64,000 nucleotides of DNA, from the NCBI GenBank assembly GCA_004764695.1, contig SMSO01000031.1, positions 1,402,436 through 1,466,435 of the forward strand, in the 5' to 3' direction. The notes below the pieces were generated by a model. The model searched no databases, had not been told where the DNA came from, and was given only the letters and a program-made list of their open reading frames with translations. A program made the position numbers and the translations under genes. This stretch comes from Schizochytrium sp. TIO01. Taxonomy: Eukaryota; Protista; Bigyra: Labyrinthulomycetes. Positions 1-64,000 of the stretch are shown here, one piece after another (the stretch's first letter is position 1; each line of letters begins with the position of its first letter).

Positions 1-877
1 GCCTACTTTCTTGCTCACCTTTAGTTTGCTCTCCCAGCTAGTATGCCCAGCGAGAGATCGTGACATGCAGAACGGTGTGGGCAAAAAGTACTCACGCACC
101 ACACAAGTGCAGGAAAGACTGTGGCTGCCTTCGACTTGGTCGTATTCTCATGAATCTTCACCATCTGTCTGGCGATCGAGCGAGCGAGCGAAGCTGTTGA
201 GACTGGGGATAGCCTTTGGCCCTCCAAGTTGTACATTTTGCAGACAGACACCTCAGTCAGACGGCTGCAGCAGCATTTCTCGAAAACTACGGTGAGATAT
301 GCTTTTGCCTTTCTTGAAAGACATATAAACTATATATATCCATTCTTCTTGATACCCGACAGAACTAGAACTCGTAACCAACAAAACTTGCGCCTCGGGC
401 GGTCGGCGGTTCCTTTCCCACTTCGCGATTGCTGGAGCGAGCGAGTGAGTGAGACCAAGAAGAAACCAGCAAGAAGAAGGCAAAAAATGCAACTCCAAGA
501 CCAAGTTCATCAAATTAAGCTGAGCCAAGTCGCGGGAAATCAAACCTGTATTCGAAGTTGAAAATTGCACATTGTCTTCTTATAGTTTCCCCTCTTTCAG
601 GTAGGTTGCTCCTGTGGAGCACGCTATTCTCCAAAAAGGTTCGGCAATAGGAGAGGCAGATAATAAGAAGGCGGGTTCGAGATTCTAAAAACTTTTTTTC
701 TCCTGCCACGTTCTTTTCTTTCCTCCAGAAGTTCTTTTAAAGGCTCAAAGGCTCCTCTCTTCTTTTTCCTTTTCTTCTTTACTTGAGTTTTTGTTTTTAT
801 TCACTCGCTCTCCTCAAATTTATTTCTAATGGTAGAATAAAACTACAGAACACTATGAGAGGGAGACGACCTAGAGC

Positions 878-878
<1 letters not shown>

Positions 879-973
<95 letters not shown>

Positions 974-974
974 T
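879..974. repeat. (CTTT)n microsatellite, ~24 units
   Basis: Perfect tetranucleotide run read directly; produces the spurious FFLS-repeat ORF 783..1121. Confidence 0.97.
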
Positions 975-2676
975 TCAACCAGATGCCTCTTCGTGGGTCT
1001 TCTCTTGAGGCTTCCAAAGATAGCCGCGGCTTCAGCCTCTCTCTGTGTCCTTGTCTCTGCCTGCCGCCTATCTGTCCTGGAGCAGCACGTGGTGCTTTGG
1101 CATTTTAATCGGCGATCTTAGGATGCATGCAGCATCGTTTTCTTTTTTGCTTTCCTTCTCTTTTTCTTTTCTTCTGCGGGTTTGCAACTCCATTTATAAA
1201 AATGTGATGCATATTTTTATTGCAGAAGTTTCTTTGTCTATTTCCAACAACGCTGCAATTATTATTTTCGACAATCCCTCCATGTCTCCTCTTCCATATT
1301 CTTATTGTTGTTGTTTCTCTCATCATTGTTGACATTGTCGCTCACTAAAACAGTCAGGTAGACAAGTGTTTAATCTTTGAAAAATGCAACAACAATGCAT
1401 GTCTGCCCACGAGAAAGAACTGGGACCCGAGACCACTCCAGGCACAGGCCGGTCCTCCCTTGCCTGCCTGCCTTCTGTCAGCACTGCTTCAGGCCATCGC
1501 CTCTGGCCTCTGACGAGCGAGATCGATCTGCAGTCTAATGGGTGGCGAGGGGCGGGTGGGTGCTGTACTTTTTAAGCAGAGCTGACACCACCAACTCTGC
1601 AAAGAAGGCGAAGGAAGCACTTCGAATGCCTCTGCTTCCAGTTGACCCATTTCTATTAGTAAAAGCCAAGTTTAGTTCAATTTGAGGCGTGAAGAACAAT
1701 GATAAGTTTCTTGAGTAAAAGGTTTGTTTGCCAGAGATCGATGTTTCTTTCTTTCACTTTGAGAATAAACATTTCACTCTTGCTGAGCGACTGAAAGAGT
1801 GAGTGACTTTGTTTCTTTGTTTCTATATTTCTTTATTTCTTTGTAAGTTGGTTGGTCAGTTAGTTGGTCGGTTTGGTCGTTTGTTCGCTAACTAGCGAGT
1901 TGAGGTAATCAACGATTGATTGCCTATCTCGCCCACAAGGAAATTTATTGGCCCTTGATGAGGGAGCACGCTTGCGTGTGCGAATTCTCTCATAGCGAGA
2001 GCTCTCGTGATCGTTGTTGTTGAGAGTCGCACAGTGCGCTTTTGCCGAGTGAGGCTGCTGGTCGGTCAGTGACTACATTCTCCAAGCTCCATCCCTGCCG
2101 AGCTACCTTTCTTTTAGAAGAACACTGAGAGACATAAATAGATAGAGAGAGAGATAGCTATGGCTGCTCTGTTTGTTAAAGTTCTAAAGAAATTGAAAAC
2201 TCATAAATGGGTTGCTAAATTGGAGAAGAAGTCGCTCTCGTCTTATGATTCTTCGATTATCTGTTGTCTCGTTTATTATAAAACCCGCTTTGATGAAGAG
2301 TCTTCTTTTTTTTCTTCTTCTTTTTTTTTTTGTTGATGGGGTAGCTGCTTTTTTATATTAATGAAAGAAAGAAAGAAAGAAAAAAGCAGATCAATTGTGT
2401 CACTGCTAATTTGAAGAGTTCTTTTACTAAGAAAGGCTGAATCACAAGGTGATATCAACTCTCAGCTGTTGTACTACCGACTCTCTCTACACATACTTAG
2501 ACGTGCTCTAATCATTCCACAGCTCGAAAACAACAATGTAAATAAAGCAGACCTGTACCTACTACCATATGTAAGCAACTTCAAACTCTGCAACATCTTT
2601 ATATTTCACGAGGACTTCCAACAGGCAAAGCTGGTAACAGATTGGACAATACTCCCTCCCTCTATCATATAGTTAG

Positions 2677-2711
2677 CTTCTTTCTTTCTTTCTTCCTTTC
2701 TTTCTTTCTTC

Positions 2712-2773
<62 letters not shown>
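2677..2773. repeat. (TTTC)n microsatellite, slightly interrupted
   Basis: Read directly; produces spurious KKER ORFs. Confidence 0.95.
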
Positions 2774-2774
<1 letters not shown>

Positions 2775-2951
2775 TTTTTTTCTTTTTCCAATTAAAAGGC
2801 ACAGGAAAACCAATTTAATTGCAGATTGAGGCCTGCTAAAGTCGACGGACGAGTGGAAGAGACTGAGTACAAGGAAGTGTGTCAAGTGCGTACTACAAAT
2901 GAAACTTTGGCGGATCGATCCGTCAGTTTGAATTTGTGTGGAGGCCACGAG

Positions 2952-3002
2952 AAACAAACAAACAAACAAACAAATAAACAAACAAACAAACAAATAAACA
3001 AA
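2952..3002. repeat. (AAAC)n/(AAAT) microsatellite
   Basis: aaacaaacaaacaaac...aaataaac read directly. Confidence 0.9.
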
Positions 3003-4312
3003 GAGGGAACGAGAAAAGAAGAAACGCCTAGTACATATATACCGTCATAAGGTAGACCAAGGGGCAACCAACTTGCAGTATGATACGATTGGCAAAGGGG
3101 CTGACCGGCAACGAAATAACACTTGCCGTGATATATGAAGATGTTCAGGAGCCACGTGGAATGATAGACCTCTTTCAAGAGCAAGGACGGATTCGTGAAA
3201 CGATGATGAAGTTGGTGATGCGATCTGATGAGTGAGAAACTACCTAAGTTCTTATTATCACGTGGTCTCCTTTAGTTTGCAGCCAACAACATGTTGAAGC
3301 GTAGATGCAAATGCAGGTGGAATCTATTTTCAAAGGGTCGAGGAGTCGCGTCAATTCGCTCTGCATATGCTAGCTCTACCGCAGAACTCAAGACGTCCAA
3401 ACCCTACTGCTTTCGCTGTCTTGGTTTTGATTGTGAAGTGCTGACGATGCTTTCATGTTTGGGGGGGGAGATGCGATGAACAGCGTTGCGTATTGATTGC
3501 CAATAGTAATTGTAGCTCTTAACCTGCATTAGCGTTTCAAAATATGTTTTCCAAGCAGATAAAACCTTTTCAACAACCCTTTCTTCAAAGTAATTAGAAT
3601 ATCCTACTCATCTCCTCTCCATAGGACTATATCGATTCATGCATTCTTTAACTAAAATACAGAGCACGATCAGTAGGTAAGTAAGTAAGGGATGAAGGAA
3701 TGAAGGAATGAAAGAAGAGAATAGAATCTCTAAGAAATAATAATACATAGGATTTTTAGATTTTATTATCTGTAGGCTAGCGCTCAAACCTTGAGAAAGA
3801 CAGAAGCATTGCGAGGATTAATCGTTTCCCTTCGAACGCAGTAGTCAGGAGTCGACAATTTGCTGATCCGTCATGGACATTGGAACACGAGTTCCGGCAG
3901 TGCTTTATCCCAAAATATCCCCACTTTGAAAACGCGTGAAGCGCGACCCCAAATGAGCAAAAAGTGTCTCTGTGTTACCATGCGGAGGGAAGGCCCTCCT
4001 TGGGCAACCGACTGACCGCTTTTTAACTAAAGTTTCGCAGTTGTACTTATTATTAGTAAGCACGCCCAACGAATGGTAGATGGTGGGTAGCATAATAGTT
4101 TGAATGCGTCAAAATCTATTAGATAAACAGAAACTAAACTACAGAAAACAGCTTAGGCCTCCTATTTATTCATATGTTGTACTTTGTGCTTCGAAAAGTC
4201 ACTTAACTACATAGCAGGCACATAGATCAGGTGTCAATGTTTGTATGCTAATCATAACATGGTGAATGATTTGGAAATAGAGAATTGCTCTTCCGTATCA
4301 TATATGCTGGTA

Positions 4313-4538
4313 ACATACATACATACATACATACATACATACATACATACATACATACATACATACATACATACATACATACATACATACATACATACAT
4401 ACATACATACATACATACATACATACATACATACATACATACATACATACATACATACATACATACATACATACATACATACATACATACATACATACAT
4501 ACATACATACATACATACATACATACATACATACATAC
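4313..4538. repeat. (ACAT)n microsatellite, ~56 perfect units
   Basis: Read directly; source of the YIHT/MYVC ORFs. Confidence 0.98.
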
Positions 4539-4992
4539 TATGTATGAACGAGGGCCAACGAATAAAAGGTGAGGAGAGGGAGAGCAGGGTCCTCAAGCCT
4601 GGTCAGTTCTTGGGAAAACCCCGTCAGCTAAAGCTGGAGCAGAAAGAAGCGAACAAGTGGTCGAAAGTCATCCCCTTCAGCTCCAAAAAGAGTTGTTGAT
4701 CCTTCTTACAAATAAATTATCCATCTATAAATAGATGCCGATTCTTCATTTGTGTGAAAGAGGGCGGCCATCGAGGAACCAGAATAGCTAGATAGATGCC
4801 TGATATTCGAAATAATTCTCGACAATACAGTGTGGTTTGTTTGGTTTTGTACTCTGCAAGAAATGAAAAGCGTTTTCTTTGGTTTGCTGCGTCTTCTTTG
4901 TTAGTTTGTTAAATCCCTACTTTTTGTGTAAGTGCCATCACGCCTCTGGTTACATTTTCTCCATGAGTCTTTCTTCCCTCGCTCTTTGGCTG

Positions 4993-5066
4993 TTTTGTTT
5001 TATTTTGTTTTGTTTTGTTTTGTTTTGTTTTGTTTTGCTTTGCTTTGCTTTGCTTTGCTTTTTGCT
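4993..5066. repeat. compound (TTTTG)n to (TTTGC)n pentanucleotide repeat
   Basis: Read directly. Confidence 0.9.
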
Positions 5067-6741
5067 CTTGTTTCTTTCCTTGTTCGTTTCTTTTGTGGAC
5101 CCACTGAAATGAGAAGAGCTTCACAACAGAAGAAGTCAACAGAGCAAGAGATGCTCAGATTTGCTAACAGAGACCGCAGCAAAGAGGGCCCGGAGCCTGT
5201 CAGAGGCATTAATACGCCGCAGTGGCGACCCGGCCAAAGAGAGCAGGAACACGTTTTCATCAAGTGCAGAACTGCAAACAAAGCAAGATGGCTCCTCTTT
5301 GCTCTTATCAATAAAAACTTTTCTTCTTTTCTTCTCTCCTCTTCTCTTCTCTTTTTGTTTGCACAATATTTTGCCCATTTTCCCGCGATGGAGCAAAAAG
5401 AAACCGACAATACATTGCATCGCATTATGGTTGGTCTGAGTGAGGGAGAAAAGAATTTGATTCTCTCTATTCCGGCTTTGAAACTAGAAAAAGGCAAAGT
5501 GGAAGAAGTCGCAAAAGGAAATAAAGTCAATCAAAAAAAGGGAGCGAACAGAAGTGGAAGCAGTCTAAACAGAAAGTAACTTTAGTGAGCAACCCCCCCT
5601 ACAATACACTTTTATATACTTGCTAATCTTAGCCGCTCTTTCCCCTTTTAAATATCAAAGTTCGAATGGTTAAACGACATCAAACTTTTCATTAATTTGT
5701 AATTTTTAATGATTATTTAGTTTCAAAAATTAAACTAAAACAAATAAATGAATTACGAGCCACTCTTGCGAATTTTTTAAATATTTTTTTTCTTACCGAA
5801 GTTGAAGGAGACAGATTCATCTGTTGTATAGAATAAGTTTCTCGTTGTGAACAAGGTGGGTCGGGCCTTTAAATACTATGCTAGAGAACAAAAGCAGGCA
5901 AAGAAGCAAACGATACCCTGGAAACTTGTACGCCGCTAGCTAGAAAGCAGAGCAACGCACAGATGCTCACACTAATACGGCAAAGAAACACAGGGAGTCA
6001 AGGAAGAAGAGAAAAGACGAACATTCATTTCTCTTTTAGTTTTTCAATTTGCTATAAAGTAAAACAAAAGGCATTTACACTCTTTTTATTCGGAATGGTT
6101 CGACCGCAGTTGTGAAGTGAGATTTTAAACAAATAAACAAATGTAATCTTTGTTTTTAATCCCCTTCTTCCTTCTGCCAAAAGCCGAACTAAACGAAAAG
6201 ATAAGGAATGAGACATAACAGTATTTTTATGAAGCAGAAGAATGCCAAACTAATAAATAATACTGATAAAACTACTAAACAGGAAGGAAGAAAAAGAAAA
6301 AGAAAAAGAAAAAGAAAAAAGTCCAGGCGAAAGAAAGCAAAAGCAAATCAAAGTAAAGCAAAGCAAATCTCTTCATCGTGCTGTGGCAAATCTCTTCCCG
6401 GTCAGTCTCTCGCAACAAGCACAATCAACAGGCGAACCTATAAATTCACAAGCAAGACTCGAGCGTAGGCAGCGCACGAGCGAGAGGCTCAACAGCAGAG
6501 GGCCGCGACCACGGCGGACGCGGTGTGGCCCGCGCAGGAGGCGCCGCGCTCAGAGCTGGCGCGCGGCGGCCTCCAGAAGCAGCTGACCCGCGCGGAAAGG
6601 GGAAAAAGCAGCGAGTCGAGGTCCTACTCTTCGACTTGCGCTTCGTTGGGATTAAGACGAAGCGAAAGGAACAGCGAGGACGCGGAGAAGCCGAATTCCT
6701 TGGCAAGGTCGACCAACGCGTGGAGATCTCCTAAGGAAGGC

Positions 6742-9000
6742 ATGTGCGAAGGCGGCGAAGGGAAATTCAGAAGGAAGAACCAGCAGCACCACAAGCAAGC
6801 CAACATAAAGCCCGTCAGTTCTCGTGACAACCACAAGCCAAGCGAGTTAAACAACACCAGCACCAGCACCAGCAGCAACAACAACAACAACACTCGTCAG
6901 AATCTCAACATTCAGTTGCCATTGAAGTCACAACAGCAGCAACAAACGGCTGTCGCTGTCTCATCAGAGATCATGAAGGAACAACAACAGAATCAAGGCC
7001 GCAAATCCAATGCATCCGGAAAAGACCAGCACAGCAATGGGGTCCAGGGGCTGAAAATGACAGCCTCTGGATCCGGAGAGAGTCATGTCACCAGCGTACC
7101 AAACCATTCAGCATTGTCGTCAACATCAAAGGAGAGCAAGCCCAACAACAACAACAATAGCGCAAAGAAAAAGCAGGACAAAATCTCCTCATCCTCATCA
7201 ACCTCGTCATCTGTTTCAATGGTCTCAGGCAAAGCAGACTTCGAAGACGACCCACGAAATGCATTCCCAAGGTCAATCAGCTCTGGCAACGAAGATGATG
7301 ACAACGGAAATTCCACCACTGGCAGGTTCACAAAGGAGGAGCAAGAGATGCTCGTAGACATTATTAAATCTGACGACGAGCTTACGCGCTCGTTCTTGCA
7401 TAAAGTTAGGGCCAGGCAATTCCAACGGAAATCATGGATGCACGAGATCGCCGTACGCTTCAAGGAGCGCAGTGGCACTGACCGTTCTCTCGATGCAGTG
7501 CGTCACCACTTCATGCTCCGTAGAGTAGAAAAGGGTCAACATCTCAATGTCCTTCTCTCCCACGCTGTCAGGTGTTCCCGAAAAGCGTCATGTACCAAAT
7601 GTTTATTGTTAGCACGCGAGCGTGTGGAACTCGGACTTGCTCGCTGCGGATCTCCCTCATGTACAATTTGCCGACCGGACCTCCCTTCGGTCTTTGACCC
7701 CTTTTCTGCGCACGAAGTCATGCAGCAAGCCGCCATGGGCGGTGCTGGAGGCGCAGCTCGCCTCTCCTCTCTCGCGTCCTCCTCCGGCGCGCAAACGCAG
7801 TCACATCTTGCCCCAAACTTTGCTGCTGCCATGCACGCCGGCAGCATCGGTTCGAACTCCATGAAACAGGAATTCCCACATCAGGGCCTCCACGGAGCGC
7901 TCCCTCCGCAGATCCACGGCCTTATGCCGCACCATCTTCAGGCAGCTGCTCAAGCAGCCGCTGCCGCGCAGCAACACCAAACTTCTTCGCAAACGCAGTC
8001 ACAGCAACACCAAGTTCATACACCAGCAACGACTTCTGTGGGGAACCCTGCACTTAACTTCGGACCACTGCTCGGCAACTCGCGCTCCATGCTCGCGTCT
8101 GGTCAGGGCTCGGCGGGCCTCTTCTCGCTGGGTGGGTTAGGTGCAGGAAACCAGGTTATGGGCAACAGCAATGGCAATGGCAAGAACGGACACGGAATGG
8201 GGCTTGATAGCAAGGAGATTCCGGGACACCACAAGGAAATCCAAAACGCCCTGCCACAGGGGTTCAACATGATGGACCTCTCACAACTGCAGATTGCTGC
8301 TCTTGCGAACTTGCACCAGCAGCAACAAGAAAAGCAACGCATGCACGAGCATGAGATTAGGCAGGCTGAGCTGTCCCGCATTCAGGCCTTCTACGCAGCC
8401 ATGCAGCAGCAGCAGCAGCAACAACAACAACAACAAGGGGGTAGTGGTGGTCCGTCTGGTTCACTTTCAAATCTAGGGAGCGACCCACAGTTGCCGTTAG
8501 GGAAACGATCCGGCTCTGATTCTTCGCAACAGCAACAACAACAACAGCTCCAGCAACAGCTCTTGCAGCAGCTCCAGCGTCAGCAGCCACCTACTGCTTT
8601 CCACGAGACTATCCTGGCTCAAATTGCCGCGCAGCAACAAGCCTCTCTGATACAATCCATGCAGCAACAGCAGCAGCAGCAACTACAGCAGCAGTTGCCC
8701 CATCGGGGTTTCAAGACCATGGACGACTACCGCAAATCGCTTTCTCCCGACCTACCGTTCTTCATGCAACAACAGTTGCATATGCAGGCGCAGCAACTAA
8801 ACCAGCAGGGTGATCAACCGTCACAGCAGCAGCAGCAGCTCTCTTCATTATTATCACTCCTCAACTCCTCAAATCAAGCATCTTTGCTACAGCAGCTGCA
8901 GCAACAACAGCTGCAGCAACAACAAGTCGCTGCCGATGACCGCAAACGCAGCCGAAATGACTTTGATGGAAATGAAATTGACAAACGCCAACGCAAATAG
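6742..9000 (+). CDS. Glutamine-rich putative transcription factor with Myb/SANT-like domain and Cys/His-rich (TAZ-like) motif
   Basis: Long ORF (track 6523..9000 opens at GTG; first ATG 6742, alternative 6973). GRFTKEEQEMLVDII...W..IA..F......R...AVRHHF resembles a Myb/SANT repeat; followed by HAVRCSRKASCTKC and CGSPSCTIC; polyQ tracts; basic C-terminal NLS-like RKRSR...KRQRK. Confidence 0.75.
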   Translation: MCEGGEGKFRRKNQQHHKQANIKPVSSRDNHKPSELNNTSTSTSSNNNNNTRQNLNIQLPLKSQQQQQTAVAVSSEIMKEQQQNQGRKSNASGKDQHSNGVQGLKMTASGSGESHVTSVPNHSALSSTSKESKPNNNNNSAKKKQDKISSSSSTSSSVSMVSGKADFEDDPRNAFPRSISSGNEDDDNGNSTTGRFTKEEQEMLVDIIKSDDELTRSFLHKVRARQFQRKSWMHEIAVRFKERSGTDRSLDAVRHHFMLRRVEKGQHLNVLLSHAVRCSRKASCTKCLLLARERVELGLARCGSPSCTICRPDLPSVFDPFSAHEVMQQAAMGGAGGAARLSSLASSSGAQTQSHLAPNFAAAMHAGSIGSNSMKQEFPHQGLHGALPPQIHGLMPHHLQAAAQAAAAAQQHQTSSQTQSQQHQVHTPATTSVGNPALNFGPLLGNSRSMLASGQGSAGLFSLGGLGAGNQVMGNSNGNGKNGHGMGLDSKEIPGHHKEIQNALPQGFNMMDLSQLQIAALANLHQQQQEKQRMHEHEIRQAELSRIQAFYAAMQQQQQQQQQQQGGSGGPSGSLSNLGSDPQLPLGKRSGSDSSQQQQQQQLQQQLLQQLQRQQPPTAFHETILAQIAAQQQASLIQSMQQQQQQQLQQQLPHRGFKTMDDYRKSLSPDLPFFMQQQLHMQAQQLNQQGDQPSQQQQQLSSLLSLLNSSNQASLLQQLQQQQLQQQQVAADDRKRSRNDFDGNEIDKRQRK

Positions 9001-9933
9001 TATGCGGCCCTTCTTCAACTATTCATCGGTCCATCTATCCCTCCATCTATTGAACAAGGTACACTTATAGACATACACACAGATACATGAACGCACATTT
9101 CTAGTTTTTTTTTCTTCTTCTTCTTGTCGTTATAGTTCTTTCCTACGTGGTTTTCTTGATCGCGGGGTTGTACATGACCAATTTATTCTCCCTTTCAAAG
9201 TTGTTTCCTTTGTTTTTCTGATTTTCTATTCTTTACAGAACACACAGTGATGAAACGATAGAAACTAACCCACGCAGCCTCCCCCACTTGACCATTCTCT
9301 GAATCTCATCTCAGCCCGAGGCTTTCGCTCTTTCTTTCTTCAACCTTCAGACCTCTTGTTTACTGTACTTCTCAGCCTAGCTCTCCGCATTCGCCATAAT
9401 AGTCGTCCCAAGCCCTCGTTTCAGTACATTCACTCAAATCGCCTTACGTTTAGTCATAGGTGGATACCATGGTACCCAGCCTAATGATCATTTACATTCG
9501 TGTCACCTGAGTAGAAATCTAGCTGCCTGAGCAACAAACTTGTCGTGTGAACACAAAGCGAGCAGGACTGCCGCTTCTTCATTCTCTGGAGCAGCCACAG
9601 AAGAGAAAAAGAGCAGCATGAAGCACAGGGTGTGCGCTTTTCTGCTGCCTATAGTTTTGGATAATGAGGGCACATAAGACCATAGTAGAATTCGCGTGAT
9701 TTGCGGGAAAGAAATATTCTGCCATCTTGTTCATGTACCAACTAGAACTCTAACCTGATATTGTAGTGATCGCAGTGCCTCGCGAGGTTGCAGTGCTGCA
9801 ACACTGAGTTTTCAGGAGTCGCTGCGATACCTGGGAGCACCGCGAGCAAGGTTTAGAATAGTGCGGACGCAGCAAAAGAGTTATTGAAGTGGCAAGCAAA
9901 GCCAGAATAGCCTAGCTGGCGCTTCGAGACGAG

Positions 9934-12414
9934 ATGAGGAATCGCGACAGCTTGCCTGTTGTTGCTCCCAACTTGCTGCTGCGTGAGCCGAGCGCGGAAA
10001 CAATCGTGGAATCTAGTGATGATGAGCAAGAGGATCATGAAGAAAGTGCAGACATGGAATGTACTAATGCTTCTCTCCATGGTGAACGAGCTCGTAACGA
10101 GAAGAGTGGATTAAAAAGTAGTTCCGACACAAAGAAATGTGTTCTCATGGTCACAATCGGGTCCCGGGGAGACCTCAACCCTTTCCTTGCACTTGGTGAA
10201 GAGTTCGTAGCGCGTGGCTACCATGTACGTATCGCAACCCATGCCGTTTTCAAAGAACCTGTGGAAAGGTTTGGCTTTGAGCACTGGAAAATTGCAGGCG
10301 ACCCCAAAGTTCTTATGGAGCTCATGAGTACAAACTCAACTGCCTTTGCAAGCCCAAACTTCCTGTACAAAAATTACAAAACCTACCGATCTATCATGAA
10401 AGGCGTATTTAATGATATGTACAAATGCTCTCAAAATCCACCTCCTGGCGCTCACTACTCACTCATCGTTGCCAATCCGATTTCACATTGCGGTATCCAC
10501 CTTGCCGAATACCTGAAAATTCCAGTCACTATGCTCTTTACCATGCCATGGACGCGTTCCAAAGATTTTCCATTTCCGCTATACCTCACATCGAAAGGAG
10601 TTCCCGAACCTTCCATCCTTAATCATTCTACTTATGGGCTCTTTGAAACTGCATTGTGGTTCTCCCTACAAGATCACATAAACTACTTCCGCACAAAGCA
10701 ATTAAATTTGCCAAGTAAACCCTTTTATGAGTCTGAAGCCGCTAGTTCTAATATTTCTATAAATGGACGAAAAGTCCCGTTCATGTATTGCTGGAGCAAA
10801 CTAATTATTCCAAAACCAAAGGACTGGGGTAAACACATTATGATTAGCGGTTATCTTCTCACAAAGCATGACCGTAAAGCTTTACTAGACTGCCATTCGA
10901 ATCAGTACACCAACGCTGAAACCCCAATGCAGAGACAAAATATAGAATCTGCCAAACCAACGGCAACTGCAGATCTGTCGTTTGAGAAGTACAGCAATAA
11001 AGAAGTGAACCGACAAACTCCCGAGAACGCAATAAGCTGCTCAAGTTTAAAACTGGACCCTCCTAAAATTTCGGGATTTGACGCCTGCCCCCAGTTGGGA
11101 CGCTTCCTCGACCTAGTAGCTAAATGGGATAAACGAGGACCACTGTATATTGGATTTGGGTCTATTAATGCTCCTCCTCAGGAGTTTAGACAGATTATCG
11201 CCAGTATAATTCAGGTTTTGCATTTTCTAAACTGCATAACTCATGACGATGGAAAAACAGGTCTGCCTGGCTCACGCTTTGTCATATTTCAATGCCTTCA
11301 CCATGCAGAGGTTGTTCGAGAGGAGCTGGCAAATGCTGCGAATATGTGCACTCGACCCGCCCATGACACGAGCTTCTTTGCGTCTCGAAAACCACTTCTC
11401 TCAATTCTTCCCGAAAAGCTATCCAAGACTAGAAATGACATATCTAGCAAGCCAGCCAGACCTGTACACAAATCAGCTTCTACGTCCAGCCTTGTTAAGC
11501 TTTTGCGAGCTAAGATGGAACAACCACAAGAACAAGTACAGGAAGAACATGGGGCTGGCACATTACAGGCTAATGATGCAACTCCCTTTGCAGAGCCAAA
11601 TAATAGCGTGCGTCAAGGAGCTCGTACCCCGCCTCCGAGAACTTCAGTAGATGATAACTCACATCCTATCTTGCAGCGATCTTCATTCGCTACTTTTCAA
11701 AGAATTGCCACTGCACTCTCATTTGCGACTGTCAAGCGAAGCGCGCCAGGAGACCAGGAGTTCGTTTCTGAAAGCAAATCGAAGAATAAATTTGTCCCTC
11801 ATCAACCCCTAACAGAAATTCTGCATAGCCCGGTTTCCGATGAAAAGGCCAAGCAGTCTTGGCTAGCTCTACAGGCAAATGTTACGATTATCAAGCAGGC
11901 AAATCACAGTGAGCTTTTCCCTCGATGCTCAGCCATTGTGCATCATGGAGGAGCAGGAACCTTCATGACAAGTGCTTTCGCTGGTACCGCGCAACTGGTG
12001 GTCCCCTTCTTTGGTGACCAGTTTTTGTGGGCAGATATTGCTCGCCGTCTTGAGGTTGGATCCTCGATTGCTGCCGATCGCGTGAAAACACGATCTCTCT
12101 TAACTGCTCTTAAATTCGCTCTTCGTACAGAAACTGCGCACAAGGCAGCGACTCTTGGTGACAAACTGCGAGCAGAATTACTTCTACCGGAACAAGCGGG
12201 ACCACAACGAGCTGTAGATGCAATTGAAGCTTGGGCAAACCACGAGACCGATTCCTTCGATCTCGACTTGGTGCAAGGACCTAAGCTCAACCCAAGAGCA
12301 CATAAAGCAGCATCCAAAGCGCCACAACATCAAAAAATGCCCTCTTCAGCTTCCACTCAGCATCACGATGATAGTGACTTAGACAAACAAACACCCTCTT
12401 GTCAAACGCAATGA
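9934..12414 (+). CDS. Sterol 3-beta-glucosyltransferase-like GT1 (UGT80/Atg26 family)
   Basis: N-terminal IGSRGDLNPFLALG...GYHVRIATH; HCGIHLAEYLKIP..FTMPWT; YCWS..IIPKPKDWG; YIGFGS; C-terminal LFPRCSAIVHHGGAGT...VVPFFGDQFLWA UDP-sugar signature. Confidence 0.92.
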   Translation: MRNRDSLPVVAPNLLLREPSAETIVESSDDEQEDHEESADMECTNASLHGERARNEKSGLKSSSDTKKCVLMVTIGSRGDLNPFLALGEEFVARGYHVRIATHAVFKEPVERFGFEHWKIAGDPKVLMELMSTNSTAFASPNFLYKNYKTYRSIMKGVFNDMYKCSQNPPPGAHYSLIVANPISHCGIHLAEYLKIPVTMLFTMPWTRSKDFPFPLYLTSKGVPEPSILNHSTYGLFETALWFSLQDHINYFRTKQLNLPSKPFYESEAASSNISINGRKVPFMYCWSKLIIPKPKDWGKHIMISGYLLTKHDRKALLDCHSNQYTNAETPMQRQNIESAKPTATADLSFEKYSNKEVNRQTPENAISCSSLKLDPPKISGFDACPQLGRFLDLVAKWDKRGPLYIGFGSINAPPQEFRQIIASIIQVLHFLNCITHDDGKTGLPGSRFVIFQCLHHAEVVREELANAANMCTRPAHDTSFFASRKPLLSILPEKLSKTRNDISSKPARPVHKSASTSSLVKLLRAKMEQPQEQVQEEHGAGTLQANDATPFAEPNNSVRQGARTPPPRTSVDDNSHPILQRSSFATFQRIATALSFATVKRSAPGDQEFVSESKSKNKFVPHQPLTEILHSPVSDEKAKQSWLALQANVTIIKQANHSELFPRCSAIVHHGGAGTFMTSAFAGTAQLVVPFFGDQFLWADIARRLEVGSSIAADRVKTRSLLTALKFALRTETAHKAATLGDKLRAELLLPEQAGPQRAVDAIEAWANHETDSFDLDLVQGPKLNPRAHKAASKAPQHQKMPSSASTQHHDDSDLDKQTPSCQTQ

Positions 12415-13546
12415 AATCTCTATGAAACTACAAAATTCATCACGGAGTCATGTTCGGAAGATCCTTGAAAGCCCTAGATCTCATCGCTCAGCATAAAGAG
12501 AAAGAAAACAAAGAGTTGGAATTATGAAGGTATGCATACTCGGAACGCTGTTTCTCCAGGCTGAGAATGCGCAAATTATATTACAAAACAATGTAACACC
12601 CAGCTCCAGCAGGGGCGCCTGTGGAGGGTGAAAGTTTTCCCTAGTTTCTGCTGAATAAAATCTTTCCTTTGCGATATTTGTCCCGCCCACCTGCTCTTCT
12701 TACTTTTTCCACGCATTGCTCACAGTCTGTTCTTTCAGCTCTGTAGATTGATTCTGTCGTGTAGTAGTCTAGAAGTAGTAGTAGTATTATTTTTATTTTT
12801 ATTTTTATTACAAACAAAAAAAGAAGCGATATTTTTAGTTAATAAGAATAATAATTATTATTATTATTATAAATGTACCTTTAAAGAATTTAGATTTAGT
12901 GTCTTTTCCCTGAAGTAATAATGATTTTTTTTTACTAGTTTTTTTTTTTTTTTTAACTAGAACTTTTACACTTAAATTAGTTTTTTAAACAAATATTGTC
13001 GTATTGCTGAGTGCTTTTGTTTGTTTTATTTTTCAGGTAGAGATTATCGCTATTCATGGTTTTTTATAGATTGTAGGTTTCATTCCTGCTGCTGCGCTGC
13101 TGCTGCTGCTGCTGGGTTATTATTGTTCTAGTAAATACCTATCTCTCATCGTTACCAGTTAGTACCTATCACACATGATTAGCTTTGTTCCAAGAGGGCG
13201 CTGAGAGCGGCTTCACCATTCAAGTTGAAGGCTCGCAGAATTACAGTGCCTAGCTGGATGACTCAGCCTTTGAATGAGTTGGACGAACATCAGTCCATTC
13301 TAATCGTGGTAGTTCTGTTTTAGCAAAAGATGTTGTGCTACCCAAACCAGGCAGAGCAAGATCAGCAAGGATAATAGACAAGATTACCTATGACTTGGAT
13401 AAGAACAGATGAACACGATACAATTTTTGTAGAAACAGTCAGAAAGAGTTGGACGTAAATGTCAAGGTCGGCTAAACAAATTTGCATTTTCTTATGAATG
13501 GACGCGTCAAGTTGGAATCCCTTTTTCCAGCCACGACACAATGCAT

Positions 13547-16500
13547 TTAGCGTTTGGGGTTGTCGAGGATTGACTTTTGCCCTCGCTCAATGGCCCCTGC
13601 AATTGATAAAGTAGCTCTCAATTGCCCAAAATCCACTGGGATATCAGCAATTTCGTGCACGCGCTGCCGCATATCAAGGGTTAGTCTTGTGGGATCTTGC
13701 TCTGCGACATTGCGTCTCAATTTTCGTCTATACTGTCGTGGAGACTGGCCCCGGGAAAACGCACCTCCGCTTGACGCTGCAGATGGTGCACGAGGCATAA
13801 ATGATGTTTTCTTCCACGAGTTTGGCCCTGAGGAACGCTGCTCGTAACTCGCTAAACCCTGGCTAAACTTGCCGAATCCACCGTCATAGGTCGACCGTTG
13901 TTCCCTTGCTTCATCAGGTGGCTCTTCGCGTCCTGCTCCGGAGTTAAAGGATACTATAGAGTTTTTTTGTTGTAAACCCGTAGACGACGTCGAAGCAAGA
14001 GACGCTTTTCGCACTCTCTCGCTTGTTTGAGCTGCCAAAGGGGCAGCTTCTGCATTCTCATCAAGATATTTTTCACCTCCTAAAGGTTTCGCAGGTTTGT
14101 GTGTACGCAAGTGATTAATCATTGCAAGGCGACGGTAATATAAAGAAATTGAGCGTGGTGGCCGTAAACCGCCTACGGTTTCCGTCTCGTAACCTATTCG
14201 ATGTTCAAGGCCCTTTGTATCTACTACAACCCAAACCCGTTCTATACGCTTACATCGAATGAAAAGTACTTTATACGGGTTTATTTGACTTTGGTCTTCG
14301 TCACAGTAAATCCGGCCGATTCTTTCTGTAAAGTCCTCTTCCCGAATCCACGTGCCTGTCTCGTTACACTTCAGAAAATCAGCCATTGGGATTGCCTTTT
14401 CAGTCATACCTTCTGTTGAAAGACCATCCCATCCCTTGATTTCATTTGTGATTTCATCATGGCGGATAATCGTAATGAGCCCTTGGACTACCTTTGGATG
14501 AATCTGAGAGAATCGACCGCTTTCGTCTGTGAAGTTTCGACACACCTCTACAGATTTGATCATGTCCACGTCCAGCTTCACCCACACCTCGCCTGGTCCA
14601 GGAACCATTCGAAAAGTTGACTTCTCCTGTAGACTAGCCACCGCATTGAATTTGTGTTGTTTGACCATCGGTACGAGCCACGGCCGATTGGTCAAGGAGT
14701 CGCTGACTTGGAGCATGTTTCCAGAACGTTTAGCTCGCAACTCATTTTCCTCCTGTGAATAACTAATGTCCATAGACCAAGGGTCGAGTTGGCCAAATTG
14801 CCCAATGATTTGACCAGTCAGCGTCCACATCTTTACATAGCCTTCCGCGCATCCAGTAAGTACAAAGCCCTCTGCGAGCCTCGATCCCCACGAAGTCAAG
14901 CGTGCGAATACCCTGCTGATGAGCTTGCCAGAGAGAGCACGGTAGGAAAACGTCCACATCATCATCACTTGTACCTGGGCTCATCACTTCCCACACATGT
15001 ACACGGCCATTTTCGTCTCCTGCTATGAGCAAGTCGTTCGAAGCATCCTTGCATAATGAAACAACAGGTGCTATATCTGTCAAAGATGCCTTTGATCGAT
15101 CCATGCGCAAGTGGGCAAATAAATCAAGCTCACTTAATTTGCTGGTTGCTACATTCAGAACAAGCATGCCACCATTGCCTTCTGCAGCTATAAGTAGCTG
15201 TCGCCGCTCCAAGTACTCCATCGCCTCAATGCTCACTGCTCCAGGTTCTCGAAAATGACGTGTTATTCTTCCAGAGCTCAAACACCAAAAAATGATTTGG
15301 CCATCGTGGCTACCTGTAGCGACTGTGTCAGGTGGAAGGAAAACGACCGTGGTAATGTCATCCTGGTGGCCTTTCTCTAATTGGTCGTCTTCATCGGGCA
15401 TACGAATGCAGTACCCTTGCTCATTACCGTCATTCGCACCTGCACCGTCCATCCACACATAAATGCGTCGATCCCACCCGACGCTAACAATGTACTTATT
15501 TCGAATAGTTGGGTGCCCAGGAATACGTGGCAAAACATTCACTACGTACACAATGCGTGTGACTTCAGCATGTGTTGCTGCGACTTTTCGATTATTTGAA
15601 CGTTGTTCCTCGTCCTCTGTAGTTGCTGCTGCCTGTCAAGGATACAGAGGGCATGGGATTTTCCGTACCCACGTTGCTACCTGTTGCTGTGCCATTTCCA
15701 GTACCCGAACCCGCGTGCCCACTACGTCCACCCACATGGTGGTGTTGATGAGCATGGCTGCTGGTACCATGATGCTGAGAGATTAGGACCTCTTGATCGA
15801 AGCCATCAACTTCCCCTTCTGAACCTTCAGGGACTTTGAGTAGCGTTTTAAGAAGGCATCCATTACTAAAATTCCAAATTTTCAAGTTTTTGCCATCATG
15901 CGAACCTGTGATAACACGACGTCCGCCATCGTCAAAACACAAGGCCGTCACTCCATCATTTCCAGTATCCATTGCAAAGGGGCTTGCGTCATCGCCTTCT
16001 TGAAGAGAAAGTGAAATTTCCTTCGCGGCCTCTAGGGCATCCACAGGTGCTTGGTTTCCTTGTTCATCAGTATTCACGTTTAGCCCTGCTGCTGCTGCAG
16101 TGAGAGTGGAATTTTCTGCTGCAGCAGCAGCAAATCTTGATGAATCCTGATCAATTGTATCCACAGCTTTCTTTGTGCGAAGTTGAAAACGCGAGATTGC
16201 CTCGCCCGACTCAAGATTCCAGATCCGTAGATTACTTTGCTCGTCAACGCTAACTACCTGGTGAAAGTTGGAGTTGTAAAGAGCCGAGATCACAGGCCGA
16301 TTGTGAGATCTCAACGAGGTTTCTGTTGGGGGTCTTATGGGGAAGATTTTCAATTTATTTGACGCAGCCACAAGGGACTTATGTTTACGCATATATGTGA
16401 GGCAGGTGACTTGGGGCTGGTTTACTCCTTCACCTCTACTTCCTCCTCCCCCTCCTCCTCCTCCACTTTGTGCGTTGGCAAATGCTATTGTTTGGATGCA

Positions 16501-17880
16501 CTTGTGATTTCGAATGTCCCAGATTTTAATAGTGTTGTCAGCACTCAAAGAGATTAACTGATTGTTGTCTTCATTGACATCGACCTTAATCACGCTAGAG
16601 GTGTGGCCGTAAAGGGAGGCTACACTCCGTCGCGAGTAGGGGCTCCAGAGCACAATCTGACGCTCCAGTCCACTCGATGCAATCACCTTCGAGCCTGCAC
16701 ACCAAGTAAAAGAGTAAACTGCTTTTTTGTGCTGGGTAAAACTTCGCTTTAATCTTGCACGTTCAAGATCAAACACATTTAAGGTAGAATCAAGTGAAGC
16801 CGTCACTAAAGAGGACAACCCATGGATGTACTGTACCTGGGTAACGTGGTCTGTATGTCTGCGGAAGACTATACGAGAAGATGAAGAGAGTGCCTGTGAG
16901 GTGTTGTTGGCCCGCTCCCTATTTCCAGTGCCTAAGACTGAAGACTTGAAGTGCGAGGAGGCGAGATCGTCTGATTCGTCTATGTCTTCGCCGGATACTG
17001 TAACACGCTCTTCTGCATCTTCAGTCCCAGTTTGTGCATTCAGTTCGTCGAGGTTGTTTGATTTGACATGACCATCATTGTCAAAGTTCCAATGCCGTTC
17101 CTGCAAGGGGTAGACATAAACCGCGCCACCATCATCACCAATTTGAAGAAGTTCTTGGTGTCCGGCAGTATCATGAAAGTATCCTAGACATAAGGGTGCT
17201 GCATGCCGGAAACGCTCCATCGGAATACGCGCCACGAGTTTGCGATTCTCAGTTTGTAGGTCGTAAAAGCTGACACCGGTGTCAATGCTGCTTACCGCGA
17301 GTTTGTTGCTACAAGACATATAACTCATATCAGTGATCCAATTTCTTTCATAATTGAGGGTTCCGCGCACGGACATTGCCGCGTTAGGTTGAAGCTGACC
17401 TGTATGGAATCCACTTTGATGTACTAGAGTCGTTGGGTGCCAAAAGCGCACCATTCCGTCTTGGCTAGCACTAAGGAGCTGATTTGTTTTGTCGATATAA
17501 ATAAGGCTCGAGAGCTGATCTTTGTGAAATTTTTTGATACCGTTGTTGATTTCAAAGATGTCATAGGACGCAGGGAAAAACTGTGCGGTTGGGTCATCCT
17601 CTTGCTTTCCATCTCCGTCTCCATCATCAGCAATATCCTGGTTTTCTAAAAACATGTAATTAAGAAATTCATCCCAGTCAACACTACCGTCAGAGTTTGC
17701 ATCAATCTTCATGAAAAGATGAGTGAGTTGCAACTCCGTAAGGTTATCCCCCAGAATTTCTCCAAAAGCCTCCACGAAGGCATCCTGATCGAGCTCACCA
17801 TCTTTACCAAAGAGGTCCTTGAGTTTGCGGAGGCTGTCTAAATCAATTTCAGATCTACTAAAGTGAACGGACTTCTTCAT
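13547..17880 (-). CDS. EF-hand + WD40-repeat protein (WDR49/CFAP337/WDR64-like), split over three reading frames
   Basis: LFMKIDANSDGSVDWDEFLNYM EF-hand then many WD repeats (LYGHTSSV..LISLSADNTIKIWDIRNHKCIQT); continues in ORFs 14763..15551 and 13547..14968 (GHQDDITTV, VLTGCAEGYVKMWTLTGQIIGQFGQ). Two +1 frame breaks, at ~15630 (possible 40-nt intron 15633-15672) and ~14887. First ATG 17880; the track opens at GTG 17961. Confidence 0.8.
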
Positions 17881-19075
17881 GGCCCCTCCCAAGGCAAGGG
17901 AAGTGGGCTGTGCCTGATGGTAGGGATTTGCACAAACGTGGTGGCCAGGGTTTCCATTCACTTTGTTTCTCTAGAGATTATGATTGCTTTGCTGGGATGT
18001 CAACAAGGTACTCTGGATGCGATTTAGTCAAAATAAGTAGAGCTAGCCTTGTGGCCTCAAGACCCAATGAAGTCTCAATGCAGCCTTTGGCGGCTTTCCC
18101 TACCTCGCGCGCGCGTGTTCAATCGATCGGTCAATCAAGCAAGCAATCGATCAACTCGCTGCTAGAAAGTATAAACCCTAGCAAGAATGGCTAATCGTAC
18201 TCATAGCTAAAATATAGACTTGAGAATTATGGGAAATTAGTTTGAGCAGTCCTCTTACTTTCCAGCAAACAGAATAGAATTGATAAAGCAATCAATCCTT
18301 CGCTCGTATGTCGTCCTTTCTATATATTTGAGAATTGAAAATACTTTTTCGTTCGAACAACTTAATTGCCACACTTCTGCATCACCATATTTGAGCTTCT
18401 GTTAAGCTGCGAAGACCCATAATGCCCACGAAAATACTCCCATAGCAGATCCATAGTTGCAAGCAAACCAATCTCTCAACGGCTCCTTTCTTAGTTAGGG
18501 AAGCCTCTACCTACCTGCCTACCTTGTAGTTAGCCTACTTGTAGTCAGTAGCTGTAGCAGTAAAAGCCCCATTCATAAGCGCAAACTCCTCTTTGTAATG
18601 GCCATAAGAGCTACCCTCCTTTTGAATTAGATTAATCAAAATTACGACCTCCCTCTTCGCCTTCGACGCCTTCGACGCCTTCGAGCAGAACAAGAACTCC
18701 ACAGCTTCAAACAAATCTCCGCATCTACAACAACCAATACAAAGAATACATACTTCTGTTCTAACTAATACTAGGTAATGCCCGCAATGGAATGAATTGC
18801 GCGTCGCACACCGTGTCCCCGCGTATATATAGAACTCTTGGAACACACCGCGGCGAGGGATCTCCCTCTGCTGCTCGTGGCCGTCGCTTTTTCGCCATCC
18901 CTGAATAAGCAGCGAAGAGAAGAGGAAGAGAGCAAAGCGAAGAAGCTTGCCTGCAGATTGACAAGGGAAGGGACTCCGGCTGTCTCAGGCCTCACTGCGC
19001 TAGCTGTGCCTACCTGAGCTACTCCGTTGCGTTTGTTTTTGGTCTATTGCCTTGCTAGGCTCCTCATTGTCCACC

Positions 19076-19657
19076 ATGTTCTCCACATCTCTTCGTATGG
19101 CGGCTCGCTCGTCAGTCCCCGTGGCCTCCCGTGGCTTCGCTTCGTCAACTGAGGCCAGCGCCAAGGCGGCGAAGCTCGCTCTTCGTGCCAAGGGTGCCGA
19201 CCCCCGCGCTTACTTGGACTCCAAGGCCGCTAAGAACGCGAGGACACGTAAGTGGCGCATCGTGGAGGGTGATATGGTCGTGGTGCGCAATGGCGTCAAC
19301 GCAGGCAAGAGCGGACGCGTGACTTCGCTTCTCAAGGCCCAAGATGCTGTGGTCGTGGAGAACGTGAACGTGCGCAAGGTGGAGAGCTTTGACGAGGTGA
19401 CTCTGCAGACCTCTGAGAAGTTTGAGCCCGCACCCATCGCGTACAGTAACGTGAACCACATTGACCCCAAGGACGGCAGGGCCTGCAGAGTGAGACTTCA
19501 GTACCTTGCAGACGGAACCAAGGTCAGGGTTTCTGCAAGGTCTGGAGAGATCATCCCGTATCCACCCAGGGAGGCACCGGACACGCGCGAGTTTGAGGGA
19601 GACACACCCGCAGATCTCGCCGTCAAGCGTACCTACTTTGAGAACGCAGCCAACTAA
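19076..19657 (+). CDS. MRPL24: Mitochondrial ribosomal protein uL24m
   Basis: KOW motif WRIVEGDMVVVRNGVNAGKSGRV, VVVENVNVRK, PAPIAYSNVNHIDPKDGRACRV...DGTKVRVSARSGEII; Arg/Ser/Ala-rich presequence MFSTSLRMAARS...RGFAS; ccaccATG context. Confidence 0.93.
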   Translation: MFSTSLRMAARSSVPVASRGFASSTEASAKAAKLALRAKGADPRAYLDSKAAKNARTRKWRIVEGDMVVVRNGVNAGKSGRVTSLLKAQDAVVVENVNVRKVESFDEVTLQTSEKFEPAPIAYSNVNHIDPKDGRACRVRLQYLADGTKVRVSARSGEIIPYPPREAPDTREFEGDTPADLAVKRTYFENAAN

Positions 19658-20570
19658 GGAACTGATTGATCTAAGGAGGAGCACGACAATCATGAAAGAC
19701 AGCAGTACCACCAAGCTTTACTGAAATGCCATGGTGTAATGCGAGATTCTAGGGGTTTTCAAAGGTCTATGAAGATACTCGATTTTTTTCAAGAAATTAT
19801 TTCGGAGACTTCTGAGAAGGATCTGGTAAAGACCCGTAGAGTCATTTCATCATGTTATGTACGTGCACACATTCAGTTACTGAGTTACTGAGGAAGCCGC
19901 GATATAGATGCTTCTTGAGGACAGAGTGACTGGGCTTTCGAAGGAAGATAACGAATGAGGGCCTTGGGCTTGCAAATTTTCTTTTGCAGATTATTTCTCG
20001 CTACTCTTGCAAAATTTATTTTTCGAGAGTTTTGCGATTCTTGCTCTTCAGATTGGAGCAAAGTTTGCTTGGCAGCAACAATCAAACGACGAATAGGCGC
20101 AGAATGCCTAGAATGCAGAACGTGGGTGGCCAGCCACCACCACGAGATAGACTGACTAGCTTCTGATGGTGGAGGGAAACGCACGTCCCGCTCCGTTATG
20201 CGTTGGACTGTGGAGGTAATTGTAGACGCATGTAGCACGAGCAGATCCTTCTTCTGAAATTGAGAGCTCCTGGTGTGCCACGCTTCAGGAGCATACACAA
20301 AGAAAACACTACTAAAACCATCATAACCAGTAAAAAATACACACAACATGATTTCGTTTTTTGAACTTGTTCTTTCGAGGTGAGATGTACAAAAATTAAT
20401 GTGTCATACTTTGGTTGTGTTAATAATTTTTTTTAACTTAAAGAAAAGAGGACAGTGTCTTAGTTTTGATTTGTTTTGGCAGAAGTTCTGAGATCTTCCT
20501 GCACAGAAAAACAGAATGAAAACGGAAAGTTATCTTTTCTTTCCTTGTCTTTATCTAAAATAAAATTCTC

Positions 20571-23500
20571 TCAATGGCACTCGCCCTCTTCATCCTCAAG
20601 GTCTCGTTCATCTGCTTCCTCAGTTCCACCATAGATTACCGGTGTTACTGCAGACTGATGTTGTCTATCCTGCGTATCATCATGGGCCTCCTGATGAGAC
20701 ATGAACATTGGCGTATGGAGGCTGCGGGATGTTGGTCGCTGAAAACTCAGTTGTCGTTGAATACTGAATGATGCTTGCTTCATAATGGAAGAGGATTTAC
20801 TGGCATTCTTAGCAGACCCCCCCGAGCCTCCATTTGTTCGATCATCTGACCCGCCAAGGCTAGCATCACCCTGAGCATGAAGAAGCAATGGGTTTGAAGA
20901 TTGCAAGAGCGTTGTCGCGGCCCCTGGCAAAAGAACAAGCAAAGTATTTTCTGCATAAACCTGTTGAGAATCGGGAAGCTCAAAAATTGTAATGCTTGAA
21001 ATTGGCTCTGCCAAAAGACGGTCACCTGTCGCCAATAACGCACCTCGCAGAATTACTGCGATACCACTTTCACCAGGCAAAGGATCATATCGTAAATTTG
21101 CAGGCGGATAAATGATTTGCAGTTTCCCCAAAACCCACGTACGGAGACTTTCAGGTGCAGAACGAAGAATTGGAAAGAAGGACTCCAAAGCTACCAAGCC
21201 CGCATGCCGCGCTAAATTCCTGCGCAAACGGCAATCAGGGCCATTCTGTTCAAAATATTTCAATAGCCATGATCGTTTAATCTCAAAGGCTTCTACCATA
21301 GACTGACAACGCACTTCCGTCACGCCAGACGATTCTCCTAGAATTTCAAGCTCACCCACTGTATCACCACGACCAAAAATGTATTCTACAACATCGCGTT
21401 CATTCTCGCAGGGTTGGCATTCCCCCGTAGAGCACCCGAACCGTAATGTATTCAATTCAACATGACCCATCTCAATTGGACCACCCATAACTGCGAGCGC
21501 CTCCTTGCTTGATGCAGCGTTGTGATCCCCGCAAGTATTGTCATCTTGAACAAGACGGTGACCAATGCAAGACCTTCTCTTCTTTGATTTACTTGACGAA
21601 TTCGCACTACGTGGGGAAGCAAGCCTTTCCATTACAAGGGTCTTAAAATCAGCTGGAGTGCAAGTGTCGTCATCACTGGAAAAATTCGCCTCTGCGAGCC
21701 TCTTTATCTGCAAAGCCGATGTCTCAACTGCGCTTCCTCGGCGTGCTCGAGGACCCCTGGGTCCGGTCACAAAGCTATTGCTACGATCCACTAGATGGCG
21801 CGTTGACGCGCGACGCTCCAGACCTTGCAATTCGTCAACCTGCTCACGTTTTAATGTGAAGGAAACCTGGCCGCGAATGATGAGGTAGAGGTTGCCAGGT
21901 CGATCGGTACCACGCTGAAAAATAGCCTCGCCTGAAGCAAAACGTCGCAACAACGCGTTTTGTTTAACCAGTTTCACATCCTTTGGATCCATTGAATAAA
22001 AGAACGGAAGGGAATGTAAGAGCTCGTCTGCTGAACGGACCTTGACAAAGCCCAAAGCTCGTTTAACATGAAGAATTCGCTTTTTGAACTCTGCATCAAT
22101 AAGCTCAAAATCCCGTTCGTCCATTTCTGCCAAATGAAGCATCTCACTTGCCTGCTCATGTGCGTGGCGTAACGTACGACTAATGGCCATACCAGTTTTT
22201 ACTGAAGCAGCAACATCATCGTACGCAGTCTGAATATGTGTCAACGTTGCTTGAGCCTTGTCACGCATGGCTAGCGATTCTGCAGCAATGATTGATTCGA
22301 CACCAAAATTCTTTGCAAAGCTCTCTATATGTTCATCTGCAAATTCATGAGCTTTGATAAAAGAATAAGCAATATCGTATGCACGAGCAGCTCGTTGCTT
22401 GGTTGTGTACATGTGTTGGAAACATTTCTTCTCGCTCAACTCGCATTCGCGAGCCAAAAAGCCATCCCATTCATTGAGACGCTGATTAGCATTATCTTGA
22501 GCATGCGACGCTGCTTCGTTCAGGGTTTGCAAGGTTGGCCAGGATCCACACATTCCTTCCTCAAACTGAGCACGATAGTCAGCCTTGACGAATGACAAGT
22601 ATCGAAAACGAATCTCTTCCATGACCTCATCAGGTCTTGACTTTTTTGCGAATAGACCCTCAGAGACAAAACTTTGGCCATTTGAAGAGGGGTTTAACGG
22701 ACTGACAACCCCGTGCTTTGCTTCTTGTTTCTCGAGCAGTACAGGCATAAAATTCCACACAACATTCCAGTCTGCCCCCGTCAAATCAGGGTCCGCACGT
22801 GCGTTTGTAATAGAATCGTTAATAGTCTGTGTAAGAGTCTCAAGCGATGCATCGAGATTACGTTTTGCTGTGTGACTACGTCTTGTAATACCTAGTCGGT
22901 TTACTAACAATTGCGTTGAGGTACCATTGATAAGGATGGTCAGAATGACGATACCTGACATATAAAACATGATCAAATCCTTAATATCAGCAGGCATACA
23001 GACTTCATGTTCCTCAGAACCTTCCACACAAGTTGTGGTCTCGGAAACCTCAATTGCAGCAACAAGGCCAACGGCGCCACGCAAACCAGACCAGGAAACG
23101 AGAGCACCTCGTCGCCAATCAAAACCATATCCCCATTTGAGCAATGGGTAATAAAAGAAGCCAACCATAATCATGCGAATCACATTCAACGCAACGTAAA
23201 GAAAGAATAACCACAACACATGTATGTAATCAAAGTGGTTACTTGAAATAATGGCATCAGCACACACAATGCCACTAAAAACAAATACTAGAGTGTTCGC
23301 AATGTACTCAAGCATATGCCATACCTCTTTCATGGCATGTTGGACCTCCCCACTCAGATGAGAGCTTGCTTGGGATGCAAACGTGAGACCAAAAGCTACC
23401 ACTGCTAAGACCCCTGAAGCCTCCACTGCGTCTCCAATCAGAAATACGCCCCAGGCAACCACAATTGTTACTGTAATCTCTAGCACAGGATCATTCCAGA

Positions 23501-24200
23501 TATGGCTCATAGATGCAACACAGATCAAACCACCTACAACACCAATTAGGACTCCAATAACAGACATAAAGAGAATCTCCGAAACCATTTCTCCAAATGT
23601 TGGGTCCTTTTCTCCAGTCACTTGAGCAAGAAATAAGAGGAAAAGAGCAAATGCAATTCCATCATTAAGCAAGCTTTCGCCTTCGATAAGTACACTGAGT
23701 GTCTTTGGCGCACCAAGCTCTTGCAAAAGCGCAACAACAGCAACAGGATCTGTTGCTGCAAACATTGAACCAAACAGCATACCACTGGTGAATGTAAAGC
23801 TGTCCGGGAAAAGGTACACAGGAATAGGGGCTGTGAGCAAAGCCGAGACTAAGACTCCAGGTCCTGCAAGAAGGATGGCTTGAGCAGCAAGCCGACGAAA
23901 GACATGAAAGTCAATTGAAGATGCACTTGCGAACAAAAGTGGGGGCAGAAACATAACCAAAAGTGATCGAGACTCCATACCTTTCCACACCCCTATAGAT
24001 TCCGACAAAAAGCCCAAGTTGACACGATTATCTAGGATACCTAGGCAAAACCCAACAATAAGCAACAACACTGCATAAGGAGCCTTGAAGCCGAATTTCC
24101 GCTGTAAAACTTTAATACTGACACCAACGACAAGAGTGAGAACGAAGAAAATCATGCCAAAATCATTCTTTTTCTCCACTTCATTGCTTTCTTCACCCAT
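20571..24200 (-). CDS. SOS1: SOS1/SLC9C-type Na+/H+ antiporter (CPA1) with C-terminal cyclic-nucleotide-binding-like domain
   Basis: FLPPLLF, ATDPVAVVALLQELGA, IEGESLLNDG, ASGVLAVV, WSGLRGAVGL, TILINGTSTQ; long cytosolic tail with SLPFF...FASGEAIFQRG..LYLIIRGQV...GDTVGELEIL. Confidence 0.9.
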   Translation of the reverse strand: MGEESNEVEKKNDFGMIFFVLTLVVGVSIKVLQRKFGFKAPYAVLLLIVGFCLGILDNRVNLGFLSESIGVWKGMESRSLLVMFLPPLLFASASSIDFHVFRRLAAQAILLAGPGVLVSALLTAPIPVYLFPDSFTFTSGMLFGSMFAATDPVAVVALLQELGAPKTLSVLIEGESLLNDGIAFALFLLFLAQVTGEKDPTFGEMVSEILFMSVIGVLIGVVGGLICVASMSHIWNDPVLEITVTIVVAWGVFLIGDAVEASGVLAVVAFGLTFASQASSHLSGEVQHAMKEVWHMLEYIANTLVFVFSGIVCADAIISSNHFDYIHVLWLFFLYVALNVIRMIMVGFFYYPLLKWGYGFDWRRGALVSWSGLRGAVGLVAAIEVSETTTCVEGSEEHEVCMPADIKDLIMFYMSGIVILTILINGTSTQLLVNRLGITRRSHTAKRNLDASLETLTQTINDSITNARADPDLTGADWNVVWNFMPVLLEKQEAKHGVVSPLNPSSNGQSFVSEGLFAKKSRPDEVMEEIRFRYLSFVKADYRAQFEEGMCGSWPTLQTLNEAASHAQDNANQRLNEWDGFLARECELSEKKCFQHMYTTKQRAARAYDIAYSFIKAHEFADEHIESFAKNFGVESIIAAESLAMRDKAQATLTHIQTAYDDVAASVKTGMAISRTLRHAHEQASEMLHLAEMDERDFELIDAEFKKRILHVKRALGFVKVRSADELLHSLPFFYSMDPKDVKLVKQNALLRRFASGEAIFQRGTDRPGNLYLIIRGQVSFTLKREQVDELQGLERRASTRHLVDRSNSFVTGPRGPRARRGSAVETSALQIKRLAEANFSSDDDTCTPADFKTLVMERLASPRSANSSSKSKKRRSCIGHRLVQDDNTCGDHNAASSKEALAVMGGPIEMGHVELNTLRFGCSTGECQPCENERDVVEYIFGRGDTVGELEILGESSGVTEVRCQSMVEAFEIKRSWLLKYFEQNGPDCRLRRNLARHAGLVALESFFPILRSAPESLRTWVLGKLQIIYPPANLRYDPLPGESGIAVILRGALLATGDRLLAEPISSITIFELPDSQQVYAENTLLVLLPGAATTLLQSSNPLLLHAQGDASLGGSDDRTNGGSGGSAKNASKSSSIMKQASFSIQRQLSFQRPTSRSLHTPMFMSHQEAHDDTQDRQHQSAVTPVIYGGTEEADERDLEDEEGECH

Positions 24201-25525
24201 CTTAAGCCTCTGTGCCCTTTCTGGATGGTCGTCGGTAATTGCTCGGTAGACGCTAATTTCAGTATCTGTACTTGTGCCTAAGATTCAGTGCGCAGGCAAA
24301 TACTTTCTGCAGCGTAGGTGTTCAGTTATCGCAAAACCACTAGTGTTTGATTGCTAGCGTGCCTTGGCTTCGATGCTTAAACTTCGGAGAGAAATAGAGC
24401 ACGCCCTGCTTGCAGAAACCACCCACGGCACAATGCTGATTTAAGTTCTGCGGAATCATTTATTCAGGGACACCACCCTGCACACCTTTACCTGTCTCTC
24501 ACACACAAAAGAGAAACTATTTAAAATCGAGTTGATTTTTAGTTAAAATTAAAAAAAGAGGAAGACATAAAGACATCGGTGCCATGCTGTTAGAATAACC
24601 CACCCTCTCTAGCTCGCTCAATAGAGCCAAAACACAGTATCCTTGCATCCAATGAATAAAACAACCCATGCTAGGTTCGTACCTTCTTCGACAAAAAGTT
24701 ACTGCGCTCTCGTCTCACCGGATATGCTCATAAATTTGCCCATATGTGCCATCAAGAGTACACTAGATGGTACCCCTGAAGGATCCGCTATGACTGTATC
24801 AAAAGCAATAAAAACGATATACATCTATGCCTACCAGGTCCCGAACCGTCCCTTCTCCCCTCTCTGAAGGAAGTGTGTGTTAAATCTAAACGGATATATA
24901 ATCTCGAAATCGTAGTGTTTATCCCCTATAAATGGCATATTATAGTCTGCGAAACTCCAACAGAGTTAGTAGAAAGCCTATGCAATCCCCTATATAGTCC
25001 TGTTCATAGAGTTCGCTTGCGCATCATATTATAGATAGAATATTTTTTCAAAAGATGAAGTTATATATGTCGCTTTGGAAGGACGATCAAATTAGCATAA
25101 TAATACTCAAGATGTTATGGTGATTCTGATTAACGAGCAGAGAGTACAGATAGCACATATTAACTTCAGAGCCAAATTTTTATTCCCAAATGATTTTCAG
25201 GACGGAAAACCACATCCTATAAATCAGATGCGATTAAAAGTTTGGAAATATTTTGTGCGAATTGTTGTAAACTGGGTCCTCAACTTATTTGCCAAATGCA
25301 AGTTTTGTAAAATCTCTAGGTTAAATGCTAAGTGCCTAATCGTAGGTAGGTACTTACCAAGTACTGTAGTGTAGTATATTGGCAATATGCAGTCGAAAGC
25401 CCATCACACTCCGTGCTTTATGAACACAGGCAAACTCAGATTGTCTCGCACCTCGTCACCTACCAGGGTCAAAACGTTCTGAGAACAACGGGACCACTGA
25501 CGTTGCGAAGGTGCTTGTGGAGATC

Positions 25526-26133
25526 ATGAGCGCCCGATTGAGTCGTGTGGTGCTACTTATGCGAGATGTTAAGGCTGGTGCTAGATTCTATGGTGAACAG
25601 GGCGTTGGCCTGACAACCCGTTTTGTTGCGGAGGAATACGCAGAACTCGCTGCTGTGCCTCCCGCAAAATTCGGAGATGCCTCACTGAAGTCTGCTTCTG
25701 CAGATCATTTTGCACTAGTGCTCCAGCAAGTGGAAAGGTAGGTGTTAATTTAAGAGCGTTACTACTTGCTTTATGCTGCTTCTTTCCTCGCTGTGCGAGC
25801 CCATTCATTGAATCAAACTCTAGAGACGCGTAAACATAGAGGATCCAGGTAATCCCTAATTTTGAAAATGTGGAGATGGAGATGAGCCTAACAGAGCTGA
25901 CATCAAAATGTGTATATATTTGTAAGTACAGGGAGGCAGACTGCTCAACAGGATACAGCCCAATCTTAAGCTTCGAAGTGGACGACATGGACTCTACTAT
26001 TCAAAGAATCATGATGCTTGGCGGAAGACTAGATGGCCCCATTAAGTATCCAATTGAAGGCAAAATTGCTAGTGTGCGCTCGCCTGATGGCCATATGATT
26101 GGCCTCTTTGAAGCAAACTTAGACCTTGTATAA
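25526..26133 (+). CDS. Glyoxalase/VOC-family protein, two exons (25526-25737, 25932-26133)
   Basis: Exon 1 MSARLSRVVLLMRDVKAGARFY; GTAGGT donor at 25738 and TACAG acceptor ending 25931 join in frame (ER-EADC); exon 2 GYSPILSFEVDDMD...LGGRLDGPIKYPIEGKIASVRSPDGHMIGLFE is a typical VOC end. Confidence 0.88.
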
Positions 26134-26299
26134 TGAATTGATGAAAAACTAGATACTGGAACTATGGAAATAGAAAATAAGATTTATGACCGCTCGTGAA
26201 AACGCCTCACTTTTCTTCTCTGACGTAAATCTTGTTATAGAACATTTTTTTTTCTATTGTATCACAAAAGAAAGCAATCAAGAAAGAGTGCTTATAATT

Positions 26300-28852
26300 T
26301 TAACTATGCGAAAGGGCTTGCAAAAGACCAGAACGAAGGTGTTCTTTAAGCCGAGGAAGCTCAGCTTCGTGCTGCTCAATATTTGCTACAAGCTTAGATG
26401 CAAGTACCTTGGCATATAGAACTTCGGTTAAGCGATCTACAGCTTGTGACCATTCGCACACTAAAAGTTCACGTGACATATCTTCAGTAGTTGTGCGTAA
26501 TGGAGGAGCGGGATCAAGAAGGAGCTCTGCGCCGTCAGTTTCTTCTTCTAGTACAATATTATTGTTTGCTTCATGCGATTCGGAAGGTTTAGGATCTACG
26601 TGAGTCTCACTTTCGACACTTCGTGCTGAGTGCTTTGACTGCTGACCTTTCATATCTGTTTTTGCATCTTTAGAATTGGCATTTTTGGCATTTTTGACAT
26701 CTTTTCCGTCCTTGCTATCCTTGTTATGTTTTGCGGGTGGTGCGCCTTTCTTTGTAGATGCTTGTGACCTTGCCGACCCCTTGCTACTCTCTTCAGATTT
26801 TTCTTCTTCATTATTGTTTTTTGCTTGCTCAGCTTTCTCTACTGCACTCATGTTCTTTTCGAAATTCGAGACAATCTTTTTCATATCTACGGGCATGGCA
26901 AGGGCTAATGTAAGTGCTTCTTGAATTGTGAGAATGAGCGGTAAGGGTTTTGGTAGTGGTGAAGGCTCGGGACTTTCCTTCTCTTCCCGATCCTCTCCGC
27001 CATCATGTTCGTCTTCATGGGCGGGAGATTTACCCTTTCCGGAATAGCTCTTTTCGTCTGTATTCGAGGAACTTTGCGTACTTAAATTATTCGATTCGCC
27101 AGTTTCCTTTTCGTCTACATTCTCAACTTCTTCCGCCTCAGCATTGGGTTCTACCGTGGTTTTTACAACCTCTGCGATACTGAAAGATTGGATTTTAAGG
27201 CAATCTTTTACAGATGGGGCCACGATTGCGGCACGCTTTAAACAATGAATGAGCGAACGGATATTCACAACGTGATCATTTGTTTGGTCCTCGATATCTT
27301 CACCCATATTGTCATATGCATCTGAAATTGCACTGTACACCTTGGGGCAGCAATCCATGGTGGCTTGCTTAATGTCACTTTCAAGAGCAACATCAAAGTT
27401 GGAAACATGCATATTCATCAGCCGTGCAACAAGTACAGCCAGGCCAAGCTCTGATTCATTAGGAGCAAATTTGGTGTATGCAATACGTACTAATGCTTCA
27501 ACAAACTCACGGAAGAGTACTGGTAAGTAGCGATCATGAATGTTCTTCATGGGGCTCTCCCCTGAACCTCGATATGTGTCACCATGGGCAAAGCGTACAT
27601 CTCGTAGAACGCGATCAATTTGTGCTAGCGATAGATGCTCATCTGGAATGTGGCATACTTTACAAAAGGTCCAAAATTGCCAAAGTCGCATGGCAAAGAC
27701 ATGATCTTGCGCAACAGGTTTATTTGATGCTGACTCTGGCTCAATAAGGTGACTGCATGTCATATATATGTTTCGTAAGTTTGCATTCCACCTTAAAAGA
27801 ACATTTTCCACCTCCCGGAGTACCCTTCGACACTTGGGTCCAATTCCTGGAATAAGGTCTTTAATTTCAAGTTCGATACCTAATGAACCAAATGCCTTTG
27901 TACTGTGGGTTTCGGACATAGGCTCAGGGCCGAGCATACGGTCATTTTCAAAAGATCCATCGTAGACCCGCCCATCAACAAATGTGTACACTCCCTGGCC
28001 ATGCTTGAGATCGTCCTTCCATTCACCAGTATATCGAGAGCCATCTGCATAGAAAAAAGTACCATGGCCATTGCGCTTGTCTTGAACCCATGCACCCTCG
28101 TAATGGTTACACATAATACGTCGCGGCTGAGTTTCGGTTGGCGATTTTGGTGACAGTGGCGCTTCGGCATTCGTATCCACATCAAGCCAGGCATGCTGGC
28201 CTTGGCCCTCGCGCTTGCCCTCACACCAGTGTCCAATGTACCTTTCGTCAAACTTGAACCACTCCATACGCCCAAAGCCATGAGGTTTATCTGCATACCA
28301 CTCGCCCTCATATATGTCTCCACTACTATAAACCATCCGTCCATGCCCCTGCCGTAATCCTTCATAGAAATCTCCTGTGTAGATTGCTGCATACTGGCCT
28401 TTTGTTTGGTGCTGCTGGAGTACGCCATGCCCATGCCTCTTAGACATCCTCCATTCTCCATCATACTCTACAGTTTTACATGCGCTCACGAATTTACCTT
28501 GGCCTTCGCGGAGCCCATCCACGAAATTGCCTTCGTACGTCGAGCCATCTTCCCATTCAATCATTCCTTGACCATGCGCAATGTTCAACTTAAATTCACC
28601 CTCGTACTTGCGGCCATCATTCCAGGAAAGAGTGCCAAAGCCATGGATTTGGCTTCTTAAAAATGCACCATGGTATGTGGTGCCATCAAAGAACTTGACT
28701 TGAGCCTCGCCTGTGAAACCTAGGCCAAAAGAGGTTTTGGTCTCGGTACCCTCAATGTTAAGTTTGTCTAAAGTTTCGAAAACAGCAGACTCTAGCAAGC
28801 GCGGGTCCACCTCCACACGTCTTGACTCTTCTGCCGATACGAAGTCTGCCAT
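26300..28852 (-). CDS. RSPH10B: MORN-repeat protein, radial spoke head 10 homolog-like
   Basis: About ten MORN repeats (YEGEW..DKPHGFG etc.) followed by MRLWQFWTFCKVC..LSLAQIDR..VLFREFVEALVRIAY, as recalled for RSPH10B; first ATG 28852 (ORF track opens at 28909). Confidence 0.8.
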   Translation of the reverse strand: MADFVSAEESRRVEVDPRLLESAVFETLDKLNIEGTETKTSFGLGFTGEAQVKFFDGTTYHGAFLRSQIHGFGTLSWNDGRKYEGEFKLNIAHGQGMIEWEDGSTYEGNFVDGLREGQGKFVSACKTVEYDGEWRMSKRHGHGVLQQHQTKGQYAAIYTGDFYEGLRQGHGRMVYSSGDIYEGEWYADKPHGFGRMEWFKFDERYIGHWCEGKREGQGQHAWLDVDTNAEAPLSPKSPTETQPRRIMCNHYEGAWVQDKRNGHGTFFYADGSRYTGEWKDDLKHGQGVYTFVDGRVYDGSFENDRMLGPEPMSETHSTKAFGSLGIELEIKDLIPGIGPKCRRVLREVENVLLRWNANLRNIYMTCSHLIEPESASNKPVAQDHVFAMRLWQFWTFCKVCHIPDEHLSLAQIDRVLRDVRFAHGDTYRGSGESPMKNIHDRYLPVLFREFVEALVRIAYTKFAPNESELGLAVLVARLMNMHVSNFDVALESDIKQATMDCCPKVYSAISDAYDNMGEDIEDQTNDHVVNIRSLIHCLKRAAIVAPSVKDCLKIQSFSIAEVVKTTVEPNAEAEEVENVDEKETGESNNLSTQSSSNTDEKSYSGKGKSPAHEDEHDGGEDREEKESPEPSPLPKPLPLILTIQEALTLALAMPVDMKKIVSNFEKNMSAVEKAEQAKNNNEEEKSEESSKGSARSQASTKKGAPPAKHNKDSKDGKDVKNAKNANSKDAKTDMKGQQSKHSARSVESETHVDPKPSESHEANNNIVLEEETDGAELLLDPAPPLRTTTEDMSRELLVCEWSQAVDRLTEVLYAKVLASKLVANIEQHEAELPRLKEHLRSGLLQALSHS

Positions 28853-29171
28853 TCTGGCGATGTCCTCCTCTTCCGTGGGTTCAAGGAGGGGGCGCCGTAG
28901 TGACAACACAGCCCGACTTTGCGCTGAGGATTGGACGATTGGCTCTACTTAAGGAATATGCCAGGCTTCTTGTTCCTATCGATGATACGAATGGTGCTGT
29001 TGATGTTGATGCTGTTGTTGTTGTTGTTGTTGTTATTGTTGTTGTTATTGTAGGCGGAGGACATAAATAAAAGTTGCACTTTGTGTTAAAAAGGGGTCTA
29101 TTTAGTGGCCCAACGGTCATATAAGTGCCGGCAAGCTTTGACTTGTTACTTTTGCCATTCTTACAGGTAAC

Positions 29172-29184
29172 GTTGCTAAGCAAC
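29172..29184. promoter_or_regulatory. RFX X-box-like palindrome GTTGCTAAGCAAC in the divergent RSPH10B/IFT144 promoter
   Basis: Matches the X-box consensus GTYRCY-N(0-3)-RGYAAC; a GGTAAC half-site lies immediately 5' (29166-29171). Confidence 0.45.
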
Positions 29185-29687
29185 AATAGCGATGTACAGA
29201 ATCGATGTCTCTCCAGAGCTAGGGGGTCTCGGAGTCTAGGTTAGGCAGTGCCTAATTGTAGTTATGGATGACAGAACATGTTTTACTGCTTTTAAAAGAG
29301 GAAACGCCAGACTTTGACAATTCATCCTATGTAGACATATATACTCATTCATTCATCAAACAATTAATCAATCGCCCTATCAAGTGAGAGCAAACCGGGC
29401 TCTCCATCCTTGACGAGCGAGACGGGAGGACTAGCTAGTCACGTCTTGGCTCAGCAGGAGGTGGTATCCTGCCAGAACGTGTTCTTTTATAATAGTGGCT
29501 GGCTTTTGCGTGTGAATTCTCACAAGAGTGGAGGTTGCTGCTCGAGGGAGAGCAAAGAAACGATCAAAAGTTCATCCAATTTCGAAGCGCTTGAGATAGA
29601 CCCTTGCATCACTTTGAGCAGGGCAATCAAAGCGATCGCTCTTAGTTTGCGTTCGATTCTCCAAAGTATATTTGAGGAAGTTGATAA

Positions 29688-32600
29688 ATGAAGCCACTGT
29701 TCGAACTTGATGAAAGCTGCCATGGCCATGGTCCTGTCCAGGCCTGCTGGCAGCACGATGGAAGCTACCTTGCATCCTGTGGCCTCAATGGCCTCGTGCA
29801 AGTCTATGATCGCCACGGAGAGCAGTACGATGAGATCCGCCTTCCGAGCAAAACTCGTGTACTTAGCATGGACTGGGACAAAGATGGTGAGCTTCTGGCC
29901 GTTCTTCAGGAAAAGGCTCAATCCGTGATGCTTTATAGTCTGCAAAAAAAGCAAATGAGTGCTCTGGAAGCAAATTTGAAGAATCCACAATTTCTTGCCT
30001 GGTCCAAAGTTGGCCCTCAATTGGCCATTGGTGCTGGCAATGGATCCGTTGTGCTATATAGAAAAGACAACCTTCGTCAAGAGGTGCTTTTTGGGAAACA
30101 CTCTGGTTCGATTGTCTGTGGCGCCTGGGGTGACGAAGAGAACCTATTGGCATTGGCTGGCGAGGACAGAACAATCACGATATCCACATGCGAGGGCACA
30201 ACAGAGGCCCAATTTACAGTCTCAGGTATACCAGGTCGGATTGCGTTTGCTCCTCCGAGGACTGCGCGCAGCTTAGAAGGAAAGGGTGAAGATTCAAAGG
30301 CGTGGACCCTTTGCACATCAGTGAAAAGTGAAGACATCATTCTTTATGCGATGCATGAAGAGCCAACACGACTTCCATTTGCTCAGAGATATGGTAAGAT
30401 TGTGGCTTTCGAATGGCTTTCGAACCATATTCTGATCGTTGGATTCACAACAGGACAGCTTGTTGCTGTTCGTTTGGATGAAGGTCATTTTGGTGAGGAA
30501 GTATTTTCTTCAAGGCTACACCGCACTTCCTTAACGAATCTTGTTGTATCGCGCTCTTATCAGCGAGTCGCCTCCTGTGGAGATAGCTCTGTGCACATCG
30601 TAGATACTCAGTCATGGCGGGAGAATACGGAAGACATTATCAACCTTGAAAACGAAGAAGGTAATCTTGCCAAAATGTGCTGGACATCAGATGGCCAAAT
30701 TCTTACCGTAGCTACTAAGACAGGTCGATTGTACAATTTCCTGACCAAAATGCCAATGTTTAATGATAGCTATGGTGTAAACGTAGCATACCTATCATCA
30801 TTGCGTGAAATTGCGATCATTGACGCTCTTGATGCTCAGCGCGGAGTCAGAAGTAGCCCTATCCGTGTCCCAGTAAACATTGAGCCAGGGTTTGTTGGGC
30901 TTGGTGCGGATCATGTTGTTGTAGGAATGAATAACCGGGCGTGGTTCTATCGCTTTCAAGAAAATGAAGATCCCAGTCAAACTGACCAACTTGTCAACGA
31001 GATGGAGTATCTTGGAAGCGTGGAGACAATTGCTCTGAATGAGCAATTTTGTGCAGCGCTATGCGGCGGGAAAATTTACCTACACCCCATTGAAGCGTCT
31101 CAAGAAGGTGGAAATCAAGTTTTCCCTCCACCTGAGTGTGGCGAAGCCACTAGCGTTGCATTGACATCCAATTTTATCATTTTTGCGTCTACAGATGGCA
31201 CGTTACAGTTTTATTCTCTCTTTGATGGAAGTCCGATCGCCACATCTGAGCTCAGACATGGACATACCATTCGTGCAATTTACCCGAATTCTTCAGGAAC
31301 GCGGGTAATTTTTATCGATGAAACTGGAGCAGGTTTTCTATACAACCCAGTTGATGCCCAGATTTGTGAAGTGCCTGACCTGAATGCAGATACAAACAAA
31401 GTAATTTGGGATGGTCTTGATCCATTCATTTTTGTCACTGCTAACCCCTATGAGCTCAGCACATATGTGTACACCCCACTGACTATCAATGGCCCAGAGG
31501 TAACGAAAGTTGGGCCACTAGATGTAAAGGAAAACGGCCAGACTGAGATGCACGCCTTATCCACTCAGCTTCCCTCGGGTTTCCAAGCAATTACCTCTTT
31601 TGCAGGTATTGTGACCTGCCAAGCTCCTAATTCCCAGCTCAATCGAGTCATGCTTGGATCTCACGAAGCCTTGCATAGTCTCGATCGCAGCAGTGAGACA
31701 AATCGAATGAAATTCGACCAGAGCCTCGCATTACACAAGCTGCAGGATGCCTGGCACATGGCTCTCATGCTTGAATCCAGGCCGCACTGGACGGCCTTGT
31801 CTCTGCGAGCAATGGCAGAGATGAACATTGACCTTTCCATTCGAGTGTTCCGCCAGCTCAGAGATGCAGGCATGGTAATTGCGTTAGAACACTTGAGGTA
31901 TGTAGAGGACAAACATTTGCTTGCAGGGCATATTGCAGCTCTCTTTTCTGATTATGCGCAGGCTCAGGAGCTTTACTTGTTGTCTTCGGCTCCAGAGACA
32001 GCATTAACACTTCATAAGGATTTGATGAATTGGGAACAGGCCCTCAAAATAGCAGAAAGCGTTGCACCGCAGGAAATTCCTCTTCTTTCGGTCCAATATG
32101 CAAAGCAGCTTGAGTTCAAGGGTGAATATCGACAAGCCCTTCAGGTTTATGAGAAAGCATTCGAGACACTTGGTCCTCAATGCGTGGAGGAGAAAAGTAC
32201 AAATTTCTACAACGATCCTACTCTTGACGGTCAAGAGCCACAGGTAGACCTTGAAGCGGAACGCAACCTGTGCCTGGCAGGTATTGCACGAATGACTCTT
32301 CGTGCTGGCAATATCCCAAAAGGTGTGCGACTTGCTATGGACTTGAAGGATAATATTGTTTGTCGTGAATGCGCTGATATTTTGCTTACGATGAAGCAAC
32401 TCCCTGATGCAGCTATGCTCTTTGAACAGGCTGGGGAGTTTGAAGAAGCGGCAAGCGTCTATATCAGAACCAAGAATTACTCCGCTGCACAACCACTCCT
32501 GGACAAGGTCACAGCCCCAAAGCTTCACAGAGAGTTTGCTCGCGCAAAGGAAGCCGAAAAGGACTATCGTACCGCTTTGGAAGAGTACGAAAAGGGCGAA

Positions 32601-33986
32601 GATGGAGATAATGTCATTCGTATTGCTCTTGAGCACTTACGTCAGCCTGAAAAGGCATTTGCCCTGGTTCGTTCAACTCAAACCTCAACCGGTGCAGACT
32701 TAGCAGCACGATACTGCCAAAGTGTAAGCGACTTTCAAGGTGCTATTGAATTCATGCTCATGGCAAAACGTGTTGACGATGCCTTCGAATTAGCGACGAC
32801 TCATGATACCATGGAGGTCTTTGAAACCGCTCTAGGAGGCGATGGAACACCCGAGCAGTATCAAAACATTGCCAAGTACTACGAGACAAAGCAGCAGCAT
32901 AGTAAAGCAGCAGAGTTTTATGCACTCTGTGGACAATACAGAGTGGCTCTCGCTTTGTATCAGAAATGTAACGAAATTGAACGCGCTATTGAAGTAGTTG
33001 GCCGTGCAAAAGATGACATGCTGACACATCGTCTTATTGATTACCTCATGGGAGACTCAACGGGCATTGTACAAGAGCCTATTCACATTTTTAGATTGTA
33101 TATGGCGTTGGGCAATTACATTCAGGCGGCCCGAACTGCCATGGTTATTGCGCATCAGGAATGTGAGAATGGAAACTACAAGGCTGCACATAGTGTCTTG
33201 TACGAAACGTACCATGAGCTAGAGGCTCGTAGTATTCGGATTCCCCAACAGTTACGCTCAACATTTATTCTACTTCATAGTTACTTACTTGTGAAGAAGC
33301 GCATCAAGGTTGGTGACCATTCCGGCGCAGCTCGTCTTCTTGTTCGAGTGGTGAAGAATATATCCAGCTTCCCTTCTCATACCGTGCCCATTCTTACCAG
33401 CGCTGTTATTGAGTGCCACCGTGCGGGCTTGAAGAAAACCGCTTTTGAATACGCTTCTCAGCTTATGAGCTCTGAGTACCGTGCGCAACTCGACCCTAAT
33501 TATCGCACTCGCATCGAGACCATCGTGCGGCGTCGGGGTCGCTCTGAGCTTGCTGACACAGATGAGGGGCGCTCTGAGTGTCCGTACACTACAGAGATGA
33601 TTCCTAACTTTGAGCTCATTTGCCCCCGCACGAAGAATCAGATTCCATTTTGCGTTGTGACTGGCCGACACATGGTTCTCGATGATTGGTGCATATGCCC
33701 AGTCTCGAAAATGCCTGCCCTGTATTCAGAGTATGTCAAATACTTACAGGATGTGAAAACTTCAGAGGAGCGACTTGATCCGGTCTGTGGCCAACCAATA
33801 AGTATTGGAGAATTGCGAAAGCTCGAGAATCCCAAACCTTACCTTGACATTTACTCCTCGTCAGGGGCTGATGATGAAGACGAAGATGACGAAGATGATG
33901 ATGACCGGGAGGATGGCGGCGATTTGGAAGTACGAATCAGCAAGGGTACTCACGGAAGCAGGAACAGCGAGGATAATGAGGAATGA
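29688..33986 (+). CDS. WDR19: Intraflagellar transport protein IFT144/WDR19 (IFT-A)
   Basis: 1432 aa; N-terminal WD40 (MDWDKDGELLAV, WSKVGPQLAIG, GKHSGSIVCGAW), TPR-like region, C-terminal LLHSYLLVK...ARLLVRV...FPSHTVPILTSAVIECHRAGLK...IPFCVVTGRHM zinc-ribbon region. Confidence 0.96.
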   Translation: MKPLFELDESCHGHGPVQACWQHDGSYLASCGLNGLVQVYDRHGEQYDEIRLPSKTRVLSMDWDKDGELLAVLQEKAQSVMLYSLQKKQMSALEANLKNPQFLAWSKVGPQLAIGAGNGSVVLYRKDNLRQEVLFGKHSGSIVCGAWGDEENLLALAGEDRTITISTCEGTTEAQFTVSGIPGRIAFAPPRTARSLEGKGEDSKAWTLCTSVKSEDIILYAMHEEPTRLPFAQRYGKIVAFEWLSNHILIVGFTTGQLVAVRLDEGHFGEEVFSSRLHRTSLTNLVVSRSYQRVASCGDSSVHIVDTQSWRENTEDIINLENEEGNLAKMCWTSDGQILTVATKTGRLYNFLTKMPMFNDSYGVNVAYLSSLREIAIIDALDAQRGVRSSPIRVPVNIEPGFVGLGADHVVVGMNNRAWFYRFQENEDPSQTDQLVNEMEYLGSVETIALNEQFCAALCGGKIYLHPIEASQEGGNQVFPPPECGEATSVALTSNFIIFASTDGTLQFYSLFDGSPIATSELRHGHTIRAIYPNSSGTRVIFIDETGAGFLYNPVDAQICEVPDLNADTNKVIWDGLDPFIFVTANPYELSTYVYTPLTINGPEVTKVGPLDVKENGQTEMHALSTQLPSGFQAITSFAGIVTCQAPNSQLNRVMLGSHEALHSLDRSSETNRMKFDQSLALHKLQDAWHMALMLESRPHWTALSLRAMAEMNIDLSIRVFRQLRDAGMVIALEHLRYVEDKHLLAGHIAALFSDYAQAQELYLLSSAPETALTLHKDLMNWEQALKIAESVAPQEIPLLSVQYAKQLEFKGEYRQALQVYEKAFETLGPQCVEEKSTNFYNDPTLDGQEPQVDLEAERNLCLAGIARMTLRAGNIPKGVRLAMDLKDNIVCRECADILLTMKQLPDAAMLFEQAGEFEEAASVYIRTKNYSAAQPLLDKVTAPKLHREFARAKEAEKDYRTALEEYEKGEDGDNVIRIALEHLRQPEKAFALVRSTQTSTGADLAARYCQSVSDFQGAIEFMLMAKRVDDAFELATTHDTMEVFETALGGDGTPEQYQNIAKYYETKQQHSKAAEFYALCGQYRVALALYQKCNEIERAIEVVGRAKDDMLTHRLIDYLMGDSTGIVQEPIHIFRLYMALGNYIQAARTAMVIAHQECENGNYKAAHSVLYETYHELEARSIRIPQQLRSTFILLHSYLLVKKRIKVGDHSGAARLLVRVVKNISSFPSHTVPILTSAVIECHRAGLKKTAFEYASQLMSSEYRAQLDPNYRTRIETIVRRRGRSELADTDEGRSECPYTTEMIPNFELICPRTKNQIPFCVVTGRHMVLDDWCICPVSKMPALYSEYVKYLQDVKTSEERLDPVCGQPISIGELRKLENPKPYLDIYSSSGADDEDEDDEDDDDREDGGDLEVRISKGTHGSRNSEDNEE

Positions 33987-34498
33987 GTTGAAGTCGTTTA
34001 GGAAATATCTACTGTGCTAAGGAGTCAATTGGTCAATTTGATGGAATGATGTCAGCTCGCTTTTTCTTTTCTACAAATATTAGATTTTAATTCAATTCAT
34101 TTCCTGTTTTTGTTCTTCATTTGAAGCAATTTGTTATCGAATGTTGAGATTATACAAATGCCAACTCCGCCCAGGCTCTAGAAGTAGATAGGCATAAAAC
34201 TATTCAAGTGTACAGAAACACAAAACCTGTTAATGATTCTTTGTTTTATCCTCTTCAAACACTCTCAGACGATTACGTCTGGTTTGCCTATCAATAGAAA
34301 ACAAACTAAATAACAATTGCAGTATAACAAGAGCCTTGCAAAGATGAAGTTTATATCGTTCGGACTAGTAAAAAGGTAAGAAAGAAAGGATGAGACTTAG
34401 TGGTGGTGTGACGGGTAAGAAAACACGCTTCTTCAATGTGAAAAGGGTGCAGGCAAGTCACAATAAGCAGGATTTGGGTGTAATAATAAGCATGCAAT

Positions 34499-35911
34499 TT
34501 AGGCCTGGTCCTTGGGAGCTGCTGGGGGCTCCTCTGCAGACTTTTTCTGCTGCTGAGCCTGGAGAACTGCCTCACCAGCAGCGATGCGATCTGCCTTTGC
34601 ATTGCCTGGCCTCCGCTTGACCTTGAGGGAACGCATGTCAAGCTGCCGTGTAACGTCCTCGAGCGACGCATTTCCGCACGTGCACGCGGCAAAGAGGAAG
34701 TATGCGAGGTCTGCGACCTCGCGGGCAACATGCTCTGGGTCATTCTCCTCAATAGCCTCAATTACCTCTTGTGCCTCCTCAATGAGCTTGTTACGCAGCA
34801 ATGCCTTGTCCTCAAAAAGACGTTTTGTGTATGATCCTTCTGGGGCGTTAAGCTTGCGGGACTCAAGAGTGCGAAAGAGGTGGGGGATGCCACCGTCATA
34901 ACCCCAGCATGTGCGGGTCTGTTGATGGCAAAATGCAGGAGGGTTTCCACGCTGGCGCACCTTGAACCTCATCGCGTCGGCATCACAGTCAAATGCGATA
35001 GACACAAGCTCCTGAAAGGCACCGCTTGTGTCGCCCTTGCGCCACAGACTCTGCCTGGATCTTGACCAGTACACGCCGCGGCCACACGCCAACGAGGCAA
35101 CCACAGACTGTTCGCTGGAGTACACGAGGCCAAGTGCCACGCCATTCTCATCGGTGACGACCGTCGCAAAGAGACCATCTGTACGGTCGGTGCGAAGGCA
35201 CGCTACAAAAGACCTTGCCACGCAAAAGGCAGCCTCTGAGTCAGTATCTGTCGCAAGAGACCCTTCTGTTGGCATGGAAACGTTCTTAGACACAACGTTC
35301 ACAGGAAAGTCTGTGGAGTGGAGTCCATGGAGCTTACCAACGAGCTGGTTGTTAATCTTCTGCGCCTCGCCTCCGGCCTCGATCTCGGGGACCTCTAATG
35401 TGATAGCAAGGCGTTTTCCCAAAAGCTGCCATGCCCTCTCTGCGACCTTGACGACTTCTTCAGAATTTTTGGCCTCAGAAATAATTGAAACGCCCCCAAC
35501 GCTGCCAGAAAGTTTGCTCAGGAGACCGTCGTCTTCAAGGGCCTTCTCGGAAAATCTGGCAACAAGACGTTCACGAGGAAGCTGCGAAGCAATGTCCTCG
35601 AGGTCGTCGAAAGAACCCTCAACAATGACTTGGACAGCGCCTTCGTTGAGCCATTGCGTCACTTCCTCAACGCTTGTAGCGGCGATGGGACCAACTTGGC
35701 AAGGGTACGAACACAAAGCTTTGCCCCACTTGCGAACAGCAGATTTCCAGAAGTCCTTCTCCTCAGGGGCACCCACACTTGGTGCGGAGACAGAGTCAAG
35801 TGAAGGGATGATGCGAAGGGGGCCGCACCAACTCAGGCGTTTGAGGAGATCAAACTTCTCAGAGGACGCCACAGCACCGCCCACGGCCACGTCCACAGCG
35901 GGAATGAGCAT
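34499..35911 (-). CDS. hisIE: Histidine biosynthesis protein: degenerate HisA-like N-terminus + phosphoribosyl-AMP cyclohydrolase (HisI) + phosphoribosyl-ATP pyrophosphatase (HisE)
   Basis: MLIPAVDV..G start and WLNEGAVQVIV (HisA-like); GVYWSRSRQSLWRKGDTSG, DCDADAM, FCHQQTRTCW (HisI); GSYTKRLF, KLIEEAQE, EVADLAYF (HisE); no HisD. First ATG 35911. Confidence 0.92.
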   Translation of the reverse strand: MLIPAVDVAVGGAVASSEKFDLLKRLSWCGPLRIIPSLDSVSAPSVGAPEEKDFWKSAVRKWGKALCSYPCQVGPIAATSVEEVTQWLNEGAVQVIVEGSFDDLEDIASQLPRERLVARFSEKALEDDGLLSKLSGSVGGVSIISEAKNSEEVVKVAERAWQLLGKRLAITLEVPEIEAGGEAQKINNQLVGKLHGLHSTDFPVNVVSKNVSMPTEGSLATDTDSEAAFCVARSFVACLRTDRTDGLFATVVTDENGVALGLVYSSEQSVVASLACGRGVYWSRSRQSLWRKGDTSGAFQELVSIAFDCDADAMRFKVRQRGNPPAFCHQQTRTCWGYDGGIPHLFRTLESRKLNAPEGSYTKRLFEDKALLRNKLIEEAQEVIEAIEENDPEHVAREVADLAYFLFAACTCGNASLEDVTRQLDMRSLKVKRRPGNAKADRIAAGEAVLQAQQQKKSAEEPPAAPKDQA

Positions 35912-36659
35912 GATGCCAAGTCTTCTGCTGGTTGCAACGCAACTGCTTTGGCTGGTGCTAAAGCTCCTGTTATTACAGACTGACTGAAGTTGTGCGAGAC
36001 CGCCTCGCGAAGATGCTGGAAGACTGCGATAGAGCAATGCAGGTTTACTCGCAAAGGTCTTGCTCTGATTGACTTGCTACTTATAACTGTAGTGTTACGA
36101 GTAGAAAGGTGAAGTTTTACTCTATTTGTACAGCAGCCATAAGAGCTTTTGCTTTTGTTCTATTGACGCAGGAGTGGCTTTAGTGGGAACAGAGACCTAC
36201 GTCTACGTAGGGATAAGCGCCTTCGAGGCAGAATTGTTGCGATCGTTGTCTGTCGCAGGCCTTCATTTCGTAAAGACCAAGCTCAAAAAATATGTCTCAC
36301 CACACAAGCGCTGTAGCACATGGAGAGCAAACTTGGTGGTCCTCATAGGTGGAGCAGACCTACTCATACCCACTCATAGGTGGAGCAAACCCACACACTA
36401 CAGCAGTCAGCTCTCAGAAGCAGCACTTGCAACCGACGCTGACTTGGTGTCTAAGCCGACAGTTGCATCCCTGAGCTCGGCAGAGAAAGCTGTGACCATG
36501 GTGTAGTTGGCAAGGACCTTCATTTGTAATCAGAAAACGAGCCAAAATTAGGGTCTTATCTCATGCTGGAAAAGGGCCACTTGCTGAACAAAAGCGACTA
36601 CGGTGCCGGTAACTAGCTCTTATTATAGAGAATAGCAAGCTCTTTGCGATGAAGGGGAT

Positions 36660-38794
36660 CAAGGAAACAACTGTAGCATTTGTTTCCACTGCCACACGAT
36701 ATCAAGACTCTGCAACATTGCAAATACGAAAATATCGTGTAATACCTCGGGAGAAAACACACACGGAAGATCCATGAGCATCTTCCTCAAGTATGCTCAT
36801 TACTTGAGCGTCTCCACACACTTGAAGAATTGGTGGATTCAAATATGGTAACTTCTCCTCTATCTCTATTTTGATGGAAACCTGCATGGTGGCGTCAAAG
36901 ATGGCAGTTGCTTGGTTTACCACCTAGGCGCAGTCAAAGTAGCAGAGTTTGGCGTGTCCAAATGCTTCTGTGAAAGTATATCAAGCAACTTGTAAGCCTT
37001 GCCCAGAAAGCAAGCTTTGGAGCCTTGCTGACAGGTTTATTCCCAAAGGTTTATTCTCTCTTCCTTTGCTATTTACATAGCTCTCATTGGTTACCAGCCT
37101 AGCCCGCTCTTCCGAGGCTCACATTTCTCTTTGGAGGGCGGCAGCCAAGATAGGATGATGTCACAACAGGGCAGGTCACCAGACAAGCCTTTCTCTCAAG
37201 TTTGGCGGATTTGGCACGATCTTTGACTTTATTTATTTTTTATTTGTGTTCCAAAGACAACGGTTCATATAGCACATTGTTTCCTCATTTTGATTCATTA
37301 TTTGCAGTAGGTAAATGCGAATTTGCCATTTTTAGGAGTAAAAAAATATCGCTGATGTATTTACACATGCTCCAAACACGACGAGAAGTCTAACTCAATG
37401 TGCAGAAAGCTTCGGAGAGAATACACGAGACGACGATGCTCTAGTCAAACTATCAGGGCCTGAGCTAGAGGAGCAGACAGACCAAGATTCGAGATATAGT
37501 GTCTGTTTGTTCCAGAAATGCCAAGTTCAATACGCACCTACAACCTTGAAAGTGTACAACTTTGTGATCGAAGCCTGTCATGAGAAAAGGATTTAAGGCG
37601 TCACCCTTTGCAATGTTCTGTTACACCAAACAGCTCCACATTTATTCATGGACTCCCCAAACATCCACAGGTTGTCAAATTTTCCGAACCAAAAAGGCCA
37701 TTGTGCGATTGACCGGTGACCTGGTTATTACCCTGTTGCTAGAAACTCGATTGCTGCTTAAAGCAAGCATACCAGCAAATATTATGTAGTTGGGGATTAC
37801 CCGCAGATATGCTGACATATAGGTTTTATTCCAGTCACACTTCCGTTCTAAACAAGTGGTGCAAGTTCATAGAACATGCTTCATGATCATCCCTGACGAA
37901 GCGCTCTGTCCCAACTTCTCAAATGGGGGGCAAATACACTTCCCACATGTGGCCTCATGTCGGGGAAGCCTTGGGTAGTTTGAAACATTTTGGGCCATAC
38001 TTTGGGGCAAACACTCTTAGAATCATTGATTTGGCACCCCAGTTCACTGCGTACACAGCCTCGCCACATTTTGCGCGTCCAGCAATCTCATAGCATGCGC
38101 CAGTGCCCCGACCAGGTCTAGGCCGCGCGCCAACCAGCACACGAGTCTTTGGAAGTAGGTTCATCTCGTTCGTCGGATGTGTTGCATACAGCGCGAAGAG
38201 CGTCATCCAAACTGTGCGTAGCCTCAAAATGTGACAGATCACCAATGGGTACTAAGCGCTCTCTGATGAGATTAGATCTTGAACTGCAGACTACATCACA
38301 CTTCATGTAAACCAGGCTTTCTGGGGAGCGGAGGTGCTTGGCAGAGCTCTTCAGGTGCGCAGTGTCAACATGTCTACCATTTGATAGTCCAGTAAGCTCT
38401 CTGATAACTCCTGACGCAGATACAACTCATCTGCCAATTACGAGCTGCTGGCTTGGAGCGTACAAGATTTGATTCTCGTAGAACAAGTTGTACGATACAA
38501 CCTTTGTCACCTCCAGGGATCCGTCAATCTTATAGAGACCAGCGTCGCTCGGGTTTTCCTCTTGACTTATATAACTTACCACGTAAAGGCGACCTGCCAG
38601 GGAAGGTGAGCTCCAATGCCTAGCTCGCCTAAATAAGTCTTTGATGAGAAAGATGTTTGCATCGAAATGCCTCGGGTGCCCTAGTCTCGGTCCAAATTAA
38701 AAGACTGTACCGTGATTTGAGTGTTAGCTTATTGCATTTGCATGCATCACGATTGATACAGAGCGATGCAAAGCAAACAAACTAGGAGTTTCAT
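36660..38794 (-). pseudogene. Decayed gene for a secreted, bacterial-type uncharacterised (probably beta-propeller) protein
   Basis: Hand translation across stops and frameshifts: MKLLVCLLCIAL (signal-like, ATG 38794)...GELGIGAHLPW-AGRLYVVSY...QQLVIGR*...AKHLRSPESLVY...EAVYAVNWGAKSMILRV...FKLPKASPT*GHMW...EVGTERF...FYELAPLV*NGSVTGIKPICQH-LRVIPNY..GMLAL...WFGKFDNLWMFG...NPFLMTGFDHKVVHF. The 3' boundary is approximate. Confidence 0.72.
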
Positions 38795-40905
38795 GGGTCT
38801 CAGAAAGGCGCTTCAACACCCTGTGCCAAGCCTATGTTTTGAGGCTCAATGCCACATCCTTGCTTCCAGCAACTTGCATGTTCGCCTGTCTGCCTGGCTA
38901 CGATGTTGGTCGTCGTCTCTGTCCTTCTCGCAGAGCCAAAAATCCCTCGCCGTTAGCGCGCAAGAGGGTTCTCAGGGGCTGTTTTTGCAGACCTTTGCTG
39001 GCGACCTAGTCTTCTCCTCCTGGGAGCATCGGCAGCCAGCTAAAGGACTGGGCTTGCTTGGCCTCCCCCCGAGGCCTTTCAAGTGTCTCTATCTCGAAGT
39101 CTGACAGCAACACGAGTGAGCATCGAAGATCTTAATCTAAGCAATTAATCATTTGGACAGCTGAAAATCTATATTATCTGCAGTGCGCATACTCGGCGTT
39201 TCACTAAAGGTCTTTGAGGGGGGGGAAAGCTCTACGGAGCAATTCGCAATTATCCAACATCATATGAAGGGCGGGCGGCATATACAGAACCACATTCTTA
39301 ATTCTACCAGCAGGTAGTAAGTAGTAAAATATTGTTAGCTTTAAGTATCAAGAGAACAGCTTCGTGACAAGTCTATATACCAACAGTTGTTTCATTTAAC
39401 CCTAGCTTATCCTTAAAAAAACACACACACAACAGTTCTTCTCGATTCTTGCAGATATTTATATGAACTTGGAGGGCATTCACAAAGTTCTGTAGGAAGC
39501 ATTAAATGCATGTTTGTATGGGTAGACTAAATTTCTACGAAGCACCATCATACTTGGTTCTTAAATTCAGCCGTTTTCTATTTTTTTTTGTTGAGCTGTC
39601 CTGGCATTATAAACATCAATACTTGCTTCAATTACGTATTAATACTTTTAAAGTCCAGAATATACTCCACACCAGCACTCTGAATTTCCCATATTGTAAA
39701 ATAAACATGAGGTAAATTGAACTTGTGCATCAATAAAAATACTAAAAGAAACCTCCTACCGTGGCTATTAGTTACGGACTAGGTTCAACCTATATTTATT
39801 CATACTGTTCCTCTTAACTTTATGTTATTGACTTACTTAATGTTCTTTGATACTGTCTTTCTTTGGCGCACGCTTTACTAATACTTAATTACAGACTACG
39901 CTCACTAAGATGAAACATTAATGCTCACATAGTTCTTCCGTTCTAATTACGTTCTTCAAATTTTATACTTAAAGGTTCTTTCCTACTTAAGAGCTCTATG
40001 GAACCGTTCTATTCTCATTGGGCTCAGAATCAGGCACGCTAAAATTCGACATTTAGACGAGCGAAGAAGGCTATTCTCAACCCAATGCTCAGCCACAATA
40101 TCATGCAAGATAATAAGACTGTTCGATATTCATTCTAGTTTTCAATTCATTCACATGCCGTGAGCGATATAGTAGCAGAAGAAACAATTCCTGAAAATTG
40201 AGAGCGAAAACGCGCACCTCGGACTGTGGAGCTGCTACGCACGTCTATAATTATGGCATACACTTTTGCACACGCTTAGCAACTAACATCCAATGACGTG
40301 TGCTTTTGCCCTTCTAAAGTCGAAGAGAAATGCATCTCTCCTTCCGTTTGTGAGTAGGGATAGAATAAGTCTAATATTACAAGAATAAACACCACCTTGA
40401 GTTGGCTAATAAATGCTGATAGGGATTCAAGAAAAGAGGAAGGGGCAAAATAGCAGATTGTTCTCGGATCACTCTTAAGAATTTGTGAAACTTGGCGACG
40501 TCGGCGCTTGAGCAATCGAAATAAGGCGAGGTAAGACAAGTGAATGAAAAGGGTTTTGAATAGATAAATATTTCATGGTTCTCTGATATGGGCCTGTAGA
40601 CTTCGTAACTTCATAAAGGAAGAATCAATCTTGGAAAGCAAGCTTTGAGCAACCTCTAAAAACTTTCGGCGCCAAGTAGGAGAAATAGCCTCGAGTTTTG
40701 AGCTACCCAATAATAATGGAACATCTATCATCTCACCAATCAAAACGACTATTTGAAGTTCCAACTTTAGATCATATTCGTAGTTGGGATAAGGAACACC
40801 ACCCAAATATACTAAAGTTACTACAATCTGTTGGGTGATTTGCAACAGCTTGTGCATATTTCGTGGACATGACTATAATGTAGCTCCAGCCTCCCTTCGG
40901 AGTTT

Positions 40906-41049
40906 GTAAGTTTGTAAAATAGTAAGTAAGTAAAATAGTAAGTATGTAAAATAGTAAGTAAGTAAAATAGTAAGTGTGTAAAATAGTAAGTGTGTAAAAT
41001 AGTAAGTTTGTAAAATAGTAAGTGAGTAAAATAGTAAGTATGTAAAATA
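40906..41049. repeat. 16-bp minisatellite GTAAGTnnGTAAAATA x9
   Basis: Nine head-to-tail units differing only at positions 7-8 (TT, AA, AT, AA, GT, GT, TT, GA, AT). Confidence 0.95.
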
Positions 41050-42843
41050 GCAACTAAGATACTTTAACATCACTTTTTCTAATTTAGCTAGTGGAGGTGA
41101 TCCTATTTTGAAGCAGCGGTCTTCCTGAAGTTTACATTCTTATTGCTCCCGGTTTGGGTATTGTATTTAACCAACTGTCTAACTAACCAATTAATTGACT
41201 AACTAACTAACTGATCAACCAACTAAGAAACTAAGAATCTGCGCCCCCCCTCGATAAGGTGAAAGATTAAATAAACACTAAAACGTTAAATTACAAACTT
41301 TGTTGCTTAAATAATTTGTTCTACTTATTCTCATAGAGCTACTCTGAAATTCATTCAAGATTTAGACGTCCTCAACTCAGTGCATGCGCAAGAATGAGAA
41401 TGCTTACTCCTTGTCTCACTTCTTATAGGTTGTTCACTGTCCATTTACCGTAGCAGGAACAAACAAATACTGAAACCTGCAAGTGGGGCGCTTCAAACTG
41501 TGGCGCCCGACCCGATTGTTAGAATAAGAATATAATTAGATTAAAATCTGATCTCTTCCGAGCTGAAGTTTTAAGCACTCACAAATCTTACATCGAGAAA
41601 TGCTCGACACTGATTCAACAACACAAGCTCGAGCAAGATTTCGCGGAATCCTGAGTTTCTAAAAGTTGGAATAGGCTGTGCTTCGGAGCTTTCTTGCACT
41701 TTTCTCTTGCCCAGACGTTGAGCGTTGCTTTGCGATGATCGACCACTATGTTGCCAAAAAAGCTGAGGTCTTGCGCGAACTCAAAAATGTTCTTACTGAC
41801 CGCCTCGAAACCAGCGATATCTCTCGTTTTCAACCAGGCTCAACAATCCCCATGTGTGCAAGGGCCATTTCTACACATCAGCTATCCACAGACAATCTCT
41901 AAAAGAATTTTGAGGCTGCTAGAAATAGTACAATTGACCCTTTCGACAAGAGGTATACGCAAAGGAGGCGTTCTGCTTCGAAACCTATTGGTTCAAGTTG
42001 TCTTTAACCAGTCCCCTGGGTAGTACTGAGTGCATATCTTTTACTTTCCTACGATCCAAAAGTACTTATTTTTTGATTTGATTTTCAAAGTTATTTGATT
42101 CTCAAGTTTTAATTTAAAAGGGAACAAATTAATAAATTTTACTAGTATACCTAGCTAGAACGGTGGATCTAGATCTTCGTAGCATTCTCAAGCAACTTCA
42201 GTAGGTAGTGCTGTCTAAAACGTAAACTATTCAGAACATACACTGCTCTACATGCAAGCAGTAAGAGGATGAGGGAAGAACTGTGCTTCAGAAAGCATTT
42301 ATATAACTCCTTCTTCAACTTTAAATTGGTGATTGATTTCATGGTTAAGACTGAATGACGAGAAACCAATAAATTCCTTTACCAGAAAATTAATTAAAGG
42401 AATACCTAGAAAAAGGTTGCATTGAACTATTGGAATAGTTTTTTTTATACTAAGAAAGTCAGTACGTAATGCATAGTCAGTCAGTACTGCTTAGTTTATT
42501 ATACATTACATTCGCGTACCCCTCTGGTATACTGTGCATCTGTCAGAGTAGCCAGGGCAAAGCGAGCGATCTTCATAATAGTAGGACAGTCGCGAAATCG
42601 AAACGGCACGCTTCTTAAAAAGGACCAAGAGTATATATATTTATAATATATACTATCTTATGTACTCTGCAATTTTTTTTAATTTTTTTTTAATTAAATA
42701 AAAGATTTATTAAAATGGAACGAAGTCAGGTGGCTCTGGTCGATTGCAGCATGCAAGATAATTTGGTGTGGCAAAGTCAAAATACAATTAACTTGAAGGC
42801 GGTAGTATACGGGGTCATACACTATATACACGTCACTGATGTC

Positions 42844-45201
42844 ATGAGCTCGAATCGCAAATCCGAAGTACTTTCCGAGGACGAAAACCGAGACGAGAAG
42901 AAGGATGTTGCCAAGATCGTTGTTCTGACAGCTGTGTGGTGGATAGGAAGCTCTGTATTTTCAGCATCGTCGAAAAATGCTCTTTTAGCGACAGATCTTG
43001 AGTATGTGCCAATTATTGTTGGTGTCTCGTTTGTCACATTCATCCAGCTCTTTATTGCAGCAATGCTTTCGCTTGCATTCCTCGCTGCCAAAGGCCAAGT
43101 GGAGAAGTGTTTCAACATCTTACGCCCATGCATAAAAATCGGAGTACTTCATGGTATTGGAAACCAAGCAACCAATTTCTTGGTTGTAACTGCCGGTGTC
43201 AGCGGGGCTCTTACATACAAGGCTGCCGAGCCTCTCTTTGTCATGCTTGTTCTCCGTGTTCTCGCGCCCCAACGCTTCAGTCAGGAAGCCACCACCTTGG
43301 GGCTTTCTTTCATGGGCTTAGTCTGTATCGGAGTTGCGATTGCAAGTTACCACCCGCCCTTTGTGTATACGGTATTGCTCGCTGCAGCCGCTTGCAATCT
43401 CATGTTTGGTGCGCGAACTGTGTACATCAAGGAACTTCGTTCTTCTCAACAAAACGAAGGAATGTACAGTATGATTAATATTTTTTTCATGACGTGTATC
43501 ATCGGGTGCCTCGTAACGGGTGTATTTTCGTTTATGGTCTTTATTGCTTTAGATTCTGGTGCACAAATGGCTGCTGTTTCTGCAGCATGCTCGAAATCTG
43601 CACTGGTCTCTTCACTCTTCTACTTTGTGTACAATTTGGTATCGTTTCTTGCACTCGATTTAGTATCAACACCTACGCATACACTTCTAAAATCAGGAAA
43701 AGGTCTAACGGTATTGGTAATGGCAGGATTTTTCCTCAAGGAAGAGTACAGCGTTCTACAGTGGTTCGGCCTTTATGTCGCAATGCTCGGCGTGACGCTT
43801 TTTTCCCATTCAAAGAGTACGAGTTCCACAGAGATAGGTGCATATGTGCGCGAAGCTGGTTTTCGAGTTCTCGCGCTTTCGCTTACTACAGTTACTTTTT
43901 TTGCAGTATCACGATTTCTTGACCAGGCGGACATGAGTACAATCACAGGGATGGATGCCTCCACCGTCTATGTAGAACCAGAGAGTTCTTTGTTGAGTCC
44001 GGGTGGTGTCGACAATATGGCAGGGAAGCAATACAAGCCCGAGTCAAGCTACTTGACTCCTTATGAACGTCGAGGTGACGCAGCAGCCTGGTTAACATGT
44101 CTGGGAGCAATCCAAGAGTTGCAATACGATTTACTCGAGGACATTTTCCAGATCAAAGAGGTTCGGGACAACCGCGTTCTCTACCTCGACCCAGCGCACC
44201 ACACGAATTTTGGTGACAATGCCCTGGCCGAAGGAGTACACCAGTTTCTGGGCCGTATGGGGTACGGATCTAGCACGACAACACAGTGCCGCTTGCATCA
44301 AGCTTCCAATGTCCTTCCTAATTGTAAAGAAGTCAATTTGGACAATCATTTTCTTGCGGTATGGCACCCTGGAGGAAATTTTGGCGACTTATGGTACACT
44401 AACCAAGTCAAAAGAATAGAGAGCTTTGAGTACCTTCTAGCTCGCAATATGACTGTGGTAAGCTTTCCCCAAAGCTACGAATATGGAAACAAGGAAACTG
44501 AAAAGAGCGATGCTTTGAAACTACAGGGATACATCGAAAAGACAGTTGGGCTGGAGAGAGCCAAGGAAAAAGTCATCCTCTTGTGGCGATCGCAACGAAG
44601 TCTAGACAAGGCATCTCAAGCATTCCCCTTCGTGCAGCACCGTCTCGTCCCTGACATGGCATTCGCTCTTCGCCCGATGTTACCTCGAAGAAAGTTTCTA
44701 GGCGGGCCGAAGGAGCAAGTGGATATTCTTTTCATCTGGCGCACTGACAAAGAAGGCCTCAATAGGAAGCAACGAAACTCTAATTGGGTAAACGATGCGC
44801 TCAGCACTATGGAAGGTGGAGAGTCGATAACATTTAAGATCGTAGACTGGCCTGATACTAATAAGTTCGCTCCTGCGAGTGGAAGCGGCCATATCAAAAA
44901 TGCGTGCGACAAGGATTTTGAACGAACATTTTCATCTAACCAAGCTTTGATCTCGCATGGCAAAGTCGTAATTTCGGACCGATTGCATGGTACTATCGTG
45001 TCCTTGCTGCATCGGATTCCTCATATTGCGCTGGAAAATACATATGGCAAGGTACGAGCAACACGTGACGCTGCCTTTGCTGCGCATGAAGCATGTCGTG
45101 ACGATGATGCAATGAACTATCGTTACACGGATGACATGTTAGAGGCCATGAGGCTTGCAATACATTTCCTTAAGTACAACGAATTCCCAGCAGTTGTTTA
45201 G
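42844..45201 (+). CDS. Fusion protein: TPT/SLC35E (phosphate/PEP translocator-like) domain + polysaccharide pyruvyltransferase
   Basis: N-half multi-TM with LHGIGNQATN, ALTYKAAEPLF, CNLMFGARTVYIK, YNLVSFLALDLVSTPTHTLLKSGK; C-half DPAHHTNFGDNAL, HPGGNFGDLW, SFPQS, VPDMAF, RTDKE, VISDRLHG..SLLHRIPHIALENTYGKV. One uninterrupted frame; likely start 42844 (in-frame ATG also at 42715). Confidence 0.9.
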   Translation: MSSNRKSEVLSEDENRDEKKDVAKIVVLTAVWWIGSSVFSASSKNALLATDLEYVPIIVGVSFVTFIQLFIAAMLSLAFLAAKGQVEKCFNILRPCIKIGVLHGIGNQATNFLVVTAGVSGALTYKAAEPLFVMLVLRVLAPQRFSQEATTLGLSFMGLVCIGVAIASYHPPFVYTVLLAAAACNLMFGARTVYIKELRSSQQNEGMYSMINIFFMTCIIGCLVTGVFSFMVFIALDSGAQMAAVSAACSKSALVSSLFYFVYNLVSFLALDLVSTPTHTLLKSGKGLTVLVMAGFFLKEEYSVLQWFGLYVAMLGVTLFSHSKSTSSTEIGAYVREAGFRVLALSLTTVTFFAVSRFLDQADMSTITGMDASTVYVEPESSLLSPGGVDNMAGKQYKPESSYLTPYERRGDAAAWLTCLGAIQELQYDLLEDIFQIKEVRDNRVLYLDPAHHTNFGDNALAEGVHQFLGRMGYGSSTTTQCRLHQASNVLPNCKEVNLDNHFLAVWHPGGNFGDLWYTNQVKRIESFEYLLARNMTVVSFPQSYEYGNKETEKSDALKLQGYIEKTVGLERAKEKVILLWRSQRSLDKASQAFPFVQHRLVPDMAFALRPMLPRRKFLGGPKEQVDILFIWRTDKEGLNRKQRNSNWVNDALSTMEGGESITFKIVDWPDTNKFAPASGSGHIKNACDKDFERTFSSNQALISHGKVVISDRLHGTIVSLLHRIPHIALENTYGKVRATRDAAFAAHEACRDDDAMNYRYTDDMLEAMRLAIHFLKYNEFPAVV

Positions 45202-45693
45202 AAAAGACAGAAACCCCCAGGCCAAATACTTTTGCAACCCTCATTATCCAGCCCGGAAAAAAGAGCTCAAACAAATTTCGATGATTTATAATAAACTTTT
45301 TTCATAAAATGTATTTCATGCGCACTGATGATTAACTGGTAGTAGTTGACTGTCGAGGCTTGCAACAAAATCTACATGCCAGACGTGTAATGCAGCATCA
45401 GTGGTAAATTGTTTCACGGTTTTGTGATGGCTTGTGAAAAACAAAATCAATATAAGAAAATACCACTACTGCAAATATGGGAGGAAGCATCAAAGTTCTC
45501 ATGATGTCTGAAGGAGTGGTGTTTTACTGCAAATATCTGGCCCGCTGGGGTGCGTGTTGGGGGGTGGGGTTGAAAGTCAAGAAGAGACACCGACGATTTG
45601 CGTGTCTTGCGCAATTCGAAATTCAAAGTTCACCATAAAGAGCATCCAGGTGCAAGATGAAGAATGACTGGGCGGAGGTTGACGTCCACATTT

Positions 45694-47865
45694 TTATTGA
45701 AGACTGCGGAGTAAGCGGCGACGCTGACGAGCTCGGGGTGAACAACTTTGATCATTGGCATGATTCTCTTCCATTTCATGGGAGAAAGGACGTTTTCTTG
45801 AAAGTCCATGCCGAGAGCACTGTCGTTCAAGCGCAGCGACTCTAGAACTTTGTTCATGACAGCAGCTAGAGCAAGCCGCGAATGCGCAGTTTTTTGCAGC
45901 TTCTCCACCTTGACAGCCATAACATTTGAACTTTATCCTGCCGTTGTGGTGGAAGCAGTCTACGAGCCTTTGCCGAAGTACAAAACACGCACGACCTAGT
46001 TCAGCAATGGAGAACCCACTTAAAGCCCCCTCGTGAGGCAAAAGTCTATCGCGATAGCTGAGCGCCAATCTTTGGCGATAGGGAGTGAGCTGGATTGTCT
46101 GAAATGCAACACACCAGAGTGATTCTCGGTAAGGCTGGTGCGCGAGGGGGCGGCTCATTATTTCGAGTTCAACTCTTTCACCAAGCTCACCTAGCTCGTT
46201 ACTTGTCAAGAGCGACCAAAATGTTTTGCCTTTTGGCAATTTATCGCCTAGGAAGATGTCGAGGTCACCTTTTTTACGAAAGTCTCCCTTGGTTTCGAGA
46301 ATCTCGTGCAAGATTGCTCCCAGACTAGATCTATGCGACGAACCATTGCATGTTCTCAAACCCTCGTTCCCTTTTGACTGGACCGGTGGTATATTTGTTT
46401 CTCGACAGATGAAAGGATGTTCAACTTCTGTCAACAGAGAGCGCGTAAGATCATCTTGAAGATCTCCAGCCCAGGCAACTGGGGACGATGTCGTTTCACC
46501 ATCTCTGTGTGCTGTAATAGGGTTGCTATCTTGTAAAAGCTCATGTTGTAAGAGATCAAACTGCGGGATCCTATGGTGATCGTCAAGCCCTTCACCATGT
46601 TTTTCATCAATTTGGTTACCAAGTACAGTGTCAAGCCCGCAACGAGGAGAGCCCAGCTCTGTGCATGGAGATACCGTGACACAGTTCGGGGTGCTTGATC
46701 GACTTGACTGCAAGCTTCGCGATGCTCCACTGCTCGTGTTGGCGCTGGAAAAGTAATGATGTTTGGTAGTAGGTGTTCCCAAACTTTCAGAAACTACTTG
46801 TTGGGCCTGAGTAGGCAGATCTTCAAGCAACCTCATAAACATTTCATTATCACTTTCTTGCGATTCTTGATTTGCATGTTCTTCAACAATGTCTTTGATA
46901 TTACTTCCGCCTTCGGTTCCAATCTGTTTGCCCAATTCTCCGGAATTCTCCTTAATAAAACTTAGAGTTTTCTCGGCTGCATACATGACAGACGAAGTCA
47001 ACACAGCGTGCTCCACTTCGTTTTGGGTTTCCAGTTCCGTCATCGAAAGTGAAGCATCAAACGTCATTGATCGTGGGCGACTAACGTGTTCTTCCTCAAG
47101 TAGAGCGTTATTTACCAGCCCTATATTCTCCTTCTCCTCATCAAGGCTAGCTTCTGATTCAGGGGAGCATGCAGGTGTTGTTCGGCTCGAAGAGTCAGGA
47201 AAAGTATTCATTGAAGTACTTGGCGAGAAAGAAGACAAATCGCGAAGAGCTTCGCGAACAGCGTCTGCTCGGCGGTACTTCTCGGCTCGAGAGTGCCGCT
47301 GCGATTGGATAACCGAGCCTGGTGCTTGATGACTTTCTTTCGCCTTGAGATCAACATAACTAGAGCCAATAACAACATCAGAGATGTTGAGTTTGTCTCT
47401 AACAACTCCATCATGAAGAGTCGCCTTGCCCCGCGTCATATCTTCTTTGCCGACTTCATGGCCGACATCGACGTCTTCGCCAACGTCTAGAGAAATTCGG
47501 ACTTTGTTGTCCATGACCTCGTCGGGTTCTGCAAGCGTGCCTTTGCCCGCGCTACATCGAGGGCTTTGACAACATCGTGAGCCCATTACCTTTTCAACGT
47601 GACTTTTTGGGCCTACAACCCGAGATTGTACGCAAGAACAACGAAAAGGTGCCTGGCTATGCTCAGAAGGCTCAAGAGAAGGGACATCCTTGTCCTCTAC
47701 ATAATCATGTGCCCCGACACCCATCCACCCAGAGGAGCAGCCAGCCTTGGATACATGCATGGCATTCATCGTGGAGTTGAGTGCCTGTCCCATAACTTTC
47801 TTAGACTCCCCTCGCTTAACCTCAATGCTCCGTTCGGTGCTCTCGTATCGATCAAACTGCACCAC
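45694..47865 (-). CDS. Hypothetical protein, mostly low-complexity, with C-terminal C-x2-C..C-x4-C-x2-CC..C-x2-H zinc finger (SHI/LRP1-like pattern)
   Basis: 723-aa ORF (true start uncertain; the track opens at GTG); KCYGCQGGEAAKNCAFAACSSCCHEQ...QCSRH then basic RKRP and RARQRRR. Confidence 0.65.
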   Translation of the reverse strand: MVQFDRYESTERSIEVKRGESKKVMGQALNSTMNAMHVSKAGCSSGWMGVGAHDYVEDKDVPSLEPSEHSQAPFRCSCVQSRVVGPKSHVEKVMGSRCCQSPRCSAGKGTLAEPDEVMDNKVRISLDVGEDVDVGHEVGKEDMTRGKATLHDGVVRDKLNISDVVIGSSYVDLKAKESHQAPGSVIQSQRHSRAEKYRRADAVREALRDLSSFSPSTSMNTFPDSSSRTTPACSPESEASLDEEKENIGLVNNALLEEEHVSRPRSMTFDASLSMTELETQNEVEHAVLTSSVMYAAEKTLSFIKENSGELGKQIGTEGGSNIKDIVEEHANQESQESDNEMFMRLLEDLPTQAQQVVSESLGTPTTKHHYFSSANTSSGASRSLQSSRSSTPNCVTVSPCTELGSPRCGLDTVLGNQIDEKHGEGLDDHHRIPQFDLLQHELLQDSNPITAHRDGETTSSPVAWAGDLQDDLTRSLLTEVEHPFICRETNIPPVQSKGNEGLRTCNGSSHRSSLGAILHEILETKGDFRKKGDLDIFLGDKLPKGKTFWSLLTSNELGELGERVELEIMSRPLAHQPYRESLWCVAFQTIQLTPYRQRLALSYRDRLLPHEGALSGFSIAELGRACFVLRQRLVDCFHHNGRIKFKCYGCQGGEAAKNCAFAACSSCCHEQSSRVAALERQCSRHGLSRKRPFSHEMEENHANDQSCSPRARQRRRLLRSLQ

Positions 47866-48408
47866 AAGGTAATGTCTTCAAAATAGTTACTTTTCAGGTT
47901 TGGTGTTGCAATTATGCTTCTCAATTGTGCTTGGTTTGGATCCTTGTCCATTATCCCAAAATACTATACGGAATAACAAGCACTGGCCAACCAAGAACTT
48001 GTGTTCTCTTGAGAACCAAAGTGTTGTGTCACAGTCGTTGCACAATTCAGATCTTATATGTTATTTAGCGAAAACTATAGTTTTAAAAATAAGACTGAGA
48101 ACTTCAAATTTGAACACGACTACACATTTCTGACTTGAAAAGGCTCAGTAATAACTTTTATTGCTCTCTTGAGATGGGATATAGTCGAGACAAAATGCAA
48201 TCTAAGATGTTTCGTTTTAGTCTGTTTGGTCTTATGCTGAGGTAAGGATGCATCTTCGTTTTCTATCTTATTATTCAGGTGATAAGGTTATTATAACAAT
48301 ATAATTGTTTTTACAAAATTAGCTTAACTAAAAACATTAAAAATAAATTATTTTAAAAAATAATAAAAAGAAGGTGACGGATTCAAAGATAATCAGATTA
48401 CAATCTAA

Positions 48409-48494
48409 ATTGAATTTCGAATTTCGAATTTCGAATTTTTGAATTTTTGAATTTTGAATTTTATATTTTGAATTTTGAATTTTGAATTTTGAAT
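48409..48494. repeat. Degenerate (TTTGAA/TTCGAA)-core 7-8-mer repeat
   Basis: ttgaatttcgaatttcgaatttcgaatttttgaatttttgaattttgaa... read directly. Confidence 0.85.
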
Positions 48495-49049
48495 ATAAGT
48501 ACTAAAAAATTAATTTTTTAAAAGTTATAAACATATGACAATAAAGTACGGCATCTATCGCAGGACCATCAAACAACGCATAATAAGTAAAGGAACCGTC
48601 AGACATGATTGAAGATTAAAGAAAAAGTAGATAGAAGGAACGCCGTACAAACAAAGCAAGTTATTTTGGGAGGGAGGGAGGAGGGAGGGAAGGGAAACAA
48701 TGGTGGTGGTTGCTCTACAAAAAGGTGTTATCTGTTTTTTGTTTATCGGTATAAGGCGCGATGGAGGAGAGAAAAGGTGCAGTGCTCATGATGCACGGTA
48801 GAATAAACGGCCTTCATTTACGTAATTGTTATGGTTGTTTTGGGGGGGATGTTGATATGAACTGTATTTTTCTTGTCGTGGGCGCAAGAGAGAGGGCGGG
48901 TGCAGCTAGGAGAAACGGTGAATGCATTGTTGAATGCAAGAAAGAGACAGGCGAGCCAGCTTGCCCAGTCTCTAGCAACACAGGGCAAGCGCTGCGGAAA
49001 CCCGGGCTCGCAATGCAAGTGATAAGGGCTGATTAAGGTAGGTAGGCAC

Positions 49050-50624
49050 TTAGTTGTATGCTTCAAGAGCAGAAATGATCTTGCTCTCAAGGTTGGAGAG
49101 ATCATCGACGGGGATAAGCGGACGGTTTACCTCTGCATTAGCGAAGAGTGCACGCTCAATGTCCTTCATGAGGCCAAGGTCACGGAAGGCAGGGCTGCGA
49201 GCCACAAGAGAAACAGAAGCACCCTTCTTAGTCCAACGTCCCGAGCGGCCTATCCTGTGCACAAAATTCTCCGGGTCAGCTTCCTGCTCGCGGTTAACAG
49301 GAAGGTCGACATTAATAACTAAAGTCACATTGGGGTTGTCAATACCGCGCGAGGTGACATCAGTAGAAACGAGAGCCTTGCGCTCACCGCGCTTGAACTC
49401 ACTGAGCACAATGTCACGCTCGGCCTTATCCATGTCACCATGGATCTGACCGACCGGGAAGTTTAGCCCGCGAAGATAATCCGCGAGGCGTTGTACACGA
49501 TCTTTACGATTGCAAAAGATAACGGACTGCCCCTCGCTGAGCTGAGAGAGGTTCTCCCAGATCTCATTAATGGCCTCAAACTTCTTCTTATAGATTTCCT
49601 CTTCGTTGCGCTCATTCTCATCTCCAATATAGACAACGAAGTTGACGACTTTGTCGAGAGTGACATCCTCCTTGCGCAGCGTGATCTCGTGGTACTTGGA
49701 CTCGTCCATGTCATGTCCACCAACGAACTGGCGGGCAATCTGTCGTACATTTTCGGTGAAGGTGGCCGAAAAGAGCAAAATTTGGCACGGCTTGTCCTTG
49801 CGCTTCTTGAGAATAATGTCGCGAATCTCCTGAACGTCCTGTCCAAATCCGTGAGGTGGCTGCTGCACCATCTTGTCAGCTTCATCAAGAATAAGAACGC
49901 GGCACTCAGACGGATCGATCATAGGCTTGCGCTTCTTGCGTCCCATGGCATTTTTGAGGTAGTTCTTGACCATTCCAGGTGTTCCCACAACGACCTGCTC
50001 ATCAAAGTCTTCACCTTCACTAAGTGCCCACGGCGCCGCCGCGCTCCCTTCCGCGAGGGGTCCATTTTTGGACCTAGCAGACATAACTCTGCGTGCTTTA
50101 ATGCCCTTGTCGGATCCCAGTGCGTTGACCTCCTGTGCAATCTGCGTGCACAGCTCCTGAGTGACAGCCAAGATAATAGCCTGAGGCGTGCTGGGCTTCT
50201 TATCTGCAGAGATCCTTGCAAGCATAGAGATGACAAAGGTACCGGTCTTACCCGTGCCGGCTTGAGCCTGTCCGATAAGGTTTCGTGGAGGGTCGCTGAT
50301 CACAAGCGGAAGTCCAATTTGCTGGATCTTAGACATAGTGCTCCAGCCCTTGACGTTCGCGATAGACTTCTTGAGGTCGTCATCAATCGCAAGGGCTGAG
50401 AAACTTGTCACTGCCTGCGTCTTGGGCTCGTCCACGGGGCACCCGGCCTCGCGTACTACAAGAGCACCGCTGTGCAGGTCTGGAGCTCCGTGGACGTCGA
50501 GGTCCAACTTAGCCGCATGTTCGCTCAGAGCGGCCACAGCGTCTCCCTCCGTGTCATTTTCGACATCATCCGCCCACGACGACTTGGGCTCGGCCGGTGG
50601 TGCGGCTGCGGCAGGTTCAGACAT
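49050..50624 (-). CDS. DBP5: DEAD-box RNA helicase Dbp5/DDX19 (mRNA export)
   Basis: SWADD N-terminus, SKIQ...PPRNLIGQAQAGTGKT, GTPG, LDEADKM, LFSATF, GQSVIFC, RGID, NVDLP...ADPENFVHRIGRSGRW. Confidence 0.93.
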   Translation of the reverse strand: MSEPAAAAPPAEPKSSWADDVENDTEGDAVAALSEHAAKLDLDVHGAPDLHSGALVVREAGCPVDEPKTQAVTSFSALAIDDDLKKSIANVKGWSTMSKIQQIGLPLVISDPPRNLIGQAQAGTGKTGTFVISMLARISADKKPSTPQAIILAVTQELCTQIAQEVNALGSDKGIKARRVMSARSKNGPLAEGSAAAPWALSEGEDFDEQVVVGTPGMVKNYLKNAMGRKKRKPMIDPSECRVLILDEADKMVQQPPHGFGQDVQEIRDIILKKRKDKPCQILLFSATFTENVRQIARQFVGGHDMDESKYHEITLRKEDVTLDKVVNFVVYIGDENERNEEEIYKKKFEAINEIWENLSQLSEGQSVIFCNRKDRVQRLADYLRGLNFPVGQIHGDMDKAERDIVLSEFKRGERKALVSTDVTSRGIDNPNVTLVINVDLPVNREQEADPENFVHRIGRSGRWTKKGASVSLVARSPAFRDLGLMKDIERALFANAEVNRPLIPVDDLSNLESKIISALEAYN

Positions 50625-51361
50625 AGTAATATCTCAGAGTGAGGGCCAGAGCAGCAATAGGCGGAGCAGTCAGCAAAGAGGCGAGAGCGTCCTCGCTTCG
50701 CTTCAATCCGTTCGAGGTTTGCTTTGACTGCTTCCGTCAACTAACTATCTTATATCTCTTTATCTGCTATCTGACGTTCCAGACGCAGGAACGAAAGCAC
50801 ACAGCGCGAGCAAGGCCACTGAGGAGGTTTTGCACCGGCAGCGACCGGGCCCGGGGTGCGAGGGAAGATCCTCGAGGCGTCCACGTGGATCAGACTCGAC
50901 ACAAGAGACCTCCTTCCCACGGGGGTAGCGAGAGAAGGTAGTCGAGAGAAAGAACAACAGACATAGTAAAATAAAACTACGGCTTGCTTCCTTAGTCTCG
51001 GCTATCCTCTCCTCCTAACTCTACCTGGTAGGTAAGGTACCTAGCTAGCTAGAGACAGATAAACGCCACTGCTGTTCATTCCCTTCTTCTCCGTCTTCTC
51101 CGTCTTCTCCGTCTTCTCCTTCTCCTTCAAGCTACAACAAACTAATGACGAACCACAGAAACAAAGAGAGTGTTCCTTCTTGATGATTCTTGATCCTTCC
51201 TTCTTCTTCTGCTCGTCCTCCTTCTGCCCGCGAGAAGTGGAGACACTGGCAAGCAAGCCGCAGCAGGACAGAGACGCGAGCACACTTGGACGCGGCAGGA
51301 GCGAGGAGAGAGCGCCGGCGATGCGATGGGGAGTGCGTGCCTCAGCTGGATGCGACTGCGG

Positions 51362-51530
51362 AGTTTGAACTTCTTCGAGAGCGTGAATTGAGTTTTTGAA
51401 AAGATGGATTCTCGAATTTGAGTTTGAATTCGAAGAATTTGAATTTGAAGAATTTGAATTTTGAACTCAAACTCAAACTCAAACTCAAAAGCAAAAGCAA
51501 AAGCAAAAGCAAAAGCAAAAGCAAAAGCAA
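51362..51530. repeat. Compound TTTGAA/TTTGAG - (CTCAAA)n - (AAAAGC)n repeat
   Basis: Read directly in the DBP5/RCC1-like divergent intergenic region. Confidence 0.85.
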
Positions 51531-51685
51531 GACCAAGCTCGAAACTGAAAGTTGCGGGCCCGTTGCGCTGGAGCATGGGCCGACGCCTGCTCGAGCTTGA
51601 GACGAAACAGGCCGCATGAGAAGGCCGTGTTTCGATGGGCGGGCATATCTTGAGAGCGAGAGTGCGCTGCGATTGGTCGCCTGCC

Positions 51686-51797
<112 letters not shown>

Positions 51798-52469
51798 GTG
51801 AGTCCATTTTTATCTTGAGTGGATGGTAGCCTGTCGTAGATGACTCTTAAGAGCGGTTGTGCCAAGACCAATCGACCGCAGAAGCTAAATTTGAGCAGCT
51901 CTGCTCTCCATGAACTGAAATTTGCGGCCAGAGTTCTTGGGTGCGTCTTGATCATGGATGGGCAGGGTTAGCTCGAGCATTGTCAGACCTCCATCTACCC
52001 GAGGAATAGCTGTGGTCATTCTATGAATAAGTCCAAGGTGAAGTCCAGCCATACTATGCAATACAGTTCCAAAGATGCACAACCCTTTCCCATGTCCTCA
52101 TGATGTCTCAATATGATATGTTCTTTCCGTTCTAAAGAGAAGGACTTTAGTACAAAAGAGGCGTCCTAAATTAATTTACCAGAGTTGCTGTCGTAAATTC
52201 CCTGCCGCACGCAATTCAAAGGACTACTAGTACTACCACCTACTACGTGATACTACGAAGGTATACCTAGTTGTAGAAAAATTGCAAACTCCGAACTTGA
52301 GTTCAATCAAGTTCGGACTCGGATCGTGCTGTGCGCTTCTCCGCATCTCTACCGATCATCCATTTTGCTCTCGAGCATCTTTTGCAAAAGTCTCTTCTGT
52401 GGTTCACAGTACAGCTGGTTAGTTAGCTGGCTGCCTTTCTACAGATACATTGACATACAGACCACCACC

Positions 52470-53903
52470 ATGACGGCGCTGGGCTCCCTAACAGGTGCCA
52501 AGCGGATGCTTAGCTCTTCTGCCGGAACCGCCCTTCGCGGCGTATGGGCTCGAGGCATTGGTATCAACGGTGCCCTCGGTACAGGTAGTCTCGATAACGC
52601 TGACAGCCCTACACAGATCCACGGCGACCTCGACACCAAGCAGGCCCAGCCTGTAAAACTTGCAGCGGGCTTTGGCCACAGCGCCGTTCTTGACGACCAA
52701 GGTCGCGTTTATCTCTTTGGTCGCACCCACGATACCCGGCTTACTGTGCGTCTGGGTCGCTATGCGAAATCAAGCATGGTGATGCAGTATGTCATGCGGA
52801 TGATGGGTGTGGAGACATCTGTGGATGCGATTGAGCCAAAGGAGGTATTGAGCTACAAGGTGTACAAGGACCTTGGTGAGGACGATATTGAGCAGGACTC
52901 ACGGAAAAGGGGTCTTGAGACAAAGTTTGAGGGTTACTCGACAGAACCTATTCGGGAAGTTGTGTGTGGTGCCGGTGTGACAGCTTTCATTACGAAGGAA
53001 ACGGACACGCTTTTTGTATTTGGCGAGAATGTCTATGGACAGTGCGCGACGGGAACCACAGACTCGTACTTCTGGGACCCGAGGACTACAATTGGTCTTC
53101 CTGAAGATGATGATGCCGTGGCCAGCGTTGCGTTGGGATTCAGACACGGAGTTGTGGCTACGAAAGTGAGCGGCAAAGTCTTCGCGTGGGGCAAGGGACA
53201 GCGCGGTCAACTCGGAATCGGTCTGCGCGGTATTGACGACTTCTTCGTCATGCAAGAGGTCAGAGATCTACCTGGACCGGCCATCAAGGTTGCTGCTGGC
53301 ATGAACAGCAGCGCAGCCTTGCTCAAGGATGGTCGTGTCTTTGTGTGGGGCAAGATGCAATCTCGCCAGTTGGACGAGGCCAAAAGCAACTACGAGGACC
53401 AGGTTTCACCAAGAGAGGTCGAGTTCGGCCCTGAGGCAGGCCCGGTGCTTGACATTTGGGCAGGCCCGCAGAGTTATGTCGCTTTAGTTAAAGATTCTCA
53501 GGGCCACGGCTGCAAGCTTTACCAGTGGGGTCTCATGTCCGACAAGGAAACTTCAAGCTCCGAGGCTGTGACCAAGCAGATTGAACCATTCATGGAGGAG
53601 GGATTTTGGAAGTCCACCAACAAATACAAGGCCACAGCTCGCACAGTCCTTGACCCTGTACCTGTTTTTACCCCTTTCGAGCTTTCCGCCGAGCACAAGA
53701 CTCCTCAGCTTGAAGTTACAATTGGAACTGAGGGCATTTGCGTGGTTGGTGAGGATCTTGCTGTTCCTTATGTCTGGGACTGGAATCTACGCCCAGTGCC
53801 TCTGCAGTTACATGACCCGACCTTGGCAAGCTTTATCTCAACGCACGGGATCAAATCTATTGCCCAGGGATGGCAACATACTTTGTTCCTGAGTGCCAAG
53901 TAA
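52470..53903 (+). CDS. RCC1-repeat protein, probably mitochondrial (RCC1L/WBSCR16-like)
   Basis: RCC1 repeats AAGFGHSAVL..GRVYLFG, FGENVYGQC, ALGFRHG..GKVFAWGKGQRGQLG, AAGMNSSAALLKDGRVFVWG, AQGWQHTL; presequence-like MTALGSLTGAKRMLSS; accATG at 52470. Confidence 0.85.
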   Translation: MTALGSLTGAKRMLSSSAGTALRGVWARGIGINGALGTGSLDNADSPTQIHGDLDTKQAQPVKLAAGFGHSAVLDDQGRVYLFGRTHDTRLTVRLGRYAKSSMVMQYVMRMMGVETSVDAIEPKEVLSYKVYKDLGEDDIEQDSRKRGLETKFEGYSTEPIREVVCGAGVTAFITKETDTLFVFGENVYGQCATGTTDSYFWDPRTTIGLPEDDDAVASVALGFRHGVVATKVSGKVFAWGKGQRGQLGIGLRGIDDFFVMQEVRDLPGPAIKVAAGMNSSAALLKDGRVFVWGKMQSRQLDEAKSNYEDQVSPREVEFGPEAGPVLDIWAGPQSYVALVKDSQGHGCKLYQWGLMSDKETSSSEAVTKQIEPFMEEGFWKSTNKYKATARTVLDPVPVFTPFELSAEHKTPQLEVTIGTEGICVVGEDLAVPYVWDWNLRPVPLQLHDPTLASFISTHGIKSIAQGWQHTLFLSAK

Positions 53904-56236
53904 ATCAAGAAACTGACTAGTTGTTTATGAGCCATGATTAACGACTAGTCCTAATTACAACTGACTGAGTCGATCGGCTCTTCTATTTAGATTTTGCTAG
54001 ATGAACACATACATAATACTCTCTCTGTGCTACTACTTACTCGCTATAAACTTTGCCCTTCCAAGATTTTGCCAACTCTGTTCTCTCCCTCCTTGAATGG
54101 ATGAGTTTTCTATAGCAGTAACAGTGCTAAGTGCCTATTAAGTATGTGTTTTAAAAAGGATAAACATATGTCTGAGACATATATGTATAACATACCCATC
54201 ATGAGAACATGGTGGTAATGGATTGATTTGATTGTTTGTCTTTCGAGAATGAGTTTGTCTCCATGAAGGAAATAGTGTGGAGATAAAGAGGACAAAAAAA
54301 GTGGGTGGTTCATACCTGACACAGAGTCTACGAGGCGGTTTTCGACGCTACGCGAGGTGTTCTATTATTTTCACCCATGTACGTAGCCACCGCAGGTCGC
54401 ATACTCTGCTTCTACTATCTGATAGAACCTAATCACTCCATTGTGATCTCCGGTATGATAAATTGCTTCTTGTGTCACTAGTTTAAGTAGCTCATAGCGT
54501 ATGCTCTCTTTCCTTGTTTCCCCAAAACACAAAACCATGTTAAAGTTGGTGGCATCTATACGGCTGTCCCCGCATCCCCTTTCTTCCTGCATGTAATACC
54601 ATACCTGAACCAAGAAGAAAACTTAACTGAGGAAAACAGATGTGTGCCGAAGCGTGATGATCACTTTCCTTCTAGACAAAGTCGAATGTGCCTTAGCTTG
54701 CAAAAGAAAAATCGCAGGTATAAGTACCAATAGATCATCAAAAAACAAAATAAAAGGACCGTGTCAACAAAACACGCGCAGCTTTCAGGTCAGCGTTTTT
54801 CATCAAGATACTGACTATTGGAAGTTAATGAGGTATTTCTTTCAAAATTCTCTCACTCTTCATCATCGATACCAAATCTCAAATCACTTCAGAAAAGTGG
54901 CCAGTGTCATAATCTACCGAAAGATACCTGAACGGTACCATTGATTGTGAGTCAGACCCACCACCCAAAAGTTGACACTGGGCAATTATACACTCTTCCG
55001 TCTCTGCAGGCGAGCGCTAGAGCTGCGAGCGAAGGCAGCGGCTACATGCTGTCGGTTATGTTCGTACCAACTTCACTCTCTCGCTATCTATCCCAAGCTA
55101 TGCAGCTAAGTTCAAGACAGAGAAATTGCAAAGCCACCAAACATGCCAGCCTTGCATGATGCAAATACCTGCTCATCTAGTTCTAGAAGTCATTAAAGAC
55201 CTATTGCTTGCTACTAAAAACTGCTCGGCAAGCGTGATTGAGAGAGAAACTGATCCCAAGAGCGCTGCATCTCTTCCCAGAGGAAAGAGGAATCAGGTGC
55301 CACCTACTTACAAATTGGCGACAAGAACAATGAGCTCTCCTTCGTCAGCGACTTCAGCAGCAACCATTGCCTCGAATTTGAACTTAAAGCGAGTATCCCG
55401 TGAAGCATACCCACCAGTCAGCATATACGAGTCCACCTGATCTTCCATAAATCTATAATACACACTGCGTAATAACTTTCTATCCTACATAATTATGATA
55501 CAGGCAAAACACATTTACGAGCGAACAAACAGCAAACACAGAGACAGACGAGGGAAAGTGCTGCTGCGAACCCCTGGGGATTCATAAGGCAGCGTGAAAC
55601 ATACGCACTCCAGTCCGATACTCGGGTCATTTACTGCATTCTTTCAACACAGCGGGACAGCGAAACACATTGATCAAGAAAATCAAACTGTCTGCCATCC
55701 CTTCTTCTCAGCAAAAGTTGCCACAGATTCATAGTATAATCGAACAAAAAGTTACATGGCATGCAAAATAGAGTACAGTCGACCAAATCAGACCCATATC
55801 ATACAATCAGGCAGTCATGCGAAATAGAATACACAAAAAAGAAGTCAGATTCACAAGAATTGTTGCTTCTGTCACGTCAGTAGTAGTAGATCACATTCAT
55901 CACCAAAAGCTATAGGTACAAACCCTGAAGGATTTTAATTTTCACTACCGAACTATACGCCAACAGTATTGTAAACACTGACGCGCTTTAGTATGACGGC
56001 GTGGGATTTTTTTGCATCATGATCAGCATATAAATAGATATATATATATGTATACATGAGAGGCCGGGTGGTGGTAGATTACATTGGAGCTCCCGCATGA
56101 GCCCCTTGACCACGGCCTCTCGCTACTGAAGAGACAAAAGAGAGCATGCCAGCAAGTTTGCTTGCATAACCATGCTTTGCTTCTGTGTAAGACAGTAGTC
56201 GAAAGTGAATTAACCGGACAAGGGAAGGGGGGAAAC

Positions 56237-57742
56237 TTACCGGATGCTCATGCGGGCGAGGCCACCGTGAGAGGCAGTGGCAGCTCCAGCGGCGCGCTTG
56301 TTGCGCTTGACCGGGTTAGCTGCCTCGAAGACCTTCCAGAATCGAAGGGTCTCGTCAGCAGCAGCGGAGCAGACAGTGGTTCCGTCCGGAGACATCGCCA
56401 AGTGGAGAACGCGAGCGGAGTGGCTGCGAAGATCCTTGACACGAGCCATGGAAGGGAACTTCCAGAGACTGAGCTGGTTCTCACTGAAGCCGTGAGAAGA
56501 CAGAAGCTCCTTCTCGTGCGGGTTCCAGAGGAGGGAGCACACCTGGGATCCAGTGTCGACGCTGTTGAGGCAGGCGCCATTGGCAGCGTTCCAGATCTTA
56601 ATCGTGCGATCGGCAGTACCACCTCCGCTGGCAAGGACATTGCGCTGGTGCGGGCACCAGGCAAGAGCCTTCACAGCAGCGAGGTGGTCAGCGATCTTAA
56701 GACGCGGGGTCTGCACGGTCTGCTGGGAGCGACCGTCGCCAGAGTAACGAGCGTCCCAGAGGCACAGCAGGTTGTCGTTGCCTCCGGAGGCCAAGGTCTG
56801 GCCATCCGGGGACCATGAAAGCCCACAGACCTCCTGCACGTGACCCTCAAGAACACCGACCTTGTGGCTGGCCACGCGAACGTCGTGGTGCACAATAGTC
56901 GAGTCGCGGCTGCCACTGGAAAGGATGTGCTGGTTCCACGAGAGCGAGGACACGCGAGAGCTGTGACCGTCCATGTTGCGGAGAAGCTTGCAGGTCTCCA
57001 CATCAAAGAGCTTGGTCTCGCTGAAGTTCGTGCCCACAGCCAAGTAGCCACCGCCCTCCTGAACAAACTTAACCGAGGTGATGTAGTCATCCTCGGCATC
57101 ACACTGGCAGAGCTCCTCAATGCCGCCGGTCTCGGCGTTCCACAAGTACACCGTCTGGCCAAGGGCCACGGCGAGCATGTTGGAGGCGCCCCAGTCGACA
57201 AGGTTGAGGTAGTAGTCGTCCAAGAGGTCGGGTGCGTCGAGGATACGCTCCGGTGCCGAAGGAATGTGACGAACGGGCTTCTGAGTGCGCGCCATCTTCT
57301 CCTTGTTCTGCGTGTACAAAACCTTGAGGGAGTTTTCATATCCCTCAGGCGGTGCCGGAGCCTTCTTCTTGAAGGCCAAAACACGGGACTCACCCGCACC
57401 CATGCTGGACGCCAAAGCCTTGTTGAATTCAGCACGAGTAGGGGACTCGCACTGGTTAGAGGCGGAGCTGCTGTTCTCCTTCATGAGGTTGAAGTGAGCG
57501 TTAGCAAGGTCCATGGCGCCACGGTTGGGGATGAATCGGTCGTGCTGGGGCGTAGACTTGCCCTTGCTCGGGGTCTTGCCGGTGCGGCTACGCTTGCGGC
57601 TAGACTTGGGAGTGCGAGCGGCCAAGGCCTTGCGCTGCCACCGAGGCTCAACAGAGCTGCTCACTTCTTCGCCAAAGTTGTTGAAGCATTCGTCCAACTC
57701 AATCTGCTCCTGCACGTAGTTGTGTGCTGTACCGTAGGTCAT
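56237..57742 (-). CDS. CDC20: APC/C activator Cdc20/Fizzy
   Basis: C-box DRFIPNR, KEN, RVLAF, PERILDAPDLLDDYYLNLVDW, seven WD40 repeats, AADETLRFW, C-terminal IR tail. Confidence 0.97.
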   Translation of the reverse strand: MTYGTAHNYVQEQIELDECFNNFGEEVSSSVEPRWQRKALAARTPKSSRKRSRTGKTPSKGKSTPQHDRFIPNRGAMDLANAHFNLMKENSSSASNQCESPTRAEFNKALASSMGAGESRVLAFKKKAPAPPEGYENSLKVLYTQNKEKMARTQKPVRHIPSAPERILDAPDLLDDYYLNLVDWGASNMLAVALGQTVYLWNAETGGIEELCQCDAEDDYITSVKFVQEGGGYLAVGTNFSETKLFDVETCKLLRNMDGHSSRVSSLSWNQHILSSGSRDSTIVHHDVRVASHKVGVLEGHVQEVCGLSWSPDGQTLASGGNDNLLCLWDARYSGDGRSQQTVQTPRLKIADHLAAVKALAWCPHQRNVLASGGGTADRTIKIWNAANGACLNSVDTGSQVCSLLWNPHEKELLSSHGFSENQLSLWKFPSMARVKDLRSHSARVLHLAMSPDGTTVCSAAADETLRFWKVFEAANPVKRNKRAAGAATASHGGLARMSIR

Positions 57743-58226
57743 TGTGATTATGTGTGCTGTGTGATTATGTGTTTACAAGAATGCAGAACGGGTCTGCAAG
57801 TTTGGGAGGTTTTTGTGTGGGTTAGCAAGTTGTTTGTGGACTGTGCTCACTCCCAATATATCAATTACAAGCCCAGTTAGTCGACCGTTCATCACACAGT
57901 TTATTTATTTCAAAAGGTCCCAGGATCTATCTCTCTTGGTACCAACGCGCTGCTGTACTATCTCGCTTAAAGATGTTTCGTCAAATCTAAAGGCACATTA
58001 CAAAACAAAGTCTCGTTGCGAGGCGCAAAGTTAAAGTTGAAGACGGCGAAGCAGATACCATAATCAATTCCAAAGACTTACGGTGCAAGTTGATTGCGGA
58101 GTGCGTGTGTTTTGTTGATTGCAGGATAGTTTGGGGTTTGCTTGCCCGCCCAGATTTATGCTTCTCGCCAACTCCGCCGTGCCCTCATTTCCCCACCTAA
58201 CTACCGCTTCTCGGAAGAAACCATGG

Positions 58227-58264
58227 CCGTTTCGGGGAGTTTGAAAATTCGAAAATTTTCAAAC
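58227..58264. promoter_or_regulatory. Candidate cell-cycle promoter module: CCGTT (MSA-like) + inverted TTTGAA/TTCGAA (CHR-like) palindrome
   Basis: GTTTGAAAATT-CGAA-AATTTTCAAAC (58239-58264, perfect 11-bp arms) about 500 bp upstream of the CDC20 ATG; CCGTT at 58227. Confidence 0.4.
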
Positions 58265-59504
58265 CCCCAAAATGCGTTCCGCAGACCCCCAGCTTGCCGT
58301 CCTTCCTCTACTAAATACATAGCAAACAGAGCTTAGGAGGGGGGGCATCCTGCTGAGGTCGAGGATGATTAGTGAAAAGTTCGTGTTTGAGGACTTCGAA
58401 GACAGCAACGCCAAGCGCCAAATCGAGGGAGAAGACCATGCATGCTTGGGGAGCCAGAGAGCGGATGGCTGCGAGGTGGTTTGTGCGTCCAGCGGAGAGC
58501 CTGCCTAGGCTCAAGCGTTGCTCGTGTGCGTCTTTTGGGAGTGCTGTTTCGAGATGGGGAAGTTTTCAAAGTTTCGCTGGGCAGTCTGGGAGTCGGCGAG
58601 GGTGGCGCGGATTGAACATATGTGTGTTTGTGTGTGTTGATGGATGAGGTCGATCGATGCCCAGATAGGCTCGCGTGAAGGACCTCAATTCAACAGAGCG
58701 AGTCATCCCACAAGCCCTGCACTCGGAGTGAACGGAGGACAGATCGACCACCCAGGTACTAGGCGGGACGTCTGGTTGTTGTCTCGGCATCCACCGAACC
58801 AGAGTAGAAAAGGAAAGACCTGTCTCTCATACCCCCCAAAACATGGCCTTCCAGGATGGCATATCATAGGAGCCAAGTTTCCTGCTCCTTCAAGACTTGA
58901 GGTGTTAATTGTTTATTCACTGCGAACTCAGCCAGCTAAACTAGCTAGCTTGCTTGCTTGCTTGGCACTTAGATGATCGTTGCATCATATAACAACAAGG
59001 GAGAGCCTAAGAGCGAGCGCCCAACAAGGGTATCATGACGTGAAACGATCACTGTGAGGCGAAGCTATTGCGAGCTAATTATGTATTTTGATTGATGGAC
59101 CGTGCTCTGTTCTATTATCTCACAGTCAGCTTCTAAAGCTCGAGAAGAGAAGAGTCGTTGAGTGGATTCGCTGGTAATGTGATCCAAAATGACGCTCATT
59201 ACTTTCACCTTTTGTCACCTGCATGGCCGAAATTCATACAAACTACTACTTTGTGCAATGAGTTTGTTATATTTTATTTAAAAAATACATAGAAAAGAAA
59301 AATGAAGAAAATATGTATGTATGAGAATTGTTAAAAGATAATCTATTGCAATGTGGAACACAGAAATGGCTGCTTGGTTCCACTTGGTCTCTTTCAAAGG
59401 TAGAGAGAGAAGTGAGTAAGAAAAAAGGAGGACATGGTACTAGGGTTGCCGCTACTCGAGCAGCAAAAGAGCACGTCTATTGCATTAAAACAAAGTCTTC
59501 ATGT

Positions 59505-61615
59505 TTAGGCCTTGGCATCCGAGGGGGAGGCAGCAGACTCAGCAGCAGGAGCATCCTCAGTCTTGATAGCAGAATCTGAAGCAGGAGCAGTCTCCTTGGG
59601 CGCTTCGTTGGAGTCCACTTCCATGACAGCCTCGTCAATTTCAAGTAGACCACCGCATTCAGTGCCCTTTTTGTAAGGCTTTCTGGATCCGGTCTCCGCT
59701 TCGTCCGCAGCTCCATCGCCTGAGGATTTTTCAGACTTTACCTTTGAGTCGGCACCACCATCAGCCGGATTGGGACGGTCCGAGTCTTGGTGTTTCTCGT
59801 CTTCGTAATATTCGGCCTCGTGCTGAGGACGTTGAATGTAATCCTTTTCATCAGGGTCAGCGTTGTCAAGAGCAATACGAGCACGCTCATCTGGGTTTGC
59901 AAAGTCGTTAGGGCGATCTTGGAACTGTACACTGGGCACCGCTTCAAGCTTCGAAAGGTTCTCGAGAATAATGTTGGTGTACTTGTCCATGTAGGTGCGT
60001 GAATTGGCGTTCTTCATCTGCGGGTCAGGAGTAATGTGAAGAAGATGGTTAGGGCCAAAGTAGTTGTGGTAGTTGTTCCATGGAATATCATTCTGCATAT
60101 CCTCATGCTTGCCGAGTGCAATGCCGGTTTCGTAAGCCCAGCAGCGAGCCACGTTACGCGGGGTGTAACCTCCACCACCAAGAAGCACAACAGGTACGCC
60201 AAAGGATTTCACGTACTGTACAGCGTAGCCATGGCCTCGCAATGACATGTTCCAGCACCCAAGGCGATCACCAGAGATGGAATCAGCACCACAGCACATC
60301 ACCACAGCACCGGGCTGAAAGTGCTTCATGATGCCATCAAGAACAGGCTTGAAGATGCTCTCAAAGCTGGCATCGTCAAGACCGTCCTTGAGCGGAAAGT
60401 TTACGGCGTAGTTCTTACCAGCGCGAGCGCCGGTATCTGTGTAGGCACCACTACCGGGAAAGAAGTCACCATACTTGTGAAAAGAGCAGGTCATCACACG
60501 ATTGGTTGTGTAAAACGCTTCCTCAACTCCGTCACCATGGTGAATGTCGATATCCACATAGAGTACACGAGGGTGATACTTGAGGAGCTCAACAATACAG
60601 AGAACAATATCGTTGATGTAGCAAAAACCAGAAGCTTCACCCTTCTTTGCGTGGTGAAGACCACCAGACCAGTTGACACAAACATCGGCCTGTCCGTGGT
60701 TGATCTTAATTGCGGCATCCAACGATGCGCCGGAGCAGCTAGACATAAAATTGTATAAGCCGTCAAAAATAGGGCAATCAGAATAGGGACCAACGTTGAA
60801 ACGGGTCATTTGCTTCTCGAACTCTTGCTCGGTGTCGGGAGAAATGCGCTTTAGAAAGTCAACATATTCGTGCGAGTGGAAACGCTCCATGTCTTCCGCA
60901 GTCGCGTCGTGCGGGCGCAGAACTTCCATGTGTCGGAAGAGTCCGTATGTAAGAAGCAGGTTGTGAGTCAGTTTCAGGCGGTGAGGCTTCATCGGATGGG
61001 ACGGGCTGTAAATAATGAAAAAAAGTGAGCAAAGACAAACCAAGATCCAAAACAAACCGAGGTGAGTTTTCAAGAGGAAGGTTTCATCACATGAATGTTT
61101 CTAGTTAGTTTTCTGCACATCCTTATGCATCTTATATCCTTTGCCTTGTTTCTTTACTTTCATATCATCTTGTGCAATCACAAATAGCATGAGAGATGGT
61201 AGGCTGGAACCTGCGAAAATTTGACATAAAGACTAGATTATAAAAGATTCCCATGCAAGCCTCCTTATCCTGGGTCGAAAGACAGATTTATTTGTCTCCT
61301 TAAACCGGATGGTGGTAGTTGGGTAGAATATATTCACTATCTCGTTTTTGTTTAAAAGCAATGTTCCGCCAAACAGAACGATCGTTGAACAATGCCACTC
61401 AAGACATGTACATCCTGCAGATCGAGTGTGCGCAGGAAGCAAATACCTTCTAACTACCGTGAATAAACGGTGGCGATACAGTTGCTTTTTTTTATTATCG
61501 CCAATTTTCCCATACTAACTTACCCATAGTAGTAGCTGCCAATCTCAGGTTTGTAAAAGTACGCCACGCGTGACTTGCGCTGCTCCGAAGTAGATTGCGA
61601 GGAAGAGGCCGACAT
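59505..61615 (-). CDS. HDAC1: Class I histone deacetylase (HDAC1/Rpd3), two exons (61615-61524, 61005-59505)
   Basis: Exon 1 [31 protein letters not shown]; GTAAGT donor at 61523 and CAG acceptor at 61006 give [12 protein letters not shown]; catalytic motifs [39 protein letters not shown]. Confidence 0.96.
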
Positions 61616-62616
61616 TTTGGATCTTCACTTTCTCTACTGAGCTTGCAAAGTCTGTATATTTATTTCTATTTGCTAATAATTAGCAAATAATATGTATGAA
61701 ATATCTCGGTTGAACACAGAATCGCCAATCCGCCCGCCACGCGAGTGCCTCAAGGTCGCCGCGGCCTCTATTTGGAGAGGGTCGCCGCACCTGCTGGCTT
61801 CCCGCCTCCCACACGGAGATAGAGCTCAGAGCCCGGCCGCGAGCAGCCGCAGCGGAGATCGCAGTTGGGCACCTTGAAAAGCTCCGGTGAAGAGCAATTC
61901 AATGATTGAATGTCCAAAGGAACGAATGAAATCACATCAACAAAGGATTTTTATTTTATTGCTAAAACTGCAGCAAATAACCCCCCTGCATTCCTCAATT
62001 GATTTTTGATTAGTTTTTCCCCTCTGAAAGGAACCGTTCCAAACATGTCTATGTTCTTTCAATAGAAAACTCCATTGTTGGAACTGGAGATGCTTGGCAT
62101 GATCAAATACGAGAATAGTGAGGGACCTCATATCTGGACAGAGCGTCTCAACGGAGACAACGCTGCGTAGATTCGTCGTTCTACACCCATTCACATGCGG
62201 TCTTCTCTCCAGCGAGGCTCCACTCAGATATACGAAGACTTTGCATGGCTTCGTGATTGCAGTTTCGCCCAAACTCACACGGAGTGCCGAAGAATTCTTT
62301 CTTCTCGATGTAGTCTATATTTGTTACTTATTTATAACATTGTCCCCACATCTAGGTTTTTAATATGACGTATATTGTTATAAAATGTTTACAATATGAC
62401 ACCGCGGGGCAACTCTGGTTTAAGGTAGGTGACCTAGCTTAAGGGGCAAAGGCGCGGGTGGCCAGGATGACTTGAGCACCAGACTTGCATTTGGAGACGT
62501 CTTGGCGCGAGATCCTGCGGCGACGTTGTGCCGCAAGCTCGCGATCGAGGGTTGACTCTTGCAGCTTAGACTTTGGGCGGCTGCCGCAACCTGTTTCGGC
62601 GGTCCTGTAGGCCAGG

Positions 62617-64000
62617 ATGGCGGACTACGCGTCGGATTCGAGCTCTGACGCAGACCTGAACGAGTTCCTAGGCCTTCCACAGGACTTTGAGCTCCCTGAC
62701 GGTCCTGATGATGAGATCGACGAGGCTGACGATGGTGATCTTAACGGCGCTGGTGTCTTCAACTCCAAAAAGGGCTCTGGAGTTGCGAAACCTCTTTACT
62801 CGCTGCGACTTGTCGAGCGTCTCGCTCTCGAGAGCAATGCCGAGGGTCTCGAAGATGTTCTTGTGGCTGCATCGGCTGCTGCAGATGACCGCGAGGAGCT
62901 CCGTGACGAGCCTGAAGTGAAAGAGCTCCAACTTGAGGTCCTTCGCATGGCGTGCGCTCTTGCCCAAGGCGATTTCTTCGAGGTCCTCGCCTCTCCTGCG
63001 GCGCAAGGCCTCTTTGCCGCAGAAGATCTTAAGAAGGGATACTCTGTAAGTCGCGTTAAAAACCGTGAAGGTCGTTTTCTTCATGAGCGTGTTGTTGAGC
63101 ACATCGAGACTGGTATTGGCCCCTGCACAGGTCGCAGCTCCTTCAAGGACCCGAGTGTCTCGAGTCCTGAGGACCACGTAAACCAACGTGCTCTGCGAGC
63201 TATGGCCTGCATGTTCGCAGGTGTTGCTTGTCTTCACATCTTCGTCCAGGCCAACTGGACAGGTCCTCCTGTCTCTAGCCATGGTATTGACAAGTTCTAC
63301 CCCCTCCCTTTTGTTCGCGGCGTCTACGACAACCCCAATGCCCCCAAGAATTCTGTAGATACTAGCTCCAAGTCTGCCTCTGAGCCGGGTCTCAGGTATG
63401 TGGAGACTGCTCTCTCCGCTCTCGCCTCCGATGCTAAGGCTGCTGCCGCTGTGTCTGGCAAGGATGCCAGCTTCCACGAGTCACAGTTGGACGCGTATCC
63501 GGAGCTCCACGCAAGAACAGCTCTTATGCTTGGCGCGAACGGTGAGGAGGTTTACCGTGATGCCAAGTACCTTCACTTCTTGCTTGTTGCTCGCGTCATT
63601 CTTCGCGTCGTCGCTAATCCGACAGTAACCCCTGGTGCTGTGGACCCAACTGATATGCTCGCTGAGGCTCGCCTTGTGGACGAGAACGGGGCTGTCATTG
63701 GCGCTGATGAAGATGAAGAAGATGGCGAGGACGATCTTCCCGGAAAGACCAACGGCGGCATGAGCGCTAACCCTCATGAGCAGATCTCCAACACAGTCCG
63801 CGGAGCTCTTCGGCATTTGCTGACACCTAGCTGGTGGGCAGCACGATCTGCTGTTGTTCACCAGGAGACCCTTGAAGCCAAGGAGGCAGCGGCTCCTAGC
63901 CTCGAGCAGGAGGCAGAGAGAGGATTTGCTCGCACGGTCCGAGCAGTGCAGATCATGTACCCAGATGATAAACTTCTGGAGTCCCTCGTGTGGGTTGAAT
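62617..64000 (+). CDS. TTC27: TTC27/Emw1-like TPR protein, 5' part (runs off the window end)
   Basis: Open frame from ATG 62617 to the window end (absent from the track because it has no stop): MADYASDSSSD...GVACLHIFVQANWTGPP...NGEEVY...WWAARSAVVHQ; FVQANWTGP is the motif I recall for TTC27/Emw1. Confidence 0.82.
   Translation, partial: MADYASDSSSDADLNEFLGLPQDFELPDGPDDEIDEADDGDLNGAGVFNSKKGSGVAKPLYSLRLVERLALESNAEGLEDVLVAASAAADDREELRDEPEVKELQLEVLRMACALAQGDFFEVLASPAAQGLFAAEDLKKGYSVSRVKNREGRFLHERVVEHIETGIGPCTGRSSFKDPSVSSPEDHVNQRALRAMACMFAGVACLHIFVQANWTGPPVSSHGIDKFYPLPFVRGVYDNPNAPKNSVDTSSKSASEPGLRYVETALSALASDAKAAAAVSGKDASFHESQLDAYPELHARTALMLGANGEEVYRDAKYLHFLLVARVILRVVANPTVTPGAVDPTDMLAEARLVDENGAVIGADEDEEDGEDDLPGKTNGGMSANPHEQISNTVRGALRHLLTPSWWAARSAVVHQETLEAKEAAAPSLEQEAERGFARTVRAVQIMYPDDKLLESLVWVE

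Follow-up and report, generated by a model that had tools for sequence, protein, structure and literature searches.

Can a single polypeptide import phosphoenolpyruvate (PEP) into the Golgi and use it there to pyruvylate glycans? The question is raised by one gene in a stretch of 64,000 nucleotides from Schizochytrium sp. TIO01 (contig SMSO01000031.1; hereafter the window), which had been predicted to join a TPT-family PEP translocator to a glycan pyruvyltransferase. In Schizosaccharomyces pombe, the pyruvyltransferase Pvg1p requires separate PEP transporters, Pet1p and Pet2p (PMC4872226). Data on glycan pyruvylation in eukaryotes were called scarce in a 2019 review, whose table contains fission yeast, red and green algae, a sponge and a sea hare (PMC6801904).

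A single gene encodes the transporter and the pyruvyltransferase

A stop-free frame on the forward strand spans positions 42715..45201 (828 aa), and its in-frame ATG at 42844 gives a product of 785 aa (Table 1). Frame scan, Pfam and contigs bore out the prediction of one intron-less frame with both domains, and the expected Pfam families, PF03151 and PF04230, both scored above cut-off. The motifs KAAEPLF, GGNFGDLW (44371-44394) and DRLHG and the extra hydrophobic helix occupy exactly the positions originally given, and HTNFGD, PQS, PDMAF and NTYGK were likewise found in their predicted places.

Translation start at 42844 was favoured over the alternative at 42751, because contigs of probable RNA origin begin at about 42789-42800 and strain X12 carries a 1-base insertion after 42738, inside the upstream in-frame extension. 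AT-rich, promoter-like DNA lies just 5′ of this extension, and a 2-codon uORF (42839-42847) overlaps the fusion ATG.

In keeping with a continuous gene, contigs of three probable RNA assemblies crossed the transporter/enzyme junction without a joint. The X1 contig (42789-44952, no differences) and the X6 contig (42800-45295), both probably RNA, were joint-free, and the intergenic DNA upstream (41985-42772) was covered by the DNA-like run X12 alone. The fusion gene is apparently transcribed as one unit; the RNA nature of the runs is a guess, and contigs alone cannot prove one transcript. In each of four runs, drawn from four studies, the 2.36-kb frame was free of stops and indels, with indels present in the flanks, and a search of the domain junction for a promoter-like AT-rich gap found none. 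The fusion of both domains in one gene is confirmed.

A between-strain pN/pS of about 0.4 was obtained, a weak value calculated from 14 listed differences with 12 further ones left out. The 64-Mb genome contains no other canonical PF04230 gene. The genes adjoining it are unrelated to glycosylation.

Table 1. Features of the fusion gene, in positions of the window.
Feature	Position	Strand	Basis or remark
In-frame upstream extension	42715..42843	+	probably 5′ UTR or untranscribed, non-coding
Fusion-protein CDS	42844..45201	+	785 aa + stop, intron-less; open frame, two Pfam domains, joint-free contigs
TPT-family 10-TM domain (drug/metabolite transporter fold), aa 12-325	42877..43818	+	Pfam TPT, model, fold match
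KAAEPLF motif	43219..43239	+	K126 = phosphate-binding Lys204 of GsTPT2
TM9 motif LLKSGKG	43684..43704	+	K286 = Lys362; G287 in place of phosphate-binding Arg363
11th hydrophobic helix, aa 340-358	43861..43917	+	model helix 328-365; likely former type II signal-anchor of the enzyme
Disordered Ser/Thr/Pro/acidic tether (stem), aa 359-412	43918..44079	+	pLDDT, low identity
Pvg1-type ketal-pyruvyltransferase domain, aa 413-778	44080..45177	+	PF04230, 5ax7 match, model
C419	44098..44100	+	conserved Cys, 70/74 homologues
HTNFGD	44200..44217	+	H453/N455/D458 = Pvg1 H101/N103/D106 (acceptor-binding Asp); Asp in 82/86 homologues
C482	44287-44289	+	conserved Cys, 80/89 homologues
C494	44323-44325	+	conserved Cys, 82/88 homologues
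R582	44587..44589	+	= Pvg1 R217, PEP binding; Arg in 82/87 homologues
R633 in WRTDKEG	44740..44742	+	= Pvg1 loop R266 / CsaB R207; by alignment, chain offset +53
DRLHG	44977..44991	+	R713/H715 = Pvg1 R337/H339 (PEP binding); Arg in 84/87 homologues, His in 77
C751	45094-45096	+	conserved Cys, 76/77 homologues

The pyruvyltransferase domain resembles Pvg1p

The C-terminal half matched PS_pyruv_trans (PF04230) with 55.8 bits against a cut-off of 25.3, covering profile positions 1-278 of 280. Its model (pLDDT about 97) had the two lobes of a GT-B-like alpha/beta fold, like Pvg1p, and the Pvg1p structure 5ax7 was matched both in sequence (E 4e-14) and by Foldseek (E 3e-11, TM 0.77). All catalytic and PEP-binding residues of Pvg1/CsaB are kept, namely D458, R582, R633, R713 and H715. 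The predicted complete pyruvyltransferase domain was thereby recovered, and its residues support a catalytically complete enzyme with S. pombe Pvg1p as the nearest relative in sequence and fold. Identity between the two proteins is about 20-25%, and His168, which contributes to acceptor specificity in Pvg1, is replaced by Asn.

An eleventh helix and a flexible stem connect the two domains

A hydrophobic segment 3′ of the TPT domain was present in all fusion homologues, and 22 of 31 solo homologues possess an N-terminal anchor; a type II-like anchor is also common to the window protein and Pvg1p. A luminal position of the enzyme domain is indicated by the odd number of helices (10 + 1) and by four cysteines that are conserved in about 90-99% of homologues. 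The predicted topology, in which the extra helix moves the enzyme to the lumen, is thus coherent with the modelled 10-TM domain. Pvg1 contains a C68-C373 disulfide (PMC4872226), and by analogy pairing of the conserved cysteines in a disulfide of this type is probable.

The stem following helix 11 had pLDDT values below 50 for residues 361-405 and 17-25% identity to its nearest relatives. As this tether is long and floppy, co-localisation of the two halves is to be expected rather than substrate channelling. The original proposal that PEP is channelled to the protein's own active site appears unlikely, with some 50 disordered residues parting the domains.

The transporter half has lost one phosphate-binding residue

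The N-terminal half belongs to the broad TPT family (PF03151, DMT fold), with 73.1 bits against a cut-off of 30 and a nearly full profile match. AlphaFold returned a confident, complete 10-TM fold (10 helices, pLDDT about 90), and the top transporter structure by fold was 5y78 (GsTPT; TM 0.77, 21% identity), with nucleotide-sugar transporter structures ranking below it. The 10-TM DMT fold and the KxxEP motif are shared with the plastidic phosphate translocators (GsTPT2 and plant TPT and PPT). In contrast to these, the window protein has no transit peptide, would enter the secretory pathway and is fused to an enzyme; it also falls far below the cut-off of the Tpt phosphate/PEP translocator family in NCBIfam (TIGR00817; 58.6 versus 317.9 bits). 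Golgi nucleotide-sugar transporters (SLC35: CST, Vrg4, SLC35B1) share the superfamily fold and presumably the cytosol-facing termini, but the likeness is weaker (about 12% identity, E 2e-6 or worse). The Pfam UAA profile reached 30.5 bits against a cut-off of 26.2 in the C-terminal half of the transporter only.

In GsTPT2, mutation of any of the four strictly conserved phosphate-binding residues (Lys204, Tyr339, Lys362 and Arg363) greatly reduced Pi exchange (10.1101/169169). The window protein has retained three of these (K126, Y263 and K286), which are invariant within its clade, whereas Arg363 is replaced by Gly287. Among the aligned fusions and solo transporters, Gly at this position occurred in the window protein, Hondaea and P0003 only; all other fusions aligned at the TM9 motif have the Arg, as do the seven closest solo transporters. 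These seven have all four residues, and so have most of the other fusions in the alignment; two fusions carry Phe for Tyr. A scan for a clade-specific basic residue that might compensate for the lost Arg returned just H170 and R199, and no compensator was identified.

Further positions deviate as well. The equivalent of His185 is Asn, and the Phe (Phe263; NLMFGAR) is kept. In TPT this Phe was modelled to clash with PEP, and PPT has Asn there (10.1101/169169); the window protein lacks this PPT-type Asn262, a criterion for PEP that rests on homology models. Judged by these residues, the original claim of PEP import by the transporter half seems overstated.

The fusion is widespread and arose more than once

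Useful homologues came from an exhaustive HMMER scan; word-indexed protein searches gave very few matches, with no Pet1, Sly41 or SLC35E sequences among them. At least 11 further 50%-identity clusters contain both domains by Pfam, and in three more relatives (Hondaea P0002, P0003, P0033) both halves were seen by alignment. The architecture occurs in chytrids, Amoebozoa, a choanoflagellate, the thraustochytrid Hondaea and a molluscan-majority Atlas cluster of 60 members; database examples are Spizellomyces punctatus XP_016605134.1, Quaeritorhiza KAJ3079448.1 and Hondaea GBG30113.1. Trinity transcripts of Ceratiomyxa, Physarum and Stephanoeca have the same colinear arrangement including TM11. 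A fusion of this type had been thought undescribed. The architecture is in fact widespread and not rare; neither a transporter-pyruvyltransferase fusion nor a function for any such protein was described in the papers searched, which also contained nothing on pyruvylated wall or EPS glycans of thraustochytrids.

Domain order, TM11, tether, cysteines and catalytic residues are common to the window protein and the other fusions. The window clade differs from them in the lost Arg and in its transporter, which belongs to another TPT subfamily ('LLKxGK') and therefore suggests an independent formation of this fusion. The origin was judged on the transporter-domain tree and an AU test. In the tree the window clade lay apart from the other fusions, nested among solo transporters (99/98 support), and monophyly of the fusions was rejected in the AU test (p = 2e-5); on this phylogenetic evidence the fusion is considered to have arisen at least twice. 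In the catalytic-domain tree, which gave weak support, transporter-only rows formed a long-branch outgroup, and truncated gene calls may account for many of the 'solo' rows.

Conservation of the transporter domain equals or exceeds that of the enzyme. Identity to P0003 is 38% in both halves, and identity to Hondaea is 50% in the transporter and 28% in the enzyme. The enzyme motifs of Hondaea are degenerate while its transporter is conserved, which hints at a transporter role apart from the fused enzyme.

A model for coupled import and use of PEP

As a membrane protein, the gene product would belong to the secretory pathway and most likely to the Golgi. Its first part would be a ten-helix antiporter of the TPT family whose two ends lie in the cytosol, followed by an 11th helix, the kept signal-anchor of a type II enzyme, and a floppy stem of about 50 residues. 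The luminal Pvg1-type enzyme would transfer pyruvate from PEP to a sugar, probably galactose, and release phosphate, and the transporter half would bring in PEP in strict exchange for the luminal Pi delivered by the fused enzyme. Owing to the 1:1 fusion, import, use and recycling of the counter-substrate would take place at one site. We assign this whole model, a Golgi fusion protein whose PEP/Pi antiport is fed by the Pi of its own enzyme, a probability of roughly 55%.

By analogy, the logic would equal that of Pvg1p with Pet1p/Pet2p, in which cytosolic PEP needs a TPT-family importer, except that transporter and enzyme form one polypeptide here; the fusion is best viewed as an uncharacterised one-polypeptide variant of the S. 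pombe Pet1/Pvg1 system. Golgi nucleotide-sugar transporters may follow a similar logic as antiporters whose counter-substrate is the by-product of the reaction. We know of no such transporter fused to its own transferase.

The requirement of Pvg1p for separate PEP transporters and the recurrence of the fusion support the transporter as PEP supplier. Moreover, the best solved relatives of the two halves are Pvg1p and a triose-phosphate/phosphate translocator, ahead of all nucleotide-sugar transporters in sequence and fold. The link to a luminal pyruvyltransferase is covalent, recurrent and apparently of independent origin; it relates the window protein in function to the Pet1/Pet2-type PEP transporters, by association only. 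The replacement of Arg363 by Gly, also present in the two closest relatives, argues against PEP. The pPTs are strict 1:1 phosphate antiporters (10.1101/169169).

The loss of Arg363 bears on two alternatives. It is possible, although we regard it as unlikely, that the fusion is real and its transporter carries another cargo, either a nucleotide sugar (e.g. UDP-galactose for the acceptor glycan) or another anion, with PEP entering otherwise, for example via another phosphate-translocator-like paralogue encoded elsewhere in the genome (L003, an R/RR-type TPT). The Lys-Gly instead of Lys-Arg pair in TM9, the UAA score above cut-off, the exchange of His185 together with the retained Phe263 and the conserved transporter beside a decaying enzyme in Hondaea are consistent with this reading. 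Knappe and colleagues reportedly distinguished KV/A/G, KT and KD motif classes in 2003, with Arg-less variants marking nucleotide-sugar transporters. The GALNK motif of Vrg4 is Arg-less and of the nucleotide-sugar transporter type, and the Lys-Gly pair of the window protein is presumably similar. However, the phosphate translocator is closer in fold and sequence than any nucleotide-sugar transporter (21% versus about 12% identity), and the closest solo relatives and other aligned fusions all carry Lys-Arg. Since pyruvyltransferases use no nucleotide sugars, supply of the donor is the best explanation for a recurrent fusion.

Improbable in our judgement is a transport-dead N-terminal half that serves the luminal enzyme as a multi-span anchor or as a scaffold for Golgi retention. 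The lost Arg, essential for efficient exchange in GsTPT2, and a Pfam TPT score of 73 bits compared with 150-190 bits in several other fusions would fit such a scaffold. On the other hand, the transporter is conserved at least as well as the enzyme across deep divergence, including the three invariant phosphate-binding residues, and its modelled fold is complete. Strain differences in aa 12-325 comprise four synonymous and one non-synonymous change among those listed, which are small numbers. As in the solo homologues, one helix would suffice as an anchor. Hardly credible, finally, is an artefact by chance read-through of two neighbouring genes or by misassembly: contigs from runs of guessed RNA status leave the single transcript unproven, but the frame is intact in the runs of all four studies, the junction lacks a promoter-like gap, and the same architecture recurs in many independent genomes and Trinity transcripts.

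Implications for glycan pyruvylation in eukaryotes

Returning to the PEP/Pi antiport model, we tentatively consider, with more doubt than confidence, that TPT and pyruvyltransferase domains were fused independently several times, in labyrinthulomycetes, chytrids, Amoebozoa, choanoflagellates and molluscs, to give a self-contained PEP/Pi-cycling pyruvylation module; in the window lineage, this module would lack the Arg and accept PEP via a modified site. To our knowledge, the only evidence for a Golgi PEP importer is genetic and comes from S. pombe. If the model is true, the fusion would exemplify a donor importer of the Golgi that is covalently tied in nature to its transferase, and ketal-pyruvylated glycans would be far more widespread in eukaryotes than the recorded cases. 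The recurrent, independent formation of the fusion is strong 'Rosetta-stone' evidence for PEP as the compound that this transporter subfamily supplies. With its Arg-to-Gly exchange, the window lineage is a natural test of how substrates are recognised in the TPT/NST superfamily. The gene offers a single-gene handle on PEP import and pyruvylation together, and for engineering, a one-gene module that gives glycans a sialic-acid-like negative charge could be of use. As a sequence marker, the fusion can serve to predict pyruvylated glycans in many lineages of protists, fungi and molluscs.

Domain architecture and topology

A single stop-free frame of the window encodes a TPT-family transporter and a polysaccharide pyruvyl transferase, both above their Pfam cut-offs and with each profile matched over almost its full length. 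The single-frame fusion of the original prediction was thereby confirmed, and all motifs quoted for it were found in their places. An AlphaFold2 model was calculated from a 92-sequence alignment (mean pLDDT 86). Foldseek retrieved Schizosaccharomyces pombe Pvg1p, a Golgi ketal-pyruvyltransferase, as top match (5ax7; E 3e-11, TM 0.77), followed by the triose-phosphate/phosphate translocator GsTPT2 (5y78; E 7e-9, TM 0.77, 21% identity). CMP-sialic acid transporter, SLC35B1 and Vrg4 ranked below both with about 12% identity, and 5ax7 and 5y78 were again the two best matches in a PDB sequence search.

Features of the fusion gene, its protein, its neighbourhood and related loci (aa, 785-aa protein unless stated)
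Feature	Position	Strand	Basis
Stop-free frame, 828 aa	42715-45201	+	
PF03151, TPT-family transporter	aa 67-364 of 828-aa frame	+	Pfam, 73.1 bits (cut-off 30)
PF04230, polysaccharide pyruvyl transferase	aa 498-775 of 828-aa frame	+	Pfam, 55.8 bits (cut-off 25.3)
Ten helices	aa 12-325		AlphaFold2, pLDDT about 90
Further (11th) helix, incl. hydrophobic stretch aa 340-358	aa 328-365		AlphaFold2, pLDDT about 60
Disordered stretch	aa 361-405		AlphaFold2, pLDDT below 50
Compact alpha/beta domain	aa 413-778		AlphaFold2, pLDDT about 97
IFT144/WDR19-like	29688-33986	+	
PRA-CH/PRA-PH histidine-biosynthesis enzyme	34499-36037	-	
Convergent 722-aa ORF	45694-47865	-	no Pfam match
DEAD-box helicase	49050-50624	-	
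RCC1-repeat protein	52326-53903	+	
CDC20/Fizzy	56237-57742	-	
Locus L003	G000:C3:332609-333538	-	TPT family, 167 bits
Locus L014	L014:2584-6684 (G000:C33, about 3564583-3568683)	+	PF04230, 31 bits (profile 123-276)

DMT/NST-type carriers have ten helices and hence both termini on one side, the cytosol for Golgi members. An eleventh helix (TM11) behind such a carrier makes the count odd and would therefore place the C-terminal domain in the lumen. All fusion homologues examined possess a hydrophobic segment right behind the TPT domain. As 22 of 31 stand-alone homologues carry an N-terminal hydrophobic anchor, TM11 is best read as a type II signal-anchor kept from the enzyme. Cysteines of the catalytic domain are conserved (C419 in 70 of 74, C482 in 80 of 89, C494 in 82 of 88 and C751 in 76 of 77 sequences), and C68 and C373, which form a disulfide in Pvg1p (PMC4872226), apparently occupy the positions of C419 and C751. 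Furthermore, the acidic, Ser/Thr/Pro-rich tether resembles a Golgi stem region. Helix count, anchors, cysteines and tether favour a luminal enzyme, short of direct proof. The coherent topology proposed from the extra helix is thus supported, given the segment in all fusions examined and the conserved cysteines, and architecture and topology taken together are very probable.

Catalytic half

Pvg1p and CsaB residues for which acceptor or PEP binding was proposed or tested by mutation (PMC4872226; PMC10435577) were mapped by HMMER alignment (chain offset +53), D106, R217 and R337 all falling on matching residues. Pvg1p H101, N103 and D106 correspond to H453, N455 and D458, R217 to R582, the loop residue R266 (CsaB R207) to R633, and R337 and H339 to R713 and H715. 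They are kept in 77-84 of about 87 homologues, and the enzyme half looks active. The acceptor-specificity residue His168 of Pvg1p is Asn in the window protein, so that its acceptor may differ.

No second canonical PF04230 gene was found in the 64-Mb genome, the window gene being the sole canonical member. The only other match, weak and partial, lies in the 1366-aa frame of L014, which has several hydrophobic segments (aa 239-568); lacking the DRLH, GGxFG and HxNxGD motifs, it was ruled out as a close paralogue.

Transporter half and its cargo

Transporter motif classes are KV/A/G, KT and KD. In GsTPT2, Lys204, Lys362, Arg363 and Tyr339 bind phosphate, and mutation of any of them strongly lowered exchange; His185 binds carboxylate, and Phe263, equivalent to an Asn in PPT, clashes with PEP in models (10.1101/169169). 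With a chain offset of 89, Lys204, Tyr339 and Lys362 are kept as K126, Y263 and K286, Arg363 is lost (Gly287), His185 is replaced by Asn and Phe263 is kept. The Arg363 equivalent is present in every other fusion aligned at the motif (chytrids, Amoebozoa, choanoflagellate-type group), and the seven closest stand-alone transporters have it too. Since Gly occurs only in the window protein, its Hondaea relative and the fusion relative P0003, the family overall looks like a phosphate-ester carrier and the window lineage like a variant. Another cargo of this Arg-less lineage is possible but unlikely.

The transporter domain shares 38% identity with P0003, equal to the enzyme half, and 50% with Hondaea (enzyme half 28%). 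By these values it shows no decay, and a role as non-transporting anchor appears rather improbable.

In L003, the best TPT-family match of the genome, the phosphate-binding signature takes an Arg/Arg-Arg form (RSAEP ... FRRV). L003 clusters with P0167, a solo transporter, and may be a distinct carrier of phosphate esters or PEP in the same organism.

Transcript cover and neighbouring genes

Contigs from four public runs were mapped to 41000-46900. X1, X4 and X6, from three studies, are probable RNA, a status guessed and not on record; the 63-Mb, DNA-like run X12 covers all bins. The AT-rich upstream spacer (41985-42772) has no cover from X1, X4 and X6. Single contigs bridge 42789-44952 in X1 (0 differences) and 42800-45295 in X6 (a diverged strain, 22 differences). 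No joints inside the gene were reported for contigs of the four runs, and all indels lie outside 42844-45201. The pattern agrees with an unspliced mRNA over both domains, the runs being only guessed RNA and contigs no proof of one molecule. An artefactual fusion is hardly credible.

Both the 5' ends of the contigs and one extra base that X12 has after 42738 favour ATG 42844 as start codon (785 aa), ATG 42751 being a less likely alternative. A two-codon upstream ORF in another frame (ATG TCA TGA, 42839-42847) overlaps the likely start at 42844. The X4 contig of the gene breaks at 44161-44190, 30 bases common to a 1278-nt contig of very high depth (about 1553), probably a k-mer common to an abundant transcript rather than a splice site.

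The neighbours are unrelated to glycosylation, and no glycosylation gene cluster was found among those examined. The same probable RNA contigs extend over the convergent ORF; unbroken cover of 45200-45700, between the 3' ends, suggests that both 3' UTRs overlap or abut.

Distribution and origin of the fusion

In an exhaustive HMMER search, 1.84 billion representatives were screened and 1706 relatives found, with both domains Pfam-confirmed in at least 11 further clusters. Named sources, several of them assembled transcripts, include Spizellomyces punctatus, Quaeritorhiza haematococci, Physarum polycephalum, Ceratiomyxa fruticulosa and Stephanoeca diplocostata. A 60-member eukaryotic ESM Atlas cluster (613-aa representative; PF04230 in 97%, PF03151 in 93% of members) has the same architecture, Mollusca being the commonest phylum. 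The rarity implied originally therefore does not stand. Pyruvylated galactose glycolipids are on record for the sea hare Aplysia (PMC6801904).

The nearest named relative is GBG30113.1 of the thraustochytrid Hondaea fermentalgiana. In the public gene model, the fusion is run together with a 2-oxoglutarate dehydrogenase E2 (lipoyl and 2-oxoacid_dh domains) and roughly TM2-TM4 are missing; the enzyme motifs are degenerate (HTNFGD to TPDRDY, GGNFGD to GGEDAT, DRLH to DRLG). The protein may be a pseudo-enzyme, the product of a faulty gene model, or a combination of the two.

The two-protein Pet1/Pet2 plus Pvg1 system is already known. No paper on the fused form was found in the literature searched, within which it is undescribed, as originally supposed; databases name these proteins 'hypothetical' or 'sugar phosphate transporter domain-containing'.

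In the transporter-domain tree, the window clade is nested in stand-alone 'LLKxGKR' transporters (99/98 support), away from other fusions, and an AU test rejected fusion monophyly (p = 2e-5). Because of this, transporter and enzyme appear to have been joined at least twice, or once with many later splits.

Proposed coupling of import and pyruvylation

In the most economical reading, with a probability of roughly 0.55, the carrier would import PEP, with which the enzyme would ketal-pyruvylate a luminal glycan. Pi would be set free, phosphate release being what ketal-pyruvyltransferase assays follow (PMC8615578), and would be what the carrier, as a strict 1:1 phosphate antiporter like the plastidic phosphate translocators (10.1101/169169), has to export in exchange. 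The proposed channelling was not supported: the tether, disordered and about 50 residues long, and a modest pTM of 0.62 speak for proximity instead. The fusion would set the 1:1 stoichiometry and bring all steps to one place, and its repeated joining, or single joining with many splits, is strong comparative evidence for functional coupling of transporter and enzyme.
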